Shown: positions 1 through 64,000 of the stretch, piece by piece
Layout: each line of letters opens with the position of its first letter
How positions within the stretch are numbered: position 1 is the first letter of the stretch
Notes under the pieces: model-generated
Told to the model about the DNA's origin: nothing
The model's input: the letters and a program-made list of their open reading frames with translations, nothing else
The model's database searches: none
Made by a program: the position numbers and the translations under genes
Origin: an uncultured Candidatus Altimarinota bacterium
Lineage (GTDB): Bacteria; Patescibacteriota; Gracilibacteria; BD1-5; UBA6164
DNA: 64,000 nucleotides
Assembly (NCBI GenBank): GCA_938015455.1
Contig: CALLPL010000036.1
Coordinates: forward strand, 9,916 to 73,915
Direction: 5' to 3'

Positions 1-663
1 ATCGTTGCTCAGGTATGAACCTTGATTCCCTTCACTTCAAATATCTCTTGGAGGAGTTTTGACGATTCTGCTTCTTCTCGTGGAATAAGCGCAGAATTTC
101 TCTGTACCAGGTGTACTTCTACTCCAGTTGCTGCAATACTTTCAGCCAATTCACATCCTATATAGCCTCATCCAATAACTATCAGTTTTTTGATATCTTC
201 TGTCCCGTCAAATATTTCATGGTTCGTAAGTATATCCTCTGGAGCCACTCACTCTATATCTATCTTTCGAGCACTACTCCCTGTTGCAAGAATAATCTTC
301 TCAGCTGTGACATGCTCATGGTCTTTCCCGTCTATGTGCAGTGTATGCTCATCAATAAAACTCGCATATCACTCTAGTACCTTCAGTCCATGGGATTCTA
401 CTTTTTCAACTGTCTCTTCATCCTGAATCATCTGTCTCCTCTTTCTTACCTCCTGCATAGCCTTCTTAAATCCAATACCCGGTGAGTGCTTTGCTATATC
501 GATAAGTGCCTTACTCGGGATACACCCAAAGTTCGTACAATCTCCTCAGATAGGACCCCCCTCTATCAAAACAACCTTCTTTCCTGCTGCTGCAAGTCCA
601 AAAGCCACTGTGAGTCATCAGCTCCCTGCTCCAACGACAGCTATGTTATAATCGTAGTTCATA
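1..663 (-). CDS. Class I pyridine nucleotide-disulfide oxidoreductase (Lpd/MerA/GR-like), N-terminal 221 codons; C-terminus lies beyond the window start
   Basis: ATG at 663-661. MNYDYNIAVVGAGSGGLTVAFG (GxGxxG, with both final Gly encoded by TGA). Redox-active GGDCTNFGCIPSK. Second Rossmann motif LIVIGGGYIGCELA. Confidence 0.8.
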
Positions 664-674
664 AGTAAAAGTAA

Positions 675-720
675 TCCCTCCCCTGCTCTCGCAGGTACTC
701 CCTTTTACAAAGGGAGAGAA
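675..720. repeat. Intergenic GC-rich hairpin element (ctcccttTTACaagggag core), same family as the in-frame elements
   Basis: tccctcccctgctctcgcaggtactcccttttacaaagggagag. A 7-bp stem ctccctt/aagggag stands out from AT-rich surroundings. Confidence 0.55.
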
Positions 721-904
721 ATAGGTAAGTAAAAACACAAAGCATTTGTATGTGAGTATAGTAGGAAATAACCTTAAGTGAAAGTGAAAAAATAATTGAC
801 TAGTTTTATTTATTATAAATTGATATTTAATATATGGATATAGATTGAAATAAAGTTTAGTATATGTTAAACTACAAAGAGTCTTATATTTTAAACGACT
901 GCAT

Positions 905-1237
905 ATGTCTTCTAATCAAGTAACTGCATCTAATCCAGCTCGAGAAGAAACCCTAAGTGCTGCATACTGAGAGCTTACAAGAAGAATAGAAGATTTAAAC
1001 AGAGAGAGGCTCGCTTTATTAAATGAAAGAGCTCGAATAGCACTAGAAGCTTTTGATTTTACGGCTATCCAGGATAGGATTAACCAGTTAGAAGAATTAA
1101 TAGATACTTTACAGTATCCACATGAAAAAATATGAGCCTCCATCATTCTTATGAACTCTATACTAAAAATAGAGTATTTTAACAATCAGGGGAATAGAGA
1201 TCTACTAGCAAGGCTGCAAGAACTAACAATAGAGTAG
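905..1237 (+). CDS. Hypothetical coiled-coil protein (110 aa)
   Basis: ATG 905, TAG 1235, 2 in-frame TGA. Heptad-like sequence LTRRIEDLNRERLALLNERARIALE. The listed antisense ORF 916..1185 looks like low-complexity noise. Confidence 0.45.
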
Positions 1238-1260
1238 CCAAAATGCTTTGTTCATTTATT

Positions 1261-3402
1261 TTAGCTCATCTCAAATTCGAGTCTGTACCTCGGCATATCA
1301 ACGGATTTTAAAGTAACTGGAACTTCATCTCAAAAATGGAGCTGCTTTTGTGTGGAAGATTGAACGACGCAGTGCTTTTCAGAATCAAACTGATATCCGG
1401 TAAACTCAAAGCTTATGAATCATTCTATGGTGTTTTCGAGTTCTATGAAGAATCCTTTTTCTATCATTCATGATATCTTTCCTGTAAACTGCTCTCCTAC
1501 TTTTTCTGACATATACTTACATGCCATCATATCTCGTACTCGGTACTCCATCTTTTCAGCTCTATCTGAGAGTGAGCTACTCGACATGGCTACCTTTGGG
1601 AGGATCTCTGTATAGTGTTCACGGCGAGCCTGCGATAATCCATTTTTCTGAACCTCTCGACTTCAAACCTCACTCTTGAATTCTCTCTCCTTAGAGGAGA
1701 GAGAGGCTCAATTCGCAGCTTCATTTCTCCTTGAGGAGAAAATTGTATGAGGTTTTGCCTGAGAGTTATTATTTATTATTTCTTTAATTATTCTATGGAT
1801 CTGTAAATCTGGGTATCTACGAATTGGGGAGGTAAAGTGACTATAGTGTTTGATAGCCAGTCCGAAATGCCCAAGGTTCTTGTCGCTATAGCAAGCCTTT
1901 TGTAAGCTCCTGAGTAAAAGCTTTTGAAATGGAGCGAGTTTCGCGTCATCTTTGAGTACTTCTAGAAGTGTTGAAAAATCACTTGGGAATTCACGTGCGT
2001 CCATACTCTCAAGTCTCTTAATAAAAGTATCTACATCCTCTGGGTCTGGCTCTTCATGGACTCTATAGAGAAATGGATATTTTGAAAAGAGTTTTGCTAC
2101 TGATTCATTTGCAAGAACCATACATTCTTCAATGATTTTATATGAATTATATCGTTCGTATCTTTTATATTCTACTGGATTTCATAGATCATCCAGAATA
2201 ATCTTCGTTTCTGGAAAATCAAAATTGAGAGCTCATCTCTCTTTTGTATTCTTTGTAAGTATACCTGTAAGAGACTCTAGGTTTTTAATATTTTTATAGA
2301 GATCCTCAGAAACTACTTCTCAAAACATCAGTTCATCAGATACCCCTATATCTCATGAGAGCATTTCATCTATTTCTTTGTATGTCAGTCTATAGTCAGA
2401 GAGAATTATACTTTCATAGACCTCAGATTTCGTAACTCTTCCAGAAGAAGAAATATGCATCTCACAGGTAAGCGTGAGTTTATCTTCTCAAGGATGTAAG
2501 CTGCACAGTCCGTTAGAGATTTCAGCAGGTAACATCGGAATTACTTGATCACAAAGATAAATACTCGTTCCACGTTTACGGGCCTCTCGATCCAGGTGAG
2601 AATTTTCTGTTGTATAATGCGTGACATCTGCAATATGAACATAGAGTTTCCACCCCCTCTGTCCTTCGGACATCTCCCCCTTATCAAGGGGGAGAATAGA
2701 AATCGCATCATCAAGATCCTTACTTTCTGCTCCATCAATAGTATAAGTCAAAGTATTTCTCAGATCTCTTCTCCCTAAAATATCCTCTGGGTTTATATTT
2801 TTTGAAAATCCATGAACCTGTGACATGACTGAGTCAGAAAAACTCTTTCTCGCTCACATTTCAAAGGCAATCTTATAAATATCTTCTCTTCCCTTTGGTA
2901 AATCATTGAGTGATTCGACTATTCTTCATTCTGGATTTTTTCCTTCCCACTTTATGATTTGTACGGCAACTTCTGATCCATTACTATATCCTCAAATATG
3001 TTTTCCAGGGATGAAAATATCTTTTTGAACTTTCGGGTTATCTGATATGACAAATGCAAACTTTGCTCCTATTTGAAGCTTTCCTACTATGAGCTGCTCT
3101 GATCTTTTGAGAACTTTTGTAATAGTTGCTTCTTCTTTTTCTCTGAAAAATCTTGTGGTAAAAGCAACTTCATCCCCCTCAAAAGCATCAAGCTTTTTAC
3201 TCTCATGGACATAGTATCATTTTTTTTCTCCCTCTGGAGTCACCATATCAACAAAACCAAAGTTTCACTGGCCTTGTTTATAGATACCTATAAGTTCATT
3301 CTCTGTATCTCGTTTTCTCGGAATATTTCTCTTTGGAGTTGAACTGTAAAACGTCTTTTTTTGATGCTTTTTGATGTTTTTCTCTTTCCTCTCTCTTGGC
3401 AT
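1261..3402 (-). CDS. rnr: Ribonuclease R (VacB/RNase II family), 713 aa
   Basis: Continuous only with TGA as sense. N-terminal GQGNFGFVD. RNB motifs DGAESKDLDDAIS, YVHIADVTHY, GTSIYLCDQVIPMLP, LCSLHPGEDKL. C-terminal S1 domain GEQFTGKISGMIEKGFFIELE. TAA at 1261-1263. Confidence 0.92.
1666..1708 (-). repeat. 43-nt palindromic element translated in frame within rnr (ASLSSKEREFKSEV); identical copy at 61821..61863
   Basis: aacctcactcttgaattctctctccttagaggagagagaggct matches 61821-61863 at 43/43. Core hairpin ctctctcctTAgaggagagag. Confidence 0.85.
1724..1741 (-). repeat. Second hairpin unit in rnr (tttctccTTgaggagaaa), read as FSSRRNE
   Basis: Perfect 8-bp inverted repeat, 15 nt from the 43-nt element, inside the linker before the S1 domain. 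Confidence 0.6.
2651..2695 (-). repeat. GC-rich hairpin element in frame inside the rnr RNB domain (ILPLDKGEMSEGQRGW)
   Basis: caccccctctgtccttcggacatctcccccttatcaagggggag. Stems ctccccctt/aagggggag and gtcc-ttcg-gac. Lies between DDAIS and YVHIADV. Confidence 0.65.
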
Positions 3403-3491
3403 TATAATCAGTTTTATAAACTATTTCTCTTAGTATACCAGAAAAAATGTATAAAAAAAGTTTTGACTCCCTTTTGTTTCTAGATATTCTT

Positions 3492-3512
3492 TAGGTGTAA
3501 ATTATACACTTA
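3492..3512. promoter_or_regulatory. Candidate NrtR operator, site A (TAGGTGTA-aatta-TACACTTA)
   Basis: Near-perfect 21-bp palindrome in the rnr / NAD-operon divergent intergenic region. Same half-site as sites B-D. Confidence 0.5.
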
Positions 3513-3625
3513 CTATTGTTCCTTAAAAAATATTGCAGATCTCTGAAAGATATATTTCTCCAAAAAATAGTATATATTGGAAATATTCTTCTCTCACATG
3601 CTCTCTATATTTTTTTGTTTCTTAG

Positions 3626-3646
3626 TAAGTGTATATATTACAATAA
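3626..3646. promoter_or_regulatory. Candidate NrtR operator, site B (TAAGTGTA-tatat-TACAATAA)
   Basis: 117 nt upstream of the ATG at 3763. Left half-site identical to sites C and D. Confidence 0.45.
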
Positions 3647-3762
3647 TTTATTTCTTAACCCCCATACATGCATATATCAAATATAACAAATACAAACACA
3701 ATGGTTGAGAAAAATATTCCTCAACTCTAAATCAAACATCTTATTTTCATAAATTCTTGATT

Positions 3763-4068
3763 ATGAAAGAAATACCAGCACATCAAGTAATCGCAAACTC
3801 TGATACTATGGAGTGAAGGTGAGTACAAGTAGTAGTATGAAACTTCTCTCATGAAAAAGATGCTCTACTAGTAGCTATAGGAAAATGAACCATGTGATGA
3901 GATGCAGATGTTCGGAAAGAAATAATACGAATATTTGATTCTGTCGAAGAATACGAAGATCATACTTGAGATTTCCCAGAAGAAACAGTTAGTGCAATAA
4001 GAAAAAAGGCATTAAGAAAGTTAGATGCAAGAGAACGAAAGATTCTCTGACTTACAGAAGATGAATAA
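3763..4068 (+). CDS. Hypothetical protein (101 aa), first gene of the NAD cluster
   Basis: ATG 3763, TAA 4066, about 8 in-frame TGA. No recognisable family. Confidence 0.5.
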
Positions 4069-4090
4069 TTTTATTATATAAATATATAAT

Positions 4091-4810
4091 TATGACTCCA
4101 AACCAAACAGATGAAGGAATAATAGTCGTAGACTATCAAAATGGTTTTGTGCCAGTAGCAGAATGAGGCACAGGAGAGCTCTGAGTCGAAGGGTGATGAA
4201 GGCTCGCTTCTCGTATCAATGAACTCATAAAGATTACAAAAAGTAGGTGAGGACTCGTTATCGGAACTCGAGATATGCACCCGCAATGACATATGTCATT
4301 TGCAAGTAACTATGATGGAAAAGATCCTTTTGATATTATATGAGTGAATGATATAGCCGGTCTGGAACTCTCTCCAGCTGCTGAATTTGATAGGCATAAT
4401 CTCGTAAAAGAACTATGAAATACTTGAGAGCAAATTCTCTGGCCAGATCACTGTATAGTAGATACACCAAGTTCTTGGTATCATGAGTCACTCGAAAGAG
4501 ATCTCATAGATGTGCATATCGAAAAATGATATGTAGCTAGAAAAGAAGCCTATAGCTGATTTGATGGAAAAGAACAGAGAGAAAATCCTAAAGTGATAGT
4601 AAAACTTGTTGATGTACTCAGAAATGCTTGAATCGAGACTGTCAAAGTAGTTGGTCTTGCAACTGATTATTGCGTCAATGCAACAGTTCTTGATGCATTG
4701 AAAGAGTGATTTAATGTACAAGTTTTTCGTGACGCAATTGCAGGAGTCAGTCCTGAGAAATCTATAAAAAAGCTAGAAGCATTACGAGAAAAATGAGTAA
4801 AGATACTATA
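4091..4810 (+). CDS. pncA: Nicotinamidase/pyrazinamidase (isochorismatase family)
   Basis: IIVVDYQNGF, TRDMHPQGHMSF, LWPDHCIV (Trp = TGG), EKGY..AYSGF, VVGLATDYCVNATVLDA. 239 aa. Confidence 0.85.
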
Positions 4811-4826
4811 AATTTTTTACCTCCCA

Positions 4827-4847
4827 ATAAGTGTATATTTTACATTA
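4827..4847. promoter_or_regulatory. Candidate NrtR operator, site C (TAAGTGTA-tattt-TACATTAA)
   Basis: Ends 14 nt before the pncB ATG, in the pncA-pncB spacer. Confidence 0.45.
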
Positions 4848-4860
4848 ATAAGAATATATT

Positions 4861-6222
4861 ATGAATACTTCTCTCCTCTATAAACCCGAAGACTTCTTCC
4901 CAAGTATGAGAGAAGAAGCAGAGGTCGATACCCTTCTGAATAATGATATCTATAAGTTCTTTATGCTTGACTTCATCCTAGCTCATCCTGAGTACCGATG
5001 AAAACTTGTGAGATGGAAGATGACTATCAGAAGTCCTGAAATTAGAACTACAGCTGTTATTCCTCGAGATAGACTCGAAGAGCAACTTGATCTCACTCGC
5101 AGCAATGTGAAGTGAGTATCTGAATCTGATCTCTCATATCTTAGAGGTATGACAGATGATCATTGAAAGAGACTCTTCAGGGAAGAAACTCTGGAATTCC
5201 TCAAAAATTTCCAGCTCCCCATGTATTCTATTACAGATAATGGGAAATGAAACTATGAACTGAGTTTTGAAGGGCCTTGGGAAACATCAATGATGTGGGA
5301 AATATTTGGGCTCAAGATTATAAACTCTCTCTATCTTTCAGAATATATCAAAAAAGAAAAGATCACAGACGTAGAGTTTACAAAAATGATGAACGAAACC
5401 CTTGGAAGACTTTTCAGGGATATCGGCTCACTACAGAAGAGTCCTGAATCAAAGTTTTCAGAGTTTGGAACTCGTAGATCTCAAAGTACTGAGTATCAAA
5501 GACTCATAAATACTATCTTAGAAGAGCAACTCCCAGATCAATATTCATGAACCAGTAACGTTTTGATTGCTAAGGAAATGGGTTCTGCAAATCCTAAAGG
5601 AACCAATGCTCATGAACTTAGGATGATTCCAACGGCTCTACTCGATGATCCAGATGAAATAATTCATGAAATGTATGATATTGATAGAAAATGGAGCGCT
5701 CATCATAGTGAGCTTGGTCTCCTATTACCTGACACCTACGGAACAAGTTTCTATTTAGAAAACTGTCCTCAAGATATTATAGAAAGCCATATTTGAATGA
5801 GGTTTGATTCCAAAGACCCAAGTGAAGCAATACCAGAATACATAGACTGGCTTCTTAAAAATAAGCAAGACCCAATGACAAAACTTGGTATTCCAAGTGA
5901 TGGACTCAATGCAGCGAAAGTTGTTGAATACACAAATGCTTTTCATGACAAACTCTGAAAACTCAGTTTCTGAGTGGGGACCAACCTCACCAATAACACG
6001 AAATGAACATGGCCAAGAGAGATTGAACCCTATGGGCCATACGGATCATTTTCTATTGTTATAAAACCTAGTGAAGTATTCAGAGAAGATACAGGTGAAT
6101 GGATGAGTACGGTAAAGCTTTCTGATAATCCAGAAAAAGCTGTATGAGCTCCTGACAGGGTTGCTCTCTTCAAAGAAATATTTTGAACTAAAGGAGTCGA
6201 ACAACAAGAAGTCCTTGTATAG
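4861..6222 (+). CDS. pncB: Nicotinate phosphoribosyltransferase
   Basis: LLNNDIYKFFM, SEFGTRR, GTSNVLIAKEMG..PKGTNAHE, FGVGTNLTN, VKLSDNPEKAVG. 453 aa. Confidence 0.85.
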
Positions 6223-6244
6223 ATTATTTCTTCACACTACTCTT

Positions 6245-7036
6245 ATGAACACCTTACTCCAGGCACATACTCCAGATTTTTCAGAACTCAAAAGTATCGT
6301 GTATAAGCTTTGAAAAATAGTAAGACAGGAAATGTTTTCTCCTCTGAGAGTAGAAATCAAGAACGCGTCTGAACTTGTTACTCGCATTGATAAACTCCTA
6401 GAAACTCGTGCTAGAGAAATGATCACTGAGACATACGGAAACGTGGGAATCCTCGGAGAGGAATTTCCAGACACCACAAGCACGAGCAATATCCGTTTTA
6501 TCATAGATCCTCTCGATGGAACTGAAAGCTTTATACACCGAGAATTCAACACTACTATTTCTATTTGAGTGGAATTAGACGGAAAAATAATCCACGGAGT
6601 CGTATATGATTTTATGAGGGATATCCTCTACGAATGATGAGAAAAATCTCAAACGTACTTACATAAAAACCCCTGGCCTCTGCTCAGAGAAAACTACAAC
6701 TGACAAATCAAAGTACTCCTGAGTGGACGATGAGAAGAAGTCGAAGAAATGAGAACGAAACTTAGAAGCATAGATGACATTCAGCTCACACAGATGTACT
6801 GATCTGTCGCTCTTCAAGCAAGTCAAACTGCGACTTGATGATATGACGCTTACCTCAGAGTAGGCAGACTCAAAACTTGGGATATAGCTGGAGCAGCAGG
6901 ATTTATACATGGACTTGATGATACTTCTATTCTTTCCAGGTCATGAGATGATTTCAATCACCTCGCACCAGAACAGTGAGTCATCGTAGTACGAAATGGT
7001 TTGAAAAAAAGATTTTTAGAACTTGTAACCAGTTAA
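6245..7036 (+). CDS. Inositol monophosphatase family protein (SuhB/CysQ-like); NADP phosphatase candidate from its context
   Basis: GEEF, IIDPLDGTESF, TWDIAGAAGF. 263 aa. Sits between pncB and nadE. Confidence 0.7.
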
Positions 7037-7039
7037 ATT

Positions 7040-8860
7040 ATGGAAACAACACTTAACAAACAAGGTATCGACGAGTGAGTAGTACTTGCTCAAATACCTG
7101 TTCTGGCAAATAATCCAGATGTGAATGTACAAAACATGATTCAAGTAATAGAAAATACTCAGGCATGAAAACTTATTATTTTTCCTGAAATGTGTGTTCC
7201 AGGGTATATGATAGGTGATGCTTGGCTCAAGGATAGTGCTCTGAATGACTTCCTCTCATATAATGATGACATACTCGCGGCACTTGAACAGAATCAAAAC
7301 TCAGCTATCTGGGGAAATATTGAAACAGACAAAGATAAAAGAAATGAAGACGGAACCACAAGAAAATATAATTCAGCATATATAGCAGAAAATGGGAAAC
7401 TCTTATGAGTCCAAAGAAAAACACTTTTACCAAACTATAGAATGTTTGATGATAAAAGATATTTCTCAAGTCTTTCTCAACTTGCGCTCGAAGAGGAAAG
7501 AGATATTTCTGAGTATCATAAACCTGTTAAAATGGAGATTCTCTGAACTAGCAGACAAGTTTCTACTCTTATTTGTGAAGATATATGGAACATTAATGGA
7601 GATTACCATATAGATCCTATGGAACTCGTTCGAGAATATAAACCAGATCTCATAGCAGTTCTGTCAACATCTCCATATGGTCGAGATAAATCTCAGTTTC
7701 GAGACCAACTCCTTGCTGACAGGAGCAGCGATACAACACTTGCGTATGTAAATCCCATAGGAACTCAAAACATTGGGAAAAATATCCACGCTATGGATGG
7801 AGGAAGTAGTATCTATATAGACTGAAAATTTATACGAGGAATTGCTGACTTTACCAGTGATCAAGTGATAGAAAGTCTCAAACATCCCGGCGAGATCGCT
7901 CAGGCATATAATACTATTGTATATTCTCTCAGAGATTTCTGGGAAAAGCTCTGAAAACCTAAAGTAGTCATTGGGCTCTCTGGATGAATAGATTCATGAG
8001 TCGTTGCTTCTCTCCTCAAAGAAGCTATCTGATCAGAAAATATTGTAGCTGTGAATATGCCGAGCAAGTTTAATAGTAAAACAACCCAAGAACTTGCAAA
8101 GCAAACAGCAGAAAATTTATGAGTAGAGTATAAGATTTTTCCTATTCAGGAAATCGTGGATCATAGAGTTGCTCAAATAGAAGAAGTAAGCTGACAAAAA
8201 ATAAGCTCATTTGAACTAGAGAATATTCAGGCTCGAATCAGAGGCCAAATACTCTCTGATCTCTCAGCAAGATATTGATGATTTCACACAAACAACGGGA
8301 ACAAAGACGAAATTGCTCGCGGATATGCAACACTCTATTGAGATGTTTCATGAGCTATTGCTCCTATTTGAGACTTACATAAGTACCAGGTATTTGAACT
8401 TGTAAACTATATTAACTCATTATCAAATAAGCCTGTCATTCCAAAAAAAATGACTGAAATAAAGCCTTCAGCAGAGCTATCTGAAGAACAAAATCCAGAA
8501 ACAGGATGAGGAGACCCCTTTGATTACGATGTTGTCGGAAAAACTATTAAAGCTCTCTGAGAACAAAAGCTGACTGATACAGACATTTTAGAACTCTATA
8601 TAGAAGGGCAGCTTGAAGAAAAAATCTGACTTAATAAAAAGATCGACGATGTCTTTGATACTCCAGAAATGTTTTTGCAGGATTTTGAGAAACTCTATCT
8701 TGATATACAAGGAACTTATTTCAAAAGAGTACAGGCTCCACCAATTATTACCGTAAACAAAGCCAGTTTCTGATTTGATTATAGGGAGTCACAAAATACA
8801 CCTACTCTCAGTCGATCATATCTCAAACTCAAACAAGAATTCCTATCTTCATGACTATAA
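7040..8860 (+). CDS. nadE: Glutamine-dependent NAD+ synthetase (N-terminal nitrilase/CN-hydrolase domain plus NAD synthase domain)
   Basis: FPEMCVPGY, LICEDIW (nitrilase Glu/Cys). VIGLSGGIDSGVVASL with Gly at TGA 7985-7987 and 7997-7999. NNGNKDEIARGYATLYGD. 606 aa. Confidence 0.9.
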
Positions 8861-8865
8861 TAATT

Positions 8866-9630
8866 ATGAAAACTGTAAATCACATCATCCACTATGAAGA
8901 TTATTCGTATAAGCATAATCCTGAACTCAGAGATTTCTTAGAGAGTCCTGAATTAGAGTTTCTCAGAGATTCTATCGCTGAGCAGTCCGTGATTGCACTC
9001 GGATGAGACGGGACAATGCTTTCAGCTATCAGAGAGCATCATGAGAAAGACATACTATTTTTATGAATTAACTTCTGAACTAAGGGTTTTCTTCTCAATG
9101 ATAGGTCATGGATATCAGAAAATACTAGCTTTTCTCCACGAAGTTATCCTCTCATGTGAGTAGAGAATAACTGAGAAAGCCTTTGAGTATTTTTCAATGA
9201 TATCAATATTTATAGTCCTGAGATGAAAATGGTAGAGCTAGAACTTAGAAATAGTTGTGGAAAGTTAGATCTCAAATGAGATGGAGTACTTATTTCTACA
9301 CCAGCTGGATCAACAGGACATAATAAATCCTATCATGGGCCCATACTTCCTCATAGCAGTGAACACCTTATCATACATCCTCGAGGAAACATAACTCCTC
9401 AAAGTCCAAAGACTATAGATGTTGATAGTGATATTGCTATAAAAAATGTTGGAAGAAAGATGTGACTCTGAATCAATCTTGACGGACAACAAAGACTCCT
9501 CATTCAAAATGATGGAAATATAGATCTAGAAATATCGAAGATAACTCGAGATATTCGGCTCCTCATATCAGAAAGTCATCTCATTGATTGGGATCAAAAA
9601 GTAATGAAAGAACAAGGTTTTACTGCCTAA
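8866..9630 (+). CDS. nadK: NAD kinase
   Basis: IALGGDGTMLSA, LGINFGTKGFL, GVLISTPAGSTGHNKSYHGPIL. 254 aa. Confidence 0.85.
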
Positions 9631-9639
9631 AATCAGAAC

Positions 9640-10260
9640 ATGAACACACTCGGTGAAAATAACACGGCTATCTATTGAGGCGCATTTAATCCTCCAACTC
9701 TATGACATCAAAAAGTAATTGAGTGAATTCTCAAGGACGAGAAATGAACTATTGATCAAATAATTTTTACTCCTGATGGAGCAAGACCAGACAAGAAGTT
9801 CTGAGTGAGTCTCGAAGAACGTGAAGAGATAATAGAGATATTTTACGAGGAGCTACAAAATATGTTTTGAGCTCACGTAGATATCTCTCGACATTTCCTT
9901 CATGGAAAAAACGGCAGCGAGATTAACACATTTCATATCAACAAATACTTTGAAGAAACACTATGAGTCATGCCATACCAAATTTTTGGTTCTGACGTTA
10001 TTCCAGATATGGAAACATGGTGAAACAACCCAGATAGGTTTGCTCAAGAGAGACTCAAGAAAATATTCTTAAATCGTCCGTGATACGATTTTTCTCCTAA
10101 GTGACTTGATAATTTCATCCTACTTGATATCCCCTGACTTATAGAGGTTTCAAGTACTACCCTCAAACAGATGCTTGAAAGTAAGCAGGCTATTGATCAT
10201 CTGTTAACTCCTGAAGTACACAGACATATCACTGAGAATAATATATCTTATAACTCTTAG
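9640..10260 (+). CDS. nadD: Nicotinate(nicotinamide)-nucleotide adenylyltransferase
   Basis: IYGGAFNPPTLGHQ ((H/T)xGH motif, Gly = TGA). C-terminal ISSTTLKQ-type motif VSSTTLKQ. 206 aa. Confidence 0.8.
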
Positions 10261-10263
10261 ATT

Positions 10264-10827
10264 ATGGAAACAACTCCCCCCCTATCTCCTGACGAAGTAA
10301 TATATGACTGAAGATTTCTTCAAATCATCAGGCAAGATCTTTGATGATGAAAGAAATGGGAAACTGTACAAAGGCCAGGTAATATGAAAGCTGTTGCTGG
10401 GCTCCTCAGGCATCCCGAAAATAGAAGCATCATACTCATAGATCAATACCGTTACCCAGTAAAAACACGAGTCATTGAACTCGTAGCTGGGCTTCTAGAT
10501 AAACCAGATCTCAGTATGGAAGATACCCTTCGAGAAGAAATAGTCGAAGAAAGTTGATTTCGAGATATAGGCGATATGAAGTTCCTCTGAGAAACCTCTT
10601 GAAGTGCTGGTATGACCAGTGAAACAGCCTTTCTCTATGACGCAGAAGTATTTTGAGAAAGATGAGAACAAAATCTAGAAGAAACTGAAGATATTAAAGT
10701 CATAGAAGTAGCCGAAGCAGACATCATGAGCTTCTTGAAATCAAAGCAAAAAGAAGGCCAGCTCATAGATCCAAAAATATGTATGGCTCTCTTTATGGCT
10801 CAAGAAAATATTTGAAATATTTTTTAA
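10264..10827 (+). CDS. Nudix hydrolase, ADP-ribose pyrophosphatase-like
   Basis: AVAGLL..IDQYRYPV, ELVAGLLD..EDTLREEIVEESGF (degenerate Nudix box). 187 aa. Last gene of the NAD cluster. Confidence 0.65.
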
Positions 10828-10838
10828 CATAATATATT

Positions 10839-12077
10839 ATGAAAAATCTAGAACAAAATCACACTCCATGACTCTCTCCAGCAGCATTTTGAGTCATAAA
10901 TAAACTCGCTTGATGAAGAAAAGCTCTTATTTCCCGAATATTATGAACATGAGAAGTAGAAGTAAGTGGGCCAAAAGTATTAGCCGGGTTTAGTTGAGTT
11001 AGGTTATTTGATACACTTGAACTGAAACCATGACAAAAGGTTGTAGTATATGACCCTGAAAAAGGAGACATAACTCTCAACACAGCCTGAATACATCATA
11101 TTCATCCTGATGCTATCATACAAGAATATACAAAACATATTATAAATGATGGAGAGAAGGGATGGTTATATGACGAAAATTGAGACTTTACTGAAATACA
11201 GTGACCTACTGTTATATACGAACATCCCGAAGGAGAATTAATAATTTTCTCAAGGATTCAACTCTCTGAAAGAGAGGCAATAGTAAAAATAAACCAAAAT
11301 TGAAGTGAAGAAATAATTCAGTGAAGTGAGAATCCTGAGATCTTTATCAATCCTAAAACTGAAAAAGTAAAAAACTTTAGATGGACAGGAAGTTGAGAAG
11401 ATGGTCAAGAAAATGAAAAAGTACCTGGAGCAATAAATTTTACTATCCTTCGTCTTGATAACTCACAAACTTACTTTTCATTTCCTGTTCGCACCAAGGA
11501 TAACGTTGTCCTTGATATTAATCTAATGATATTTTATAGTATTTCCGATGTAGAAAAACTAGTAAAAAATACGCATGATCCTATGTGTGAGTTCTACAAT
11601 AAGATCCAGGCATTTATATGAGATCAGTTTTCTCAAAAAAACTTTGATGAAATAAAAAACCAAACAAGTACCATGATATCTAACATGTGAGGAAATACTG
11701 AACTCAGCTTCAGTGACATCTAACTCTCGATAGACAAACTTGTCTTGCGTAGCTGGGAACCTCAAGAAAAAAGAGTACAGGATGTCTTAGAAAAAGCTGC
11801 TATGGTGGAGAGTCAGAATTGACTCGATGAGGCTGAACACAAAAGGAAGTTAAAGTTATTAGAATATGAACAAGTTCAAGAACAGAAGACAAAAGAACTT
11901 TCTGAGCTACGAAGAGAAAATGCAATTCAAGAATGAACTCAGATATGAGCAAGATTTGATGCAATATATGCAGAGTTAAAGAAAAATATGGATGAAGCCC
12001 AGGCAGTGAAACTTATGAAACTCTACCTTGCAAGTCAAGCTCAAGAACTCAATATTGGTTCTGATTTACTAAAATAA
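10839..12077 (+). pseudogene. SPFH/band-7 domain protein interrupted by a single in-frame TAA (11721-11723)
   Basis: FPVRTKDNVVLDINLMIFYSISDVEKLV is SPFH-like. The frame stays open on both sides of the TAA (294 + 118 codons) and the domain continues across it. C-terminal coiled coil. Confidence 0.55.
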
Positions 12078-12109
12078 CAAACTTGAATAAAAAATTAATA
12101 ATATTACAT

Positions 12110-12130
12110 TAAGTGTAATACTTACATACG
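12110..12130. promoter_or_regulatory. Candidate NrtR operator, site D (TAAGTGTA-atact-TACATACG)
   Basis: Ends 8 nt before the nrtR ATG, which fits autoregulation. Confidence 0.4.
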
Positions 12131-12137
12131 TAATAAT

Positions 12138-12833
12138 ATGCTCATACCCCAAGACCAGCAATTTGATATCTGGGATCCAAAAATAACTATTCCTATACTC
12201 GCTCTCGATATAGTAATCTTTACTATCTACAAATGAGAACTTTGTGTGCTTATAACAAAAAGAGAAGAATACTGAGAACAGTGATACTCTCTTCCAGGAA
12301 GTATCGTATCAAAGGGCTATACGCTTGATGAAAACTTCGATGAGGTATTGAAAAGAAAAACAGGTATTACAGGAGTTTATAAAGAACAACTTCGGACCTT
12401 TTGAGATAATATACAGAGAGATCCGCGAGGTCATGTTATCGCACTTGCCTATTATGCTCTCGTAAAAGCTAAAAAACTTTTAGCGCAAGTAGACTTCACT
12501 CAGGTAGATATAGTTACAATAGCTCAGTTTCGTAAACTTAAGGTATTTTACGAGCATTGAGAGATAGTAGAATATGCGCTAAAGCGACTCAAATGAAAAC
12601 TCTGATATACAGATATTGTAAAAGAGCTTCTCCCTGAAAAGTTTCGTATCTCAGAAATGCAGAGGATTTATGAGATTATTCTGTGCAAAAATATAGATAA
12701 ACGAAATTTTCAAAAGAAAATATTCTCTCTCAAAATAATTACTGATACAGGAGAAAAAGACCATTCAACCAATAGGCCAGCAAAACTCTATAAATTTGAA
12801 AACAAACGCATTAAAGTCATTGATATGCTCTAG
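12138..12833 (+). CDS. nrtR: NrtR-type regulator (Nudix domain fused to a C-terminal winged-helix domain)
   Basis: Nudix-like core LPGSIVSKGYTLDENFDEVLKRKTG, RDPRGHVIALAYYAL. C-terminal wHTH FRISEMQRIYEIILCKNIDKRNFQKK. 231 aa. Adjacent to the NAD genes. Confidence 0.7.
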
Positions 12834-12835
12834 AA

Positions 12836-13078
12836 TTAATTAAGAGTGTTCATATAATTTATTTCATCTATTTCTTCCTGTAATTCTACTACTCTGATTC
12901 AAAGGTATATAGTAGCTACCAGTTGTAATACAAAAATCACTGCAAATACTACAGCTCCATATTTAGCTAACCTGATCTTATGTTTGATATTTTTTACCTT
13001 TGAAAACATATATTTTTCTATAATAAATAAAATTCCAACTTGTGCTCATTTTTGAGCTATCTTTACTGTGCTTACCAT
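12836..13078 (-). CDS. Small membrane protein (80 aa)
   Basis: ATG 13078, TAA 12836. One TM segment YGAVVFAVIFVLQLVATIYLG. Overlaps the gloA stop by 7 nt. Confidence 0.4.
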
Positions 13079-13491
13079 GATCAGATGTTATCCATATCCT
13101 TCCACGGAGATTGAGGCTCAAGAGCATCTCCATCTTGGAGTATTTCTATCGAAACATCATCTGGTGACTTAATGAATGCCATTTTCCCATCTCGTGGTGG
13201 CCTATTTATTGTAACTCATTTTTCCTGAAGCATTTCGCAATATTCATAAATATTTTCTACACTATATGCGAGATGTCACCAAGATCTTCCTGTCTCATAT
13301 TTCTCATCTCACTCCCAATTATAGGTAAGTTCTACTTCCGGCTCTCCCTGAGCTGTTGCAAGAAATACCAGAGTAAATTTTCCTGCCGAGACTTCTTTTC
13401 TCCTCATTTCTTTGAGTCATAGTGTATCACAATAAAACTGGAGCGATTCATCGAGATCTCTCACACGCACCATTGTGTGTAAAAATTTCAT
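13072..13491 (-). CDS. gloA: Lactoylglutathione lyase (glyoxalase I, VOC family)
   Basis: [59 protein letters not shown]. 139 aa. Confidence 0.8.
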
Positions 13492-13503
13492 AATCTTTCT
13501 ATA

Positions 13504-14214
13504 TTACCAAGTATTACGGAGTTCTCTGAGTCTAATAAACTCATTTTTATCAGCAGATAGAAATGGATTTACACATTTCTCTTCTCAGAGTGAAGTGAAG
13601 TATACTTCCTCCCCTTTTTTCTTCAATATTTTTTCAAGTTCTGGTTTTTTTTCTGGAAGATATTTTTCTATAAATCGAAAGTTGTTCTCAAGATAATCAT
13701 GCCCAGAGTACAGGATAACATCATCTTCATAGCTCTGGAACTTCTGTATACTTCCGTGTAATACTTCGGTATCCCCTGAATAAGTATTCCCTACTCCTCA
13801 TGAAAACACTGTATCTCCTACAAATATTCCAACGACCTTTTCATTTTCAATAATTTCTAAAGAAATATGTCCTGGGGTATGTCCTGGAGTTTCAATCACT
13901 CTGAGTTCAAGATATTCCTCTAGTATGATACTTTCTCACTCTTGAAGTTCATCTGAAAAACACAGTGGTATTTCTTTACTTGCTTTCTCTCCTGTAAATA
14001 TGTCTTCACAATCTAATCATATTACTCCTGAGTAGTGATCGTCATGTTCATGTGTTACTACTATTTTTTCGAGTGAGAGTTTATTTTTAGTGAGGAAATC
14101 TTTTGTAAGTTCACTATCACATGGATCTATAACACAAGCTTTTTTATCTCCATACTCAATAACATAAAATATATTTTGGAGTTCGTTGTTGGTGATAATT
14201 GAATGGATTTTCAT
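13504..14214 (-). CDS. gloB: Hydroxyacylglutathione hydrolase-like metallo-beta-lactamase (glyoxalase II)
   Basis: VVTHEHDDHYSG (HxHxDH), ETPGHTPGHIS, GDTVFSGGVG, LYSGHDY, NPFL. Start taken as MKIHS at 14214; the listed longer ORF runs through the tRNA. Confidence 0.75.
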
Positions 14215-14229
14215 AAATCTATGATACAA

Positions 14230-14255
14230 AAAACTCTTCCTGAAGAAAGAGTTTT
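14230..14255 (-). terminator. Hairpin between tRNA-Leu and gloB (possible terminator or processing signal)
   Basis: Stem aaaactctt / aagagtttt with an 8-nt loop, followed by a T-rich run on the minus strand. Confidence 0.35.
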
Positions 14256-14267
14256 TAAAAGTTTTTA

Positions 14268-14351
14268 TGGTGCCCAGAGAGGGGATCGAACCCTCACACC
14301 CGAAGATAAGGGATTTTGAATCCCTCGTGTCTACCATTCCACCACCTGGGC
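14268..14351 (-). tRNA. tRNA-Leu (anticodon CAA), type II with long variable arm, CCA encoded
   Basis: GCCCAGG acceptor stem. Anticodon arm AGGGA-UUCAAAA-UCCCU. Variable arm UAUCUUCGGGUGU. T arm GAGGG-UUCGAUC-CCCUC. 3' end ACCA. Confidence 0.92.
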
Positions 14352-14356
14352 AAAAA

Positions 14357-14387
14357 ATGGTGGAGCCGGACGAGCCGGCCCCATAGA
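14357..14387 (-). terminator. Rho-independent terminator (GC hairpin plus U-tract)
   Basis: Minus strand GGGGCCGG-CUCGU-CCGGCUCC followed by ACCAUUUUUU, downstream of CDS 14466..15296. Confidence 0.7.
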
Positions 14388-14465
14388 GCTTATAGAGACT
14401 ATAAGCAAAAGTATTATAGTGAAAAAGTCCTTTTTACAAGATTTATAATCTTTCGATCCAACTAA

Positions 14466-15296
14466 TTAACCTAACTTAGTAAATGCATCCAACAAATCAT
14501 CTAAATTAAACGTTACCTTATATGGTTCAGGTAAAAGAGTATGTACTTCTCATGGTGTCTTTTTTGATTCTTTATATTGAATCTCTTCCTTATTTCTTTT
14601 AGGAATTCTATAAAGAGTAATGAGATCTTCCTCAACACGTACTCTTAATCTACATCTCACTTCTTCACCTTCTTTATGAAATTCTGACTCATTAGACATG
14701 TGAGGTCAACTCATGAACTTTTTTCTAACAACATTATCATATTGTTCTACATTAGGAATTCATGTTATATCGACAGGTGTGATATACTCTAGTTTTTCAT
14801 AAAATCTAGGAGGCAAATTTAATACTTGACCAGAAATATTTTTTGACAGAATTCAAGTAAATAGCTTATTTATCAAAGCACATCTCAATCTATTCTTTAT
14901 GCTCACCTCTCCTATGATAATAATTCAATGTGGATCTACTCTATAATCTTCTAATTTGAAAGCAATTTCTCATTTTTTATTTAACTCAACATAGAAAGTA
15001 TGTCAAAAATACTGAAATTTATATGGATATCTGGAAAAATCTCATAATCTTCCTTCGATACTAGCATATGGTGAATCTGCAATAAATTTTCTTATAGGTA
15101 TTGTTTTTTGATCATAACTTCATAATAACGGGGTTACATATCAAGTAACTCTTTCTTTCTCATCATCAATTTTCTCTTGTTTTTCCTTATTTTTTAGTAA
15201 TCCACAGTCAAATCATATTTCATTTGTTCTATCTTGAATTCATATGCATGATTCAACTGCGCTTAAATAAGATAACACTTCATCCCTATTTGTCAT
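14466..15296 (-). CDS. Hypothetical protein (276 aa)
   Basis: ATG 15296, TAA 14466, about 14 in-frame TGA. No family recognised. Confidence 0.5.
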
Positions 15297-15427
15297 TTTT
15301 TATTATATAGCTAATTAAATAAAATATACAATATAATTATTTTTAAATTTGTCAATATTTTGATAAAAATATAGTTATTTTTTCGAATATAAAGTATATA
15401 ATGAATATATATTTTTAAAAACTATTT

Positions 15428-16762
15428 ATGTTCATCTGTACAGACTGTGGGAATGAATCGCTTACTTGGCAAGGTCAGTGCGGATTTTGTAAGGCTTGGA
15501 ATACGCTGAAGGAGTTTAAGGAGTCAAAGGCTTCGAGTAAGTGAGTTTCAGGAGAAGCGCAGAAGCTGTGATGACTTTCGGATGCCTCTGAAGGTAATAA
15601 TACTGCGAGAGTGGAGACTAAGTCTGGTGAGCTCAATACTGTTTTGTGAGGATGACTCGTTCAAGGGAGTATTGTGCTTCTTTCTGGAGAGCCTGGAATT
15701 GGGAAATCGACTCTCACGCTTCAACTGGGAAAATGGATAGAGGAAGATATTATTTATATCTCTGGTGAAGAGACTCTCGCTCAAATATCTGGAAGAGCTA
15801 AAAGGCTGAAAGTAAAGTGAAACCATATCCAAGTACTCTCAGAAAATAATCTTGAAAATATTCTCTCAACACTTGGAAAACATAGTCCAAAGATTGTGAT
15901 TCTTGATTCTATTTCTGTCATGTATTCTCATGAAGCTTCTGGTACAGCTGGAAGTATATGACAAGTTCGCTATATTACAGAGAAGATAGTTGAATACGGT
16001 AAAAAACATAATATTACCTTTATAATAATAGGTCACGTCACAAAAGACGGTTCACTTGCTGGGCCAAAGACTCTCGAGCATATGGTTGATACCGTTCTCT
16101 ATTTTGAGGGAGATAAATTTGATAACCTGAGGATCCTTCGCTGCCTCAAAAATAGATTTGGGGCTAGCAGTGAGATTGGCCTCTATAAGATGGAAGAAAT
16201 AGGCCTCATTGATATATCAAATCCGTGACTTGAGTTCATATCTGATTGAGAGGAAACTACCGGTTCAGCGCTCTCTATCACGATGGAAGGAAATAGAGCT
16301 CTCGTTGTTGAAACAGAAGCGCTCACCACCTATACAAAGTTTGGATATCCAAAGAGATCTAGCAGAGGGATAGCTCAATCTAAGCTTGATCTTATCATCG
16401 CAGTACTCGGAAAATACACGAGTGTCAAACTCGAGAGTTATGATGTTTATTGTAACATCTCCAGAGGAATGTCTATTGCAGAACCAGGTCTTGATCTCGC
16501 TCTCGCAGCAAGTATTATATCATCAAAGAGTTCAAAAAAACTTGGTAAGTCTGTTGCCTTTATATGAGAAATATCTCTCACTGGAAAGGTAAAAAACGTT
16601 ATGTTTCTTGAGAAACGAATCAAAGAAGCTGCAAAAATGGGTTTTGAAACTCTCTTTATTCCAGATACTGGAAAAGCTCTTACGGATTTCTTAAGTTCAA
16701 AAGATACAATGAGACTTATTCCTGTGAAAAATATTTCTGATTTCATTAAAAACTTAAGCTAA
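15428..16762 (+). CDS. radA: DNA repair protein RadA/Sms
   Basis: N-terminal zinc ribbon CTDCGNES..CGFC. Walker A LLSGEPGIGKST. KNRFG motif. C-terminal Lon-like domain. 444 aa. Confidence 0.92.
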
Positions 16763-16763
16763 T

Positions 16764-17957
16764 ATGAAAACTTCTCTTCTCATCTTTGCAATACTTTTCT
16801 TTTCCCTCATTTCATGAGCTTTTTGAGCCTTTTGAGTATTATATTTTTTTTGAACTGAGCAAGCTGATAGCAGTCAGGATCAAAAAACTCAAAGCATGAT
16901 TCAGAAAATACAGTCAGATCTTAAGAGTGTATCAGAAAAATCTGAAGAAGAAATCCCCTCTATGGCAGAATCATTTCAAGATATGCTTACAAGTACGGTA
17001 GAAACAATTGCTCCAAGTGTTGTAAGTATTATTGTAAAAAAGGATCTAATAATCTATCGAAGTGACCCATGGGGGTTTTTTCAGCAGCCAGCTGGAACGG
17101 TGACTCGTCAGGTATGATGAGGAAGTGGTTTCTTTGTAAAATCTGACGGAACCATTCTAACGAATAAACATGTAGTTGCTGACCCTAATGCTGAATATAC
17201 AGTTATACTGAGTGATGGAACAGAGTATGATGCCAGAGTACTCGCGCTTGATCCAATAAATGATCTTGCAGTAATACAAGTTCTAAATAGTGAAGTAAGT
17301 TTTTCTCCTCTCCCCCTCATCTCAAATACTGATGAAATACAGGTATGAGAGTTTGGAATTGCCGTTGGAAATGCTCTCGCTGAGTTTCAGAACTCCGTTT
17401 CGTTAGGAATTGTAAGCTGAAAAGATCGAACTATCGAAGCCCAGGGAGAATCGCTCACCTGACTCATCCAAACGGACGCTGCTATCAATCCAGGAAATAG
17501 TGGATGACCTCTGCTTGGTCTCGATGGACGAGTTATGTGAATCAATACCGCAATAGTTTCAGGGAGTAATGGAATATGATTCTCAATAGCTCTTACTCAA
17601 AATAAGGTGGATTATATCCTCGAGAGTATAGCAAGTGACAATAGGATTAAGAGACCATTTATTGGAATAAACTATATTCAAAACTCACCCTGAATTGCAG
17701 CTGAGCTCTGACTCAGTTCGGATTATGGAGCCTACATCATAGACGAAGCTTGAAGTATCGTAGAGTGAAGTAGCGCAGAAACATCAGGTCTTGAACCAGG
17801 GGATATTGTTCTCGAGGTAGCAGGACAAAAGATTGACGGGAAAAACACTCTAGGAAACATCGTACAAAACGCTATTCCAGGAGAAAAGCTTGCTCTGAAA
17901 GTCCTTAAAAAGTCCTGAGAAGAAAAAAGTATAGAACTAGAATTATGAGAGTATTAA
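16764..17957 (+). CDS. htrA: HtrA/DegP-family serine protease with PDZ domain
   Basis: N-terminal TM segment. GSGFFV, TNKHVV (His), NDLAVI (Asp), GNSGGPL (Ser; second Gly = TGA 17505-17507). PDZ motif GDIVLEVAGQKI. 397 aa. Confidence 0.9.
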
Positions 17958-17960
17958 AAT

Positions 17961-18326
17961 ATGAATAAAAAGTATATCATCATCTCAGTAGCACTGTTTT
18001 TACTATGAGTTACTCAATTCTCGAGTAACTTCAAGAGTTCAGAGCTTGTAATAACTGAAATACCAGATAACTTTGTATATGATGGATGTTCGAGCTTTCC
18101 AGATGGAAACTATGGTCACTGCTGCAAGACCCATGATGATGCGTACTTTTGGTGAGGATCTTGGCAATGAAGACTCAGGGCAGATAATGAACTCTCCTCC
18201 TGCGTTCAGGAACTCTGATGATTTCATACTGTCCTCTGACCAGTCATGTGGATATGAGTCAGAGCCTGAGGGGCTCCTATTTGGCCTACCTCATATAGAT
18301 GGTGATTTGGAAGAGATCGATATTAA
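17961..18326 (+). CDS. Secreted prokaryotic phospholipase A2-like protein (121 aa)
   Basis: Signal/TM segment. DGCSSFPDGNYGHCCKTHDDAYFWGG resembles the DxC(S/T)xxPD...C-x2-HD-x2-Y active-site region of Streptomyces-type PLA2. Confidence 0.45.
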
Positions 18327-18357
18327 AAACACTCCTAAAATTTAGGAGTGTTTTTTT
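18326..18357 (+). terminator. Rho-independent terminator (bidirectional shape)
   Basis: aaaaacactcct-aaaattt-aggagtgttttttt. Confidence 0.7.
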
Positions 18358-18368
18358 GGTGTTTTAAT

Positions 18369-18782
18369 CTACACGTAAAAGAGTACGAGCGCAACAAAGA
18401 TTCCGAGTACAGATCCTGCAAATGCTTCACTTGGAAGATGTCAGAGGGATTCTTTGAGTTTTTTCTCTCACAGACGTTCATTGATCATCTTTGCATGGAG
18501 TCATGCTTCGTAGCGAACGTTGATCGCGTCATAGATGATAATAACTGTAAATCACATAACTATTGCGAACATGTCTGAACTTACTCCAAACTTGAGCGCA
18601 AATGCCGTTGCGAGAGAAACTACAACAGATGAATGTACAGATGGCATTCCTCAGCTTCAGAGAGCTCTTTCTAGACTCCATTTATTGGAAGAGGCCTTGA
18701 TTATAAGTCCCTTTAAAATAACAGAAAATAAAAATGTTACTGCTGGAATAAGGATTATGTTTTCATAAAATATATTTTCCAT
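18369..18782 (-). CDS. Divergent PAP2 / DUF212-family membrane protein
   Basis: GSGGMPSVHSSVV, IIIYDAINVRYEAGLHAKMINE, SLGHLPSEAFAGSVLG. 137 aa. Confidence 0.7.
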
Positions 18783-18808
18783 CAGTATTCGTAGTTTTTA
18801 TTATATTA

Positions 18809-19300
18809 TTAAGCTACCTCAAGTATTTTATACTCAATCTCATTATTTGAGCCGTTTTTAAGTTTGAAGTTATCTCATTTTTTCTTTCCAAGAAGTAACT
18901 TCCCTACCTGAGATTCGTTTGATACTCTTGGAGTTTCTGCCAGGATGTCTGCCTCTGTCGTACCAACTATTTTATATACTTCTTTTTCTTTAGAACCAGT
19001 CTCTTGGATTGTAACCGTCATTCCCATATTTACTTTTTTCTCTCACTTTACTGCCTTTTTATCTTCCTTAATTATTTCTACTCGCTTTAGTTGCCCCTCT
19101 ACTTCAGCAATACGAAGTTCAACTTGCGCCTGTTCGTTACGAGCATCTTCATACTCAGAGTTTTCACTCAGATCCCCAAAACTAATTGCTTCTTTAAGTT
19201 TTTCAGCTATTTCAATACGCTTCTCTTCTTTGAGATAACGAAATTCCTCTTGAAGTTTTTCAAGCCCTTCCTGGGTAAGATAAATTATTTGATCTGCCAT
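18809..19300 (-). CDS. greA: Transcription elongation factor GreA
   Basis: LTQEGLEKLQEEFRYL, FGDLSENSEYEDARNEQ. C-terminal FKBP-like domain SNESQVGKLLLGKKKGD. 163 aa. Confidence 0.9.
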
Positions 19301-19332
19301 TGTATTCTCTCATTTTAAAAAATAATCTCAGC

Positions 19333-20010
19333 CTATAGCTGATCTAGGATTCTCTTGGACTCATTATACCTATCTTTTCTGATTTTCAATCAAAAAGCAT
19401 TATTTTCATGTTCTAGCACTATTCTAACATAGTCATCACCATATCATTCATCTAAATTTATATAAAATGATTTATCTCAAACATTGTTTACCTCATTAAG
19501 TGTGTATGGGAGATCAAAAGCCAATACTTGGAAAATATTTCTTACTTCTTCATAGTTCTTTGTCGAAAGAACATATACACTCACCCCAGCACTATACCAT
19601 TCATGATAAGGGTCTGGATACTCTGTTGTAATACCAAATATATTAGTATGTGTTTCGAGTTTCTTGAGGGAGAATGTTCAGAAGGTTTTTATAAATTCTT
19701 CTTCACTGATAGTCATCTCAGGAAGTTCTTCTTCGTCTGAAGATGAGGTCTGAGTTCAAGCGAGATTATCAAGAAATGTTAAATCTGAGTTTGAGTCTCA
19801 ACTAGAGCGAGTAGATCAACCTGAAGAGCTATCTCATCCTGAAGGAACTTTTACCACATCATCTATAGTTTTTGAATCTTCGTACACAAGTTCTTCTTGA
19901 TATTTAAGCTTCTTTAAAAAGAATCTATACTCTTCACTTGCAGCATACATGATGATATTTCCTATTAGTAATACCATGAGAAAAATCAAAAATCATACTA
20001 GTCACCTCAT
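19333..20010 (-). CDS. Hypothetical membrane-anchored protein (225 aa)
   Basis: N-terminal TM segment LVGFLIFLMVLLIGNIIMY, S/G-rich linker, no known motif. Confidence 0.5.
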
Positions 20011-20037
20011 CTACAATATAGCTAACACTAAAAAATA

Positions 20038-20574
20038 CTATTTTACAACTACTTGAGAAAAATCAAGTTCAATAGGAGTGTCTCTTCATAATAAATTAAC
20101 ATTTACCTTAACAAGACCCTTACTCTCATTCACGTCAGTTATTACTCCCTCATTATTTTCAAATGCCCCCTTTGTTATAAGCGCTCTATCTCAAGTTTTA
20201 AATTTTGTTGTAAATGTTTCTTCTTTGCTCTCTACTTTTCATTTTAATTGTTCTAGTTCCGCTCCAGAAACTGGAACAGGTATATTTCAAGCTCATAAGA
20301 ACCCTGTAACATTTGGAGTATTTCGAACAATATACCAGCTTTCATTTGTCACATTCATCTCTACAAGAATATATCATGGGAGTATATTTTTTTTCTTTTT
20401 TACTTTTGTTCCTCAAGCTCTTACTGATACAACATCATGAGTTGGGACAAACACGTCTATGAGATATTCCTCTAAACCAAAACTTTCTCTTCTTTGAAAA
20501 AGTGATTGTTTAACATTTTCTTCGGTACCCGATATAACCTGTATTACATACCATTGTGATTTTTTTTCTTCCAT
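20038..20574 (-). CDS. nusG: Transcription termination/antitermination factor NusG
   Basis: WYVIQVISGTEENV, PGYILVEM, RNTPNVTGFLG. KOW motif GDRALITKGAFENNEGVI. 178 aa. Confidence 0.9.
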
Positions 20575-20590
20575 AGGAGTAAAATTTGTT

Positions 20591-20773
20591 TTATTTTATA
20601 ATATTTCTCAGGGTAAATATAAGCTCAGAAAATATATTCGAAGCAATAAAGAGGTATATTGCGAAAAATACCAATATCGCAAGTACCAATCCAAAAAACT
20701 TTTGTGTTTCTTTTCGTGTTGGCCATACAACATGCTTGAGTTCTCTTACAGAATCTTTAAAAAACTGAATCAT
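20591..20773 (-). CDS. secE: Preprotein translocase subunit SecE
   Basis: MIQFFKDSVRELKHVVWPTRKET plus one TM segment. Located directly upstream of nusG. An alternative upstream start exists at 20815. Confidence 0.75.
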   Translation of the reverse strand: MIQFFKDSVRELKHVVWPTRKETQKFFGLVLAILVFFAIYLFIASNIFSELIFTLRNIIK

Positions 20774-20875
20774 AAGCTCACTAGTAAATAAATAATAAAA
20801 AAATATCACACTCAAAAATGTGTGATATCTGTCAAGAAGAAGTATATGTTTTCTCCCTCGAAAGTCAAAGACTTT

Positions 20876-20904
20876 TTGACCATTTTCACTCTTTGTGATA
20901 CAAT
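20876..20904 (+). promoter_or_regulatory. Sigma70-like promoter (TTGACC-N17-TACAAT with extended TGn)
   Basis: -35 at 20876-20881, TG at 20896-20897, -10 at 20899-20904. About 35 nt before the ATG at 20939. Confidence 0.55.
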
Positions 20905-20938
20905 AGAATCATATTTATGATCCCTAGAAAACTTAGAT

Positions 20939-21451
20939 ATGTGAATTTGGATATACATTCTCCCATTGATATTATTATTCCTTGCTCTTGCTTGGGGCTT
21001 TTTTCGTATTTTTCATTCAAAGCTAACTCGCTTAGAGTGAAAAATAATAGATATGTTTAGAGCCCGCACAGATGTTTTTCCTTCACTTTATGAAGTAACT
21101 CAGGACAAGGTTGCAAGACATAATGAAATATTTTCAGAAATAATGCAACTACGAAAAAAGGAGTTCTCTCTCTCAAACCTCAGCAATGAGATAGAATCAT
21201 TTCTTGAACTCGAATGAAGAATTCACCATGAAATAAATTTTATATTTCAAGTGTGCAACAAAAACCCCAAACTTATAAAAGATGGGAATTTTCTCTATAT
21301 TCGGGATGTGATAATGGATAAAAGCAGCTCAATATCAAAACAAATCAAAAAATATCGTAAAGCTACGGGCATTTACAATCAGTCAGTCAAATATAAAAAC
21401 TATACGCTTATCTGACTTCTGCTCCCTTATTCTAAAAAAACAAGTATTTAA
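20939..21451 (+). CDS. LemA-like membrane protein
   Basis: N-terminal TM segment. RARTDVFPSLYEVTQDKVARHNEIFSEIMQLR resembles the LemA core. 170 aa. Confidence 0.5.
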
Positions 21452-22509
21452 GCCTCTTTCTTACTGCGGATAATAAGAAGTAGTGCTCATATAAATAGAG
21501 CAATAAATCAAAATAGAAGCCACATCTCAGGACCTGCTTGAGGAAGCTTGTTTGTAGAATTCGCTGCTTTTGTTACTTTATTAGCATCGATGTCTTCTTG
21601 AGAGAGAGAAGATCAACCATTCCCTGCCGATTGAGTTTTTCACGTAGACTGTAGAGGAGTTATAACTATCTCTTTAGTATCGTCTTTATTTTGAGGAGTG
21701 CCATCTTCTGGGATATCATCTTCATTTTCTGTTGCTGTAAGCTGTACTGGTTCTTCCTCATCCTCTTCTTCATCTTCTTCAGTAATAACTACATCCTCAG
21801 GAGCTGAATTAAGACTTGTTTCACCAAAGTTTGATCATGTAGTATAACTTACGAAAGCATCTATCCCTGATTCAATTGTATTCCCTTTAGCGTCACGAAT
21901 CTCAAGTACTGTTACTTTGTATTCTGTATTCTCGACCATATCAACTCAAAGTAATACTAAAACATTTTTATTATCTGAGTCGCTCACCTGAGAAATATCT
22001 ACTGGAATTTCTGTTCCCATTTGCTTGTCTTCTACAATAAATACACGACTCGCATCTGGACTCATTTCTAAATCAGTGCTAAATTTAAGTTCAATAGTAC
22101 TCTCATCAACTACTTCAACATCAACAATACGAAAATTTGATGTATCTACTGTTCATCAACCAATAGATTGTGTTTTATGGCTGATTTCTTGAGAATACTC
22201 AGATTCTTTTCAGAATTCATCTAAAGCAGTTACAGCTATAAAATAAGTTGTATCAGCTCAAAGTCATTGGAGTAAAAATTCACTCTCATCTATAAGATCA
22301 ATCCCTTCTACTTCATAACTTGATCATGAACCTGTTTTAGTACCATAATAAATATAATATCCCTCTATATTCTCTACATCTCACCAATCAAGACTTATAC
22401 TTGATTGAGAACTTTCTACTACCTCTAGCGCTTCAGGGGCCTGAGTTGCAAAGCTAACTGGAACAGATAAAAATAGAAATAGAAAAGTCAGTATAGAGAG
22501 ATATTTCAT
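21448..22509 (-). CDS. Surface protein with FN3 domain and C-terminal LPxxG sorting signal
   Basis: Signal peptide MKYLSILTFLFLFLSVPVSFA. FN3 motif SISLDWGDVENIEGYYIYYG..YFIAVTALD. Acidic linker. C-terminus KLPQAGPE + MWLLFGFIALFIGALLLII + RSKKEA. Confidence 0.75.
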
Positions 22510-22602
22510 AATTATTTTTTAGAAAGTAATTTCTTGTCTCCTGTTAGATTCGGAGTAGTATAGAAGCATAATAAAAATATTTTTATTTTTGACAACTCTT
22601 TC

Positions 22603-23157
22603 ATGAAAGAAAAACAGCCTAATAAAGGTTTTACTCTTGTAGAGCTCCTTGTAGTTATTGTAATAATATCTATCTTGATATTATGAAGCCTGAGAATCAA
22701 CCTCTCCAGGCTAAGCCAGAAACAAGAAACAGGAATAGAGCTTATACAGATCATGAATGTGCTTGAGGAAATTCGAGATAATGCCCTTATTGGCCGATGA
22801 GTTTGAGTAAATTTAGAGAATCCTGATTCCTGGAAAATAGAAGTTTCATCAAATAATTGAGGTATAATTGAGAGCTTTACAACTATCTGATCTACAGATA
22901 CCCCCTATGCAAATTGAACATGGAGCGCGAAGAAGAATCGTGAAATACTTGATTTAGAGTGCAGAAACTTCGATGAGTCCGATATTTCTCCTCTATCTGG
23001 AGTCGTTATACTCACCTTTGATGGAAGTGAAATTGATATCAACGCTACTGGATGTACCCCCGAAGAACAAAAAATACTCTTTATCCGATATGGAAACGCA
23101 AATATATCTGAAACTCTTACACTCAATACTCTCACATGAGTAATAGAGAGGAACTAA
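22603..23157 (+). CDS. Type IV pilin / pseudopilin-like protein
   Basis: Prepilin class III signal MKEKQPNKG|FTLVELLVVIVIISIL. 184 aa. Confidence 0.8.
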
Positions 23158-24665
23158 TTATTAAGAAAGTATTTCTTAGTATAAAAATACTCTCAACCTG
23201 CATATAACACTATAAATATTGGTGCATATATTAGTATTTGCCATATTGCTCCGATATCTCGAGCAATAAAAGAATGAAACATTAGGAATAACGCGAATGC
23301 ATATAGCAAACTGAAGCCGTATCATCAAAACTGCTTCAGAGAAAGAGGAATTCGGAATAAAACCATACTTGCACAAACACACATAAGAATTGCTTGAGAA
23401 ACAAGTGTTACAGCTGCAGCTCACATAAATGAATAGATCGGGATAAATATAATGTTTCAAATTATATTTATAAGGACTACTCAAAGATTTATCCAAAGCA
23501 GCACTCATTGACGTCCTGAAGCTATAAGCATATAAATAAACACCAGCGCTAAGAAATGAAATATTAGTACTCAAAGGACCACACTCAATGCGCTTACTGA
23601 GTTATATATGCTTCATGCTGGATTTAAGTACTCAGGAGTAGAAATAATGGAAATAGTCTCATATGCAAAAAGATTTCAAAGGGCTAAAATCAGTATTCAA
23701 AAACTCAAAAGTACTTTGATAGATATTCACAGGAGTCAGTGGAGGGCTCTTGTGTCTTTTGTTTCATATTTTTCTGTAAGAGTCGGGAGTAAAGAATTCA
23801 AATAAAAGCCTCACAGCACCATAAGTACCTCAACTATCTTCATCGGAAGAGCGTATAGCGCAATTGATACATCAGCCTGGGCTTTTGGCTCAAAAAATGG
23901 AATCAAAAATATATCAATTTTAAAATATACTACTGAGAGAAACAGTGCTGCTCCGTAAGGAAGTGCTTTAATAAAGATTTCCTGAATATATGCTATGTCA
24001 AAAAGATACCTAATCCTTGCTATCTTCCTAGCATAGAGGTAGTTTAAAAGTGTGTTTATCGTGACTCAAATAAGTCCCGCGACAAAAACAGAAATAAATG
24101 CGAGACTCTGGGCTCCTTCTCAGACAAAAACAATCATCAAGAATATTGCAACAAGAGAAATATTAATAATCTTTCCAAAAACTACTGAGAATAAAGAAAA
24201 CTCCATTTTCATTTGTGATTGCATCAGAGCAAGAAGAGCTGAATTAATAAGAGAGATGAGCGTAAAAACTCACACCACCAGTATGGCAATTAATATGAGA
24301 GGATCCTGAAGTCCAGGTGTAAATAAAGCAATTAAGTAGGCAAGTCCGATAATACATAGGCCTAGTCATGTACGAAGTGTAAGAACATTTCAAATTATTT
24401 TTTCTGCCTTAACCCGGCCAAGGGAAATCTCACGAATCATAATAGCGTAGAGTCCTAGGTCAGCGAGAAACGCAAAAATACCGAGATAGTTATAGACCTT
24501 GTTGTAACTCCCATATAGCTCAATAGGGAGGTATTTTGTGAGTATTCCAATTAAAAAAATTGATATCAAAGCTGTGAGAAACTTTGAAAGTATCTGGGCA
24601 AGTGTATTCGATGCTATTTTTTTATACAAGATGCTCGCTGAAAAAGTTAAAATATTGTATTGCAA
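23154..24665 (-). CDS. Polysaccharide/lipid-linked oligosaccharide flippase (Wzx/MurJ-like, MOP superfamily)
   Basis: 503 aa, about 12-14 TM segments. N-terminus LAQILSKFLTALISIFLIGILTKYLPIELYGSYN is typical of the PF01943 family. Translated line by line; TAG at 23154. Confidence 0.65.
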
Positions 24666-24727
24666 TCCGTATGTAAGGACTTATTATGAGGGCTATACTA
24701 TAAAGAAATACCAAAAAATACAAACAT

Positions 24728-26248
24728 ATGATCAAATTGATTTTTTCTCTCTTACTTTTTTCAGTTCTCATTGGCCTTCTCATATTTTGAGTATTCAAAA
24801 GAGATAATATTTGATACCCCCTATCTTCTCCAAGTATAGTAATCCCATGAGAGAAACTAATAGAAGAGGAAGCATCTCAAGATGAAAAGTCAGATCGCGA
24901 AGATATCGTCCGAGAGAAAATAGAAAATATCAAAAAACGTCTTGCTCTAAAAGGGCTTATAATTGAGTGAGACACCTACTATAGAAATAGAGAACATACT
25001 CTCGCTTTGGAAAAGTACTTAGAATTTTTCAAAGAACATCCTGATGACCCCCTCATAATAGAAAAAATATGAAATACTTACCTAGAAACTTACGAGTACT
25101 CTAGCGCTCTTAAGTATTACAGGCAAATACCAGACCCAAGTACGAGTATAAAAATACGTATAACTGATACTATTATTTACGCAGCTGATCTATCAAGCTC
25201 ACAGGGAAGATTGAAAGCTCGAAAAGAAATAGATAGCATAAAACTTCCTGATGATCTTTATTTCTATTATCAAAACAGTATCAAGTGTATTGATGATTTT
25301 ATTACTTGTAAGATCGAATTTAAAGACTATTTCCTTGCGGGTATTCGGCAAGATGAAAATGGAGAAGAAATTACTCTTCATCCAAAATTACAATGAACTA
25401 AAGATGCTCTAGAAAATTATGATAACTTTCAGCTTGAGGAAGAATACCTCGAAGATGCCTATATTATTTGATCACTCTATACTCAATGACTCTACCCAAT
25501 TTCAATAGAACTATGAAATAGACTTCTTAAAACAAAGACAGATTATAAACCTATAATCAAGATTATTGCTCAAAGCAATTACGAGCTTTGAAGATTTCAA
25601 ATAGCAAAAGATATTCTCACGAGTCGCTATGAAGCTGATAGTGATGATCCAAGTGTTGCGTATCTCCTTGGAGTTATCAATGGAAAGCTTTGAGAATATA
25701 TACTTGCAAATATATACTTTAAAAAAGCTCTTAAAATATGATATGAGCCTAGTATTAATGCAAGGAGACAGCTTATTCATAACTACTACCTGCTTGAAAA
25801 CGATGAAAACATGCTGAGAGCCTTTGCCGAACTTGTTGATGAGGAACCTCAAATAGAGAAAGAAGATCTTTGACTTGCTATATATCACCATATTATACAC
25901 GATAAGTATGCTATAGCTCAGGATTGGAGTAAAAAATGACAAGAACTCTTTCCAGAAAGTTCAAATTTTTATGCCTATGAGTCTTGGGTTCTCAGAGAAA
26001 AATGAGATTATGATACAGCACTATGAATACTCCAAGATGGCTTAAATATACAGTGAGATAATCCCTTTATTCTCCTCAATATTTGACATACGCTTCTTGA
26101 AAAAGGGAATCTAGTTTGAGCGAAAAGATATTTTACTCAAGCTGTAGAAACTGCCCCTGACAGCCAGTTTGCTGTACAGGCAAAAAATGAGCTTAAAAAG
26201 CTGGAAGCAATTAAAAAACAAGAGGAACAAAAAAATACTGATACATAA
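24728..26248 (+). CDS. TPR-repeat protein with N-terminal membrane anchor (506 aa)
   Basis: TM segment LIFSLLLFSVLIGLLIFG. Repeated A/Y/L patterns (ALEKYLEFF, ALKYYRQ, AKRYFTQAVE). Confidence 0.6.
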
Positions 26249-26257
26249 CATTATCTT

Positions 26258-26842
26258 ATGAGTATAGAACAACAGAAAAATGAAGAATATTTTGAGAAAA
26301 AGTCTCAAAAAAAGAATCTCGAAAAACGTGATCAGTTTCTGCTTGAGAAGAAAATCATGACTGAGAGTTCAAATCTCCTCAAGAAACTCGCGTCTGAAAT
26401 AGCAAATGAGTTCTGAATCGATATTATAGAAGCAACAAAACTTATTGAAAATAGTGCCTGAGCCTCCTTAGATAATCTCAAAGGAACTCTCGACACCCAG
26501 AGGCTAAAGGATGCGATAGTCAAGGCCCAAGGATCAATCGAAGATCTCTCTAAACAGCACCGAGAGTCTCTCAAAGAAGTTCTCGACAGAGAAAACTATA
26601 CTCCTGAAAAACATGAGTATTATACCACTGAAACACTTTTCCCACCACGCATACTCCAAAAAGCAAAACATCCTCAGAATGTTTGAGACCAATTCGTATG
26701 ACTCGGACTTGGTCTTATAGATTCAACAGAAGCAGTGGTACTCTTTACCTACTCTCTATGAAAAGGGATTCTCTTCACCCCCTATCACCTCTATCTCCTA
26801 CTCACAGGGCAAGCTGAATATGAAGGATTTTCTAGGATATAA
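26258..26842 (+). CDS. Hypothetical protein (194 aa)
   Basis: ATG 26258, TAA 26840. C-terminal hydrophobic segment. Confidence 0.45.
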
Positions 26843-27995
26843 TTTGTTCTAAGAGTTCTGCAAGAGCCTTTTTGTCATGCTTATAAAGACTCTGTTTATC
26901 AAGTATATCTGCTTCGAATACCTGAATTTTTCTTCTCTCAAGTTCTCATTTTTCTCATTCTGAGAGAAAGAGATAATCTCATCATTTAACACTGATATGT
27001 GTTTTGAGTTTTTCAAGAGCATCAAGCGAAATATCAGGCCTCTTATTATTGGCAATAAATATATCAATACGTCTCCCCAAAAACCTTTCTATCTTGTTGA
27101 TAAAATCAAGCGCTGTAAGTCATTGCGTCTCCCCTCTTGATTCTCATCCCTTATTCATACTGTTTCCAATATAGATAAGTTTTGCATCAGTGTTTTTTAT
27201 AACTTCTTTTACTCATCAAATTACAAAGTTTGAAATCGTAGAGGTGAATAAATCTCCAGGTGAGATAACGACATAGTCAGCTTTTTTTATCGCTTTAAAA
27301 ACATCCTTGTGTTGATATGCATGTTTTGAGTCGTCCATAAGTTCTAGATCTGCTATACCTGAACTGTATACTGCGTGATCTCCTATTCTATCTTGGGTCT
27401 CTATTGTTTCTCAATTAGAGAGTACTGCTTTGATAGTAGCTTTTTGAGTAGTGACAGGAATAATGTCTGCTTTCACCTCTAGGATTTCATGCATAACTCT
27501 TAGCATAGCATTATAATCTTTATCTAAGTTATAATACAAGTTGGCCATGAGTATATTTCCAACCTTGTGTCATTTGATCGTTGAGTGAAGTGGGAGGAGA
27601 AATCACATTGCCTCTTTCTGTTCCGCAGAGAAAGCACTTTCTAAGTGTTTTTTAAAGTCTTTATCAGCTCCAACAAGACGAAAGTAGTCCCAAAGTGTGA
27701 GATCAGAAATCTGGAAATCTCTCTCAATAACCGTTTCGAGGTATTGCTGGAATTCATCTCTTCGCGGAGAGGCTGACATCATAAAGAGACACCTACGCAG
27801 GTCGCCAGGAGGTGGGAGATGAAGCCCAAGCTCATCCTGAAACTTTCTCATCAGCTCTCCCGTAGTTCGACCATCGTCGCTCATCGAAACAATACTCGAG
27901 ATCTCAACTGGTTTTTTATAATAGCTATACAGAGCATCCAACAGATTTGATTGCCCATTTCCTCCTCAGATAGTTACTATTTTTGTTTTACTCAT
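26832..27995 (-). CDS. YvcK/CofD-like (UPF0052, gluconeogenesis factor family)
   Basis: MSKTKIVTIGGGNGQSNLL, SMSDDGRTTGELM, PPPGDLRRCL, VVISPGDLFTSTISN. 387 aa. Translated line by line. Confidence 0.75.
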
Positions 27996-28004
27996 GCAAA
28001 AATA

Positions 28005-28037
28005 ATACAAAAAAAACACCTCATGACAAGGTGTTTT
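28005..28037 (-). terminator. Rho-independent terminator
   Basis: Stem aaaacacc / ggtgtttt with a 9-nt loop and a U-run on the minus strand after the stop at 28049. Confidence 0.6.
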
Positions 28038-28048
28038 CTGAAGAATTA

Positions 28049-28531
28049 CTACTCATTATCTCCTATAATAACATCAAAAACTTTTCTTGAAACGTCTCCA
28101 CCTGCATCTTCGTATTTTGTTTGTTCATCTTGAGATTGTCTAGTTAGCAGAGCTGCAGCTATTTTTTGATTAGCAGTATATTCAAGTTCTACTCAAAGAA
28201 CAAGGCCAATCGTTTCTCTCCTATCGGGAGTGTTATATTGTTCATTAAAAGCATTCTCATTATACTGAATAACCCCTAATCTCGCTTTTATAAGGTCTAA
28301 AGTTTCACCGTCACAATTCTTATCAGTTAAAGCTATACTACAAGCTTCAAAAATCGCTTTAAAATAAAGTGCATAACCAGATTTCTCATGAATATGCTTT
28401 TTACAATCTGGACTATCTACATTCGTTTGATAGTTCTTGAGACTAGCTTCAGCTTGTTCTAAAGCTGTTCCTAAAGTCTCGGCTGGGTTTACTGCACTTG
28501 GTGCATCTGTAGCTGCGTTTGATCCACTCAT
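28049..28531 (-). CDS. Hypothetical protein (160 aa)
   Basis: ATG 28531, TAG 28049. One read-through TGA at 28193. Confidence 0.5.
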
Positions 28532-28616
28532 AAAAAAATATTTAAAATATAAGTTAAGTACTAAATTTATATTAACTATTATTTAATAAATGTCAAATAT
28601 ATTTTACCCTATATAC

Positions 28617-29873
28617 TTAACCTCCAAATGCCTTCTGGAATAAATCTATATCTCCAAAGTCTTGTTTAGTTTTCTGCCTAGCAAAGCTCTTAGATTTTTC
28701 CACTCAGGGTTGATCAAAGGCATTGATTCACATGAGTTCTCAGAGATAGGCAATCTGGAACATATACATATAGAGAAGAGAGCCTAGCGTCTTTTCACTG
28801 AGATCTAGGAGCGTGAGTTTACATACAGGATGATCTTCATTTTTGAGGGAACTTTCTGTTCCAAATTGGTAGATATCGAGAAGATTATTGAAGCTGAGAT
28901 CAGGGTAGCTTTGATCTGGTACGGGGCTTACTCCTGGATTCTCTACATCTATAAAGGTAAAGAGTTTATTCTTTGGGCCGTCTTGGTAGAGTTGGAGTTC
29001 TGAGTGCTGGTCAGACGCTCATATAGAACTAATTGGAGTTATACCTTGTCCATCTTTTCCTATACTCTCGGCAAGCAGCTGCTTATACCACTCACCAAAC
29101 TGAAAAAGTCTACTCGAATATGAAAATAGTACTGAGCAATCGATACCTTGTTTATTGTATAAATTAGATTGCATCAATGCTAGTTGAAAAGGAATATTTT
29201 TTGTGAGATCTTCAGATAGAAAGTCCTCTCGGCTCTCAGATATTCCAGTGAGATATTCATTTATATCTACTCCTGAAAAAGCTAGAGGGAGAAGTCCTAC
29301 TGGAGTAAATACTGAAAACCTTCATCACGTAGTTTCTGGGATCAGAAATACTGGAAATTCTTTCTCAAGATCTGCTCTCATAGAACAGTTCTCTCATACC
29401 ACAAAACAAAAGTTCTTCTTCCAATCGTCACATTTCTTTTGGCACAGATTCCTGAAATATAAGTACTGTGAAATAGGTTCTATAGTAGTACCAGATTTTG
29501 AGATAAAACAAAAAAGCGTTCTTTCTATATCTATGAGTTTTTCCACATCATCAATAGTATGAGAATCAATATTATCAAGCACGTAAATATTTTTTCACTT
29601 CTTATTTTTTACTTCGTTATAGTATTTCCCATGAGTTGCTTCAATAAGAGCTTTTGCTCCGAGAGCAGATCATCACATCCCAAAGACAACGATATTATCA
29701 AAGTCTCATCCTACTTTACTCACGAAGTTTTTTATGGATTCTGTGTCTACAAGCGTATCCACGTCAATAAATCAGAGATCCTTTCTCTTTGAGAGTAGTC
29801 CATTAATAATTTCTTCTCTTCTTTTATCAGAAGGGTCTTCTTGATGTATATTTCAAAGTGAAAATTGTAGCAT
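28617..29873 (-). CDS. pgi: Glucose-6-phosphate isomerase
   Basis: VVFGMGGSALGAKA, FCFISKSGTTIEP, ETTGGRFSVFTPVGLLP, GASDQHSELQLYQDGP, NAFDQPGVE. 418 aa. Confidence 0.9.
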
Positions 29874-29883
29874 ATTTTTTGTA

Positions 29884-30486
29884 TTAATGTCGTAAATCCT
29901 GTTCCAGTTCTAAGAGTCTCTCCTCTTTGTAAAAATGTCCTCTATCACTGAACTCTCTAAAGATAGCCTCAGGGAAATAGGTCTTGAGCTCAAGTGATTG
30001 CTCAAACGGGACAAGTTCATCATCTCTACTATGATAGATATATATCTGATCTGCCCATCTTTGGATCTTATTATACACAAGATCTATATCAAAACTAAAA
30101 CTCCCTAGTTTCTCACTAGGAGTATCATTAGTTGCTGGGGCAATGAGAAAAAGTTTCTTTATTCTCACTGGAAATTCATTTTCTCAAATATATTTCATGA
30201 TAAAAGTTGACCCAAGTGAAGTCGTCACAACATTTGCTCCCTCTTCTAAAAATGGTAAAAGTTTCTCAAACATTATTTTCCAAGCTTCATAGTCCGCGAA
30301 ACCTATTCTGTCAGATGGTGTTCTGATATACTCAAAATCTTCTCAAAGATATTCTCAAAGAGTTTTGTTCCAGTTAAGGAGTTTTTCTGCGTATGGATCA
30401 TACTCTCTAGATCTCAGAAAATCATAATAATTCTCAAAGTTCTCCTTTGGTACTGCTCCGTTTATAAATATAACTTGTTGTTTCAT
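29884..30486 (-). CDS. Alpha/beta serine hydrolase (YdeN/RBBP9-like)
   Basis: VIFINGAVP, TTSLGSTF (nucleophile elbow variant), HSRDDELVPF, DRGHF. 200 aa. Frame scanned and stop-free. Confidence 0.55.
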
Positions 30487-30501
30487 ATCTAGTGATTTAA
30501 T

Positions 30502-31014
30502 TTAGCTAACATTCCAATTATATTCCTCTTTTAAAATAGAAAAACCTTTTTTTATTGCCTGTATCTCATAATCATCTTCTTGTTTTCCTGCTGTAATGAT
30601 AGTGTTTATTTCTTTCTCACTTATCCAAACATAGCCTTCATGGTCTTCTGGGTGGAGTACTATGTTTTTTTCATCGTCTATGAACTGGCTGAAGTATATT
30701 GCTTCTAAAGACTGACTTCACTTAATATGATTAGTATAGGTAAATACGTCAAAACAATCTCCTACTTGTACGTTTTTTCAAAACTCTTCACTAATTTCTC
30801 GTTTTAATCCATCTCGCATATCTTCTCAAAAATCAATATGACCTCCCGGAAGTTCATATATTCAAGGGAGGAACTTCTTTGTTTTTGCTCGCTTTGGAAC
30901 AAATAATTCTAATATATCATCTTTACATCTATATATAAAAGCGCAGGCTGTGAAAACTTGTTGTCCCTGAGCTGGAGTCTCACTGTCGTGTGCTATTTTA
31001 ACTTCGTATTCCAT
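30502..31014 (-). CDS. Nudix hydrolase
   Basis: Canonical Nudix box GGHIDFGEDMRDGLKREISEEFG. 170 aa. Frame scanned. Confidence 0.8.
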
Positions 31015-31756
31015 ATCCCTTCTTTAGGAGATAAAGAATAACTGATGTGAGAATCGTAATAAAGAATACGAGTATTCCAATAGAGAGTGATATAGAAATA
31101 TCTGAATCTCCTCCAATAAATGCGTAGCGAAGACCATTAATCATATAGAGGATCGGATTAAAGAGACTGATTGTTTGCCAGGGTTCTCAAAGTATTGAGA
31201 TAGGATAAAATACCCCTCCAAGATATATAAGTGGAGTAATCACAAATGTTGGAATAATCGAAATATCATCGAAACTCTTTGCATACATTGCGTTATAGAG
31301 TCCTAACAAAGCAAAAAGAAGTGAAGAAAGAAATATGAATAAAAAGGCTAAAGGAAAGTTTTGTATCTGTATATCCGTCATAAAGGCTCCTGTGATAAAT
31401 ACGAGTCAGGCAACCATGAGACCACGAAGCATTGCTCAACTGCAAAACCCTACGAGGATCTTCCAATAAGCCATGGGGGAGACAAAGAGTTCCTCTATAG
31501 ATTTTTGAAACTTTGCTCCAAAGAAACTGGAAGAAGTATTCTGATAACTTGCCATAATCACCGACATCATGAGGAGTCCTGGGAAAATAAAATCTATATA
31601 ACTCACTCCTTCTACTACCGAAATCCTATCTCCAATGAACTTTCAAAATATCGCGAGATAGAGAACTATCGTTATTATCGGGGGAACCAGAGTTTGCTTC
31701 CAAACTCGCATAAAACGCGATACCTCTTTACGAGTGAGTGTGTACAAGTCTGTCAT
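30998..31756 (-). CDS. ABC-2 type transporter permease
   Basis: 252 aa, 6 TM segments. REVSRFMRVWKQTLVPPIIT, FNPILYMINGLRYAF. Overlaps the downstream Nudix start by 17 nt. Confidence 0.75.
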
Positions 31757-31758
31757 AG

Positions 31759-32673
31759 TTATTTTTTAGTAAGTCAGATAAAGAGTTGTTCGAGTCTGTT
31801 TGATTTATTTCTCATCGAGAGTACCTCAACTCATTTCTCTGAAAGTACTTCAAATATTTTATTAAGACTTTCAGAAGACTTTATAGTAAGTTCGAGAGTG
31901 TGTTTATCTACGAGTTTTGGATCGTATGGTGAGAATCTCTTAGGTATTTTTTCAAGTTTATTTTTAAGATCGAGGACAAAGACTTCCTTATCAAGCGTCT
32001 TGAGGAGCTCCTTTACTCAAGAATTTTTCACTATTTTTCATCCTGAGAGTATTGCTACATTTTTACAGAGCTGTTCTACTTCTTCGAGATAGTGTGTTGT
32101 AAGTATAATAGTCGTTCCCTGCTTATTAAGTTCTCCTATAAACTCCCACATAGTTTTACGAAGCTCTACGTCTACTCCAGCCGTTGGTTCGTCCAGTACC
32201 AGTATTTTTGGATTATGTACGAGTGCTCTCGCTATCATGAGTCTGCGTTTCATCCCTCCTGAGAGTTCTCTTGCTGGAGAGTCTTTTTTATCCCAGAGCT
32301 CCAATTTTTTCAAGTACATTTCAACTCTTTCTGCAGCAATTTTTTCAGGTATACCATAATATCCAGCCTGAAACATACATATAGCATATACTGGCATAAA
32401 TATATCAAAATTAAACTCTTGAGGCACGACTCCAATATGTGTTCTCGCGAGTGGAAAGTCTGTATCTATATCTACTCATCCAATCTTTACACTTCCTGAG
32501 GTCTTATTTACCAGACTGGTCATAATACCTATAGTTGTGGTCTTCCCTGCTCCATTATGACCAAGAAGCGCAAAAAAATCTCCCTGCTCTACCTCAAGGT
32601 CTATTCATTTCAACACTTCTAGATCTCCATATGATTTCTTGAGATTTTTTATTTCGAGTACTTTTTTTGTCAT
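31759..32673 (-). CDS. ABC transporter ATP-binding protein
   Basis: Walker A GHNGAGKTT, signature LSGGMKRRL, Walker B ILVLDEPTAGVD, H-loop TTHYLEE. 304 aa. Confidence 0.9.
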
Positions 32674-32677
32674 TATT

Positions 32678-33010
32678 CTACTTCTTTTTTACTGCTAAAG
32701 ATTTGTCTATCCATTGTATGAGTTTTTCTTTATCCTCCAATATTTCTTCTGGAAGTTTCCAGTAGCTCATCCTATATATCTTTCCATTCTTTTTCTCAAA
32801 CTCAAATTGACTGGATCACGCATCTATATAATCCTGTCTGTTGCCATCCCCAACTTTCATATAGGGAATATCCCAAGCATATATAGCAAATATCTGACCA
32901 TACTTATATACCCCGTATCAACCAAACATAGACTTCGTCGTATAGGCACTGTCTCCTTCAAGGCAATCAAAAAGAAAGTACTGTATACTTTCTGGGAGTG
33001 CTTTTGGCAT
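32678..33010 (-). CDS. TfoX N-terminal domain protein
   Basis: TKSMFGGYGVYKYGQIFAIYAWDIPYMK is the TfoX_N signature. 110 aa. Confidence 0.6.
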
Positions 33011-33376
33011 AATTTGAACAGTAAAGAAATATGTAGTGATTCTACATATTTTTCAAATAATTTCGAGAAAACTTATAACCTATGAAGTTTAGAAGAAGCT
33101 GGTCAAGATAAAAGGACTACATCAGCAGCATTCTTTGCTTCCGGTATGGGAATCCTGACTTGAGTTCATACCATATCAGTTCTTTTAAGGCTCGTTCAAG
33201 ATGCAGCTCAAATTTCTACCATGATGCTATCAAAAGAAGGTCAATCGAGAGCTGACGCTCAGGCATCTGACGATACAACAGTATTAGGAAGTGATGGACT
33301 CGTAATTCTCATAAGTCTTTTGGTTTAATAATCTATGATTTAGTCTACTATTCGTAGTAATTTCTACCATTTATAT

Positions 33377-33613
33377 TTATCTCCATCCCTTTTTCGGTTT
33401 CTTAGCTCAAGAGCAACCATGTATCCTTTCATCGACTCTTCTGCCTGAACTATCATCATTTTCAGTAAAGTCACTAATTATTCTTAATAATTCTGCCCCA
33501 GGTCATTCTCTTTTACTTTGCTGATACAAAAAATGTGCTCATGAGAATCTATCACTCATATCAGTGCTTTCACATACACCTGTCAAGTCTCTTAATTGTC
33601 ATTTTCGTATCAT
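33377..33613 (-). CDS. Hypothetical small protein (78 aa), weak call
   Basis: ATG 33613, TAA 33377, 5 TGA. No motif. The region is GC-richer than its surroundings and could be non-coding. Confidence 0.25.
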
Positions 33614-33693
33614 AGTCTACTCTTTACGAATAAAATATATATAGCATGCTATAGAGGAGATCAGAAAAAGCAAGTTTGGTTTTTTGGGCAACT

Positions 33694-33856
33694 AAAAAGC
33701 CTCATCAAACGATGAGACTCATACATCAAACGATGCATCCAGAACTCCCTCAGCAAACCTGCAAGAAAGTAGACTGGAGAATCCGGGACAGACACGGCAT
33801 GAAACACATCTGTCCCAGATCAAGTCTATCGAGTCAGGAGAGCTCAATAAACTTAG
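33694..33856 (-). ncRNA. Candidate structured sRNA or cis-leader (~160 nt) with its own promoter and terminator
   Basis: Long imperfect hairpin: GGGACAGA...UCUGUCCC, AGACU/AGUCU, GAGCUCUCCUG/UGAGGGAGUUC. Two tandem CAUCGUUUGAUG hairpins; the second is followed by GCUUUUU. No coding frame. Confidence 0.4.
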
Positions 33857-33862
33857 TATCAG

Positions 33863-33890
33863 AGTTTATAATTAAATAGTAAAAGTCAAC
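33863..33890 (-). promoter_or_regulatory. Putative promoter for the sRNA candidate (TTGACT-N16-TAAACT)
   Basis: Minus-strand -35 at 33890-33885 and -10 at 33868-33863, just after the tag stop. Confidence 0.35.
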
Positions 33891-33909
33891 ATATGTTCAC
33901 CTCTTAATA

Positions 33910-34464
33910 TTATTTACAAAAACAATCTACTGTATGATCATCAATAACTCCAACTGCCTGGAGATAGGCATACATGATAGTTGTCCCAACAAAGCTCATT
34001 CCTCTGTGCTTGAGATCTTTTGATATCGCGTCTGAGAGCTGCGTGGATACTGGGACTTCGTTGAGGGTTTTTGGATGATTCACTATTTGTTTTCCATCTA
34101 CATAGTTCCATAGGTACTTTGAGAAACTTCCATGTTCTTTTCTGATTTCTATAAATGTTTTTGCATTTTTTATAGCTGAGGCTACTTTGAGTTTATTTCT
34201 GATGATTCATTCATTTTGAAGGAGCTCTTGGACCTTCTTTTCGTCATATTTTGATATTTTTTCATAATCAAAACTGTCAAAAGCTGCTCTGTAGTTTTCT
34301 CGTTTTTTAAGGACTGTCTCCCAGGAAAGACCTGCTTGTGCTCACTCGAGGATGAGAAACTCAAAGAGAACAGTGTCATCATGTACTGCTCTTCCCCACT
34401 GCTCATCATGGTACTTTACATAGAGTTCATTATTCAGATTCGTCCAAGCACAGCGAGTTTTCAT
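33910..34464 (-). CDS. tag: DNA-3-methyladenine glycosylase I
   Basis: CAWTNLNNELYVKYHDEQWG, LILEGAQAGLSWETVLKKR, GIIRNKLK, C-terminal DDHTVDCF. 184 aa. Confidence 0.88.
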
Positions 34465-34470
34465 GTGTCT

Positions 34471-35343
34471 TTATATAAATAGTAATATAGAAATAATTGA
34501 TAATATTATAACTATTGCTTTCTTCATATTAAAATGTTCTCAGTAAAATACAATAGAGAGAATTATAGGAATAAGAATATAAAAAGAATTAATAGTAAAC
34601 ACTATAGCAAAGTTTCATTCTAATGCTTTTGCGAAGAAAAAATATGATGCTATATGAGTGATTCATAAAACGGTTACAAACAATGTTAAGCCTTTACTAT
34701 TATACGTTTTTCCCTGAATATTTTTCTCATAGAGGTAGGATACCCATGAGAGTAACATCCCTATGGTAAAAGTCATAAAGATAAACAAATCTAGAGAATA
34801 CTCATAAAATGCTACTATCTTTGCACTTGCAACTCCTATCGTCGAAAACAAAACAGTTATTAATAAAAAGATCAGCCCCTGGGACAAATTCTTTTGTATC
34901 TTATTTTCTGTCTTCGTTAAGAGCATGAGAGGAATGCATATACCAATAACTATTCAGAGAGCCTCTTTAAAGGAAAGATATTCTTTAAATACAAATATAC
35001 TGATCATAGTAACCAGTATCGGTCAAAATGTTTTGTATAAGGGAAAGAAGATAACTGTATCAATATTCCTGAGACTCTTTATTCTTGTAAGAACTGATAA
35101 GTTATAAAACAAAGCATTTAAGAAGGCAAAAATACCTACGAATATCAATTCTTCTTTTGGAAATATGATTCAAGTACTTGTAAGATAATATACATATCCT
35201 CACATAAGAATAACTCCTAAGAGGTAGCCTAAAGCGTTCACAAGATTTGGGCTATAATTTCTTTCGATAACGACTTTAAACATAAAGCTATGTACCCCTG
35301 CAGCTAATGCTGAGAGTAAAGCGTAAATAATCCAGGTTTGCAT
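34471..35343 (-). CDS. EamA/DMT-family transporter, paralog 1 of 4
   Basis: 290 aa, about 10 TM segments. MQTWIIYALLSALAAG.., RNIDTVIFFPLYKTFGPI, C-terminus FYGEHFNMKKAIVIILSIISILLFI. Confidence 0.7.
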
Positions 35344-35348
35344 GATTT

Positions 35349-36212
35349 TTAAATAAATAAGAGTATAGAAATAATTGAAAGGAGTATCACTACTCACTTT
35401 TTAAAATTGAAATGTTCTCCATAAAATATTATGGAAAGCATTATTGGGATAAGCAAAGAGAAAGAGTTTATGGTTGTTGCAATAGCAAAGTTTCATTCTA
35501 AGGCTCTAAAGAATGAAAAAGAAGCTCATATAAAAAAGAATCATGAAATAACTGAAAATGTAAATATTCATTCTTCATTATAGAAAACCTTTTTTTTCTG
35601 ACTTTTATAGTATCAATAGGCAGAAAACACTACCCCAAAAAAGAAAGAACAGCTTAAAAACAAATTTATATCAAGGCCAATAGTTACTCAATATTTTTGA
35701 ACTGTTCCTGCTAAAGCAGTCAACACAGAGGTGGCAAGCATAAATATACATCATCTATAGAGATTTCTTTGAATACGATTTTCCGTTTTCGTAATTAAGA
35801 GTAGAGGTATAGATATTCAACATAAAATACCGAGTCACTCCTTAAAGCTCAGGGATTCATTAAAGAATCATAGACTTATGCAGGTTACAATTATTGGTCA
35901 AAAAGCTTTGTAAAGAGGATAAAATATCATTCCATCTATATTTTTCATACTCTCTACACGCGCATGTATGGACATATTATAAAATCCCACAAGAAAGAAT
36001 CCAAGGAGAACTGCTAAGAGAGTTTCTCTTATATCTGATTGAAATCATCCTAAAAACAAAAATACCGAAAATGATATTATGAATCCTATCAAATACATAT
36101 ATAAATTTGCCAGATTTGTATCATAGTTTTTTTCAGCGATCACCTTGAAAGCAAAACTATAAAATCAGGCAAAAAATGCTGAGAGTAATGAGTAAAATAT
36201 CCAAGATTCCAT
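35349..36212 (-). CDS. EamA/DMT-family transporter, paralog 2 of 4
   Basis: 287 aa. MESWIFYSLLSAFFAG.., KNIDGMIFYPLYKAFGPI, FYGEHFNFKKGVVILLSIISILLFI. 5-nt spacer to paralog 1. Confidence 0.7.
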
Positions 36213-36217
36213 AAAAT

Positions 36218-37084
36218 TTAGATAAACAGTAATATAGAAACTATTGAAAGGGCTATAACAATCCCCTTCTTAAGATTGAAGTGTTCTCAATAAAATATTA
36301 TAGAAAGAATAATTGGGATAAGAATAGAAAAAGAATTAATTGTATATGCTACTGCCAAGTTTCCTTGCATAGACATATTATAGGTATAAAAAGCAAAAAA
36401 ATGAATTATTCATGAAACAACAATAAATTTACTAATTCCTTCAGTTTTGTATTTCATCCTCTCTTTTCGATGATGAATCTTGTATCAAAAATATGAAAAT
36501 ATGATTCAAACAAGTGCAGAATACACAATAAATAAATCCATATTCACTAAAAGTACATTTGCAAGTTTTGGAAAAACTGATGCTATAGAAGCCCAAACAG
36601 CAGTGACACAGAGAAAAAAGATTCAGCGAAACAGATTCTTCTGAATTCGTTTTTCGTTTTGATTTATTAGAAGAAGAGGGATAGATATTCCTACAAGGAT
36701 TCAGATTATTTCTAATAATTCTAATGACTCCCTAAAGTATAAAACGCTAATTATAGTAACAATTATTGGCCCAATCGTTTTATATATTGGATAAAAGATA
36801 ACAGTATCTATATTACGAAGAGCATCAACTCGTGATACAACAGATAAATAGTAGAATCAAATATTCCCAAAGGCAATACTAAAAATAAGTCCGTTTTTTC
36901 CTAAGTCCCACTCATAATTTCATACGCATATATACCAAATAAGTGATATGCAAAAAGTAACGGTATAGGAGTAAGTCGTAACAACATACATATCATACTC
37001 TCTCTGAGCAATAACCTTATAAAGGAAATTAAATACTCCCCCAACAATTGCTCACAGGATAGCCCATATTATCCAGCTTTCCAT
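36218..37084 (-). CDS. EamA/DMT-family transporter, paralog 3 of 4
   Basis: 288 aa. MESWIIWAILGAIVGG.., RNIDTVIFYPIYKTIGPI, FYGEHFNLKKGIVIALSIVSILLFI. 5-nt spacer. Confidence 0.7.
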
Positions 37085-37088
37085 AGAT

Positions 37089-37964
37089 TTAAATAAAGAG
37101 TAATATCGAAACTATTGAGAGAGCAATGACTATTCCTTTTTTGAAGTTAAAGTGTTCTCCATAAAACAGTATAGAGAGTATTATTGGAATAAGGATAGAA
37201 AAAGACTGCAGAGTAAATACGATTGCGAGATTTCATGCCATAGCGTGTATAAAAAAGTACATCCCCCCAAAATGTAAAAGTCATAGGATACACCAAAAGT
37301 ATAAGGGAGCTTTTTGCTTCTCTTCTGAGTTTGTGTTATCCTGCTGCTTTTGGAAAAATAGTATCGCTTGAGACAAAATAGTTCCAATTAGAAAACCGTA
37401 CAGTAAAAATGTATCTATATCTAAATTATAAACATGTGCTATCTTTGGCATAGAAGATGCAATCACTGAAACCCCTGCCGTTATAGCTATGAATATAAGT
37501 CATTTAGATAGGTTCTTTTGTATTTTATTTTCTGTTCGTGTTATAAGTAAAAGAGGGACAAAGACTCATACTCATATACCAAGAGCTTCTCGAGGATTTA
37601 GTGATTCTTGAAATAAAAATAAACTTATGAGAGTTATAATAATAGGAGATATTGTTTTATATATAGGATAAAAGATAACAGTATCTATGCTCCTTAAACT
37701 TATTCACCTTGTTATAATTGAGAGAGATAAAAAAGATATATTTATAGTCGTCAGAATTATAAGAAAGGTCGAAGCATTAGATATTACCTCATATAATTTT
37801 CACTGAAATAGTAAAATTCATGAAAATAGTAGGAAACTTATGGCATTTGCATAAAGGTAAAAAAGATTTATGTCGTACTTTTTCTCTACAATTATCTTTA
37901 CCCCAAAATTCGCAAGCCCTACGAGAATTGCAGATAATAGTGCATAAAGTATCCAAAATTCCAT
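37089..37964 (-). CDS. EamA/DMT-family transporter, paralog 4 of 4
   Basis: 291 aa. MEFWILYALLSAILVG.., RSIDTVIFYPIYKTISPI, FYGEHFNFKKGIVIALSIVSILLFI. 4-nt spacer. Confidence 0.7.
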
Positions 37965-37968
37965 AGGG

Positions 37969-38859
37969 TTACTGATTTTTTGTTATATGGTGCATTGCAA
38001 CAATATCCTCTACTGAGCAGCCTCTAGAGAGATCATTTGCTGGCTTTGCGAGTCACTGGAGCGTTGGACCAAGAGCGACGGCTCACCCGAGTCTCTCTGT
38101 GATTTTATAAGCGATATTTCCTGAATCAATATCTGGGAATATGAAAACATTAGCTGGTTCTTTGAGGGTTGTTTTAGGATTCTTACGAAGACCAATTTCT
38201 GGTATGAGTGCCGCATCAAACTGTATTTCTCACTCGATAGGAATGTCTCAAAGTCCTTCGTCTTGTAGTTTATTCCTGAGTAAGTCGGTTGCTTCTCTAA
38301 CTTTGAGGACCTTTTCATGCTCACCTCAGCTTCACGCAGTTGAAAATGAGAGCATAGCAACTCGAGGTTCTATACCATATTTTAGAGCGCTTTGCACTGT
38401 GAGAAGTCATATCTCAGCGAGCTGTTCTACTGTTGGATCTATTTGTATTCCTCAGTCGCTATAGAGGAATAACTCCTCCTCTCGACCGAAGAGAAAGTGT
38501 GATGAAAGTCTTTTTACTCCCTGCGCTGAACCTACGTTCTTTATAAGGGCTTTAACGATACCAGAGGTTGTTGTAATATTTCCTCATAGAAATCAATCTA
38601 CTTCCCCATCTGCGAGTTTTTTTGCTGCAAAAACCTCATTTTCTATTTCGTCAGGAACTTTAAAATATTCAAGCCCCTCATCAATAAGCTTCTTATATCT
38701 TTCAAGTTCATCTGATTTTCAGCAAATTACAGGATTTTCTCAAGCATCTTTGAGTTTTGAAACAGCTTGAAAAATTCGTTCATCATCAATATCAGGATAA
38801 ATTATTTTATATTCTTTATTTTTTTCAGAGAGATTCTTGAGAAGTTGCGTGAGATTCAT
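37969..38859 (-). CDS. pta: Phosphate acetyltransferase (short form)
   Basis: DGFLGGNITTT, YSDGGIQIDP, PRVAMLSFSTAGSG, FIFPDIDSGNIAYK, ANDLSRGCSVEDIV. 296 aa. Confidence 0.82.
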
Positions 38860-38918
38860 AATAATACTTTAGAAAATATTATATGAGTATATGTAAAAAT
38901 TTCAAGGAACCAAAAGCT

Positions 38919-40430
38919 CTATTTTTGAATACTCTTTCTATAAAAGAGGGACCAAGCAAAGAAGAGGAGAATAAACATACCAAACGCAAAGAAGAATCCA
39001 CCATATCAAGCAACCGAGAGTATAAATCATCCAAGTGAGAGTCCTACAACATTCGCAAGATTTTGGAGTATCTTCATCGGAGCAGCTGAGGCATTTGCAT
39101 CTATTTGCTTCAATTTTTTCCGTTCTGCATGAGTAATATTATAAGACTCTAAAAATGTTGCTACTGAGAGGCTCATACAAATAGAGTAACCAACAGAATT
39201 TACAAGCGCAAGGGATATAACCATCATCATATTTAAACTCGCAACAAACATAGACATGATTACGAGTGATGAACCTGAGAGCATGAGTCCGATCATTGCT
39301 ATCTTATAAACTCCTACTTTATCTGCCATCTTTCAAAAGAAATCCTGAAGTCCGAATGCTGGAATCGCTATAAGTCCCAGGAGAATAAAACTCCATCACT
39401 GTTTAAGCTGTTCTAAAAATTCAATAAGAAATGTTGAAGCAAAAGTATCCCAAAAACCAAAGGTCAGGAGCATAGTAAAAGACCAAAATACAATCATATA
39501 TCGACCCTTTGCATATAAGAGTGTCCCCCATATTTCCTTAAAACTTTCACGCGTCTTTGTTATCATCTCAGTAGCTGTGATCATATCGTCCGAGATCTTA
39601 ATAGGATTTAGGAATATATACCTGGTACCTTTAAGGGCTTTTTTAATATCGAGATTACTTACTACCTGTGTCACATTTTCTTTTGCCTTTTCAAGTGTTT
39701 CTTTCTGGAAATAAAGTTGAAATTTCTTTACTTCGTGCATATTGAGAGTGGTCTTTGAATTATCAAAGAAGTGTCTCATGATGAAGAACACTACCAGGAT
39801 AATAAAAATGATCTGAATAATTATGAGCTTTGGTGAAAAGGTTAAAATAAATCATGCAATAAGAAGTCCTAGAAATGATCAAATACCAAAAAATAAATTA
39901 TTTCTAGCAATAATAGATTTGTACTGATCAGGGTTAGCATTACTCAGTACATAAGATATAGTGGTAATATCGTTTACTTCTTTTGTAAATCAGTAGCAAA
40001 GTGCTGCAATTACCATAAGCAACATATTCATACCATCAAAGAGAAAGAAACTCACTACTCCTTGTAATATTCAGCTGTTATCTACTACTGGTGACGCGAT
40101 GAAATCTGTTATAGAAAATATAAAGTTTCCAAAGATCATAATCGCTATGAGCTGTGATACTACTCAAAAGAGAAAAAGTTTTTTTGCTTTAAAGTAGTAC
40201 TGCAGGATCCCTATAGGAACATCAAAGAGAAAGGCAAAGAAGTTCCCAAGTCATAAAAATATTCATACTAAAACAAGTGACTCTAACTGAAGTGTAAAAA
40301 AGTATACCGTCGTAAAATGAAACAGCATGGTCGTAAAACTCAAAAGACCAACAGTAATATGAAGATTCATCCTTCTATTTCCATCTAATCCTCCATCCAC
40401 AGATACCAATACTTGTTTCTCACTGGGCAT
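38919..40430 (-). CDS. MFS-type transporter (503 aa)
   Basis: About 12 TM segments with a large central loop. Translated without TAA/TAG. Assignment is by topology only. Confidence 0.5.
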
Positions 40431-40596
40431 TTTCTGTCTTTTATGAACAAATAAATATATCTATATTATACTAACATATGCTCACAAGATCATCAAAAAA
40501 AAGGCCTTTACACTAGCTCATATCTAGGTATTTAATGTTTTTGTAATTTTTTAAAAGATATGTTACTCTAAAGTTATATATTTATTAGATTTTTAT

Positions 40597-41910
40597 ATGC
40601 CAAAGGACGAGTCACAGCAAAACTTGAGTGAAGAAGAGCTAAAAGAGGCTGTCATCGCTGAAGAACAAGAGCGAGAATATCAATCTGATAGCTTTAAAAA
40701 AATTGAATCGCAGGTAAAAGACTGACTTGCAAAGCAAGCAACCGATGATGTACTTAGGGATATCTCTGTTGGAGCAATGTTTATATGAAGCTCTGATGTT
40801 CATTACGAGTGTTTTGAAGAGTATGTCGTTGTGAGGTTTCGAATCGATGGAGTTCTCGTTGATATTTTTAGACTTACACATGCTCAGTATAAAAAGATAG
40901 TAGAGAGACTCAAATACTCATCAAACCTCAAGCTTAATATTTCAAATATTCCTCAAGATGGGAAATATTCTCTCAAGATAGAGGAAAACAAAAAAATAGA
41001 TGTCAGAGTTTCTACTCTTCCTATAAAATATTGAGAAAATATTGTGTGTCGTATACTTGATTCCAGTAAAGCAGCAATAGATTTCGAAGACCTATGATTT
41101 TTCTGGACTTCTAAAAGAATGCTCAATAAAGCTGTAAATAAAAAAAGCTGACTCATACTCGTAACTGGGCCAACTGGTTCTGGTAAGACTACCACGCTCT
41201 ACACGATGCTCAACAGACTCAATACGCGAGATAAAAAGATAATCACCCTCGAAGATCCAATAGAATATGAACTCGAATGAATAGTCCAAGGAGAGATAGA
41301 TGAAAAAAATGGATTCACATTTCACACAGGACTCAAAGCCTGCCTCAGGCAAGATCCTGATGTCATCATGGTCTGAGAGATACGTGACCTTGATACACTC
41401 CAAACTGCTACGGCAGCCTCTCTTACAGGTCACCTCGTACTCTCGACGCTCCATACAAAGTCAGCTGCAGATACTCTTGATCGTATTATCAATATGGGTC
41501 TCGCTCCCTACATTCTTGCCTCGGCTCTGGATACCATCATAGCTCAGAGACTTGTTCGCCGGATATGCCCAGATTGTAAAAAAATCAAAGAAAAAACTCC
41601 TCAGGACGTTGCAATCATAGAATCTATGATGAAGGAAACAGGTATGTCCGTCCTCCCAACGGAGCACATGAAACTCTATGAAGGATCAGGATGTCCGGAG
41701 TGTAACAACTCGGGCTTCAAATGACGAATTGGTATCTATGAAATCATCACTCTCACAGAAAAGATTCGTGATATCATTCGAAAGTGAGGATCAGTAGAGC
41801 AAGTTATCCACGAAGCTCGAAATGGTGATCTCATCATGATGAAGGAGGACGGTATCCTCAAAGCTCTTAAGGGATATACGACTATTGGGGAAATACTGAG
41901 AGTGGTATAA
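40597..41910 (+). CDS. Type IV pilus / type II secretion ATPase (PilB/GspE family)
   Basis: Walker [20 protein letters not shown], Walker [26 protein letters not shown], zinc motif CPDC...CPEC, GRIGIYE. 437 aa. Confidence 0.9.
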
Positions 41911-41943
41911 AAATTTGATTTAAAGTAGCTATCAAATACTTCT

Positions 41944-41970
41944 TTGCAGGAGTATTTTTTTTGCTATAAT
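41944..41970 (+). promoter_or_regulatory. Sigma70-like promoter (TTGCAG-N15-TGcTATAAT)
   Basis: Extended -10 TGcTATAAT at 41962-41970, 30 nt before the ATG at 42000. Confidence 0.5.
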
Positions 41971-41999
41971 ATTCATATTATCTATATATCATAAAGATC

Positions 42000-42545
42000 A
42001 TGCCTAAGCCCTTCAAACTTATATCATCTGAACTAAAATATGAGAATCCTTGGCTTTCCTTGAGGGAGGATAAAGTTATAAGGCCTAACTGAGATGAAGG
42101 TATTTTTGGTGTGGTAAAAATGCTTCCTTGATCATCTGTTGTTGCTCTTGATAAAGATGGAGACATCTATCTCTCTAAAGAATTTAAGTATGGGACAAAT
42201 GAAATTTCTATAGAAATATTTAGTGGGGCTTTAGACGATGATGAAGAAGCTATAGACGCAGCAAAACGTGAACTTGAAGAGGAGTTATGAATGACAGCCA
42301 GTGTATGGACTCCACTAGGATATATAAATCCTTTCACAACAGTTGTAGATAGTCCTAACCATATATTTTTAGCCCAGTGACTTACAAAAACACAGCAAAA
42401 TCTTGATCCAGGAGAAGAAATAGAGATAATAAAGCTTCCATTAATAGATGCATATAATATGGTCATGAATTCTGAAATAACTCATGGCGCATCATGCATT
42501 GCTATACTAAAAACATTTTTTCACTTAGAAAAGCATAAAAAATAA
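42000..42545 (+). CDS. Nudix hydrolase (ADP-ribose/NDP-sugar pyrophosphatase-like)
   Basis: NPWLSLREDKVIRPNG, FSGALDDDEEAIDAAKRELEEELG (Nudix box). 181 aa. Confidence 0.75.
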
Positions 42546-42555
42546 CAAAGCTCCT

Positions 42556-43122
42556 ATGTTCACCGGTATCATCGAAAAAAAATCTAAGATTCTCAAGATA
42601 GAGGATTCTCGCTTCACTGTAGAGAATTGTTTTAGAGATGAGTTAAAACTCGGTCAATCAGTTGCGCATGATGGGGCTTGTATGACTTTAGAGAAAATTA
42701 AAGATGGTAGTTATAGTTTTTTTGTGATGGAGGAAAGCTTTAAAAAGCTTAATTTTCACGCGAAACGAGTTTGAGAATATTTCAATACCGAGAGGAGTCT
42801 AAAAGCTGACGATAGAATAGATGGGCACTTTGTGAGTGGACATATCGATACAACTGGAGAAATAATTACTTATGAAAGACTTGATGATAATTCGCTTATT
42901 CTCGGAGTTTCATTTGCAAAGGAACATTCTAAATATACTATAGAAAAATGATCCATAGCTCTCAACTGAGTGAGTCTGACAATAATAGATGTATCATCGT
43001 GATATATTTCTGTATCACTTATCCCTCTCACTCAGGATTGGACAAACCTCTGAGATCTCAAACTCTGAGATCTTATAAATATCGAGTTTGATATGCTAGG
43101 AAAATATATACTAAATAAATAA
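42556..43122 (+). CDS. ribE: Riboflavin synthase alpha chain
   Basis: MFTGIIE, GQSVAHDGACMTL, DGHFVSGHID, KGSIALNGVSLTI, NIEFDMLGKY. 188 aa. Confidence 0.9.
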
Positions 43123-43126
43123 TACT

Positions 43127-43576
43127 ATGGCTGAATATACTCAGGAACTAGGAAATATTTCAAATATACCTAAAAATATTGATGTAGCATTTATTACTGC
43201 TGATTTTAATAATCAATATACTGATAAAATGGAGGAAGTCGCTGAAGAGCTTCTTCATGAAAATCATTTTCGGAATATTAAGAAATTTCGTGTTCCTGGA
43301 GCATTTGAAATTCCTGCTATGATCGAACGTATTATGGAAAAGTGAACCTACGATCTTATATATTGTTTTGGGGTAGTAGTTCGAGGATCAACTACACATT
43401 ATGATTATGTGTGTAATGAAACTGCGAGAGGGATTATGGATGCGAGTCGCAAATACCCTACTCCTATTATCTTTGGACTCTTAACCTGTGAAAACTTCGC
43501 ACAAGTAGAGGAAAGAATTAACTCAAACCTCGCAATCTCTGGTCTCAATCTCCTCTCTACTACTCTTGATATATAA
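43127..43576 (+). CDS. ribH: 6,7-dimethyl-8-ribityllumazine synthase
   Basis: VPGAFEIP, FGVVVRGSTTHYDYVCNE, IIFGLLTCEN. 149 aa. Confidence 0.88.
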
Positions 43577-43579
43577 TTC

Positions 43580-44323
43580 ATGATTCAAAAACTTATAGGT
43601 GAAGTAATACATGGAAATAAACTTGGAAGAACTATAGGGTTCCCAACAGCTAATTTGTCTTATTCAGAGATAGATATTTCTGATAGTGTTTTTATTATCA
43701 ATATTATCATTGACCATAAAATACATCGAGGAATTTGAGCAAATATGGTCAAGAAATGAATTTTTGAGGCTCATATCTTTAATTTTTCTGATGATATTTA
43801 TGGAAAAGAAATAGAAATAATTCTTCTTAAAAAGATTCGAGACAATAAAAATTTCAACTCTCTAGAAGAAATAAAATATCAAATTCAAAAAGATCGGGAC
43901 TTTGCAACAGGCTTAGAACTCAACGTACTTACATTTTGAAGCTTTGATGTTATACATGAATGACATAAGTACTATCTCGCAGAAGCTAAAAAATGTGGGA
44001 CAAATCTAATAACTATAATTGCTACAGATAGCAATATTAAAAAGATTAAATGACATTCCCCTCAAAATTCTCAGATTCAGAGATTCAAAGAAATCTCAGA
44101 ACTCTGAATCTCTGATGAAGTATATATGGGCAGTGAGGATCATCCTATGAGCTGGGTTCATAAATTCGTTCCACATGTTATTTGTCTCTGATATGACCAA
44201 TGGTGAAATTTTGTTGAAGATCTCCCAGAAAAAATTTCAGAACTCTGACTTGAAACTGAAATAAAGAGAATTCCCTCCTTTCATCCAGAAAAATTTAAGA
44301 GTTCTCTCTTAAAACAAAAATAA
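43580..44323 (+). CDS. Bifunctional riboflavin kinase / FMN adenylyltransferase with reversed domain order (RFK N-terminal, cytidylyltransferase-like FMNAT C-terminal)
   Basis: N-terminal GEVIHGNKLGRTIGFPTAN...EAHIFNF..DIYGKEIEI (RFK). C-terminal LTFGSFDVIHEGHKYYLAEAKKCGTNLITIIATD (HxGH nucleotidyltransferase). 247 aa. Confidence 0.7.
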
Positions 44324-44361
44324 AGCCCCTACTTGGTTCACAGAGAGATAACTTCTTATCA

Positions 44362-44399
44362 AAAGGCCATAGTTATTTTTAAGAATAACCATGGCCTTT
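44362..44399. terminator. Bidirectional terminator hairpin between convergent genes
   Basis: aaaggccatagttatt-tttaag-aataaccatggccttt, a 16-bp stem with one mismatch, flanked by A/T runs. Confidence 0.7.
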
Positions 44400-44416
44400 A
44401 AAAAATACTTTTTGAA

Positions 44417-47400
44417 TTATTTTTTCATTATTTCTTGAGCTATCCTATATTGAAGAAGCTGTAATATTGAAGTAAGCTCTTCATTATCTTGATGCTCTGT
44501 AAGTTTTTCATCAATTCTTGCATAAATTGTATACAGGGAGTCTAATCGCTCAGTATCATCTGGTATAGCACGAAGTTTCGTTATGAAGCTCTGTACCTGA
44601 CGCTTATATTGTGTATCTATATCAAGAATATTTTTCTGATCTGGTTCTACAGGACTTTGTGCGTTTTCTATGTACTTCGCTTTTATGATCCATCGTCCTT
44701 CTACTCATCCAATAGGAGTACAGGTAAAGAGTGTAAGATTCTTCCCTTCTCATGGGGTAAGAACTGATGTATCACTTGCTGGAGTATTGTACGAAGCCTC
44801 TGTTACATACTTGTACTGTGAGTATCATCCTGATGCATTCTTTTCATAGACCCAGACTTCTTCCCCAACATCTAGTTCTATAATCTTTTGGAAGTGTGTC
44901 TTATATCTTCACTCTGAGTCTTTCCAATACGAGCTATGAGCGAAAACTACCTTATTCCCTACTTCACCATATCCTCTCGTACTGGTTCCTGGGTACTCAA
45001 GAGCACCGGTTCTGAGAGCTGGATTAATATTTCCTTCTCGGCCATTAATCATCGTATCAAAATCTTTTGAGTCTGATCCAAATTCATTAATTGGAACCAC
45101 AAGACCATTTGATGGAACTACGATATATTTCTGCGCGTTTCTGTCTTCTTCTACCAGTACTTGTTTCCAATGATTTACATCATTGTTCGTAGATCCTGCA
45201 AGACGGAAAGTATCTGCTGATGGAAGCTCTGTAGCTACTCGTGAGTTTGGCTTCGTTTCTATTCTATCTGAAATTGGAGTCCCGGTTCTTGGAAGTTCTT
45301 TTGGAAGAGCTTTGAGAAGCGATTCTCATTTAATTGTTTCTTCTTGAATTTGTTCCTCAATAAGTGCTTCAAGTATATCTTCATACTCTGCTACTTTCTT
45401 TGTAATCTCAGTATCATATTTTTCTTTGAGTTCTTGAACGTTTACTGAGTTAGTAGAATTTATAGGAGCCGAAGGAGCAGAGTTAAGCAGCGGTGTTGAT
45501 GTTCATAAAGGAGTAATGATCGGAGCAGGAAGAGTTGAAGACTCTAGAGGAGTAATAGTAGGATTACTTCTCGAAGAATGACCTCCTCAACTACCTCAAC
45601 TTGAAGATCATGATATAGTTGGGGCAGCAACATACTCCACTACAGTATAATCATTGCTTGCATCACTATCTGTTGTATTATCTCCATTTGGAGTTTCTAT
45701 TTCTCCCGGGTTAGATATAGGAGAACCTGATCTATCCGTAGCTGTATCTGAAACATCACTTGTAGGTCATGCTACACTTTGAGCGATGACTGTAGCAGTA
45801 TTTTCTACAAATCATGCTATGACATCTGGTTGAAAAAGTGAATAGCTTCCTGTGAAGGTAAGCGTGTCTGTTGCTCCAACTGCAAGCGTTGCAATAGGTC
45901 AACCATTTACTGTTATAAGAGGATCTGTTACTACAATATTTGTAAGATCTATATTTCAAGTATTTACTACCTTAAACGTATAGCTTATTGTTTCTCAAAA
46001 TTCTGCCTTTCAGTCATTATTTTCATCATTAAATACTCAGGATTTATAGAGTTCAATTTGAGGAATCTTTTCTATCAGGTAGCTTGTTGGGTCCTCTGTT
46101 GTATCTCCTGTATTATTTGCATAAACAGCAAGTGGGTTATCAGTTTCTGTAGTATCTGGATTACTCACAGAGCTCGTATCCGGAGCAGTCCCTGTATCTG
46201 AAATATCCTCTACTACTGTTCCATTTGGATCTGTACCACTCACGCTTGCGGTATTTTCTATTCCTCAAAAATTAACATCATCTTGAGTCAATACATATGT
46301 TGCTGAATAGTTTACCGAGTTTGTGTGATCAGGACCTATAACAAGGACTGGAGAACCCACTAATACCATACCTGGAAGTGAAGTATCTGTAAGTGTAACG
46401 TCACTGAGAGTAACATTCCCTGTATTAGTAATCTCGAAATTATAACTTACTGTATCTCCTGCTCAAATGATCCCATCCTCTGTTGTGTCTACTACACTCG
46501 AAATAGATTTGATAAGTCGTATATCTGGATTAGGTGAAATAAGGTAACTTGTCGGATCTTCTGTAGGATCACTTCCATTATTTGGATGTGTATCCAAGGG
46601 ATTGTCTGTCTGAGTTCCATCCGGATTAACTATAGTAGTTCCATCTGGAGTAGTTCCTGTATCTGATGTATCTCCTACTATCATATCATTCGGGTCAGTT
46701 CCTGTCACAATTGCAGTGTTTTCTATTCATCCAGCATCTACATCTGCCTGAGTCAATATATAACTCGCTGTATAATTTGTTGTATTTACGTTATTTGGAG
46801 CCATAGTCGGAACTGGACCACCTACCAGAACAAGTCCTGGGAGTGAAGTATCCATAACCGTAACATCACTGAGTGTAACATTCCCAGTATTTGTAATCTC
46901 AAAATGGTAATTCACTGTATCTCCTACTCAGATAACTCCATCTTCTGTTGTGTCTACTACACTCGAGATAGATTTGATAAGCTCTATATCTGGAATAGGT
47001 CATACAGGTTTTGTAACTTCATCTACTGCATCATCTAATATTCCTCATAATGGTGTCCCAGTTGCTGTAGCAATATTAACAACCTCTCCATCATCTGCTT
47101 CAACTTGAGTTACGGGGATACTTGTACAGCTATATTCCCACTGTTCCAAAGGAGAAAGAATATTATCTGAATTAGCATCCGTGTTTGTATCAAGCGTAGG
47201 TCATGAGGTACATTTTTCATCACTCAAGTTAACGAAAGATATAGGCAGATCTCCTGTATTCGTAAGAATAAAAGTATAATCTAGAGTATCCCCTGCCTTC
47301 ATTGGTGTTGATGTTGTTGCCTTTTCAAGAGTCCAACTGGGTACTCATGTAAAGTATCAGAAGTCTTGATCATTATTATCTACTAAGTCTATAACTACAC

Positions 47401-50400
47401 CATCATCATTTTCTATTTCTATAAGGGTATGGGTTGATGTATGTGGTGTTCCAAGTCCATCTGCATCATAGCTTTGAAATGTGTCTACTGGAAGAGTGCT
47501 AGGATCAACTTGTACTTGATATAATCCTACGGGGAGATTATCAAAGAGATATTCTCCATTTGCATCAGTTTGAACCGTATATGGAACTGCCCCTGTGTCA
47601 GACGCAGAAACTACCATCCCCGTAAGAGGATCCACATATATCGGATCACCTGCTCCATCAAGAAGATTTAATGTCACTCATGAAAATGCTCACTCAGAGC
47701 TATCTTGTATTCAATCAGCATTTTCGTCATTCCATATATAGTTTCCTATACTCCCTAGTGGAGTGTAATTATATCAAAAATCTTGATCTTCATCGTCCTC
47801 TACTCAGATGATATTTCAAACAGCATCTGCTTCAAGATCTAAAGTTGTATCAGAAATATTAGAACTTCCAAGACCATCTGAATCATGGGTCTGTTCAGCT
47901 CATGCAGGAAGAGTACTTGGATCAATAGATATTTGATAGTCTCACTGTGGGAGATTTTCAAAGCTATACTCTCCATTTACATCAGTTGTAGCTGTGTATG
48001 GAACAGCTCCTGGAAAACTCGAGTCCACTATTGCTCCTGTGACAGGATCTACATATATTGGATTACCTGATCCATCCAGAAGATTTACTACTACTCATTC
48101 AATACCTGGTTCTCCTGAATCTTCGATTCCATCTCCATTGAGATCATACCAAATAGTATCTCCAATACTCCCACTTACAACCGTAACACTCACATCATTA
48201 GAAATAACATTTAGAGAAATCTCTTTAATCCTTCCTCAAAATGTATTGGTATATACATCTCATGTTGAAAGGTCTGTAACTTTTCCTTCTGAGTCTATAT
48301 CAGGTGTTCCACCTATATTTCCAAAGGGAGTAAGTTCGAGAGAGACTATCTGTCATCCAGCGTTCGCCGCAATATTTCCTGTGACAAATTTAACAGCTGT
48401 TATATCTTCTGGAACTATAGTTCAACATGTTACGGGAGTCGTAAGACTTGAACATGTTTGCCAGTTAGTTGTTCCCGTTCACTGCGTTCATCCACCTGGA
48501 AGTGTACCTCCATTATCCATATATACCTGGTAACATAAATCTCATGAAGCCGGAGTATATCCATTTGGGAGATTATCAGCACTACAGGGATCTTGAGAGA
48601 TACTTGTAGGATTAACATCTGTTGCATAAAATATCTCTCCATTAGAAGAACTTATATTTGTAAGAGTAAGAGATCCATTAAAAGTAGTTGAAGGATCTCT
48701 CGTAGAGTTTAAACCTGAAGTAATTCCTCCATTACCATCGTCGTGGTATGGGAGAATATCAATAAATTCTCCTTCGCTATAATCCTCTCATCATAAGTTT
48801 TTGTAAACAAGGTCATAAGTAAATGGAGTATTTGTACTCTGAACATTATTAGAAACGGTCTTAAATACATCAAAACCATATTCAGGAAGTATTGTGAGCT
48901 GATATGTCGCACTGGCTGAGTCTGAAAAACCATCTCCATCTTGATCTGCTCAAATATCACCAGTAATCACAGCTGTATTAGTAAAAGACCCGGAAGTACG
49001 AGATGGATCTGCTTGTACACTATATTTTATAAGTGGGAGCTGTTCCCCTGCATCAACACTTCAAAAGTTCCAAATCAAAGGATCATCAAATCATTGATGT
49101 TGAGAACTCGTAATGGTTATATCTGGGCTACTTGCATCATAGTCTGTTCTGTTGAGCCAAGTACTTCCTCCATCTATACTAAACTCTTCACTTCCAGCTA
49201 CATAGTCTGTTCCATTTGGGAGATTATCATTTACAGTTGCTGTATTAATAGTGTTATTCCATAGTCATAAAACTTGAGGAGTGATAATAAAATCTATGAT
49301 ATCCCCTCACCTAATAACCTTTATTCCCTTAGGGGATGTTTCTTTTGCTACTGAGTGATTTGAAGGAACGAGAATATTACGATCTGCAAATGAAGAAGAA
49401 AGACTAAAGTTTACGGCCTCAGGATCATCTACAACAGAAGTATCTAAAGTATTTCTCCAAGTACTAAACTCTGATCCTGGTCCAGTATCAAACCTGTAGG
49501 TCATGTATGACGCAAGGTAGTTATTAGAACCGTATCAGCTTGTTAAACCATCTTGAACCTTAACATTATAGTTTGTGGTGATTCCATAGTGAGTATGTGC
49601 CGGACTTGCAGCTAATGCAGCAGGCTTGTCATAATATGATTCCCATCGAACTTTCGAGATCGCTGATCTAGATCAAGTAACCATATCAGGGTCTTCCCAC
49701 CAATCGACTGTTCCTGTAGTTGGATTTCAATTTTCGTCAACTAGACTTCATGACATATTCATTATTACAACAGAACTATCACCATTAACATCATCATCAC
49801 AAAAGTCTTCTTTGAGTTCAGTGAGGGTCGCATGAGAATCGTTTGAGTATAAATATTTACTAAATGGTGAGGTATCAAAAAATGCCGTAGAAACACCAGG
49901 AAAATAGGCAACTCCATTCGGGTTTGTTGGACCATGATTCCATCAGTATCATAAATCTGCTCGAGGTGCAGGAGATAATCCTATATATTCATATTTCGTT
50001 AGATCAAGTTTTGTACATGTTTGAGATCTAGCACCATCAATGGTTCTGTAATCAAAAACATTATTCATAATGGCTACTGTCTCTCCTGCAGATACATATT
50101 GTTCCTGCTGTAGCTTATGGCTAGTCCCCCAAGGCATTTTAAAGTGACTCATATAAGCAGAATAAGTTCCTGGAGATGAGTAGGTCATTACAAAACTACG
50201 AGTCTGATCCGTAAATGATGGCTCTCAAGATCCGTTATAATTGAGAAGATTATTTTCTCCTACATCTTCTGTTGAAATAGGGTTAAATCATAATATTGAT
50301 CATGAACTATAGGTTCATACTGAGTTTATAACATAGTTCTCACAGCTTGGACAACTTTGATGCCCATCAATATCAGGAGTTCGAGGAAACCATAAATTTA

Positions 50401-51478
50401 TTGCTACTTCTATAAGATTACTATCATTATCAGGATCTCTTACATCAATATTATCTAGATCTATAGTAATATTTGGATCATTTACTCCATCAGGAACAAA
50501 CGAGGGTCCTGTAAAATCCCCTGAAACACTGTCTTGGGTACATGAAACAGTTGCGTTTGCTCCATGATCCCCTATAAGAGAACATCCAGGATCTAGTCCC
50601 CAAGTATATAAGATACCTCCAGTAGAGAGATCTCCTCCACTTCCAGAAGTATTGTTGTTATCATTGTTATCTGTATAGAAGTCCAATAAGTCATAATCAA
50701 CTTCAAAGGTTATTTCATCAGAATCAGCAACCATAGATCCTTTTTCATATGTTGCTTTTATTACATACTCCATAAGTACTCACTGTTCCCCACTTGGTCA
50801 ATCTTTCAAAGGAGGATCATAAACAACATCCACATTTCCATCTCCATCTGTGTCTACATCAGGTACTTTAAGATCTTTTGTAGTATTTACACGAAAATTT
50901 GCTGTTACTATAGTATCTTCACTTGTATCGCTTGCAGCAATCGATCCATCTCACTGAGATGAAACACTCGCGCTCACCCTATCGTCGTTGAGAGTTATCT
51001 CGCTTCCGTCAGCTGATGCTCCAATCGCTCTTGCAGCTGGAAAAAATATCCTATTTGTTCCTTCGATTGCAGGTCATAGATTACAAAAGAGTGTTGTCTT
51101 ATCTATTGAAATAGTTGATATATTCGCAACAATCGCTGGATCTGTCTGACATCATGATGGAATCTCTATCCATGCCTGTTTACTATCAAGCTGAACGGTT
51201 GAAGTCAATTCATTCACATCATTGTCATTTATAGAAACCTCAACCTTATACGTAATAGAATCTTGAAGTCTCGTAACATTATTTTCTTCATCTTCATCAA
51301 ATCCAGCTGTTGCTAGGTCATTTCCATCCCAAGTAACACCAAGGTCAAAAGGTTCTGATCAAGTTTTAAAAACAGAAATCGTAGTATTTACCACAGGAGT
51401 TGCAGCATATATGGCAGAAATAGGAAGAATCCCCCACACAAGAGTTATTAGTAATGTAGAAGATGTTAAACGTTTCAT
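44417..51478 (-). CDS. Giant secreted repeat adhesin (2353 aa) with a C-terminal sortase domain
   Basis: ATG 51478 to TAA 44417, with no TAA/TAG in frame (checked triplet by triplet) and dozens of TGA. Signal peptide [25 protein letters not shown]. SdrD/Cna-B-like units ([22 protein letters not shown]). DUF11-like units ([20 protein letters not shown]). S/G/P linker. Sortase motifs [21 protein letters not shown]. Confidence 0.75.
45990..47010 (-). repeat. Tandem 465-nt (155-aa) coding repeats inside the giant gene
   Basis: tgttgtgtctactacactcga at 46481 recurs at 46946 (offset 465). Protein units ...[21 protein letters not shown]...TGTDPN...EDPTSYLI. Confidence 0.8.
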
Positions 51479-51587
51479 ATATACGAATCAAAAATATAAA
51501 TATCCTTACTAGGATAATATACTTTTAAAAGTATGTAAAAGATAGCAGCTACTATTCGTTTTACATAGCTGATTGTTTAGGTATAAA

Positions 51588-51616
51588 ATAAAGCCTCTGA
51601 AACTCAGAAGCTTTAT
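51588..51616 (-). terminator. Terminator hairpin after CDS 51631..52161
   Basis: ataaagcctctga-aac-tcagaagctttat, followed by a U-rich tail on the minus strand. Confidence 0.5.
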
Positions 51617-51630
51617 TTTAAATAATTTCA

Positions 51631-52161
51631 TTAAGCTCTTCCTCAATTTAGGATCTCTTGATATTCCTCAAGCTCTGACCATTTTCCTTCCATTGCAAGA
51701 CGAGCCTGATCTGGCCAGGTAGTTGGAGAGTGAACCTGATAGCGAGGACCTCCAGCAAGAAGTATATCTTCTAAACCAGTAACGTCCGAGCTCACTACAT
51801 CTGCAAAGGTTCTTACTCCATGTTTATTCATAAGTTTTTCTATCTTTGGACCAACACCTTCTATTCTTTGAAGATCATCTTTTTCTGCTTTTACCTTCTT
51901 TTCTTTTTTTGCTACGACTGGTGTAATCTCTTCTGGTTCAGAAATATCTATTGTTGCAGAAGCTTTTTTAGGTTTCTTACTCGCGCTATAGCTTGTGACT
52001 CAGGCAATTGCTGATGCTGAGACTACTTTTTGAACTACATATTTACTTGGTTTTAAAAGCCATGCGAGAATCATTCCAAGTAAAAATGCTCAAAATAGCA
52101 TCAGGGCAATCTCTATACTTGCGTCCGTGAGATTATAAGTTTGTGTTATATTATCAAACAT
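51631..52161 (-). CDS. Membrane-anchored helix-hairpin-helix domain protein (176 aa)
   Basis: TM segment IEIALMLFGAFLLGMILAWLL, K-rich linker, DDLQRIEGVGPKIEKLMNKHGVRTFADV, TWPDQARLA. The listed stop TGA 51643 is read through; the true TAA is at 51631. Confidence 0.6.
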
Positions 52162-52186
52162 AGAGAAATAATAAGAAAATAAAGTG

Positions 52187-52792
52187 TTATTGGCATGCTA
52201 TCTCATTGATCTTTTTCACAGTAGTTCGGAAAACAAATCATGTAGGTTCAGTTACTCCCCATGGATCAAGGATTTCAGCTTTAAATTCTTTTTGGAAATT
52301 CTTCACTGCCTCAAAATCTGCTTGTCCATAATTTCCATCTATAGAGAGATCTTCTCATCGTGAAATAAGGAATTCCTCTAGGAGTTCAACTTGCTGCGTG
52401 TCATTATTTTTTCAAAACTCTATTGGTCACACGAGAGGAGTTTCACAAATAGATAGTGCTCCTCACGAAACTGATCATTCATTTTGTTCATCTACCTCTA
52501 CTGAATCTTCTTCAGCACCATCATCTATTAAAACTCGAGGAAGTTCTGTATTTGGAGTTTCACTCTCTATTACTACTACTTCTTCTTTTTTCTCTAAAAT
52601 AACTTCCTTTGTAACTGGCTGCGTAACATCATTTCCTGTTATGAGCTTTGCTTTTGCTTCTACTAGCCTCTGATCATTCGTTACAGCAATTCCATCACAG
52701 AATCCCTTGATATTACATGTATACCAATACCATGAAGTATAAGCCCAGCCGGCTGTAAGGAGTAAAGTAATCAAGATAAGCAGCATTCTCAT
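52187..52792 (-). CDS. Membrane-anchored protein with a peptidoglycan-binding-like domain (201 aa)
   Basis: TM segment MRMLLILITLLLTAGWAY. C-terminal QQVELLEEFLISRGEDLSIDGNYGQADFEAVKNFQKEF is PG_binding_1-like. Confidence 0.55.
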
Positions 52793-52916
52793 AGCTAACT
52801 ATTTACGAGAAATAAAAAAGACCTTCTAATAGCTCCCATCCTAGGAAAAATTATCTTGTTGTCAAAGATTCTTCCAAAAACTTGCGTGAGCAGTCTCTAT
52901 CTTTATACTCCTCATT

Positions 52917-53813
52917 ATGAGGAAAAATCTCTGAATCATATTATTTTCGGTTCTCCTTGTCATCCTGCCAAAACAGGAAATTTTTGCTGAGCAGGAAATT
53001 TGCTGATGACAACAGGGATATCCACTCTACGAATGTAGAGTTGAAAATATATGCTGAGAGTACAAATCTCCAAAACCTACCTACCAAGTGGAAGACTATC
53101 TTGATGGAAATGAATTGCTTGATTCAGTGAATCCAAATATTTGAGATAGTACTAGTGTGTCTCCTACTCATGAATTTGATACTGCCAAGAAGATCTATAG
53201 AGATAACATGGGAAATATCTATAAATGTGCTATCATTCAATCACAAAAAAATTCTCTAGAATTTATAAAAGAACAAATAAAACACGAAGCGTCCGGGCAA
53301 CTATCTGATACACTTGAGTGACAAATAGAATCTCGAGTTAACAGACTTGAACTAAGCGCAGGGAAAATATGATGCGTCCTCACTGATAAGAAAACAATCC
53401 AAAATAAACTTAATATTCTCAAGGAAACAACTCACGAAATCTGCCGATACCAAAACTATCTCGAATATATGAAGGATTACTTTTCCGACATTCAGCTCCA
53501 AGCACTCAGATATAATAATACAAGTGCTGATAGAAGTGATATTCAAAATATTGTAGACCAAACTATTTGAATTAGAGATCTCCCCTTTGCCATAGCTGAC
53601 ATTAAACAAGAAATTGCTATAGAGTCGGCCCACAGCTACAAGGTTTTCCCTCTTGTCTATCATGCCTACAGTGAGTATGAGAACAACTTTCCTATACACT
53701 TTCTCCTAGAGACTATTAGAGGAGACTTCTTAGTAGTCCGTAATCGATTTTACTGAACCCTCATGCCACTCGCGCAACTCGGATACAAAGTTATTAATGC
53801 TATGAGTTTTTAA
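52917..53813 (+). CDS. Secreted hypothetical protein (298 aa)
   Basis: Signal peptide MRKNLGIILFSVLLVILP. Several conserved-looking Cys. No family recognised. Confidence 0.5.
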
Positions 53814-54349
53814 TATTCTTCATTCAAACTACCTGATAAGGCTTCTACTACTCTAGCATGAGTCAGATCTATTCATCAAGAAGAATTAACCTGGATAATA
53901 CCTGGGTTCTCTCTTAGCAAACTATCAATTTGTATAGACTCAGATGTTATCCTCTCTAGAACTTTTCCTGAATCTTCATCGTCATCTCTGCCTCTTTCTC
54001 AATTCATTATTCTCTCATGCGCAATTTGAATTTCTGTTGGTAAATGTAAAATAATAAGATGGGGATAAGCTTCTTTTATAACATCAAAACTTCCCTTATT
54101 TCTGTAAAATCAGTCAAAGATTAGTTTTTTTCATGAATATTCTCCTAATAGCTTAAAGGTCCAATCTCTAATCAGCTCATACGGAAAGGGAATTCATCAT
54201 TGTAAATACTGAAACATAACTTCATCACTTTTAAGTTCTTCCCCTGCTGACAAAGATTGTATTCAAGTAACATCAGATAATATTTTTGCTTGAGTACTCT
54301 TTCAGGCTCCTGAAACTCACATAAACATAACACTTTCCTGTAGATTCAT
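53810..54349 (-). CDS. Adenylate kinase-family nucleoside monophosphate kinase
   Basis: P-loop FMGVSGAGKSTQAK, LIFDGFYRN (DGFPR-like). 179 aa. Confidence 0.55.
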
Positions 54350-54434
54350 ATTATTATCTTCTTGCAAAAAATATATTATAATCAATTATTACAATATATC
54401 AATATTTGAAAATCTTTGATTACTTAAACCTAAA

Positions 54435-55190
54435 CTATATAGAAAAAATATTTGGAAAAAACTTTGGAGTATGCTCGCTATATTTTTTATACTCTTTATT
54501 TCAACTATAGCGCTGCTCAAGTAGTGGCACACCTGATACTTTGAGGAGCAAAAATGTTATCAGTATCCATCCTATATAGGCTCCTATATAATACTGCGCA
54601 GCGATAGTACACACCCCAAACCAAAAGAGACTCTCACCAAAATACTGAGGGTATCTATGATACTGTCTGAGTCAACTTGTCAGTATTTCTCACTTCTTTT
54701 TTGTCTTTTTAAACTCTTCAAGCTGCTTATCTGCTTTGACTTCATATATAAATCCAAACAGAGCCATCACTGTTCCTAGAACTGTAAATCATAGAGACAT
54801 CTCACTTCAGCCATATCAAAATACTATATATATTGGAGTGGCTATAAGAAACATAAGAAATCATTGAAGGAGATATACCTGAAGAAAACTTCTTATATAA
54901 AAATATTTCCATGTTTCTCTCCATCTCGCATAGCGAGCATCTTCTCCACTATGAGATCACTTCTTTCGAAAAATATGTGTCGCTAATCGCACTCCCCATA
55001 ATACAATCAAAAAACTCATAATCATCTGAACTGGATTCAGCTGATTCTTAAACCCAATACAAACAAGCAAGATTATCATAAAACCAATCCCCCAGAATAT
55101 ATCTGCAATAGAGTTATCTTTTAGGCGAATCGATAGTAAGAATAATATACAATATGCGATTCATAGAGTAATAAGACTTGTTATAATCAT
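54435..55190 (-). CDS. DUF1295 / steroid 5-alpha-reductase-like membrane protein
   Basis: WGVRLATHIFRKK, ARYARWRETW, SGLRQYHRYPQYFGESLFWFG, KVSGVPLLE. 251 aa. Confidence 0.65.
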
Positions 55191-55603
55191 AAGTATTTTT
55201 TAGTACTAAACATCGCAAGAGCAATCATCGCGCAGAGAAATGTTCCCCAGAGTACATCTACTACCGTAAAGAGTGTCGAATATCATTTGAGAAAAGTAAG
55301 GTTTGTGAGATCATACATTGCATAGCTGAGGAAGCCTATAATTGCTCCGTATCATAAAGCTGAGCCATACGAACTGGCAAGTCCTGAATGAATCACAGAT
55401 ACATATACGAGTCCTGCGATAATAGCCCAAGCAGTAAGACCCACTCCCAGCTTGATATCAATAGATCCATCAGTTACTGAAACGAGATTTCAAAACTCAC
55501 GAATTGTAAAACTCTTCGCAACGTTTCAGAGCCAAATATAATCTCCTATAATAATAGTTCCCAGTCCTGCCAGATAGACTGCAAACATTTTTAAAAATTC
55601 CAT
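55181..55603 (-). CDS. DUF2177-family membrane protein
   Basis: IIIGDYIWLGNV, GFLSYAMYDLTNLTFLKGY, VVDVLWGTFLCA. 140 aa. Confidence 0.6.
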
Positions 55604-55668
55604 AAAAAAATTATTTATATAATATATACAAGTATAATAAGAGTTTTTTGTAATACAATTGTAAGAAC

Positions 55669-56781
55669 ATGTTGAAAAAATTCCCATTCTCCGAACTTCA
55701 TGAATGGTACCAGCAAAATGGTCGTCACGATTTGCCCTGGAGAAACTATAGTTTCGATAAAAAGACACGAGGCTACAGGGTCTGGCTCGCAGAGACCATG
55801 CTCCAACAAACACAGGTAGACAGAGTAAAGTCATACTTTGAGAATATCCTAAAGGCATTCCCAACTGTCGAAGTTCTCGCTGCCTGTTCCTATGAAGATT
55901 TCTTTCCCTACTATAAATGACTGGGTTACTATTCTCGGGCTCGAAATATGCTCGCAGCAGCACAAATGATCGTGGATGACTTTGGCTGAGTATTCCCTGA
56001 CTCCACCAATGATCTCAGGGAGCTTCCAGGAGTAGGACCCTACACCGCAGAAGCTATAAGAGCCTTTGCCTATAATTATCCAACTCTCTCGTTTGATACC
56101 AATCTCGAAAAAATCTTTTCTCGCTATTATTTTGGAAACAAGTTCCAGAAACTCAGCAAAGATAAAAAGTCTCAGATACTAAGGGATTTCGAGAAATCAG
56201 GAGTTTCAGGAAGAGATATCAACAACGCTCTCATGGATTACGGAGCAACGGTATCGCTCAACGCGATCAAAAATATTAACTGGGACAACTATCCCCTCCC
56301 CTCTTCAAAGTTTTACCAGACTCGCTGAGAGCTTGAACCAATTCCCGAAAAAAAGAAATCAAGTTTTCCAAATAAGCAGGCTCATGTGATAGCAATCCTT
56401 CATAAGGATCATAAGATGTATTTTGGAGCTCCACCCCATCCAACTTCCCCTTATCAAGGGGAAGAGCAAGCTGCAGCTTCGTCCCTCCTTACTAAGGAGG
56501 GAATTGAGGGAGGTTTTACCCCCTTCCTCATCTGAAAAAATACCTGAAATCCTCGGGCTATGATCCAGGAATATTTCCTCAAAGAGTATCATCTCGAACT
56601 TTCGGTTCGACCTCCTGAGGTAAAGTCGTATAATAACAAGGATATTCCCTATATGCTATGCTATTGCCAGATACAATCTGGAAACCACGATTTTCAGTCG
56701 TTTGAAGGAATCAAAGTCAGGTGATTTGAGGAGGGATATGTCGAGGAGATGGAGTTTGGAGAAAGTTTGAATTTGTTTTAA
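55669..56781 (+). CDS. mutY: A/G-specific adenine DNA glycosylase (MutY) lacking the usual Fe-S cysteines
   Basis: DLPWR, YRVWLAETMLQQTQV, GLGYYSRARN, LPGVGPYTAEAIRAFAY, NNALMDYGA. No Cys where CX6CX2CX5C is expected. 370 aa. Confidence 0.8.
56437..56530 (+). repeat. Cluster of GC-rich palindromic units translated in frame inside mutY (APPHPTSPYQGEEQAAASSLLTKEGIEGGFTPF)
   Basis: ttccccttatcaaggggaa, aagctgcagctt, tccctccttactaaggaggga. GC-rich against an AT-rich gene. Confidence 0.65.
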
Positions 56782-56791
56782 AAAACATAAA

Positions 56792-57721
56792 ATGAAAGTT
56801 ACTGAGAGAAAACATTTACATAATGATTCGTTATTTAATTTCTGCAAAAATTTATATGAATGATTAATACATAATTATCATAGTAAAAGTAAACAGACTA
56901 AGATTATAAAATTAGATGGACAGCTCAAGAAAAATACTACTAAGGGATTTCAGAAGCTCTCCAGTAACATGATATGTGAAATTCAAAAAGAAATAAAACA
57001 GTTTTCAAGACAAGTAATTAGGCATGATTTCATCTCAAAAAGATGTTCTCAAGCAACAATATTATTCTGATATATAAGTTTAGAGCATATAATATATTTT
57101 ATATGTAATGAATTATATGTAAAAAAGGATCCTACTTTTCTAAGTAAACAAGATACCGCAAACCGTAAAGATTTCTTCTGGTGTATTGAATCAGGAATTC
57201 TCAAAATTAAATCAGTAGAAAGAGCAATTGATTTCTTAATTAGTAAAATAGAATGTACTCAGTGTGATAAATTTATAGAAGATAAAAACTTAAAAAATAT
57301 AGCAGAACACATCAAGTTAATTCGACATTTATTAAACCACTGATACTACGAGAAGCTTTCTTCAAATAATGATAAAATAGAGTGTAGTAAAAAAGGGAAA
57401 TTTGCAGAAATAATCGAACAATTCGAGAATAATAAACTATTTCTTTGCCACCATAAAGAAAAATGACCTAATCACATATGTATATGAATGTGAAGAATAT
57501 TATGATTACATTTAATGGGGATTCTACAGGTATTGGTTGATCACTATGATGTAGATATTAGTATCCCTATATATCTAAAAAACACCAATATCCTATTAAC
57601 AAATAGAGAGGCAGAAACTTGAATTATTTATGACAAGATAATATCTGAAAAATTTGATCAATGAATATTAGATGATATTATTTTAGAAATTTACCCTAAA
57701 ATATATTTATGAAACTCCTAA
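56792..57721 (+). CDS. Hypothetical Cys-rich protein (309 aa), very AT-rich
   Basis: ATG 56792, TAA 57719. CTQCDKF, ECSKKG, LCHHKEKGPNHIC. No family recognised. Confidence 0.45.
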
Positions 57722-58233
57722 AAACAATAACACATCCTGACTTCCCTACCCCAGGAATCGAAACTGTGACCCGGGAGGCTGCGAGGATAGTTTTGGTGGA
57801 TGAGGATGGACTGTGTCCTATTCTCTATGTGGGTAAGTTTGATGCTTGCTTGATTCCTGGTTGAGGAATAGATGAGTGAGAGGATATCCGGGTAGCTGTA
57901 GTTCGTGAAGCGAGAGAAGAAACGGGATGTGAGATAGAGATACTCTGAGAAGTAGGAAAAACTGTGGAATATCGTGATGCAAAATGATATACGAAATGAG
58001 TAAATCTGAAACAAACATCATATTGTTTCTACGGGAAAATCATATCAAAATGAACTCCAGCGTTTACGCAGAATGAAATAGAGAAGTGATTTGAGCTGAG
58101 GTGGATTCCTATAGGTGAAGTACTGGGAGCTATGTCTGCATGTAAACCTATTGCTCTCAAAGCTCAGTTGGTGAAGGAGAGAGATAGTTTTCTTTTTGAG
58201 GAGGGATGTAAACTCCTAAAGGCCTACTTATAG
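57709..58233 (+). CDS. Nudix hydrolase
   Basis: Nudix box GGGIDEGEDIRVAVVREAREETG. 174 aa. Overlaps the upstream gene by 13 nt. Confidence 0.78.
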
Positions 58234-58481
58234 ATGTCTCTCCTGTACCCTACTTTCAATATCTCTACCGTAGTTTCATCATGATATCTCACGAGCATTC
58301 GAATACTTCATACTCTGAGTCTATGCGTCGCTGGTAAAAGATTTTGAACTATTTTTATGTTGTTCTCAAACGTTTCTGACTCCTTAAAAAACTGTAATTT
58401 TTGAATACAGTTTTTTTGATCTCTGGGACTCAGTTTCTTAAAGTATTTTTCTCAAATCTTTGAGAATACAAATTTTCTCAT
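58224..58481 (-). CDS. RelE/ParE-family toxin
   Basis: HRLRVGSIRMLVRYHDETTVEILKVGYRRDIYK is the RelE/ParE C-terminal signature. 85 aa. Its ATG shares a base with the antitoxin TAA (TAATG). Confidence 0.7.
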
Positions 58482-58732
58482 TATATAACAAGATCAGACA
58501 ATCCACTATTAGCTGATTCTTGCATTTGCTTTTGAAGTTTTTCGCGATTTAAATCCATTTCTATGTCTTCCATGAGATCATCAAAATAATAGCTGTCTTT
58601 CAGCTTTTGATATAAATCTCCTCCTACGATCATCCCTATATCCTTATTATTATGTAGAACCGTTGCGTAGTTAATGCCTTGAAAGGCTTTACTCCCCTTT
58701 CTCGCTAAGTCTGTTGTTGAGGTAAAATCCAT
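58481..58732 (-). CDS. Antitoxin (Phd/YefM or RelB-like), 83 aa
   Basis: MDFTSTTDLARKGSKAFQ..ATVLHNNKDIGMIVG..YQKL. Position and size fit an antitoxin. A longer start at 58795 is possible. Confidence 0.55.
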   Translation of the reverse strand: MDFTSTTDLARKGSKAFQGINYATVLHNNKDIGMIVGGDLYQKLKDSYYFDDLMEDIEMDLNREKLQKQMQESANSGLSDLVI

Positions 58733-58804
58733 AGTATCTGTATTATATTTATAAAATTCTTGTATAATTATACGATTTTTATACAAAAATAGCAAATATT
58801 TTAC

Positions 58805-59488
58805 CTAAAACCCAATACTTCTAGCAGCTGAAACAAAGGTTTTTACGTCAAAATCAAGAGTGTTAAGTATAGCTTCTTGAATCTCAAGGGCCCTCTGTTC
58901 TATCTCTTTATCTGTATTGCTTCCGTCATCATTAAATTTAAATGCTTGTATACTAAACATGAGTTGTAATTCTTCATCTGGAAGATATACAAGCACTACC
59001 CTCGATAACATATTTGATGAATTATGCTGTCTGATATCTGGTGTTTTCTTATATATCACTTGATATTCTCCGTTATCTCTCACTAAGTATCACTCTGGAA
59101 TCTCTTCTATTTTCCTTGATCTCACTTTTATTTTTGTTTGAGTATGTCCCTCTCCATCTGGTGGGAGGATTCACCATAGTTCAATATGTGCTGATTTTTC
59201 ATAATCTTCATAAGCTGTACCATCTTCAATAAGATAAAAGAAATGTCAGGGATAATTAAATTCATAACCATAAAGAGTATTTTTATATCCTTCTTCTGTT
59301 ACAGTACCATAGTAATGATTTAATTTTTCTAGGATCTCTTCAAATTCGGGAGTAATCTCTGTCGGTTTTATAGTTTCTTCAGCAGATATATCTGAATTAG
59401 AATCTTTACGCATCTCTTCTTGCAACCCTCAAGTACAAGAGCTCAGTAGAAAAAAAGCAAACAGAATAAGTATGGCCGTATATGACAT
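58805..59488 (-). CDS. Lipoprotein (227 aa)
   Basis: MSYTAILILFAFFLLSSC: signal peptide with a lipobox Cys. Confidence 0.55.
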
Positions 59489-59504
59489 AAGTGTAGATTA
59501 AAGA

Positions 59505-60881
59505 TTATATAAAACTCGTTATTCCTATCACCACAAGTCCTACTACTATTGAAAACATAAAGCTTCCCATAACCTTTTTTCCAAAGGTCTTGTCTCCAAA
59601 CCTCCAGGCAATCGATCCCTTTACGAAGTTATTGGACATCACGGCTAGGAGGACAGTGCTTGCTGCAACGGAGAATGTTATGAGTCAACGGTCTGCGTCT
59701 ACAGCCATAGTTTGAGTAACAGCATCAACATCCGCGAGTCCTGAGATGATTCCGAGAGCTGAATAGAAAAGACCCTCTCCCCAGATATCTTTGTAGATAA
59801 TCCCGACTCAAGAGATAAATTTTATAATGACGATAATTCCAGCAAACTGCAGCGCCGGGACAATACGAAATGGACTACGAACATTGTTCTCAACTGTTGC
59901 TTGTTTCTTCGCATTTTCCTTGGTTGATCTCCAGTAAAAGTATCCTGTTGCAAGAAGGAAAGCAAGAAACATTGCTCATCCAGGAAGAATGATTGCTCAC
60001 AGGAGTGAAGCAGAGAAGACTCCTACTATCGCAAATACTCTCAGGAACATGATACATGAAGCAAGAAGTGTTCCTACAACATAAGAGTTACTATTTTCTG
60101 GATCTTCTTTAGATTTTTGTGTCATGCTCGCGGTTGTCGCTGTTGAAGATACGAGTCAACCAAGTATAGATGAGAGCATAATTGAGGAGTTTTTTTCTAC
60201 AAACTTTGTGAGAATATACCCAAAATAAGAGACTCCTGACATCACTACAACAAAGAACCAAATAGAGTAGGGATTAAAAAACGCAAAACTAGTCAGTGGA
60301 TGATCTACTCAACTTCCCGAGATAAAACTCATGATATCAGAGAGTGAAAAACGCTGATTTGGGAGGAGTGGAAGTATCACAAAGGCTATAGCTCAAAACT
60401 TGAGCGTTGTTCGAAGCTCGTCCTTACTCACGAGCTTCCCTACTCCCTCGAGCAGGTCTTTTGAAGAGATAAAGAAGGTCAACATAATCGCAAAGATAAT
60501 GGCAATTTGCGAGTAGCCGAGGAATACCATGACTCCTACAAAGTAGGTCAGAAATGCCACAAACTCAGTTGCTGGAGAGATAGCTTTTTCCTTGAATACA
60601 CTATAGATATAGTAGGTAGATATGAGGATCGTCGTGATCATGAGACCCGCAAGAATAAATACATATTCTGTTTGCAAATAGCTATCAAACCAGGTCATCA
60701 GTGATCCAAATATCGCGATAAGTGCAAAGCTCCTGATAGATCAAAACTGCGCGTCTGAGCGAGTCTTAGAGAGCAAGCTCCGCTTATGCTTTACGATATC
60801 TTTGTCTATTCAAATCAAAGCTCAGAGGACTCCTGAGAGCAAGAAACCAAGAAAGATATTTTGGAGAGTTGAGATGTCCAT
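59505..60881 (-). CDS. MgtC/SapB-like plus DUF4010 membrane protein (458 aa)
   Basis: LGALIGIDKD...FGSIRSFALIAIFGSL. Many TM segments. Frame scanned and stop-free down to TAA 59505. Confidence 0.55.
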
Positions 60882-60965
60882 TGTTTTGTAAAAAGAAAAA
60901 TATTTTGAGTAGTATAAGTATTTTCGAGTAAGAAAAAAGGATCACTATCTTGCAGAACTTTCCTT

Positions 60966-62555
60966 TTATAGTTTAGAGAGAAATTTTTCTTTCAGTTCTT
61001 GTATTTTTTCAATATCTATTTTTTCGAGATTTTTTACTACGAATTGTTGTCGTCATTTTTCAAAGGTTTCTTTGTTATCTGATACGAAGTTCCAGTAGAG
61101 ATAGTTGTAGGGACATGCATTGTCTGTGTATTTTTCTTTTGGATTATATTTGCAAGACTTGCAATAGTCTGACATCTTGTTTATGTAATTTGCGGAAGCA
61201 ACGTAGGGTTTTGTTGCGAGTTTTCCTCCGTCTGCAAATTGGCTCATTCATAATACATTTGGAGTGACTACCCACTCAAAGGCATCGGTATAATATTCAA
61301 AAAACCAATGATTAAGTTCATGAGGATCGAGATTTGTGAGGAGTGCAAAGTTTCAGATAATCATGAGTCTCTGGATATGATGGCTCATATTTTCTGATTG
61401 AACTTGTTTGAGAGTAGTTGAGAGACAATTCATATCAGAATTTTCTGCATTCTTCCAGAAATACTCTGGGAGAGGATTTGTGTGTCCTAGAAAATTTTCT
61501 CAGTAAATATCATCTTTATAGCATTGAAAGAAGTGATACATATATTCTCTCCATCCGAGAACCTGCCGAATAAATCATTCTTTATTATTCATCGCTGTAT
61601 CTGTTTCTTCTACAGCTTTTGCAACTTCTCGAGGAGACAAGAGTCCGTAATTAATAGAACTTGAGAGCAGACTATGATGCACATAGGCATCGTCCTGATA
61701 CATCGCATCTTCCAGTCTCCCAAAATTATCTAAATGATTCTCGAGAAAGTAGTCTAGGAGTTTTAGAGCTTCTTGTCTATTTGTTGGGTATATAAAAACT
61801 CTTCTCGATTCCCCTCACAAAACCTCACTCTTGAATTCTCTCTCCTTAGAGGAGAGAGAGGCTACTTTCTGAGTTTCATTTGTAGATTGTCCCCTCTCCT
61901 TGAGGAGAGGGTTAGGGTGAGGTTTTTTATAATACTCCTCAGCTTCTTTCCAATACTCATTTTTCTCAAGTTCAAAACTCCAGCTTCACTCATGTTTTCG
62001 GTCAAACTTTCTATTTTCTTTATCATAATTCCATTCTCATCACTCGGGTTTTCCTTCCTTCGTCATGAGGATATCCTCTCTCTTCCTCATGAATCTATAA
62101 AAATATTCCATGATGGGAGGCTTTGTATATTGCTTTTTGAAATCATCGTGAGAGAGAAAAAAACTTTCTGTATCTTCTGTAAAAGTTAGAGTAATATTTT
62201 CTTGCTTCAGTCTCTGCTGAATTTTCTGAAAATTTTGAAAGACATAATTTTCTACTGGTTTCACAATAACAAATTCTGAAACACCATGCTGTTTTGCATA
62301 TTTTTGTATTCCAGAAATAAAGCTCTTTTCTATATAAAACTCAGCTATCTTTCAATGATCTTTCAAAGCATCTATAATCTGCTTTCCACCTGCGTAGTCT
62401 ATTATTTTACTGTGAGTATTGAGATTCAACTCTCTTCCCTGAAAAAGTATCTTTCATATATTGTGAATATATAAAAAGTGAGTATAGTCTGTATATAAAT
62501 ACTCTTCTCTGAGTTGATTATATAAGATTATTTGGCATATCGTCGTATCCTGCAT
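60966..62555 (-). CDS. Photolyase-related protein (DPRP / FeS-BCP-like), 529 aa
   Basis: ILYNQL N-terminal domain, FGRLEDAMY, HHIQRLMIIGNF, YINKMSDYCKSCKYNPKEKYTDNACPYNYLYWNF (CxxC-x12-C). Frame scanned. Start uncertain (ATG 62555 or internal). Confidence 0.7.
61821..61863 (-). repeat. Second copy of the 43-nt palindromic element, in frame (ASLSSKEREFKSEV)
   Basis: 43/43 identical to 1666..1708, in the same orientation relative to its host gene. Confidence 0.85.
61889..61922 (-). repeat. Adjacent GC-rich hairpin unit, in frame (PHPNPLLKERGQ)
   Basis: gtcccctctccttgaggagagggttagggtgagg. Stem ccctctcc/ggagaggg. Confidence 0.65.
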
Positions 62556-64000
62556 GAAAGAAAAAATTAATATTGTTTGGTGTAAAAAGAATTTGAGAAT
62601 ACATGATAATCAGATTCTTACAACTTTAGATCCAGAAGTTCCGACTCTTGGGGTTTATTTTTTCGAGCCAAAGATTATGAGTCTTCCTGATTATTCTGAC
62701 TTTCATTTACAGTTTATTTATGAAAGTCTCCTTCTGCTACAAAGATCATTCATGAAACTCTGAATCCCTCTTTTATTGCTCCCGTATAATGCTCTAGAGT
62801 GATTTAAAAAGCTTCAAGAATATTTTGATATTTCTCATATCTATTCACATGAAGAGACGGGAAACTGGGGAACATATCAGCGTGATCTCAGAGTACTCTT
62901 CTATTGTAAGAAATCTGAAATAAAAATCACTGAGTATGGGACAAATGGAGTGGTGAGAAGACTCAAAAGTAGAGATTCTTGGAACAAGATATGGAACGAG
63001 CGAATGATGCAGAAAATTTATTATCCTGTTCAAATTCAAAAACCTGTTATAACTCCTCTCGAGCTCTGCAATATCTCAAAAAATACGAAGAATAAATATA
63101 AGGAATACTTTCTGAAAAACTGAAATAAAAATATACAAAAATGATGAGAATTTACGGGCATAAAAATATTAGAAAATTTTTTAGAGACCAAAAGCTCAAA
63201 ATATATGTACAATATTTCAAAACCATTTGAATCTCAAAGCTGGTGTTCGAGACTCTCTCCATATATCACCTACGGATGTTTATCTCTTAAAATAGTTATT
63301 CAAGCAACAGAAAACAGAAGAACTGAGCTCAGCAAACTCTGAACTGACACAGCCAAGAATCATCGAAAGTCTCTTCAGTACTTTGTATCAAGGCTCCATT
63401 GGCAATCACATTTTATTCAAAAACTTGAGGATGAACCTGAGATGGAGTTTCGAAATCTCAATAAAGACTTTGATGCAATTCGTCAGGAAATAGATGCTCA
63501 GCTGATTGAAAAAGTATTTACGAGTAGATCGGGAATCCCCTATATCGACGCGCTCATAAGACAACTTCAGCAAACTGGTTGGTGTAACTTTCGATCCAGA
63601 GCTATACTTGTGAGTTTCCTCTGTAATACCTGTATGCAGCCTTGGCAAGCTATTGCTCCGAGAATTGCGCAGCTCTTTACAGATTACGAGCCAGGAATTC
63701 ACTATCCTCAGTTTCAGATGCAAGCTGGTACTACTGGAATAAATACCATTAGGATTTATAATCCTGTGTATAACGGCAAACAAAAAGATCCTGAGTGAAG
63801 GTTTATATATACCTTTCTCCCTGAACTCAAATCTGTTCCAGTGAAATATATTCATGAACCTCATCTATGGGAAGGGTTTAAAGACTTAGGATATCCTGAA
63901 CCTCTTGTAGATATCAAATCAGCCAATAAAATTGCGAAAGATCTCCTCTGGACTACCAAGTGAAATATCCTCAAATCTGATAAAGAAAAAATAGTAAAAA
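62554..64000 (+). CDS. Cryptochrome/photolyase family protein (FAD-binding), 3' end beyond the window
   Basis: [90 protein letters not shown]. Confidence 0.8.

Follow-up and report, generated by a model that had tools for sequence, protein, structure and literature searches.

The question raised by this locus is why the genes for ribonuclease R and for a photolyase-related protein, which are otherwise unrelated, share an identical stretch of 43 nt that is read in frame in both, and what kind of sequence such a stretch belongs to. No prior description of the element was found in the literature searched. The window (the whole 64,000-nt stretch of DNA analysed) is TGA-recoded: reading TGA as sense raises the span of open reading frames (ORFs) of at least 150 aa from 4.1 kb (table 11) to 81 kb. 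The two host genes are:

1261..3402, minus strand: host gene 1, ribonuclease R (rnr), 713 aa, 15 in-frame TGA codons
60966..62555, minus strand: host gene 2, DPRP (deoxyribodipyrimidine photolyase-related protein), 529 aa, PF04244

Anatomy of the two window copies

Both gene identities are backed by the Pfam domains of homologs (RNB/OB_RNB/CSD2 for RNase R and PF04244 for DPRP). There are exactly two occurrences of the 43-mer in the window (1666–1708 and 61821–61863), and no further match was found there with up to 3 mismatches allowed (0 expected, 100 shuffles). Under code 25 each copy falls within a long minus-strand ORF, the phase being the same in both, and each encodes the peptide ASLSSKEREFKSEV, at residues 566–579 of RNase R and 232–245 of DPRP. 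The first-pass annotation had claimed two identical copies translated in frame as this peptide, and this held, the identity actually being 44/44 nt from 1665 and 61820 (1665–1708 and 61820–61863). A second hairpin that it had placed at 1724–1741 was also confirmed, with a DPRP counterpart at 61892–61911. Its element size of 43 nt was not: the likeness past the 43-mer reaches a terminal inverted repeat and the second hairpin, and the unit is therefore ~92–108 nt, of which the 43-mer is one arm only. Its description of the element as GC-rich holds only in relative terms (41–44% G+C in the elements vs 35–37% in the host genes).

From end to end the element measures 92 nt (rnr) or 108 nt (DPRP gene), and its ends are terminal inverted repeats, AAAACCTCAC...GTGAGGTTTT, with two hairpin units between them:

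1665..1756, minus strand: copy 1, in rnr, 92 nt from inverted repeat to inverted repeat
1665..1708, no strand assigned: unit A of copy 1, identical to 61820..61863
1724..1756, no strand assigned: unit B of copy 1, comprising hairpin B, linker and terminal repeat
61819..61926, minus strand: copy 2, in the DPRP gene, 108 nt, with perfect 10-nt terminal repeats AAAACCTCAC/GTGAGGTTTT
61837..61859, no strand assigned: hairpin A of copy 2, 10-bp stem and 3-nt loop
61892..61911, no strand assigned: hairpin B of copy 2, CCCTCTCC TTGA GGAGAGGG

In copy 1, unit A runs from the terminal repeat AAACCTCAC through the linker TCTTGAAT to hairpin A (TCTCTCTCCT / TAG / AGGAGAGAGA, 1682–1704) and GGCT. Hairpin B is TTTCTCC TTGA GGAGAAA (1724–1741), and the terminal repeat TGAGGTTTT of unit B at 1748–1756 pairs with 1665–1673 of unit A. 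The terminal inverted repeats pair without a mismatch for 10 nt in the DPRP copy and for 12 nt in a copy from another metagenome-assembled genome (MAG; locus L032). Read on the minus strand, copy 1 encodes KPHTIFSSRRNEAANGASLSSKEREFKSEV (RNase R residues 550–579) and copy 2 encodes KPHPNPLLKERGQSTNETQKVASLSSKEREFKSEV (DPRP residues 211–245). The rnr TGA codons at 1708–1710 and 1663–1665 lie inside or border the insert, and the DPRP TGA codon at 61815–61817 is just beyond the element edge. Matches to the terminal-repeat motif at 40832/40924 and 5798/5983 are due to chance and are not elements. A 'third module' to the left of 1665 and 61820 (CTCTCGACTT vs CTTCTCGATT) was suspected and then dropped; the likeness is probably coincidental, since the DPRP stretch aligns to host sequence in orthologs (FESKF).

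Insertion sites, reading frames and nucleotide-level conservation

Both inserts are lacking in most orthologs, close ones included. That of rnr is missing in ~40 orthologs, among them the closest, P0002 and P0003 (81% identity over ungapped columns), and that of DPRP in P0122 (77% identity over ungapped columns) and ~45 others, while two other MAGs (L014 and L032) have it at the orthologous DPRP site. The net rnr insert is ~41 aa relative to the closest empty ortholog and maps between residues 578 and 581 of the solved B. subtilis RNase R (8cdu). AlphaFold predicts a low-confidence helical hairpin for it (pLDDT 46–74; flanks >90), with a confident helix on either side. The DPRP insert occupies an inter-domain loop, and a related insert in RecG lies between what we take to be the SF2 helicase motifs I and Ia, such that the criterion of a surface position compatible with the host fold is met for RNase R, DPRP and RecG. 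When filled and empty sites were compared at the DNA level, CAG was the sole possible duplication at rnr and no candidate was seen at DPRP; with orthologs this diverged, neither a target-site duplication nor an exact insertion boundary was established.

It could be argued that the repeat is an artefact of assembly or binning, reflecting a chimeric join. Nothing specific supports this beyond the fact that repeats can mislead assemblers, and it is all but excluded by the intact frames and flanking homology on both sides of each copy, by an independently assembled ENA contig (L038) that is 99.97% identical to window positions 796–3662, element included, and by the DPRP copies in the two other MAGs.

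Two further hairpin-bearing inserts were found within genes of the window:

2650..2700, minus strand: second, different hairpin unit in rnr (site 2), with TCTCCCCCTTATCAAGGGGGAGA at 2673–2695
56434..56516, plus strand: superfamily member with two hairpins in a MutY-like (HhH-GPD) gene, read as PPHPTSPYQGEEQAAASSLLTKEGIEGGF

The unit at rnr site 2 also has a small hairpin and a GAGGGGGTGG tail, and adds 8 aa (LPLDKGEMSEGQRGW) that are missing in most orthologs. The same 8-aa insert is present in P0007, which is outside the sister lineage, so common ancestry alone fails to account for it; a tract of locally raised identity is seen at this site. The member in the MutY-like gene matches the family profile weakly in nhmmer (E = 0.0012).

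When GTDB genomes were scanned with a 21-mer and JGI metagenomes with a 23-mer, family copies came to light in other Gracilibacteria, amounting to ~14 independent insertion events in Gracilibacteria DNA, with elements of 90–112 nt (12 full-length copies as well as half copies). Three events are intergenic or at a gene's 3' end, and 11 are inside long TGA-readthrough ORFs, the hosts being RNase R, DPRP, a MiaB-like radical SAM enzyme, DnaE (two sites), Fmt, a class I aaRS, a pyruvyl transferase, malic enzyme, RecG and RecQ. Copies of the element sit in permissive loops and linkers of many unrelated Gracilibacteria housekeeping genes. The conservation of the left arm across the metagenome copies is in part a selection bias, since that scan demanded an exact 23-nt left arm. 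Scans of viral-contig DNA with the hairpin and the left arm as queries gave 0 matches.

Three frames are in use among the 11 in-gene events: ..SLS..EREFKSEV in seven, PLSPGGERIQEGG in three and KPHSGILSPLQEKEAAK in one, the last two containing TGA as glycine. Two to four of the six frames are open per copy under code 25, compared with none to two under code 11; TGA = Gly opens frames that the standard code would shut. None of the 11 in-gene events introduces a stop or breaks the register, which speaks for translation, since elements that are spliced out or bypassed would not be so constrained. It is very likely that the copies are translated as extra surface peptide, although this is inferred from the open frames only, with no proteomic or RNA evidence. 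Ten of the 11 share one orientation relative to the host gene (two-sided binomial p ~0.012). Peptides spanning an insert junction can be predicted, for example ...NGASLSSKEREFK...

One reading of the shared peptide is selection at the protein level, both genes having gained it as a module such as a linker or interaction motif. This is supported by the presence of one 14-aa peptide in two proteins and by the recurrence of its frame in seven events. We consider it very unlikely, given that other hosts read the same DNA in two further frames to give unrelated peptides, that model confidence for the insert is low and that an orthologous DPRP copy (L014) has hairpin A with its stem unchanged and its loop reverse-complemented, a flip that turns SSK into LEE. 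Nor did peptide searches return a significant family: a profile of the element peptide against 5.8 billion proteins found three tiny fragments only, missing even the known hosts, and an exhaustive phmmer search with a 36-aa peptide against 1.84 billion representatives gave 0 matches, the query being too short and hence weak.

The modules are kept constant as nucleotides and not as peptide. Outside the loop, unit A is identical at 41/41 and 40/41 nt between orthologous DPRP copies, whose hosts are 74–78% identical overall and 53–60% identical at third codon positions; a near-invariant unit A against such low third-position identity implies a constraint on DNA or RNA rather than on the peptide. 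DNA folding z-scores of the elements are −3.7 to −5.7, and compensatory changes are seen at 4 of 31 consensus pairs, all in hairpin B.

Such constraint would also be expected if the modules were functional structured RNA within mRNAs, akin to the Whalefall-1 RNA motif (Rfam RF01762; Weinberg et al. 2010, PMC2864571), conserved for a role in mRNA stability, ribosome pausing between domains or protein binding and not for mobility. Whalefall-1 has a first hairpin UCUCUCC-loop-GGAGAGA and a conserved 3' tail AGGGUGAGG like those seen here, each unit aligns end to end with RF01762, and only uncultivated organisms are known to have either. The nucleotide-level conservation of unit A, the compensatory changes in hairpin B and the co-orientation of 10 of the 11 in-gene copies with respect to the host gene are consistent with this view. 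However, the units score 24.7, 19.7 and 26.5 bits, all below the gathering threshold of 37 (the 24.7-bit match is hairpin B of copy 2 with TTAGGGTGAGG), and fail the definition of two stem-loops followed by the tail, the 24-nt second hairpin being replaced here by a 3–8-nt linker. In addition, the units here lie in protein-coding genes, paired head to head, and because the two face opposite ways only one per transcript can be sense; some copies are intergenic, and in essential genes close orthologs differ in whether they carry one. A conserved RNA function is therefore regarded as a remote possibility. At gathering level, the Rfam scan returned one tRNA only in the window and nothing in 20 loci. 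Matches to miRNA precursors were rejected, as they reflect long palindromes only.

The first-pass annotation had proposed selfish DNA inserted in frame, in the manner of the Rickettsia palindromic elements (RPEs), and this holds as behaviour, homology to RPEs not having been shown. Its expectation of further copies was borne out in related genomes and metagenomes, mostly in frame in unrelated genes, as was that of presence/absence polymorphism among both rnr and DPRP orthologs; on the RNase R structure, where it had anticipated a surface loop, the insert falls at the 578/581 position, as a hairpin predicted with low confidence. Neither outcome that it had named as refuting applies: the element is conserved as nucleotides and read in different frames instead of being conserved as protein, and it recurs in independent assemblies, which excludes a chimera or a 43-mer found nowhere else.

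Longer relatives encoding a DUF559 nuclease domain

Longer relatives suggest where the small elements may come from. The RecG gene (L024) contains a 442-nt in-frame element with ~42-nt inverted ends, the right one 41/43 identical to unit A of the window, and between them a DUF559 domain (PF04480, E = 1e-28), a Vsr-like PD-(D/E)XK nuclease domain; a similar insert with DUF559 (E = 2e-34) is present in RecQ (L025). The domain matches PDB 3hrl (E = 2e-11) and NCBIfam PRK09767, and the full-length relatives meet the criterion for the DUF559/EDxHD family, namely a conserved E.DG..H core and a significant PF04480 match. No Hint/intein domain was detected by Pfam in the RecG and RecQ inserts, in which there is no room for a splicing domain because only ~60 non-DUF559 residues remain. 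A transposase domain was likewise not found in the inserts, whose sole ORF is DUF559.

The same arrangement is seen in a sister family, where a free-standing DUF559 gene and a 140-nt miniature on contig L018 share their ends (46/46 and ~49/51). These ends and the miniature closely resemble a solo unit in the window, the hairpin of which is TACTCCCTTT/TAC/AAAGGGAGAG:

677..718, no strand assigned: solo unit of the sister family, intergenic, TAATCCCTCCCC, 12-nt linker, hairpin

DUF559 genes at two other loci (L007 and L034) are also bordered by inverted hairpin units, and the DUF559 association rests on five loci. The criterion for miniature inverted-repeat elements (MITEs) of a longer protein-coding element with matching ends is met by the RecG element and by the sister family on L018.

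The evidence leans, by a modest margin, towards a non-autonomous, MITE-like element that is derived from DUF559 elements and mobilised by them in trans. Each module starts from the terminal repeat CCTCAC, which is followed by an 8-nt linker and then by a polypyrimidine/polypurine hairpin in subterminal position, and two modules in inverted orientation make up the ~90–110-nt element, foldable as a closing stem with two hairpins. The small elements may have arisen from longer relatives with like ends encoding the DUF559 nuclease, which is inferred to mobilise them in trans, without biochemical support, through homing-like gene conversion and/or transposition. Descent from full-length ancestors, whose nuclease would be expressed by read-through in the host protein, may account for the biased orientation and frame. 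Counting against this model are the lack of an established target-site duplication or insertion boundary, the small number of loci behind the DUF559 association and the absence of a DUF559 gene from the 64 kb searched. Related orthologs also have differing hairpin elements in one same loop (rnr site 1, DPRP and MutY), which simple random transposition does not explain.

The nesting can be read just as well as a DUF559 homing gene having invaded the centre of an older palindrome, and we do not favour one direction over the other on that basis. In its full form this alternative regards the small elements as RPE-like relics, or as mobile palindromes, that owe their movement to some unrelated activity, and DUF559 as a secondary homing gene in some of their centres, the small elements being its habitat and not its derivatives. 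The DUF559 ORF does sit exactly at the element centre, adjoining a small central palindrome GCTACA...TGTAGC, and EDxHD/DUF559 enzymes are known homing endonucleases, DUF559 having been placed alongside Vsr and I-Bth0305I, an EDxHD homing endonuclease (PMC3424549, PMC9403480). Hairpin flanks are missing at two of three viral-contig DUF559 genes, and there is no DUF559 gene in the 64-kb window, the rest of the source genome being outside that search. However, the CCTCAC and CCCTCCCC end families each have a DUF559 version with matching ends, and inverted units also bound free-standing intergenic DUF559 genes. The full alternative is therefore considered unlikely, and derivation from DUF559 elements remains our preferred reading.

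Relation to known systems and wider significance

The RPEs (Ogata et al. 2000, 2002, as summarised in PMC10969869) are the closest parallel. They too are multicopy palindromic repeats of ~100–150 bp, inserted in frame in many unrelated housekeeping genes and translated as extra peptide at fold-compatible positions (inferred here from open frames), in small genomes of host-dependent bacteria; the RPE criteria of size, multicopy palindrome and in-frame placement with the frame preserved are met. The Gracilibacteria elements differ in phylum and genetic code, with two frames that need TGA = Gly. They also stand apart in that their terminal inverted repeats are clear, their two subterminal hairpins are self-complementary, one arm is strongly conserved as nucleotides and full-length relatives bear a nuclease. 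No sequence relationship has been shown, and the element is treated as an RPE analogue, not filed as a member, because its host belongs to the Gracilibacteria. RPEs are not known to have an autonomous partner.

Bacterial MITEs (Correia, Nezha, QMITE, ERIC; PMC10969869) are likewise small, multicopy and non-coding alone, with terminal inverted repeats, a long foldable palindrome and ends common to a longer protein-coding element. Their partner is an insertion sequence with a DDE transposase, whereas that presumed here is a DUF559 PD-(D/E)XK nuclease of ~110–130 aa, and the criterion that the partner encode a recognised transposase is not met. No target-site duplication was seen here (the orthologs being diverged), and the copies are mostly in genes and in frame, unlike typical MITEs, which are mostly intergenic. 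The REP/REPIN-RAYT system (Bertels and Rainey 2011, PMC3116915) also combines two inverted short palindromes into a larger hairpin and has a single associated gene between units. REPINs are extragenic and have a Y1 (IS200-like) transposase as their associated enzyme, whereas the copies here are mostly intragenic and the gene is DUF559, so that the criterion for that system is not met either.

With EDxHD/Vsr-like homing endonucleases such as I-Bth0305I (PMC3424549, PMC9403480), the elements share the DUF559 domain itself, in-frame residence in conserved DNA-metabolism genes (RecG and RecQ), same-site recurrence in non-sister orthologs and, at rnr site 2, the tract of raised identity. In contrast to those enzymes, the nuclease here has no intron or intein (Hint) domain, is bounded by hairpin-bearing inverted repeats and has nuclease-free miniature derivatives.

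For 25 years, protein-coding palindromic repeats have been viewed as peculiar to Rickettsia, and they are not known to have an enzyme that mobilises them (see also PMC10969869). If our model is correct, RPE-type behaviour extends to an unrelated, recoded, host-dependent phylum, and the DUF559 nuclease becomes a concrete, testable candidate engine, with miniature and full-length elements having common ends. It would also assign a role to DUF559, a very widespread domain whose function is unknown, suggest that stop-to-sense reassignment enlarges the room for selfish DNA in genes, and allow an orphan Rfam motif to be reinterpreted. In practical terms, the inserts cause gene calls in MAGs of the candidate phyla radiation (CPR) to be inflated and broken up, and they are a potential source of error when orthologs are aligned.

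A bolder reading, which as a joint claim, with its recoded-host and Whalefall-1 parts included, we think possible but less likely than not, is that DUF559 is the engine of an unrecognised class of mobile elements with hairpin-bearing inverted repeats. Such elements would range widely across Patescibacteria and perhaps Cyanobacteria and Ignavibacteria. Together with their miniature derivatives, they would have colonised in frame the essential genes of Gracilibacteria that read TGA as glycine, the nuclease being expressed within the host protein without intein or intron. Whalefall-1 RNA would then correspond to a terminal module of one of these elements, and would have been taken for non-coding because of the alternative code of its host.

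Hairpins of this kind may have a counterpart in Nostoc, where small dispersed repeats are reported to be tiny hairpins that nest in one another and also occur in genes (Elhai et al. 2008), as the units do here; to our knowledge no DUF559 link has been described for them. The likeness to the Gracilibacteria units consists of matches at two Nostoc loci only (L002 and L006), both of which carry a near-identical CCTCAC-linker-CTCTCTCC TTAGA GGAGAGAG unit.

The repeated element and its two host genes

With TGA read as stop, the window's open reading frames (ORFs) of 150 aa or more span 4.1 kb; with TGA read as sense they span 81 kb. TGA is plainly recoded here, and the protein homologs carry the label Candidatus Gracilibacteria. 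The first-pass annotation had claimed an identical 43-nt repeat, in frame in both rnr and the gene for the photolyase-related protein DPRP. This held: the 43-mer, AACCTCACTCTTGAATTCTCTCTCCTTAGAGGAGAGAGAGGCT, lies at 1666–1708 and 61821–61863, the identity between the copies is 44/44 nt (from 1665/61820), and no further match at up to three mismatches was found in the window, where shuffles give 0 expected. Under code 25 (TGA read as Gly) both copies are read from the minus strand in one shared phase, within long ORFs, and encode the peptide ASLSSKEREFKSEV. The description of the element as GC-rich was only relatively true (41–44% G+C, against 35–37% in the host genes; 35% in the window). The possibility that the match reflects an assembly chimera is countered for the rnr copy by a separately assembled ENA contig that matches positions 796–3662, including the element, at 99.97% identity. 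ENA sample ERZ6864290 (loci L031 and L038) holds the window's strain, with the element in rnr, together with a different Gracilibacteria organism in which the DPRP site is empty.

Similarity between the two copies reaches past the 43-mer. Terminal inverted repeats, AAAACCTCAC...GTGAGGTTTT, mark the two ends of each copy, which consists of two mutually inverted units.

Host genes, element copies and their parts
1261–3402, minus: CDS of host 1, ribonuclease R (RNB/OB_RNB/CSD2 homologs)
60966–62555, minus: CDS of host 2, DPRP photolyase-related protein (PF04244 homologs)
1665–1756: copy 1 in rnr, repeat to repeat, 92 nt
61819–61926: copy 2 in the DPRP gene, repeat to repeat, 108 nt
Unit A: terminal repeat, 8-nt linker TCTTGAAT, hairpin A and GGCT; the 43-mer of the first-pass annotation
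Hairpin A: 10-bp stem TCTCTCTCCT/AGGAGAGAGA, loop TAG
Unit B: hairpin B, linker TTAGG, terminal repeat
Hairpin B: CCCTCTCC TTGA GGAGAGGG; in rnr TTTCTCC TTGA GGAGAAA

In many copies the variable inter-unit spacer contains a small central palindrome (GCTACA...TGTAGC). Folding of either strand as single-stranded DNA pairs the terminal repeats as a closing stem, in addition to the two hairpins (z-scores −3.7 to −5.7).

The rnr and DPRP segments are true insertions, and the polymorphism among orthologs that had been anticipated held in both proteins. In an alignment of 47 RNase R orthologs, a net segment of ∼41 aa is missing in ∼40, including the nearest relatives, P0002 and P0003 (81% identity over ungapped columns), and is present in P0001, the same strain's protein as translated with W at TGA codons. 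Alignment to the solved B. subtilis RNase R (8cdu) places query residues 546–588 between chain residues 578 and 581, with the break exactly around the insert. In the AlphaFold model (mean pLDDT 85) the insert is predicted to be a helix-turn-helix of low confidence (pLDDT 46–74) flanked by two helices with pLDDT >90. The empty DPRP site reads EEYY-DFESQF-IYPTN in the homolog P0122 (77% identity) and ∼45 others, and the element follows directly after EEYY in the window and in loci L014 and L032.

Spread of the family and constraint on its nucleotides

The search for more copies that the annotation had called for located the family in other Gracilibacteria, mostly in frame in unrelated genes. Hairpin A, used as query against GTDB species genomes, yielded one copy each in the Gracilibacteria MAGs L009, L013 and L014; the left arm, used against JGI metagenomes, yielded 14 loci, of which ∼11 are distinct. 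Aligned copies have the terminal repeats, linker and both stems in common, while the loops vary freely (TTAGA, TCTAA, TTAA, TCAA, TCGA, TCAAA, CTTGTG, TTTGCA and others). The left-arm conservation across the metagenome copies is biased, because an exact left arm was required to find them; in the GTDB copies, found through the hairpin, the terminal repeat and linker are still near-identical, and hairpin B was never part of a search pattern.

We counted 14 independent insertion events. Three are intergenic or at the 3′ end of a gene, and 11 lie within long ORFs that read through TGA, with identities checked against Pfam: RNase R, DPRP, a MiaB-like radical-SAM enzyme, DnaE (at two different sites), methionyl-tRNA formyltransferase (Fmt), a class I aminoacyl-tRNA synthetase, polysaccharide pyruvyl transferase, malic enzyme, RecG and RecQ. 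Three reading frames are used among these 11, namely ..SLS..EREFKSEV (seven events), PLSPGGERIQEGG (three events) and, in the opposite orientation, KPHSGILSPLQEKEAAK (one event), the latter two containing TGA as Gly. In 10 of the 11 the element has the same orientation with respect to its host gene (p ∼0.012, two-sided binomial). Code 25 leaves 2–4 of the six frames of each copy open; the standard code leaves only 0–2. The element is modular, with terminal inverted repeats, many unrelated hosts and frames partly dependent on TGA as sense. All in-gene copies are stop-free and in register, a constraint that spliced-out or bypassed elements would escape; translation, although not observed, is therefore strongly implied and very likely.

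The constraint acts on the nucleic acid and not on the peptide, since one DNA sequence gives three unrelated peptides across its hosts. Conservation of protein without conservation of nucleotides, which would have refuted the first interpretation, was not what we found: nucleotides are conserved and frames differ. Between orthologous DPRP copies, host-gene identity is 74–78% overall and 53–60% at third codon positions, and unit A outside the loop is identical at 41/41 and 40/41 positions. In a comparison of hairpin A (61837–61859) with L014 and L032, the loop is reverse-complemented between orthologous DPRP copies (TTAGA versus TCTAA) with identical stems; L014 has the exact reverse complement of the window's loop, a hairpin-loop inversion that changes the peptide from SSK to LEE. 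Hairpin B shows compensatory changes (CTCTCC/GGAGAG, CTTCTCC/GGAGAAG, TTTCTCC/GGAGAAA), and double-sided changes occur at 4 of 31 consensus pairs.

A profile search returned additional diverged copies, several per contig at some loci. Nested or adjacent hairpin inserts are present in some hosts, with at least three in Fmt of L027 and at least five profile matches over the 7.9-kb RecQ locus, L025; these suggest that elements insert into or beside one another. The same hairpin, with GTGAGGT or ACCTCAC beside it, occurs at least nine times in the Patescibacteria MAG JBAZWO01 (CCCCCTCTCTCCTTAGAGGAGAGAGGGGGTTAGGGGGAGTGAGGTAGG; loci L001, L003, L004, L007, L008, L010 and L012), whose loci hold two DUF559 ORFs, and singly in Nostoc (L002, L006) and an Ignavibacteriaceae MAG (L011). 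It is possible that this unit type spans phyla.

Longer relatives encoding a DUF559 nuclease

Longer relatives with the same ends encode DUF559. In RecG (L024), what looked like a half element is the C-terminal side of a longer in-frame insert of 442 nt, which has a unit B-like module on its N-terminal side and DUF559 in the middle (PF04480, E = 1e-28). Its ends are imperfect inverted repeats of ∼42 nt (ACCTCAC, linker, hairpin), the right one identical to unit A of the window at 41/43 positions. Pfam detected no Hint/intein domain in this insert, and the leftover residues are too few for one. RecQ (L025) has an insert like this one, with DUF559 (E = 2e-34), and, apart from it, a small element of the ordinary kind.

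A small HMM run on the fetched loci identified three further DUF559 ORFs. The most direct evidence comes from the Gracilibacteria-type contig L018, in a sister family with different ends, where TAATCCCTCCCC, a linker and TACTCCCTTTGGAAAAGGGAGAT border a free-standing DUF559 gene (132 aa) at one end and the inverse of this module borders it at the other. A miniature element of 140 nt, at 3807–3950, has ends matching those around the gene (46/46 and ∼49/51), the classic relation of autonomous element to MITE, and the contig also carries additional solo hairpins. The window contains no DUF559 gene; it does contain a solo unit closely resembling the ends of both L018 elements:

677–718, intergenic: sister-family solo unit, TAATCCCTCCCC, 12-nt linker, hairpin TACTCCCTTT TAC AAAGGGAGAG

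Inverted hairpin units also flank the DUF559 genes of L007 (Patescibacteria MAG) and L034 (IMG/VR contig), and are absent from the flanks of two other DUF559 genes on viral contigs. For the domain itself, matches were obtained to PDB 3hrl (E = 2e-11) and NCBIfam PRK09767, and DUF559 has been grouped with Vsr and the EDxHD homing endonuclease I-Bth0305I (PMC3424549, PMC9403480).

We lean towards a model in which DUF559 mobilizes the family, with moderate confidence, since its support consists of five loci without any biochemistry. The small elements would be internal-deletion derivatives of DUF559 elements, or be mobilized by them in trans; the nuclease may target the hairpin ends or empty sites, and spread would combine homing-like conversion with occasional transposition into new sites. 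That one orientation and one frame predominate may reflect descent from elements whose nuclease is expressed within the host protein, and the favoured frame is that of DUF559 read-through in RecG and RecQ. No target-site duplication has been established.

A homing component would explain both the occupation of the same sites in non-sister orthologs and the repeated hits on the same loops by different hairpin elements. At rnr site 2 (window 2650–2700, minus; 2695–2791 in L029), RNase R gains 8 aa, LPLDKGEMSEGQRGW, from a hairpin unit of a different type. Nearly identical DNA is inserted in P0007, which is not the sister lineage, and nucleotide identity around the site is 0.88–0.91, against ∼0.68 gene-wide; either a conversion tract or parallel insertion specific to this site could account for this. 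Different hairpin elements occupy rnr site 1 in P0007, P0022 and P0041, and the DPRP loop in P0121, P0135, P0137, P0146, P0159 and P0161. The MutY-like gene (55654–56781, plus) has an in-frame two-hairpin element at 56434–56516, and its L014 ortholog has a wholly different two-hairpin insert (3714–3827) at the same position.

Relation to known systems and other features of the window

The earlier interpretation, likeness to Rickettsia palindromic elements (RPEs), is supported and extended, and its underlying observation confirmed. By analogy, without demonstrated homology, the behaviour is that of RPEs (review PMC10969869), in another phylum and another genetic code, and, unlike RPEs, with clear terminal repeats and a candidate partner. 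The element meets the criteria for a MITE except for a target-site duplication, of which none was seen, and a recognized transposase partner; it differs from REP/RAYT systems in location and in enzyme. We regard it as belonging to an RPE-like, MITE-like in-frame family in code-25 bacteria with DUF559 as candidate engine, and very probably as a translated, selfish, mobile-type insertion, although its translation has not been observed. Full-text literature searches (Gracilibacteria palindromic or in-frame repeats; DUF559) returned no account of such a system.

Each unit aligns end to end with Whalefall-1 RNA (RF01762), a motif known only from metagenomes (Weinberg 2010, PMC2864571), sharing the hairpin UCUCUCC..GGAGAGA and the tail AGGGUGAGG. 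Membership was rejected: the units score 19.7–26.5 bits against a threshold of 37 and lack the motif's middle hairpin. It is possible, given the resemblance, that Whalefall-1 is itself a terminal module of related type, in an organism with a recoded genome.

Three other features of the window were recorded:

34471–38868, minus: five tandem paralogous ORFs of ∼300 aa each, period ∼870 nt, 64–73% identical to one another in nucleotides
44417–51505, minus: giant ORF of 2363 aa with internal repeats (e.g. 46074–46838)
60413–60438: hairpin of another type, GAAGCTCGT CCTTACTC ACGAGCTTC, with a 9-bp stem, within ORF 59505–60944

What the first reader, a model, noticed from the sequence alone, without database searches (positions are those of the whole stretch)
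44417..51478. 2353-codon ORF fuses a secreted repeat adhesin to a C-terminal sortase domain
I scanned every in-frame triplet from the ATG at 51478 to the TAA at 44417 and found no TAA or TAG. The N-terminus is a signal peptide. The body holds SdrD/Cna-B-like and DUF11-like repeats, followed by a Ser/Gly/Pro-rich linker. The last ~230 aa carry the sortase catalytic pattern: ...[10 protein letters not shown] (His) ... LTLFTCTP (TLxTC Cys) ... RWIIKA (Arg). There is no ATG and no hydrophobic anchor ahead of the sortase part. The only alternative start is a GTG at 45100, which falls inside the conserved beta-strand VVPINEF. A stand-alone product would therefore lack any export signal. Sortases are normally small, separately encoded, membrane-anchored enzymes. 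A sortase carried at the tail of its own giant surface protein looks like an unusual, possibly cis-acting, surface-display architecture.
Basis: partly seen in the sequence, partly recalled or inferred. Interest (0 to 1): 0.88.

Follow-up and report, generated by a model that had tools for sequence, protein, structure and literature searches.

The report
Giant surface protein with built-in sortase
A 2,353-residue secreted adhesin-like protein of a bacterium that reads TGA as glycine ends in an LPRTG sorting motif followed directly by its own sortase enzyme, an arrangement found in at least 26 related genomes that I could not find described in the literature.

Summary
With TGA read as Gly (code 25), 44417-51478(-) is one uninterrupted 2,353-codon ORF. 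It encodes a signal peptide, about 1,100 aa with no known domain, 2 SdrD_B and 4 DUF7507/DUF11 repeats, a Ser/Gly/Pro linker, and a C-terminal sortase domain (Pfam 43.6 bits; His2181, Cys2253 and Arg2262 conserved).

A canonical LPRTG sorting motif (aa 2062-2066) lies 191 residues before the catalytic Cys, with no hydrophobic segment anywhere after the signal peptide.

The same "passenger - LPxTG - sortase" cassette occurs in 32 of 36 related ORFs. These come from 26 Gracilibacteria/Absconditabacterales species genomes plus metagenome contigs. The motif sits at a fixed distance from the Cys, its L and G are invariant, and it is attached to at least 8 unrelated passengers. Stand-alone, membrane-anchored relatives lack the motif.

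This is therefore a real, conserved, modular architecture, not a frameshift artefact. The most likely function is a self-contained sorting module: the fused sortase cuts its own protein at T|G and transfers the passenger to an amine acceptor. Cis versus trans action, and the acceptor, remain unproven. I found no description in the literature.

The parts
44417..51478 (-). Complete ORF of 2,353 codons plus a TAA stop (genetic code 25, 64 in-frame TGA = Gly)
51404..51478 (-). N-terminal Sec-type signal peptide, aa 1-25 (MKR + hydrophobic core + AIYA|A). It is the only hydrophobic segment in the protein.
   Evidence: Sequence and Kyte-Doolittle scan. No dedicated predictor was available.
48170..51403 (-). 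N-terminal passenger region, aa 26-1103. It has no Pfam or PDB sequence match. It is shared with ortholog L005 and partly with L012, L023 and L033.
47345..48169 (-). Two SdrD_B (Cna-B/prealbumin-like) stalk repeats, aa 1104-1378
   Evidence: PF17210, E=7e-28, 2 stretches
45617..47344 (-). Four DUF7507/DUF11 Ig-like repeats, aa 1379-1954
   Evidence: PF24346, E=8e-75, 4 stretches; PF01345; repeat starts located
45437..45616 (-). Ser/Gly/Pro/Thr-rich low-complexity linker, aa 1955-2014. Its length and sequence are hypervariable between orthologs.
45296..45436 (-). Charged helical spacer, aa 2015-2061, ending in the conserved [11 protein letters not shown]
   Evidence: Helix predicted in the homolog model; conservation
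45281..45295 (-). LPRTG sorting motif, aa 2062-2066; presumed scissile bond T2065|G2066
   Evidence: L 31/31, P 27/31, T 29/31, G 31/31 in non-redundant fusions; 185-199 aa before the Cys in all but one, L033 at 215
45131..45280 (-). Conserved segment TPISDR...[12 protein letters not shown]...W...DR, aa 2067-2116. It packs onto the sortase domain as an N-terminal wrap.
   Evidence: In the P0001 model, pLDDT rises to 82-92 within about 5 residues after the motif.
44666..45130 (-). Sortase beta-barrel core, aa 2117-2271, with His2181 (44936-44938), Cys2253 (44720-44722) and Arg2262 (44693-44695)
44420..44665 (-). C-terminal three-helix tail of about 80 aa, aa 2272-2353, ending in the conserved L-x-Y-x-x-x-[LI]-A-x-E. 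Function unknown; absent in some family clades.

Best explanation
The gene encodes a self-sorting surface protein.

Proposed sequence of events:
1. The N-terminal signal peptide takes the unfolded chain through Sec, N-terminus first.
2. The roughly 2,000-aa adhesin-like passenger (unknown head, SdrD_B and DUF7507/DUF11 stalk) emerges and folds outside the cell.
3. The C-terminal cassette comes out last, so the enzyme can only fold once the whole passenger is outside.
4. The fused sortase domain (His2181/Cys2253/Arg2262) attacks the T2065-G2066 bond of the LPRTG motif, which lies just before its own folded domain. It does this either in its own chain or in a neighbouring copy.
5. A thioester forms with the passenger, and an amine resolves it. 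The amine is most likely a peptidoglycan precursor or cross-bridge.
6. The passenger ends up covalently fixed, and the roughly 290-aa sortase module, now starting at G-TPISDR, is discarded.

The cassette thus replaces both halves of the classical system: the hydrophobic/charged retention tail of the substrate, and the separately encoded membrane-anchored enzyme.

Shown: the architecture, its conservation, its modularity and the intact active site. Inferred: export, cleavage at LPRTG by the fused domain, single-turnover use, and the nature of the acceptor.
For: - The sortase domain is significant and its catalytic triad is conserved. Homolog models show a sortase fold: core pLDDT above 90, and Foldseek E about 1e-9 to class C, A, D and E sortases.
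- An LPxTG motif occupies one alignment column in 32 of 36 family ORFs, 185-199 aa before the Cys in all but one (L033, 215). Its L and G are invariant, like catalytic residues, while the linker upstream is hypervariable.
- The four short family ORFs in this set (L021, L028, L030, L035), each with a hydrophobic N-terminus (TM anchor or signal peptide), lack the motif. L030's mature N-terminus starts exactly at the post-motif TSISQRV. The TM-anchored P0003-5 have a decayed IPQTRA.
- In the 1.84-billion-protein library the motif is present in 40 of 46 members with at least 300 aa upstream of the Cys, against 6 of 27 with 220-299 aa.
- No TM segment follows the motif, so classical retention is impossible.
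- The cassette sits on at least 8 unrelated passenger families. Its tree is not congruent with the passengers, and three genomes carry two cassette-bearing proteins each. This is what one would expect if each protein needs its own enzyme.
- The same genomes encode classical LPxTG + TM + K/R-tail proteins. One is in this window (21448-22509: fn3 + Big_5 ... LPQAG-TM-RSKKEA). So LPx[TA]G is the sorting signal in use in these organisms.
- Gracilibacteria have complete peptidoglycan synthesis and Vampirococcus has a Gram-positive-type wall (PMC6851277, PMC8080830).
- Kantor et al. found a sortase but no predicted sorted proteins in SR1 (PMC3812714).
- Engineered single-chain SrtA-LPXTG fusions do self-cleave (PMC2901362).
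Against: - There is no experimental or proteomic evidence of cleavage.
- AlphaFold2 leaves the motif disordered (pLDDT below 50 in P0001, about 57 in P0059) and does not dock it.
- The ordered domain resumes only about 5 residues after the Gly. Reaching its own active site in cis therefore depends on geometry I could not inspect, because no coordinates were returned.
- Without a membrane anchor it is unclear how the enzyme meets lipid II.
- Classical substrates in the same genome imply that a trans-acting sortase activity exists too. That activity could also process this motif.
- The variants LPxMG and LLxTG are of untested competence.
- Both structure models are of homologs, and these carry Trp at TGA positions.
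Confidence: 0.6

Rival explanations
1. Trans-only model. The internal LPRTG is cut by a separate membrane-anchored housekeeping sortase, or the fused domain serves as the cell's general sortase for classical substrates such as the fn3 protein at 21448-22509. In this model the fusion merely co-delivers enzyme and adhesin, or builds polymers in the manner of a class C sortase by joining passengers to a Lys of the next subunit.
For: - Classical LPxTG + TM + tail proteins exist in the window and in L002 and L020.
- Stand-alone TM-anchored paralogs exist in the lineage, and one genome (PDRA01) has both forms, L021 and L023.
- The top Foldseek hits are pilus-polymerising class C sortases.
- The passenger consists of pilin-like Ig/Cna-B folds.
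- AlphaFold does not dock the motif in cis.
Against: - If one enzyme could serve in trans, there would be no reason to keep a roughly 290-aa cassette on every one of several unrelated giant proteins per genome.
- The fixed spacing and conserved tether between motif and domain are not needed for a trans reaction.
- A soluble, unanchored domain makes a poor general sortase.
- The Foldseek scores do not discriminate class C from A, D or E.
Confidence: 0.22
2. Pseudo-substrate or lid model. The LPxTG stretch is not cleaved and instead occupies or regulates the active site, like the lid of class C sortases or the N-terminal appendage of B. anthracis SrtA. The sortase stays at the distal end of the adhesin and ligates something else, for example a partner or prey surface molecule.
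For: - The motif lies directly N-terminal to the folded domain, where lids and appendages sit in known sortases (own knowledge of class C and BaSrtA structures; both are among the Foldseek hits).
- The region persists in decayed form (IPQTRA) in the stand-alone P0003-5.
Against: - Known lids use DP[WFY]-type motifs rather than the genuine substrate sequence.
- The motif is the same as the sorting signal of classical substrates in these genomes.
- It is lost exactly when there is no passenger to release.
- After signal-peptide removal, an uncleaved protein would have no attachment to the producing cell.
Confidence: 0.1
3. Release module. The fused sortase hydrolyses LPRT|G with water as the nucleophile, simply shedding the passenger from a cassette that is held at the cell surface by its C-terminal helical tail.
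For: - Sortases hydrolyse slowly without a nucleophile (established for SrtA).
- A conserved three-helix tail of unknown function exists.
Against: - The tail is absent in several cassette clades (tail about 20 aa).
- The tail is not hydrophobic.
- A secreted protein needs no cleavage to be released.
Confidence: 0.05
4. Artefact. A sequencing or assembly error removed a stop codon or shifted the frame, joining two separate genes.
For: In two related contigs (L001, L026) the passenger and the LPxTG-sortase ORF are offset by one nucleotide inside the low-complexity linker.
Against: - At least 21 independent full-length in-frame fusions with signal peptides exist, from 26 species genomes.
- Ortholog L005 keeps the frame across several in-frame indels.
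- There is no start codon, signal peptide or TM available for a separate sortase here.
- In L001 and L026 the LPxTG part lies upstream of any ATG, so those contigs are the broken copies.
Confidence: 0.02

Closest known systems
Classical sortase / LPXTG cell-wall sorting (S. aureus SrtA and protein A type)
   Same: N-terminal signal peptide; LPxTG motif; Cys-transpeptidase domain with the His/Cys/Arg triad and a sortase beta-barrel; organisms with peptidoglycan. Classical substrates are also encoded in the same genome.
   Different: Enzyme and substrate form one polypeptide. There is no hydrophobic segment or charged tail after the motif, which lies 287 aa from the C-terminus instead of about 35. 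The enzyme has no membrane anchor, and it would be consumed with each substrate.
Curated sortase classes A-F / GN (NCBIfam class C, D, E models; TIGR01076)
   Same: Fold and catalytic motifs. Foldseek E is about 1e-9 to class C, Corynebacterium SrtA, and class E, D and A structures.
   Different: No class model comes near its cut-off (about 25 bits against 140-165; TIGR01076 22 against 39). phmmer finds no PDB sortase. The family has its own signature ([20 protein letters not shown]) and an optional three-helix tail.
Engineered self-cleaving sortase fusions (Mao 2004; BISOP, PMC2901362)
   Same: Sortase and LPXTG sit in one chain, and self-cleavage at the motif has been demonstrated in vitro.
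   Different: These are synthetic and have the opposite order (SrtA-LPXTG-target). They are used for tag removal rather than anchoring.
Hedgehog/Hint-type and autotransporter-type autoprocessing (functional analogy only)
   Same: A C-terminal catalytic module is exported with its passenger, forms a (thio)ester at the junction, transfers or frees the passenger, and is used once.
   Different: The folds and chemistry are unrelated. There is no homology.
L073 (Paceibacterota MAG, standard code): adhesin-LPETG-TM-KRARK-TM-sortase in one ORF
   Same: Substrate and sortase are joined in one reading frame, with LPETG 192 aa before the Cys.
   Different: It keeps both classical membrane segments, its sortase is only about 30% identical, and it is a single case. 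It may be an independent gene fusion or an evolutionary intermediate.

Membership tests
Sortase superfamily (Pfam PF04203 / MEROPS C60) | Significant match to the family HMM | tested here: met
   43.6 bits against a gathering score of 26.6, E=2.9e-11, aa 2153-2268
Sortase superfamily (Pfam PF04203 / MEROPS C60) | Catalytic His, TLxTC Cys and downstream Arg | tested here: met
   His2181, Cys2253, Arg2262. His and Cys are invariant and Arg is at least 90% conserved in 65 sequences.
Sortase superfamily (Pfam PF04203 / MEROPS C60) | Eight-stranded sortase beta-barrel fold | tested here: met
   Tested on homologs only: P0001 (57% identical) and P0059. Core pLDDT is above 90, Foldseek probability 1.00, TM(target) 0.5-0.78 to solved sortases.
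Sortase superfamily (Pfam PF04203 / MEROPS C60) | Own N-terminal membrane anchor or signal peptide directly preceding the catalytic domain (typical, not universal) | tested here: not met
   No hydrophobic segment between aa 26 and 2353; no usable start codon
Named sortase classes (A, B, C, D, E, F, GN) | Score above the curated cut-off of a class model | tested here: not met
   class E 25.0/160, SrtD 24.9/140, class C 24.7/160, class D 24.7/165, TIGR01076 22.1/39.35, class GN 18.6/158
LPXTG cell-wall-anchored surface proteins (tripartite C-terminal sorting signal) | N-terminal secretion signal | tested here: met
   MKR + 19-aa hydrophobic core + AIYA|A; hydrophobicity and inspection only
LPXTG cell-wall-anchored surface proteins (tripartite C-terminal sorting signal) | LPXTG pentapeptide | tested here: met
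   LPRTG at aa 2062-2066, in a conserved column
LPXTG cell-wall-anchored surface proteins (tripartite C-terminal sorting signal) | Hydrophobic stretch and positively charged tail right after the motif, at the extreme C-terminus | tested here: not met
   The motif is followed by 287 hydrophilic or folded residues. By contrast, the window ORF at 21448-22509 has the full signal.
LPXTG cell-wall-anchored surface proteins (tripartite C-terminal sorting signal) | Cleavage between T and G and amide linkage to peptidoglycan | not testable with these tools
   Needs biochemistry or proteomics
Fibrillar/stalk adhesins (SdrD_B, DUF11/DUF7507 repeat proteins) | Tandem stalk domains plus a distinct N-terminal region in a secreted protein | tested here: met
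   A binding function for the N-terminal 1,100 aa is not shown (no hits).

The most novel reading that the evidence does not exclude
The LPxTG-sortase cassette is a true cis-acting, single-turnover 'autosortase'. That would make it the first natural enzyme-substrate fusion in the sortase world. It would serve as a portable C-terminal self-anchoring module, moved between unrelated giant surface proteins in code-25 CPR bacteria (Gracilibacteria/Absconditabacteria).

Two further possibilities are not excluded:
- The acyl-enzyme is resolved on the wall of the host or prey cell, welding the epibiont's adhesin covalently to its victim.
- The fusion arose when the TGA stop was reassigned to Gly and turned adjacent substrate-TGA-sortase genes into one ORF.
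Probability: 0.4. Interest if true: 0.92.

Novelty: new variant of a known kind. Interest (0 to 1): 0.8.

Why it matters
- **Mechanism.** Sortases are textbook examples of a separately encoded, membrane-anchored enzyme acting on many substrates. A conserved natural design in which each giant surface protein carries its own sortase behind its own LPxTG site would be a new logic for covalent surface display.
- **An open observation.** It would explain why SR1/Gracilibacteria genomes show sortases with few or no recognisable sorted proteins.
- **Annotation.** It would give a handle on how uncultured epibiotic or predatory CPR bacteria mount the huge adhesins thought to mediate host attachment. 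Current annotation calls these genes "DUF11 domain-containing protein", "sortase" or "hypothetical", or fragments them under the wrong genetic code.
- **Biotechnology.** It would offer a compact, naturally evolved self-ligating tag of about 290 aa.

Tried and rejected
- **Structure of the window protein.** I therefore modelled homologs P0059 and P0001, which carry Trp at TGA sites. No coordinates are returned, so motif-to-active-site distances could not be measured, and the docking question stayed open.
- **phmmer of the cassette against PDB.** No sortase hit (best E=0.3, unrelated). The family is only reachable by profile or fold.
- **NCBIfam.** No class assignment.
- **N-terminal 1,079 aa against PDB.** Nothing.
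- **tRNA scan.** No tRNA-Gly(UCA) in the window, only tRNA-Leu(CAA). The code was established from alignments instead.
- **Promoter and terminator scan of 44000-52000.** No enrichment over shuffles, and no internal promoter or terminator that would suggest a separate sortase transcript.
- **TGA at the motif Gly.** I tested whether a TGA at this position could matter. It is TGA in 14 of 32 cases, close to the background TGA share of Gly codons, and this window uses GGG. I rejected it as a signal.
- **Literature.** Nine full-text searches found only general mentions of CPR sortases and engineered self-cleaving fusions. Subscription-only papers cannot be excluded.
Full report
**1. The observation**

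Translating 44417-51478(-) with the standard bacterial table gives 64 internal stops. All of them are TGA. The frame contains no TAG and only the terminal TAA, and the next upstream in-frame TAA lies 10 codons before the ATG at 51478.

The whole window behaves the same way. With TGA as a stop, the longest ORF is 247 aa. With TGA as sense, 67 closely packed ORFs fill the 64 kb.

TGA means Gly. In the PilB/GspE-type ATPase at 40597-41910, 6 of 9 TGA codons align with Gly of Vibrio GspE, including the VMVGEIRD box. The NAD synthetase ORF has TGA inside the SGGxDS loop. The TGA codons in the sortase part of the focal ORF fall on Gly positions of the family consensus.

The window is therefore a chromosome piece of a code-25 bacterium (Gracilibacteria/Absconditabacteria). 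Its neighbours are housekeeping genes: ribE, ribH, ribF, NUDIX, MFS and PilB. The 2,353-codon ORF is real.

**2. Anatomy**

Pfam on the code-25 product finds:
- four DUF7507 repeats (8e-75)
- two SdrD_B repeats (7e-28)
- DUF11
- a Sortase domain at aa 2153-2268 (43.6 bits against a cut-off of 26.6)

The first roughly 1,100 residues match nothing in Pfam, NCBIfam or PDB sequences.

The N-terminus (MKR, hydrophobic core, AIYA|A) is the only hydrophobic stretch in the protein. After the repeats come a Ser/Gly/Pro linker and a charged helical spacer.

It is followed by TPISDR and, without any hydrophobic segment, by the sortase domain. An 80-aa helical tail closes the protein.

The catalytic residues are His2181, Cys2253 and Arg2262. 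His and Cys are invariant, and Arg is at least 90% conserved, across 65 relatives.

The only in-frame candidates between aa 1900 and 2200 are GTG 45640, GTG 45100 and ATG 45052, and the last two lie inside the domain. No promoter- or terminator-like site stands out.

**3. Is the fusion an artefact?**

No. A protein search with the last 302 aa returned 64 relatives. Many were fragmentary or had Trp at TGA sites because they were called under code 11 or code 4.

Several were nevertheless complete small fusions. P0010, P0011 and P0059 each have a signal peptide, a short passenger, LPKTG/LPQTG and a sortase.

Re-translating contigs in code 25 gave further full-length cases. L002 is a 1,040-aa protein with a signal peptide, DUF11-like repeats, LPKTG and a sortase.

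A scan of one genome per GTDB species fetched 80 loci. Among the close relatives plus the window (36 ORFs), 32 carry the motif upstream of the sortase. At least 21 of these are complete, with an N-terminal signal peptide and total lengths of 637-2,438 aa. The others run off contig ends.

The motif-bearing loci come from 26 different species-level genomes. Three of those genomes contain two such genes.

The ortholog L005 (Absconditabacterales MAG) is 48% identical over about 2,100 aa. Its linker differs by several in-frame indels, yet the 20 residues [20 protein letters not shown] are identical.

In two contigs (L001, L026) the passenger and the LPxTG-sortase ORF are one nucleotide out of frame, within the low-complexity linker. 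L014 is nearly identical to L026 in the cassette and is continuous. In both broken contigs the motif lies upstream of any ATG, so these are the damaged copies, or possibly phase variants, not the rule.

**4. The motif is a conserved part of a cassette**

In the alignment of 31 non-redundant fusions the motif columns are L 31/31, P 27/31 (otherwise L), x variable, T 29/31 (otherwise S) and G 31/31. A further Pro at -3 occurs in 29/31.

The distance to the catalytic Cys is 185-199 residues in all but one case, L033 at 215. Upstream of the motif conservation collapses.

The four family members in this set that are short and have a hydrophobic N-terminus (TM anchor or signal peptide) lack the motif: L021, L028, L030 and L035. 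L030's predicted mature N-terminus begins at TSISQRV, exactly the position after the motif.

The TM-anchored relatives closest to the window's cassette (P0003-5, 65-67% identical; the contig carrying P0005, fetched as L083, confirms a separate gene) retain a decayed IPQTRA.

In the library of 1.84 billion representatives, 173 proteins match the cassette profile at E<1e-30. About 30 of the best 150 are 800-3,805 aa long with the match at the extreme C-terminus. The motif is found in 40 of 46 proteins with at least 300 residues upstream of the Cys, against 6 of 27 with 220-299 residues.

Sub-clades use LPxMG, LLxTG or LPxSG. This resembles the way sortase classes and their signals co-vary elsewhere.

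**5. Modularity**

All-against-all BLAST of the passengers separates them into at least 8 unrelated groups. A neighbour-joining tree of the sortase cores is not congruent with these groups. For example, L003 and L005 have almost the same cassette on unrelated passengers, while group-B passengers carry cassettes from three different branches. Stand-alone forms are scattered among fusion clades.

The cassette therefore behaves as a portable C-terminal module, much as a classical sorting signal does.

**6. Structure**

The tool would not accept the code-25 translation, so two homologs were modelled.

- **P0059** (445 aa): sortase core pLDDT above 90, three-helix tail 81-89, motif region about 57.
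- **P0001** (57% identical to the window cassette): mean pLDDT 87, pTM 0.76. The residues SLPKVLPQT are the only stretch below 50, and confidence rises to 82-92 within about 5 residues after the Gly. The conserved TPISxR... segment is therefore part of the fold.

Foldseek places both models with solved sortases at probability 1.00 and E about 1e-9. Class C, Corynebacterium SrtA, B. anthracis SrtA, and class D, E and A all score similarly.

No curated class model in NCBIfam approaches its cut-off, and phmmer sees no PDB sortase. The domain is a divergent sortase with no assigned class.

The models neither support nor exclude docking of the motif into its own active site.

**7. Context**

The same organisms also encode classical substrates.
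- The window ORF at 21448-22509(-) is a signal-peptide/fn3/Big_5 protein ending in LPQAG, a 22-residue hydrophobic stretch and RSKKEA.
- L020 has a homolog ending in LPQTG-TM-RRKKS.
- L002 has an unrelated protein ending in LPKTG-TM-KFKTKS.

So LPx[TA]G is the working sorting signal in these lineages, and some trans-acting sortase activity must exist.

Published genome analyses report complete peptidoglycan synthesis in a Gracilibacterium and a Gram-positive-type wall, plus many giant surface proteins, in Vampirococcus (PMC6851277, PMC8080830). An SR1 genome was reported to have a sortase but no predicted sorted proteins (PMC3812714).

**8. Interpretation**

The best-supported reading is a self-contained sorting module.
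1. Sec exports the chain N-terminus first.
2. The enzyme emerges last and folds outside.
3. It attacks the T|G bond just ahead of its own domain, in cis or on a neighbouring copy.
4. The thioester is resolved by an amine, probably in the wall.
5. The cassette is lost.

The arguments for functional coupling of motif and domain are:
- their strict co-occurrence and fixed spacing
- loss of the motif when no passenger is present
- absence of any retention segment
- maintenance of one cassette per protein on several unrelated proteins within a genome

That single-chain sortase-LPXTG constructs self-cleave is known from engineered fusions (PMC2901362).

The following are not shown: cleavage itself, cis versus trans action, the acceptor, and how an unanchored enzyme would meet lipid II.

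The rivals are a purely trans or polymerising role, a pseudo-substrate lid, and hydrolytic release. They are listed with their tests. The artefact explanation is essentially excluded.

**9. Novelty**

The parts are known (sortase, LPxTG, stalk repeats), but the arrangement is not. Nine full-text searches found only general remarks on CPR sortases and synthetic self-cleaving fusions. A survey of fibrillar adhesins explicitly notes that half lack a known anchor (PMC8286594). Public names for these proteins are "DUF11 domain-containing protein", "sortase" or none at all.

I classify it as a new variant of a known kind, with high interest. Subscription-only literature could not be searched, and the mechanism is inferred.

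Noticed in passing
window 21448-22509 (-): A 353-aa protein with a signal peptide, fn3 and Big_5 domains, an acidic linker and a textbook C-terminal sorting signal (LPQAG + 22 hydrophobic residues + RSKKEA). It is a classical sortase substrate in the same genome as the fused sortase. A homolog in L020 (13155-14894) ends in LPQTG-TM-RRKKS.
   Followed up: partly
L001 9767-9882 and L026 7525-7750: In two related contigs the giant passenger ORF and the LPxTG-sortase ORF overlap, one nucleotide out of frame, inside the poly-Gly/Ser or STP-repeat linker. L014, whose cassette is nearly identical to L026's, is continuous. This could be assembly error in a repetitive stretch or slipped-strand phase variation that switches the anchor module off.
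   Followed up: partly
L073 (Paceibacterota MAG DASWIZ010000030.1), ORF of 711 aa: This standard-code CPR genome has an adhesin-like protein, LPETG, a TM segment, KRARK, a second TM segment and a sortase domain in one ORF. That is a complete classical sorting signal fused head-to-tail to a classical anchored sortase. It may be an independent fusion or an intermediate stage.
   Followed up: partly
window 44420-44665 (-) and homologs: The roughly 80-aa three-helix tail after the sortase core ends in a conserved L-[EN]-Y-[LI]-x-x-[KR]-[LI]-A-x-E. It is present in some cassette clades and in the stand-alone L028/P0035, and absent (tail about 20 aa) in others. It has no family match and its function is unknown.
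   Followed up: no
window 34471-37964 (-): Four tandem paralogous genes of about 290 aa each lie in a row. One was scanned and is an EamA-family transporter; the others resemble it by eye. A phosphate acetyl/butyryl-transferase gene follows at 37969-38859.
   Followed up: no
homologs P0020, P0029, P0040, P0041; L018, L022, L027, L034: Sub-clades of the cassette replace LPxTG with LPxMG or LLxTG at the same position. If these sites are cleaved, the enzymes accept Met at P1 or Leu at P4, which would be unusual sortase specificities.
   Followed up: no
whole window; L002 gene calls: Public gene calls for these genomes are often made with code 11 or code 4. They fragment the giant genes or put Trp at every TGA, and this hides the architecture in protein databases. 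The window contains no tRNA-Gly(UCA), only tRNA-Leu(CAA) at 14268-14351.
   Followed up: partly
window 52187-52792 (-) and 51631-52161 (-): The two genes upstream of the giant ORF, on the same strand, encode small exported or membrane proteins. One has a weak PG_binding_1 match (E=5.5e-4, below the cut-off). The other has an N-terminal TM segment and an HHH_5 motif. Any link to the adhesin is untested.
   Followed up: no

Follow-up and report, generated by a model that had tools for sequence, protein, structure and literature searches.

An LPRTG motif and a complete sortase domain on one chain suggest a self-processing giant adhesin in Gracilibacteria

Sortase sorting and engineered fusions

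Textbook sortase sorting has two components, a membrane enzyme and a substrate whose hydrophobic tail keeps it in the membrane. In the classical version (peptidase family C60, typified by Staphylococcus aureus SrtA and its substrates), the sorting signal comprises an LPXTG pentapeptide, a hydrophobic segment of 15-20 residues and a short basic tail, with the motif lying within about 40 residues of the C-terminus. C-terminal domains of the Hedgehog and intein type convert the preceding peptide bond into a (thio)ester and hand the N-terminal part of the chain to a nucleophile in a single turnover. Protein engineers have placed a sortase and its substrate on one chain: in STEPL, the target protein is reportedly followed by LPXTG, a flexible linker and a sortase that cleaves the motif ahead of it and joins the target to an amine nucleophile supplied in the reaction. 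This engineered construct is said to be built from S. aureus SrtA with a synthetic linker and to be triggered by Ca2+ and a peptide. STEPL (sortase-tag expressed protein ligation; Warden-Rothman et al., Anal Chem 2013) is cited in PMC9075798, and BISOP is another engineered self-cleaving sortase fusion (PMC2901362). The class C (pilus-assembly) sortases are extended at the N-terminus by one or two helices and a DP[F/W/Y] lid that mimics LPXTG (PMC3493515). The literature that we searched on the sortases of Gracilibacteria, Absconditabacteria and CPR bacteria, on sortase domain architecture and on self-cleavage yielded only engineered substrate-sortase fusions and no natural one.

The adhesin gene and its fused sortase domain

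The window (the whole 64,000-nucleotide stretch of contig CALLPL010000036.1 that was analyzed) contains a gene on the minus strand (44417..51478; all features given below lie on the same strand) that specifies a giant adhesin of 2,353 aa under genetic code 25, in which TGA is glycine. With 64 in-frame TGA codons versus 23 TGG codons, this reading frame is open only when TGA is decoded as a residue; a table 11 reading, which gives just four ORFs of at least 150 aa across the entire window and no long ORF in this region, was ruled out. Code 25 is further supported by a tRNA with the anticodon UCA in the genome and by the alignment of homologues, whose TGA codons coincide with invariant glycine columns, that of the motif discussed below included. 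Its neighbors in the window are riboflavin genes and genes for a PilB/GspE-like ATPase and for small membrane proteins; they provide no informative context.

The protein begins with a signal peptide (residues 1-25; 51404..51478), its sole strongly hydrophobic segment (19-residue Kyte-Doolittle mean 1.92), which is followed by SdrD-B/Cna-B-like and DUF7507/DUF11 repeats, a spacer, the LPRTG motif, a sortase domain and a helical tail. The spacer, recognizable by its Ser/Gly/Pro/Thr-rich composition (residues 1951-2011; 45446..45628), resembles the wall-spanning segment ahead of LPXTG in classical surface proteins and has similar counterparts in a paralogue (C30) and in the passenger of a split locus described below. 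Sequence and the AF2 model together delineate an acidic helical segment and a conserved lead-in (residues 2012-2061; 45296..45445), in which Pro2059 is about 91% conserved among homologues. The motif comes next: the minus-strand codons CTT CCA AGA ACC GGG specify residues 2062-2066 (45281..45295), in agreement with the position and the flanking peptide given in the original prediction, and the predicted scissile bond falls between T2065 (45284-45286) and G2066 (45281-45283). Since the glycine codon is GGG, the LPRTG call is independent of TGA recoding.

Up to this point the protein resembles a classical substrate, namely a secreted repeat adhesin with LPxTG after a Ser/Gly/Pro/Thr spacer. Unlike in classical sorting signals, the residues right after LPRTG are polar, and there is neither a hydrophobic helix nor a charged tail, both of which the original prediction had rightly found wanting: the 19-residue Kyte-Doolittle mean reaches at most 0.70 in residues 2040-2353, a range that also offers the fused enzyme no membrane anchor. 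The terminal ...EIMKK lies 287 residues past the motif, versus the usual 30-40 or so, and hence is not a sorting-signal tail; its MKK is part of a C-terminal helical bundle (residues 2279-2353; 44420..44644; AF2 pLDDT about 87-94). Between the motif and the enzyme is a linker (residues 2067-2084; 45227..45280) that the low confidence of the model (pLDDT about 54, and below 50 at model residues 32-34) suggests to be flexible. In the AF2 model the barrel begins with the strand YIVVP (2118), about 51 residues past G2066, which makes the earlier estimate of a spacing of about 55 residues a fair one. The Pfam match begins 87 residues past G2066 (2153), and the catalytic cysteine follows at 187.

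The sortase domain, together with a short N-terminal helical extension (residues 2085-2272; 44663..45226), is delineated by Pfam, the AF2 model and structural matches. Residues 2153-2268 match PF04203 with 43.6 bits against a cut-off of 26.6, and a six-frame search of the genome with a sortase profile gives 49 bits for the same domain. As in classical sortases, there is a complete His/Cys/Arg triad with a TLxTC signature: His2181 (VVFAHSS; 44936..44938), Cys2253 (TLFTC; 44720..44722) and Arg2262 (EGRWIIKAK; 44693..44695), of which the Cys and the Arg align with their counterparts in Clostridium perfringens SrtD (4d70) and Bacillus anthracis SrtA (2kw8). Each of the three is 96-100% conserved in 78 homologues. 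The AF2 model of the C-terminal part (mean pLDDT 84.8, pTM 0.70) predicts the eight-stranded β-barrel of the sortase fold, and all 50 of the 50 Foldseek matches listed are sortases (best E 5.5e-10, probability 1.0, target-normalized TM 0.5-0.77). The domain scores far below the cut-offs of the curated models that it matches, with 18-22 bits against 39-165: the NCBIfam models for classes C, D and E give 19-22 bits (cut-offs 140-165) and the general sortase model TIGR01076 gives 18.3 bits (cut-off 39.35), no further sortase class model matches at E <= 0.01, and no curated class can be assigned. In contrast to classical sorting, substrate and enzyme here form one polypeptide, and the enzyme is not anchored in the membrane.

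The best structural matches are the lid-bearing class C sortases (Actinomyces oris SrtC-1, 2xwg; group B Streptococcus SrtC1, 3tbe and 4g1j), and Corynebacterium diphtheriae SrtA is also among the top hits. Like class C enzymes, the fused domain is extended N-terminally of its barrel, and a stretch ahead of the barrel, the lead-in (model residues 11-20), is predicted from its pLDDT of 91 to pack against the domain. These likenesses raise the possibility that the LPxTG segment is an uncleaved pseudo-substrate that fills and regulates the fused active site in the manner of the DP[FWY] lid, while the enzyme acts on other proteins. The known lids, however, are not LPxTG (PMC3493515), and the adhesin segment is a true LPxTG rather than a mimic—such a motif, with its invariant T-G, ought to be cut if it sits in the groove of a transpeptidase for LPxTG. 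Unlike class C sortases, the fused domain also has no C-terminal TM helix and no DP[FWY] in the stretch from G2066 up to the first strand (residues 2066-2117, where the nearest approach is D-T-F-RLAG, of which only the F-R-L-A-G part is conserved). We regard a lid as a rather unlikely account of the motif, and return to it with the solo relatives below.

The part order recalls STEPL more closely: passenger, LPRTG, about 18 residues of low pLDDT and sortase domain. By analogy, the fused module is probably in effect a natural counterpart of that design, from which it differs in being natural, in belonging to a divergent sortase subfamily, in its conserved lead-in and its helical tail at the C-terminus, and in that its self-cleavage is a prediction. 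The likeness to Hedgehog and intein domains is one of concept, a self-contained C-terminal autoprocessing unit that would work in a single turnover; fold and chemistry are unrelated, and the sortase cysteine lies far downstream instead of being the junction residue.

Conservation of the motif and the split loci

Taken alone, the sequence makes the significance of LPRTG only weakly apparent: from composition, 0.087 LPxTG motifs are expected by chance in a protein this long (0.004 per 100 residues), which bears out the earlier caution that a chance occurrence in a single sequence is not negligible. It is the homologues that raise the motif above chance. We aligned 78 homologues with an upstream passenger, 37 of which are full-length fusions that are 35-62% identical over the query. 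An exact LPxTG, or LPxTW where TGA was read as tryptophan, occupies the same alignment column in 61 of the 78, and near variants (LLKTG, MPRTG) occupy it in another 8; the remaining 9 have variants such as LPQMG, LPQSG and IPSAG, which count against a cleavable motif. The distance from the motif to the catalytic cysteine is 181-196 aa in most homologues, and about 185-190 aa for the exact motifs. Conservation of pentapeptide and spacing in orthologous fusions, on which the original prediction had staked its case, is thus borne out. A regular-expression scan had left the motif apparently missing in half of the homologues, and this result was discarded, as the alignment has LPKTW in that column because gene callers rendered TGA as Trp. 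For the same reason, in lineages with TGA as glycine, callers that read the codon as Trp turn LPxTG into LPxTW, so that these proteins escape searches that recognize sortase substrates by their motif.

These data also bear on the notion that the pentapeptide has nothing to do with the sortase and either arose by chance or serves the structure of a conserved linker. The chance expectation just given lends it something, as do the flanks (LLKxLP... and PISxR), which are conserved as well. Against it, glycine is invariant in the motif column (78/78, on par with the catalytic His) and Leu (96%) and Thr (92%) likewise rank with the catalytic residues. Further, the conservation is conditional on the presence of a passenger: the motif is found in 69 of the 78 fused versions versus one of 44 TM-anchored solo versions (Fisher p about 8e-23, for sequences that are phylogenetically non-independent), supporting the conclusion from these alignments that the motif tends to track having a passenger. 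Hardly any probability can be given to a motif without a function in sortase action, all the more as it is kept, with synonymous changes, at the passenger C-terminus in the loci considered next. A short TM-bearing homologue that retains LPKT[TGA] (P0060) counts against self-processing.

Split versions of the system come from two sources. On another contig of the same genome (C8), a secreted Ser/Gly-rich passenger of 229 aa has the C-terminus ...LLNSIPTKIPTTGVSISR*, that is, IPTTG plus five residues, and the gene for a TM-anchored sortase begins 26 nt downstream, its homologous segment being LPAKIPQTRASIGDR. An independent ENA metagenome contig (L041) has the same gene pair, with a sortase 76% identical to that on C8; here the passenger ends in ...LLKNLPTKIPQTGVSMSK* and is followed by the sortase segment ...LPAKIPQTRASISDR. 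In both, the five-residue passenger tail has R or K as its last residue and no TM helix. Between the two loci, the last 29 codons of the passenger differ by 8 synonymous and 13 non-synonymous changes, and several of the synonymous ones sit on conserved residues of ...PTKIP.TGVS.S. The enzyme-side copy of the motif has decayed to IPQTRA, with loss of the glycine. In the sortase tree the two solo enzymes lie deep within the fused clade, beside P0001. Together, these observations support viewing the split locus as a natural fission experiment, in which the motif appears to have stayed on the passenger gene while the copy on the enzyme lost its Gly. Such a loss, at a place where a cut would free the enzyme from its new membrane anchor, is what would be expected of a domain that can cleave the intact motif.

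The split loci cut both ways for the lid. IPQTRA, an uncleavable look-alike at the place of the class C lid, is kept in both loci, which counts against the segment being a pure cleavage site, and from its conservation we infer that the segment has an additional structural or regulatory role, as would fit a lid. On the other hand, nearly all solo relatives lack the motif, although a lid would be equally useful there, and the intact motif shifts to the C-terminus of the passenger upon splitting. We also considered whether solo sortases of the subfamily adjoin passengers ending in LPxTG as a general rule; this holds only for the clade of C8 and P0042, with the solo sortases P0062, P0061 and P0080 having unrelated neighbor genes.

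Self-processing, ordinary sortases and the acceptor

With LPRTG and a complete sortase on one chain, the sequence evidence suggests that the adhesin cuts and attaches itself. We think it probable that LPRTG is a real processing site of the fused sortase subfamily, with the fused domain cutting T2065|G2066 in cis or in trans and passing the adhesin to an amine of the envelope. The N-terminal signal peptide would direct the 2,353-aa precursor to Sec export, whereupon the sortase domain would fold and bind the lead-in of its own chain, across the flexible linker of about 20 residues, or that of a neighboring copy; what the AF2 model contributes to this step is a confident packing of the lead-in on the domain and nothing more. 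By general sortase chemistry, Cys2253 would then attack the T2065-G2066 bond, leaving the adhesin of about 2,040 aa as a thioester on the 288-aa C-terminal fragment, and an amine would resolve the thioester, which would release the sortase fragment and leave the adhesin attached through its C-terminal Thr. The likeliest amine, by the precedent of classical sorting, would be a peptidoglycan precursor or a stem peptide of the cell's own wall. The spacer ahead of LPRTG, as found in wall-anchored proteins, argues for a selected motif. Two further points speak against self-processing: a soluble sortase without an anchor has no obvious way to remain near lipid II, and the best matches of the predicted structure are lid-bearing class C enzymes.

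A different enzyme could do the cutting. The genome has an ordinary 333-aa sortase (C19) that, like the solo paralogue on C8, is anchored by N-terminal TM helices, as well as a classical substrate with LPETG, a TM helix and RKKA. Our profile of the C-terminal region matches 132 of the 151 genomes of the class (E <= 1e-15), mostly over the sortase core alone, and we read these core-only matches as ordinary sortases, a type that would then occur in nearly every genome of the class. All of the carriers of the fusion that were checked (G122, G114, G130 and G109) have additional sortases; G122, considered as a carrier with no other sortase, proved to have a second one, and no such carrier was found among them. 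LPRTG could accordingly be a real sorting signal for a C19-type membrane sortase, with the fused domain having another job or being a by-product. This alternative is unlikely, as it leaves unexplained why a discarded domain retains the full triad, why the enzyme-side Gly was lost after fission, and why the split passenger adjoins a sortase of the fused subfamily; moreover, most of the fused motifs listed have K, R or Q at the x position versus E in the sole classical substrate, and without a TM helix the adhesin would not stay in the membrane, within reach of a membrane enzyme. Given the classical pair in the same genome, the fusion supplements the classical pathway instead of standing in for it—the fused sortase would operate beside the ordinary membrane sortase.

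If the fused sortase does cut its own motif, the acceptor could also be water. The domain would then be a C-terminal pro-domain that removes itself, with the adhesin being shed or matured but not anchored. Sortases hydrolyze the acyl-enzyme slowly when a nucleophile is absent, and the fused enzyme has no membrane anchor to keep it near lipid II. Nor do pilin signatures point to polymerization: unlike class C substrates, the passenger has neither the YPKN pilin motif nor an E-box, the full 2,353 aa containing neither YPK nor an ET.AP pattern, on which ground we rejected pilus-type assembly. Hydrolysis is nevertheless improbable. The Ser/Gly/Pro/Thr spacer upstream is typical of wall-anchored proteins, an adhesin released without an anchor could not tether the cell, a simple protease would suffice for shedding, and the enzyme of the split system is membrane-anchored, as are ordinary anchoring sortases.

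Bacteria of the Gracilibacteria type are thought to be episymbiotic or predatory. One might speculate that the acyl-enzyme thioester is itself the working state rather than a transient one: remaining loaded on its own soluble sortase after self-cleavage, the adhesin would act as a reactive warhead and ligate its C-terminal Thr to amines beyond the cell that made it, such as the stem peptides of peptidoglycan or proteins on the surface of a host or prey bacterium. The missing membrane anchor and the patchy, accessory distribution of the fusion, which is absent from three genomes of the same genus, are compatible with this proposal, which we consider highly improbable; were it true, a single-use, membrane-independent enzyme would provide a covalent cell-to-cell tether.

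Transfer to the cell's own envelope, the acceptor that we favor, would have wider implications too. A natural family of giant adhesins, each with its own anchor-less sortase behind LPxTG, would reveal a second use of sortase chemistry and would resemble what protein engineers devised independently in STEPL. The module, which belongs to a divergent sortase subfamily, would be a small ligation unit complete in itself, and its recognition context, LPxxLP[KRQ]TG, could be of practical use. It would also bear on how the ultra-small, host-dependent Gracilibacteria make the large surface proteins thought to mediate attachment. As for the helical tail, we considered it as a substitute for the TM anchor in fused forms, and this is not a rule, with many fused forms ending about 23 aa past the Cys; several TM-anchored solo forms have both the anchor and a tail of about 90 aa.

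Reading frame and anatomy of the fusion

Read with table 11, the whole window yields 4 ORFs of at least 150 aa, and it is densely coding once TGA is taken as a residue. The adhesin-sortase fusion ORF (44417..51478, minus strand) comprises 2,353 codons, 64 of them in-frame TGA. Three observations favor the assignment of TGA to glycine (code 25): TGA outnumbers TGG in the gene (64 vs 23), a tRNA with a UCA anticodon is present in the genome, and TGA codons of the homologs lie in invariant glycine columns of the alignment, including that of the motif. Database entries show tryptophan at these positions because they were called with TGA as Trp. Related contigs carry the labels Candidatus Gracilibacteria, Absconditabacterales or Peribacteria MAG.

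The protein starts with a signal peptide (aa 1-25) followed by some 1,900 aa built from adhesin-type modules (SdrD_B/Cna-B-like, SpaA-like, four DUF7507 stretches and one DUF11 match), a Ser/Gly/Pro/Thr spacer (aa 1951-2011) and an acidic helix with the lead-in to the motif (aa 2012-2061). Minus-strand translation places LPRTG at residues 2062-2066 (codons CTT CCA AGA ACC GGG, 45295..45281), in the sequence context reported for it. Beyond it lie a polar stretch (about 18 residues, low pLDDT; aa 2067-2084), the sortase domain (aa 2085-2272) and a helical bundle (aa 2279-2353, 44420..44644, minus strand; pLDDT about 87-94). No hydrophobic segment was found after the motif, the maximal KD19 value there being 0.70 vs 1.92 for the signal peptide. 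Hence, the observation behind the original prediction, an LPRTG shortly before a fused sortase domain with neither TM anchor nor charged tail, is confirmed in all respects. The helical bundle occurs in one fusion subclade and some solo enzymes (stand-alone sortases of the fused subfamily) and is missing from others; it matched no family, and we saw no clear connection with anchoring. Three ORFs on the opposite strand, immediately downstream of the adhesin gene (42556..44323, plus), resemble by their translations genes of the riboflavin pathway (riboflavin synthase-like, lumazine synthase-like and RibF-like kinase/adenylyltransferase); no link between them and the fusion was seen.

The fused domain matches Pfam PF04203 with 43.6 bits (cut-off 26.6) and has the catalytic triad H2181, C2253 and R2262; in a profile of the C-terminal region, the Cys and Arg align with those of C. 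perfringens SrtD and B. anthracis SrtA. Foldseek searches with an AF2 model of this region (mean pLDDT 84.8, pTM 0.70) recovered sortases only among the matches listed, headed by class C enzymes and C. diphtheriae SrtA (E 5.5e-10). Where an NCBIfam sortase class model matched (C, D and E), the score lay far under its cut-off. In the model, pLDDT is 91 for the lead-in, 73 for the motif block and about 54 for the linker after it; from the first value, we predict that the lead-in packs on the sortase domain.

Conservation of the motif and its association with a passenger

An LPxTG is expected by composition 0.087 times in a protein of 2,353 aa, which bears out the caution that a single occurrence is little proof. 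Whether the motif exceeds chance is decided by its homologs rather than by the single sequence, and they indicate that it does. A word-indexed search limited to proteins of similar length recovered 37 fusions (identity 35-62% over the query), and HMMER, run exhaustively with the final 314 aa as query, returned 1,122 matches, 75 of them at E <= 1e-30. We placed 186 sequences in a single profile alignment, grouped them by upstream content and counted as passenger-bearing those with at least 150 aa before the motif column (n=78). An exact LPxT[G/W] is present in 61 of the 78, near variants (LLKTG, MPRTG) in 8, and other variants (LPQMG, LPKMG, LPQSG, LAQTG, IPSAG and others) in 9. The motif Gly (78/78), Leu (96%) and Thr (92%) rank alongside the catalytic His, Cys and Arg columns, and in most homologs the catalytic Cys lies 181-196 aa from the motif; the pentapeptide and its spacing are hence conserved across the fusions. 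That the motif has no sortase-related function, as the chance expectation might allow, is scarcely credible given these columns.

A first regular-expression pass had indicated that half of the fusions are devoid of the motif; we rejected this, as the alignment shows LPKTW, LPRTW or LPQTW there, with TGA translated as Trp. Public protein predictions for these TGA=Gly lineages have often been made in this way; those affected (P0004, P0005, P0015-P0021, P0027, P0030, P0033, P0035 and others) have LPKTW or LPRTW for the motif, whose Gly column corresponds to window positions 45281-45283, and PSNG likewise becomes PSNW. A search for sortase substrates by motif would overlook such proteins. Further fused examples, translated correctly with code 25 and taken from MAG contigs and a different family within the class, read LPRTG, LPKTG, LPRTG, LPQTG, LPKTG and LLQTG (MAG contigs L005-L010, in order), LLDTG (L013) and LPQTG (genome G122).

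In a maximum-likelihood tree built from 141 sortase-core sequences, fused forms are the majority of one large clade, within which TM-anchored stand-alone enzymes arise several times. The motif is found in 69 of 78 fused sequences vs 1 of 44 TM-anchored solo sequences (Fisher p about 8e-23, which overstates the contrast because the sequences are related), and in most of the other TM-anchored solos the homologous segment is not even alignable. The motif thus goes with the passenger. The one solo sequence that has it, P0060, is a 362-aa protein of the representative library and the sole short homolog to combine an N-terminal hydrophobic segment with an intact LPKT[TGA], which begins about 70 aa into the chain. 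Either P0060 is a fusion whose passenger is very short, or it runs counter to the rule of motif loss in TM-anchored forms.

A split locus and the rival roles of the motif

The genome encodes four sortase domains. One is a TM-anchored solo sortase of 281 aa (contig C8, 13721..14566, minus strand), whose gene begins 26 nt past the stop codon of a 229-aa passenger (14593..15282, minus strand) whose signal peptide is followed by a long Ser/Gly-rich body. This passenger ends in SSTSLLNSIPTKIPTTGVSISR (terminal residues IPTTGVSISR), homologous to the fusion junction, and the segment of the sortase homologous to the motif region reads LKKLPAKIPQTRASIGDR. An independent ENA metagenome contig, L041, has this pair as well, a passenger (3-374) ending in STSLLKNLPTKIPQTGVSMSK (terminal residues IPQTGVSMSK) and a sortase (437-1270) that reads LLKELPAKIPQTRASISDR and is 76% identical to the C8 enzyme. 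In both solo sortases, the enzyme's own motif copy is IPQTRA. The last 29 passenger codons differ between the two loci by 8 synonymous and 13 non-synonymous changes, and several synonymous changes fall on conserved residues of the segment PTKIP.TGVS.S., which indicates purifying selection. The solo pair adjoins P0001 deep within the fused clade and is hence a secondary fission. After fission, (I/L)PxTG is intact at the extreme passenger end, followed by five tail residues but no TM helix, and the enzyme's copy, which now separates the catalytic domain from the new TM anchor, has Gly replaced by Arg; were that copy still cleavable, the enzyme would sever itself from its anchor. A passenger-type neighbor ending in the motif was not found beside the other solo sortases checked in the wider family, suggesting that the split arrangement is specific to the C8/L041 clade. 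This locus offers the strongest, albeit indirect, evidence here that the fused subfamily uses the motif as a substrate and that an intact motif at that position would be within reach of the sortase domain.

The conservation of IPQTRA in the solo enzymes and the class C-like structural matches are also consistent with the LPxTG segment acting as an uncleaved lid. The N-terminal extension of class C sortases bears a DP[FWY] lid and serves as a pseudo-substrate (PMC3493515). The fusion, however, lacks DP[FWY], a C-terminal TM helix, a pilin motif and an E-box, and we consider a lid quite unlikely. It is unlikely, too, that the motif is cut by an ordinary sortase. A candidate for this is encoded in the same genome, namely a TM-anchored sortase of 333 aa (contig C19, 42218..43219, minus strand); further sortases are present in 4/4 carrier genomes checked, and 132 of the 151 class genomes match the C-terminal profile at E <= 1e-15, mostly in core-only form, which we read as an ordinary sortase. 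The genome also specifies one classical substrate, of 265 aa (contig C6, 68267..69064, minus strand) with LPETG, the hydrophobic helix PEHIFLALAALLLGFGFFYL and RKKA. The classical pathway is therefore present and has not been replaced by the fusion.

A possible self-processing adhesin and its distribution

Cleavage by the fused domain itself is the reading we prefer. Sec export of the fusion would come first, whereupon the fused domain may bind the LPxxLP[KRQ]TG junction of its own or a sister chain. Cys2253 would then attack T2065|G2066, leaving the adhesin as a thioester on the 288-aa fragment. The adhesin would next pass to an amine of the envelope, in the simplest case a peptidoglycan precursor, and the sortase fragment would be freed. 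We hold this whole mechanism to be moderately probable, its post-export steps following from general sortase chemistry and the comparative pattern. Hydrolytic shedding of the adhesin would be a very doubtful outcome. The self-cleavage raised in the original prediction is hence supported by comparative evidence and is, biochemically, a proposal.

The fusion has the same parts as the classical sortase/LPXTG system, but it departs from the classical sorting signal in hydrophobic helix, basic tail and closeness to the C-terminus; unlike classical sortases, the enzyme has no membrane anchor, nor does it fit any of the curated class models with a match. Its nearest functional analogs are engineered fusions such as STEPL, which reportedly joins target, LPXTG, linker and SrtA. 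STEPL is referenced in PMC9075798, and other self-cleaving sortase fusions have been engineered (PMC2901362). No account of a naturally occurring fusion of substrate and sortase turned up in the literature searched; one Gracilibacteria genome paper mentions a sortase, as presence only (PMC6851277).

By profile search, only a few of the 151 class genomes have the complete C-terminal module with its motif region, and three genomes of the same genus (G035, G047 and G125) yielded an ordinary sortase only. Given this patchy occurrence, the module behaves as an accessory, variable surface gene; in these three, the module may be accessory or may have been lost, as draft assemblies readily lose giant repeat genes. 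Another of the genome's four sortase domains belongs to a paralogous fusion of 2,142 aa (contig C30, 5068..11496, minus strand), with a junction and sortase domain near-identical to those of the window fusion. Its N-terminal passenger differs, which suggests that adhesin genes have this C-terminal cassette in common or swap it.

Follow-up and report, generated by a model that had tools for sequence, protein, structure and literature searches.

The BoxC/PIT repeat has been on record since the 1990s. BoxC/PIT/TM repeats are found in E. coli, in cyanobacteria and in more than 260 other genomes (Hoyne et al. 2000; Holder et al. 2015, PMC4666352). Triplex formation was shown in vitro by Holder et al., by CD/NMR for TM_ECO; earlier in vivo tests of PIT, quoted in the same paper, revealed no promoter, terminator or polymerase-blocking effect, and the paper makes no mention of ycjD, of any DUF or of an endonuclease (PMC4666352). 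REP dimers, when intragenic, encode 20-30 aa, often in replication or repair genes (PMC3733652). The Vsr/DUF559 clade has also been described (PMC3424549).

We analysed a stretch of 64,000 nucleotides (hereafter the window) from a Gracilibacteria genome, in which an earlier note had pointed to a composite insertion of two palindromic units within a photolyase-related gene. Our main reading, to which we give a probability of about 0.7, is that this insertion is an ORF-less BoxC/PIT pair in a translated linker, and that it is one of a family of small selfish elements whose full-length members carry DUF559. The features concerned are collected in Table 1.

Table 1. Coordinates of the photolyase-family gene, of its insertion and of related modules (window positions)
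Feature	Position	Strand	Composition or location	Scores and basis
Host gene, FeS-BCP / (6-4) photolyase family (Pfam DPRP)	60966..62555	(-)	529 aa, TGA = Gly	PF04244, E 4e-26; start and stop codons verified
Inserted element, ORF-less inverted pair of BoxC/PIT-type modules	61819..61926	(-)	108 nt terminus to terminus	covariance model, 116.7 bits
Right module (gene sense)	61822..61865	(-)	GTAGCC + hairpin TCTCTCTCCT-CTA-AGGAGAGAGA + loop ATTCA + third block AGAGTGAGGT	10/10 allowed triplets
AT-rich variable spacer between modules	61866..61888	(-)	position of the DUF559 ORF in full-length relatives	alignment and full-length L004 element
Left module (gene sense)	61889..61926	(+)	hairpin CCCTCTCCT-TG-AGGAGAGGG + loop TTA + third block GGGTGAGGT	9/9 allowed triplets
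Decayed tandem duplicate of the element terminus	61805..61818	(-)	GTGAGGGGAATCGA	compared with L012 and L010
Second pair, same family	1665..1756	(-)	in frame in RNase R gene (1264-3402, minus), between RNB and S1; modules 1667-1704 and 1724-1753	covariance model, 91.7 bits; Pfam RNB/S1 in host
Solo module	2652..2695	(-)	inside RNB region of RNase R gene; motif strand = gene strand; translation ..ILPLDKGEMSEGQRGW..	stem of 10, 9 triplets
Third, diverged pair	56429..56519	(+)	in frame in MutY-like gene (55669-56778, plus); modules 56433-56464 and 56482-56515	covariance model, 56.5 bits; Pfam HhH-GPD in host
Solo module, second module family	673..720	(+)	intergenic; AATCCCTCCCC..GGTAC-TCCCTTTnnnnAAAGGGA	

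Homologues of the host protein in the PDB are 8ijy, 4dja (PhrB) and 3zxs (CryB), with E values of 1e-82 to 6e-90. Only 31% of the window is coding in table 11 and its coding density is complete once TGA is sense; moreover, a TGA-TGA pair matches the conserved GG of ..P.GG.WN[YF]D.. in the solved homologues. Both agree with TGA read as glycine. Under that reading the minus-strand translation runs EAEEYYKK-PHPNPLLKERGQSTNETQKVASLSSKEREFKSEVLGGES-RRVFIYPTNRQEALKLL and contains neither TAA nor TAG, consistent with the stop-free frame reported earlier. The two sequences quoted in the earlier note are likewise where it had placed them (61889-61922, gtcccctctccttgaggagagggttagggtgagg; a 43-mer at 61821-61863).

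The extra segment amounts to 39 aa (61806-61922) in the interdomain linker. Two conserved anchors are 95 aa apart in the window protein, 56 aa apart in most Gracilibacteria homologues and 65 aa apart outside Gracilibacteria (range 56-67; 69 homologues from other phyla). The proposed insertion relative to the family is thus borne out, and an equally long segment in unrelated phyla, which the earlier note had named as the observation that would speak against it, was seen at the linker in none of the 69 homologues measured. This out-group length control came from a metagenome scan with the DPRP alignment and degenerate patterns, which returned 600 mostly distant homologues (35-40% identity) from other phyla and was useless for gathering Gracilibacteria sites. 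In tblastn alignments, 29-39 residues of distant homologues were placed opposite the insert; anchor distances settled that this is alignment spreading. In the closest homologue (P0002, locus L002) the site is empty. The HMMER alignment of the host protein to solved structures is interrupted exactly at the linker, and the AlphaFold model of the orthologue P0003 has pLDDT values of 47-61 across the insertion and above 90 on either side. Local slippage or duplication as the origin is excluded by copies in other genes and genomes, and an assembly artefact by recurrence in independent MAGs. It is nearly certain that the segment is an inserted repeat.

The two palindromic units described in the note are indeed GC-rich hairpin units, but together they form a single element, with one unit at its left end and the other, inverted, at its right. 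This follows from its complementary termini (AAAACCTCAC / GTGAGGTTTT), from the homology to the RNase R copy, which runs terminus to terminus, and from the consensus fold, in which an outer stem encloses two hairpins, with compensatory changes in 14 of 24 pairs. The phr segment itself folds with z = -3.3, a strong GC-rich structure within an AT-rich gene, and the stem pattern was observed 4 times in the window for 0.31 expected. Beside the element, the decayed copy of its terminus explains the additional residues ..GGESR..; in L012 the terminus is duplicated intact (GAGGAATTGAGGTGAGGTTTTGTG). The segment is presumably translated with its host: in silico the whole element is part of the extra linker.

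"Palindromic" also leaves out a part of each unit, as a third block mirrors the purine arm of the hairpin, which is the BoxC/PIT/TM triplex motif. Stems of 8-10 bp with one pure pyrimidine and one pure purine arm were present in all seven motifs of the window. The third block carries allowed triplets (G.G:C, A.A:T, T.A:T) at 8-10 of 8-10 positions in the six paired modules, and at 9 in the solo. This triplet rule holds across the six despite their differing arm sequences, and is matched by shuffles only 0-33 times in 2000. Furthermore, 61892-61922 lacks one C:G pair in each of the three blocks relative to E. coli TM_ECO no. 2 and otherwise matches it, which makes the left module near-identical to that BoxC/TM copy (CCCTCTCCTTGAGGAGAGGGTTAGGGTGAGG in the window, CCCTCTCCCTTGAGGGAGAGGGTTAGGGTGAGGGT in E. 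coli). The second loops are TTA (type A) in the left phr module, ATTCA in the right modules of phr and rnr, ATTG in the left module of RNase R, ATTG and TTG in MutY and 12 nt long in the solo, variants of the published TTA (type A) and CCG (type B). By sequence, the modules are of the known BoxC/PIT/"TM" intrastrand-triplex repeat type.

A generic scan of the window for a hairpin with a mirror block returned exactly seven motifs (0.05 in shuffles), all in coding sequence: the pairs in RNase R, MutY and the photolyase-family gene, and one solo in RNase R. Relatives of the segment in rnr and mutY, with the frame kept, had been announced in the note, and are confirmed. The 44 nt at 61820-61863 recur exactly at 1665-1708 in RNase R (BLAST E 3e-20); these two right modules are identical (44/44), whereas the two left modules differ. 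The note's view that the units are modular and combine differently in rnr, mutY and phr holds in so far as solo modules exist, here at 2652-2695 and in relatives at L004 and L010; all three pairs, however, have the same plan of module, spacer and inverted module, with diverged sequences. The module of the second family neighbours a minus-strand oxidoreductase-like gene, immediately upstream of its start (~662), and is of the same sequence type as two inverted modules around a free-standing DUF559 gene in L013.

Related copies are present in many unrelated genes of other genomes. Exact 19-mer matches were found 12 times in 185,579 species genomes, 9 of them in Gracilibacteria, and further model matches in the fetched loci were mostly inside long TGA-sense ORFs. 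The host genes in relatives encode Fmt, PriA, an RsmE-like protein, a class I aaRS (two copies), UPF0489 and a nucleotidyltransferase-like protein. Paired copies of 92-108 nt occur in DPRP, RNase R and MutY and, in relatives, in fmt, priA, the RsmE-like gene and the aaRS. The copies are found in at least two frames, in both orientations and also in intergenic DNA, and in the orthologous genes of L007 and L014 the element occupies a shared site but points in opposite directions. A profile search with the element-encoded peptide returned four short fragments only.

On the DPRP tree, filled sites have a patchy distribution. Right modules from different Gracilibacteria genomes share 92-98% identity; the host genes of these genomes are 74-79% identical (third codon positions, 52-61%). 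In L003 the phr and mutY copies are 0.90 similar to each other, and each is 0.63-0.71 similar to the window copy at the orthologous site. Copy number is low, with three pairs in 64 kb. Orthologous MutY copies are present in L002 and L003 (MutY alignment); given that this copy is common to three genomes, many copies may be old and immobile. At the foot of the 11 aligned right modules, seven have GTAG and the rest GCAG, GAAG, TGAG or GTTG. Target-site duplications, another point raised in the note, were seen beside none of the copies, the comparison of filled with empty sites covering phr and a second MutY insert, and the compared sites yielded no clean recent filled/empty pair that would define the element ends.

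Copies that enclose a nuclease gene link the modules to DUF559. In the fmt gene of L004, a left module, a complete DUF559 domain (E 2.9e-27) and a right module follow each other in frame, and this full-length element shares both modules and the GCTACA / ATGTAGCC junctions with the short copies. In the priA copy (L010), the DUF559 region persists as its first ~43 aa. The short copies thus have termini in common with a longer coding element and are joined to it by a deletion intermediate, as is typical of MITE-type derivatives, although the target-site duplications that MITEs would also be expected to have were not seen. In L013, the DUF559 gene stands free between inverted modules of the second family; at the DNA level, flanking modules were also found in a standard-code RecG gene and in a free-standing DUF559 gene. 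Among the best 150 DUF559 relatives returned by an exhaustive search, about 30 are long host proteins in which DUF559 is an internal domain, and in 27 of the 30 the hairpin peptide signature flanks that domain (19.9 per 1000 aa, versus 2.2 and 0.54 in controls). A word-indexed search with the DUF559 segment of L004 gave 9 matches only.

The association extends to E. coli, where ycjD (DUF559) ends in a decayed module and BoxC copy no. 9 lies 168 nt downstream; there are 23 BoxC copies and a single ycjD. We considered E. coli genomes without ycjD as a clean empty site and discarded them, as the spot holds another gene (an MFS transporter). No DUF559 gene was found in the 64-kb window. What appears to be new is that related Gracilibacteria carry in-frame copies within their genes, including full-length versions with a DUF559 (Vsr-like) ORF between the same two modules, that many bacterial proteins have an internal DUF559 domain flanked by such hairpins, and that ycjD adjoins a BoxC copy. 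The DUF559 nuclease would thus be a candidate for spreading the repeat.

A mechanism may be suggested from these data. Full-length members have a single ORF for a DUF559 (Vsr-like PD-(D/E)XK) nuclease between the same inverted modules, and the window pair would be a deletion derivative of such an element or a non-autonomous partner. A break made by the nuclease at or near a module, repaired by copying another copy, could account for spread or homogenisation; such a route would leave no target-site duplication. In the window the ribosome would read through the pair as a probably disordered stretch of ~39 aa, rich in Pro/Ser/Leu and Gly/Glu/Lys/Arg. The insert is probably tolerated because it lies at a variable linker position, because its pure-pyrimidine and pure-purine arms are stop-free in any frame and on either strand, and because TGA is sense. 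The reading frame is preserved in all cases, as the note had claimed, but this largely follows from the stop-free arms and the sense TGA. Simple transposition of whole elements does not explain why the window has identical right and differing left modules. This speaks against the main reading, as do the lack of a DUF559 gene in the window, the low copy number, the possible age of the shared MutY copy, the missing target-site duplications and clean filled/empty pairs, and the opposite internal arrangement of E. coli BoxC pairs.

A ~110-aa nuclease is no conventional transposase, and DUF559 could equally be a homing-type gene directed at the centre of pairs that were already there. In the full form of this alternative, which we regard as unlikely, the pairs are the primary repeat, spreading independently or maintained by the host, and DUF559 is a homing-endonuclease-like invader of their palindromic centre (GGCTACA...TGTAGCC). 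The window pair would then be an unoccupied homing site, with modules dispersed by another agent, for example a RAYT-type enzyme or replication slippage. The ORF-adjacent junctions GCTACA / TGTAGC do form an inverted repeat, the kind of site that a dimeric nuclease would be expected to use, but L010, where part of the DUF559 coding region survives, is clearly an intermediate produced by internal deletion. Similarly, Vsr-like folds include the proven homing endonuclease I-Bth0305I (PMC3239194), the GTAG tag recalls RAYT-mobilised REPs (PMC3733652) and the BoxC/ycjD ratio in E. coli fits independent modules, whereas the module-DUF559-module layout in two unrelated module families argues for an element that includes its nuclease, and no RAYT gene was noticed among the features identified.

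It is considerably less probable that the motif is not selfish and that the host retains it because it serves a structural or regulatory function, for instance as a protein-binding site or as a triplex or hairpin at which replication, transcription or translation pauses between protein domains. The three-way covariation of both arms and third block, the compensatory changes in the hairpins, a right module far more conserved than the host gene and the location of copies between domains of DNA/RNA-metabolism enzymes could all reflect such a role. These have to be weighed against the occurrence of the same element in unrelated genes, in two frames, in both orientations and in intergenic DNA, against sites that are filled or empty in close relatives, so that the element is dispensable, and against the physical link to a nuclease ORF. 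The triplexes formed in vitro (PMC4666352) are consistent with a role, but PIT had none of the effects looked for in vivo, as quoted in the same paper. Finally, the strong GC-rich structure inside an AT-rich gene might suggest that the segment is absent from the mature protein, either excised from the RNA or passed over by the ribosome, as with the GC-rich bypass inserts of some mitochondrial genes, but this is highly improbable given a net length that is a multiple of three, a frame open in every coding copy, orthologous copies that drift through in-frame changes only, no match to an Rfam intron family and full-length relatives in which the host frame runs on through a folded DUF559 domain.

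The selfish-element reading can be extended, tentatively and at slightly worse than even odds, to BoxC/PIT as a whole: the repeats would be the ends of widespread, unrecognised, tiny selfish elements whose sole gene is a DUF559 (Vsr-like) nuclease, inserted into protein genes and translated as linker-nuclease-linker or, without the ORF, as linker alone, which is possible because the pyrimidine/purine arms are stop-free in every frame. If true, DUF559 proteins, E. coli YcjD among them, would gain a role, and so would BoxC, whose repeats have been orphans since the 1990s. With palindromic units that are BoxC/PIT and tied to DUF559, the spread of BoxC and the role of YcjD/DUF559 become a single question. 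Selfish DNA within protein genes, best known from Rickettsia, would also occur in tiny, gene-dense CPR genomes, under a simple tolerance rule of pure-pyrimidine/purine arms, linker position and TGA read as Gly. For annotation, such inserts would give lineage-specific disordered segments and domain insertions that mimic novel protein features. Triplex-prone DNA in repair and RNA-decay genes may also be a source of local instability.

How does the element compare with described systems? Like the Rickettsia palindromic elements (RPEs; Ogata et al. 2000, 2002; PMC10969869), palindromes of ~100-150 bp lying in frame in many unrelated housekeeping genes of a small genome, it is apparently translated and tolerated at loops. 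It differs in host phylum and design and probably in sequence: RPEs show no evidence of pure pyrimidine/purine arms or of a mirror third block, and no protein gene is known to accompany them. It is thus best described, by analogy, as an RPE counterpart and no member of that class, set apart by its host (Gracilibacteria). With REP/REPIN-RAYT systems (Di Nocera et al. 2013, PMC3733652) it shares inverted dimers of 20-40-nt hairpins, there sometimes GTAG-tagged, and a nuclease gene, presumably the mobilising enzyme, between two inverted units. Here, however, the flanked gene encodes a DUF559 PD-(D/E)XK protein and not a Y1 (HUH) transposase, the modules have a mirror third block and the GTAG tag is only partly conserved (7/11). 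An extragenic location would be expected of REPs, whereas long ORFs contain 7/7 motifs of the window and the majority of the copies in the fetched loci.

Vsr-like (EDxHD) homing endonucleases such as I-Bth0305I and the "fractured gene" endonucleases (PMC3239194, PMC2677866) belong to the same nuclease superfamily and are also selfish genes within host genes at recurrent sites. Those, however, ride group I introns or split inteins and do not stay in the product; the present element has no splicing component, and the ORF or its ORF-less remnant stays in frame with a hairpin linker on either side. The consensus of the whalefall-1 RNA motif (Rfam RF01762; Weinberg et al. 2010, PMC2864571), GUAUCuCuCCUuGGGGaGaGA..AGgGuGAGGAC, has the same hairpin and GGGTGAGG block, but was proposed as a non-coding RNA and has a 24-nt insert between hairpin and tail. 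Given this insert and scores for both modules (24.7 and 19.7 bits) below the gathering score of 37, membership was ruled out; across the window and the loci, Rfam gave no match at the gathering score, only sub-threshold whalefall-1 and spurious miRNA hairpins.

The closest likeness is to BoxC/PIT/TM: a pyrimidine arm, a loop, a purine arm, a short loop (TTA in the left module of the window) and a mirror purine block with one T, often as inverted pairs and at variable loci in both. Published copies are described as intergenic, whereas all seven in the window are in frame within coding sequence. The third blocks face outward in the window, as terminal inverted repeats, and inward in the E. coli hrpB-mrcB pair, and the ATTCA second loop of the right module is novel relative to the BoxC/PIT/TM repeats described so far.

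The earlier note had described 61821-61922 as an insertion of about 40 residues made of two palindromic units in a photolyase-related gene, and both sequences that it quoted were found at these positions. Table-11 open reading frames of the window are cut up at TGA, with a coding density of 31% that becomes complete once TGA is read as sense. In the host DPRP gene, a double TGA (62037-62042) faces the conserved Gly-Gly of ..P.GG.WN[YF]D.ENR.. in the alignment with solved homologues, and therefore TGA stands for glycine (code 25, Gracilibacteria/SR1); in many database homologues these positions were translated as Trp. The closest relatives are Candidatus Gracilibacteria MAGs. Against the PDB, the host protein matches FeS-BCP/(6-4) photolyases (8ijy, PhrB 4dja, CryB 3zxs; E 1e-82 to 6e-90). 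The divergent arrangement with a second photolyase-family gene is also seen in three related loci (L001-L003), where the called neighbour matches PF03441 (FAD_binding_7). Several C-terminal cysteines of the window protein are lost in the clade of homologues P0003 and P0004 (..YYKNS.HN..).

Most Gracilibacteria homologues read EAEEYY-[DNQ]F[EK]S[KQ]-F.YPTN, and in a 24-homologue alignment the window protein is about 39 residues longer at that point. The extra peptide, PHPNPLLKERGQSTNETQKVASLSSKEREFKSEVLGGES, translates without a stop. Because tblastn gave a misleading spread of residues from distant homologues across the gap, seemingly opposite the insert, we measured instead the distance between the conserved anchors N[YF]D..NR and FG..EDAM. 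It was 56 aa in most Gracilibacteria homologues, 65 aa (range 56-67) in 69 homologues from other phyla, none of which thus carries an equivalent-length segment, and 95 aa in the window protein. The HMMER alignment to solved structures is interrupted in the interdomain linker, at query 184/253 versus chain 181/220. In the AlphaFold model of P0003, an orthologue with the same element (mean pLDDT 88), residues 211-250 score 47-61, with confident helix on either side. In the Gracilibacteria homologues P0015, P0017, P0026 and P0028 (alignment A2, columns ~283-370), the same linker holds other inserts, short or long, whose peptides are of hairpin type (LTPSPSP.RRGE, PPSLPEGK..).

At the DNA level, 44 nt of the segment (61820-61863) have an exact second copy at 1665-1708 (E 3e-20), the stem pattern occurs four times versus 0.31 expected, and the fold is more stable than shuffles (z = -3.3). 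The termini, AAAACCTCAC (61819-61828) and GTGAGGTTTT (61917-61926), are complementary, and homology to the RNase R copy extends from terminus to terminus. Eleven copies from the window and related genomes align as terminus, hairpin A, variable AT-rich spacer, (GTAG)CC, hairpin B and ATTCAAGAGTGAGGTTT, the right half being approximately the reverse complement of the left. The RNAalifold consensus contains an outer stem and two hairpins, with compensatory changes in 14 of 24 pairs. A covariance model found three full copies in the window, in phr, RNase R and MutY, all in sense orientation to the host gene and with this same architecture. Both palindromic units are real, but they belong to one element and are not loose; that they combine differently in rnr, mutY and the photolyase gene finds no support. 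Their modularity holds for solo modules, found in the window and in the related loci L004 and L010, but not for the paired copies, which share one architecture.

Repeat elements and genes in the window, related loci and E. coli K-12
Feature	Position	Strand	Remarks
phr element	61819-61926	minus	in DPRP gene
left module of phr element	61889-61926
spacer of phr element	61866-61888		AT-rich
right module of phr element	61822-61865
RNase R copy	1657-1761
MutY copy	56425-56524
solo module	2652-2695
solo second-family module	673-720		AATCCCTCCCC..GGTACTCCCTTTnnnnAAAGGGAG; directly upstream of oxidoreductase-like gene start
host gene	62555 to 60966	minus	529 aa; Pfam DPRP match
second photolyase-family gene	62554-63999	plus	begins 2 nt inside opposite-strand DPRP start codon; continues past window end
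four tandem paralogous genes	34474-37964	minus	~290 aa each; membrane proteins, common ending FYGEHFN.KKG.VI.LSI.SILLFI
single ORF	44420-51478	minus	~2350 aa, 7 kb; apparent N-terminal signal or anchor
L002, mutY gene	7262-8452
L007, copy in nucleotidyltransferase-like gene	3113-3224
L014, copy in nucleotidyltransferase-like gene	4711-4830
L013, free-standing DUF559 gene	3538-3762		flanked by inverted second-family modules
L013, ORF-less second-family pair	2015-2138
L099, E. coli K-12 ycjD region	NC_000913.3 1351204-1351830

The "TM" motif of E. coli, described by Holder et al. 2015 (PMC4666352), is identical with BoxC and with the PIT elements of Hoyne et al. 2000. It is defined by a third block, a mirror of the hairpin's purine arm, so that G.G:C, A.A:T and T.A:T triplets are possible (PMC4666352). 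E. coli copy no. 2 reads CCCTCTCCCTTGAGGGAGAGGGTTAGGGTGAGGGT (PMC4666352); its window counterpart (61892-61922) reads CCCTCTCCTTGAGGAGAGGGTTAGGGTGAGG. In each of the six modules that form the three window pairs, the triplet rule holds over 8-10 consecutive positions despite differing arms (for example AGGAGAGAGA/AGAGTGAGGT, AGGAGAGGG/GGGTGAGGT and AAGGAGGGA/AGGGAGGTT), a match that shuffles reach 0-33 times in 2000; the two arms and the third block show three-way covariation. What looks like a terminal inverted repeat is thus the motif's third strand. A generic motif scan of the 64 kb returned exactly seven BoxC/PIT motifs versus 0.05 expected, all seven within coding sequence. We consider it settled that the segment is an inserted pair of BoxC type and belongs to a dispersed family.

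The earlier note had also held that the reading frame is always preserved. The frame is indeed open; however, arms made of only C/T or only A/G are free of TAA, TAG and TGA on either strand, and stops are possible only at loops and spacer. Frame preservation is thus part design and part survivorship. In translation, the pyrimidine arms give Pro, Ser, Leu or Phe and the purine arms Gly, Glu, Lys or Arg, jointly making up a flexible linker. At least two frames are in use among the copies in relatives (..ASLSSKEREFKSEV and ..SLSLLGGERIQEGG); in the second, TGA codons within the element itself are read as Gly. One copy is antisense to its host gene. Conservation of frame and length suggests that the segment is translated.

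The exact 19-mer of the right module had 12 matches in 185,579 species genomes, nine in Gracilibacteria MAGs and three by chance, and the covariance model detected about a dozen further copies in ~100 kb of fetched loci. Host genes in relatives include fmt, priA, an RsmE-like methyltransferase, a class I aaRS (two copies), UPF0489 and a nucleotidyltransferase-like gene. In orthologues of the latter from two Gracilibacteria MAGs (L007 and L014), elements occupy the same protein position in opposite orientations, reflecting either inversion in place or separate insertions at a hot spot. Filled sites are patchy in the DPRP protein tree: P0002, sister of the window protein, is empty, and P0003 is filled with the window's junction yet lies among empty relatives. 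The interdomain linker of Gracilibacteria DPRP proteins is a recurrent landing or survival site. Right modules are 92-98% identical between genomes versus 74-79% for host genes (52-61% at third codon positions). Within the window, the phr and rnr right modules are identical (44/44) and the left modules (61892-61926 versus 1724-1756) clearly diverged. Whole-element transposition does not explain this asymmetry, which suggests gene conversion at the level of modules or a stronger constraint on the right one. Lineage-specific termini (AGCCCTCA..TGAGGGCT) are common to the phr and mutY copies of L003, which are 0.90 identical, versus just 0.63-0.71 between each and the window copy at the orthologous site. 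The patchy sites, the conserved right modules and the likeness of the L003 copies point to re-insertion or gene conversion, not passive inheritance. Target-site duplication, raised by the earlier note, was looked for and none was found. The L002 mutY gene carries a 66-nt decayed hairpin insert, YYNNPLSLSYQGKKSSFPDKGR, after ..DFEK, likewise without target-site duplication; this second MutY site is empty in the window (~56196) and in L003.

Inside fmt of L004, a left and a right module bracket a complete DUF559/Vsr-like nuclease domain (PF04480, E 2.9e-27), all in frame; the modules are inverted repeats of each other over ~52 nt. The L010 priA copy is an intermediate in which ~43 aa from the start of the DUF559 region remain, and short elements have the same inner junctions (GCTACA.. 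/ ..ATGTAGCC) as full-length L004. In L013, inverted modules of a second sequence family enclose a DUF559 gene, and an ORF-less pair of that family is present as well. This architecture suggests that DUF559 may mobilise or homogenise the modules; the main alternative is a homing-type gene aimed at the centre of pre-existing pairs. The 64-kb window holds no DUF559 gene. The end of its solo second-family module provides GGAGG 14 nt ahead of the ATG of the oxidoreductase-like gene.

An exhaustive search with a DUF559-relative query gave 21,838 representative matches. Among the best 150, about 30 are long host proteins in which the DUF559 domain is internal, including RecG, RNase H, TsaD, UvrC, CCA-adding enzyme and many restriction-modification subunits. 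The pyrimidine-to-purine hairpin peptide signature reaches 19.9 per 1000 aa within 60 aa of internal DUF559 domains, versus 2.2 in the rest of those proteins and 0.54 in 120 DPRP homologues, and is present in 27 of 30 long and 28 of 52 short DUF559 proteins. At the DNA level, a standard-code RecG gene and a free-standing DUF559 gene have CCCTCACCCC-TA-CCCCTCTCCC...GGGAGAGGGG modules on both flanks. The 3' end of E. coli K-12 ycjD (DUF559) lies within a decayed module, 168 nt upstream of BoxC copy no. 9. The ycjD stop TGA sits in the loop of this BoxC-like hairpin, followed by a partial duplication of the 3' coding end and then copy no. 9; a perfect hairpin with a 16-bp stem (CACCTCATTCTGACAA..TTGTCAGAATGAGGTG) precedes it. 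ycjD is found in 3378 of 5426 complete E. coli genomes, the remainder having an MFS transporter gene at that spot. The BoxC paper (PMC4666352) mentions neither ycjD nor any endonuclease, and, judging by titles and abstracts, none of the 25 DUF559-mentioning papers in the collection searched appears to regard it as a mobile-element nuclease.

Third blocks face outward in the window pairs, in contrast to the inward-facing blocks of the E. coli hrpB-mrcB BoxC pair. Rfam Whalefall-1 RNA gives matches below its gathering score of 37 at 61821-61860 (minus; 19.7 bits) and 61890-61924 (plus; 24.7 bits), and its consensus has a hairpin with a GGGUGAGG tail, as do the phr modules; this "environmental ncRNA" and BoxC-type modules may be related. 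What could be new is the DUF559 association, which can be tested directly. BoxC/PIT and intragenic palindromic repeats are both already known, the latter as RPEs (PMC10969869) and as intragenic REP dimers, which code for 20-30 aa and often lie within repair genes (PMC3733652); the finding is therefore a variation on known repeats, namely BoxC pairs that lie in frame in a CPR genome with code 25.
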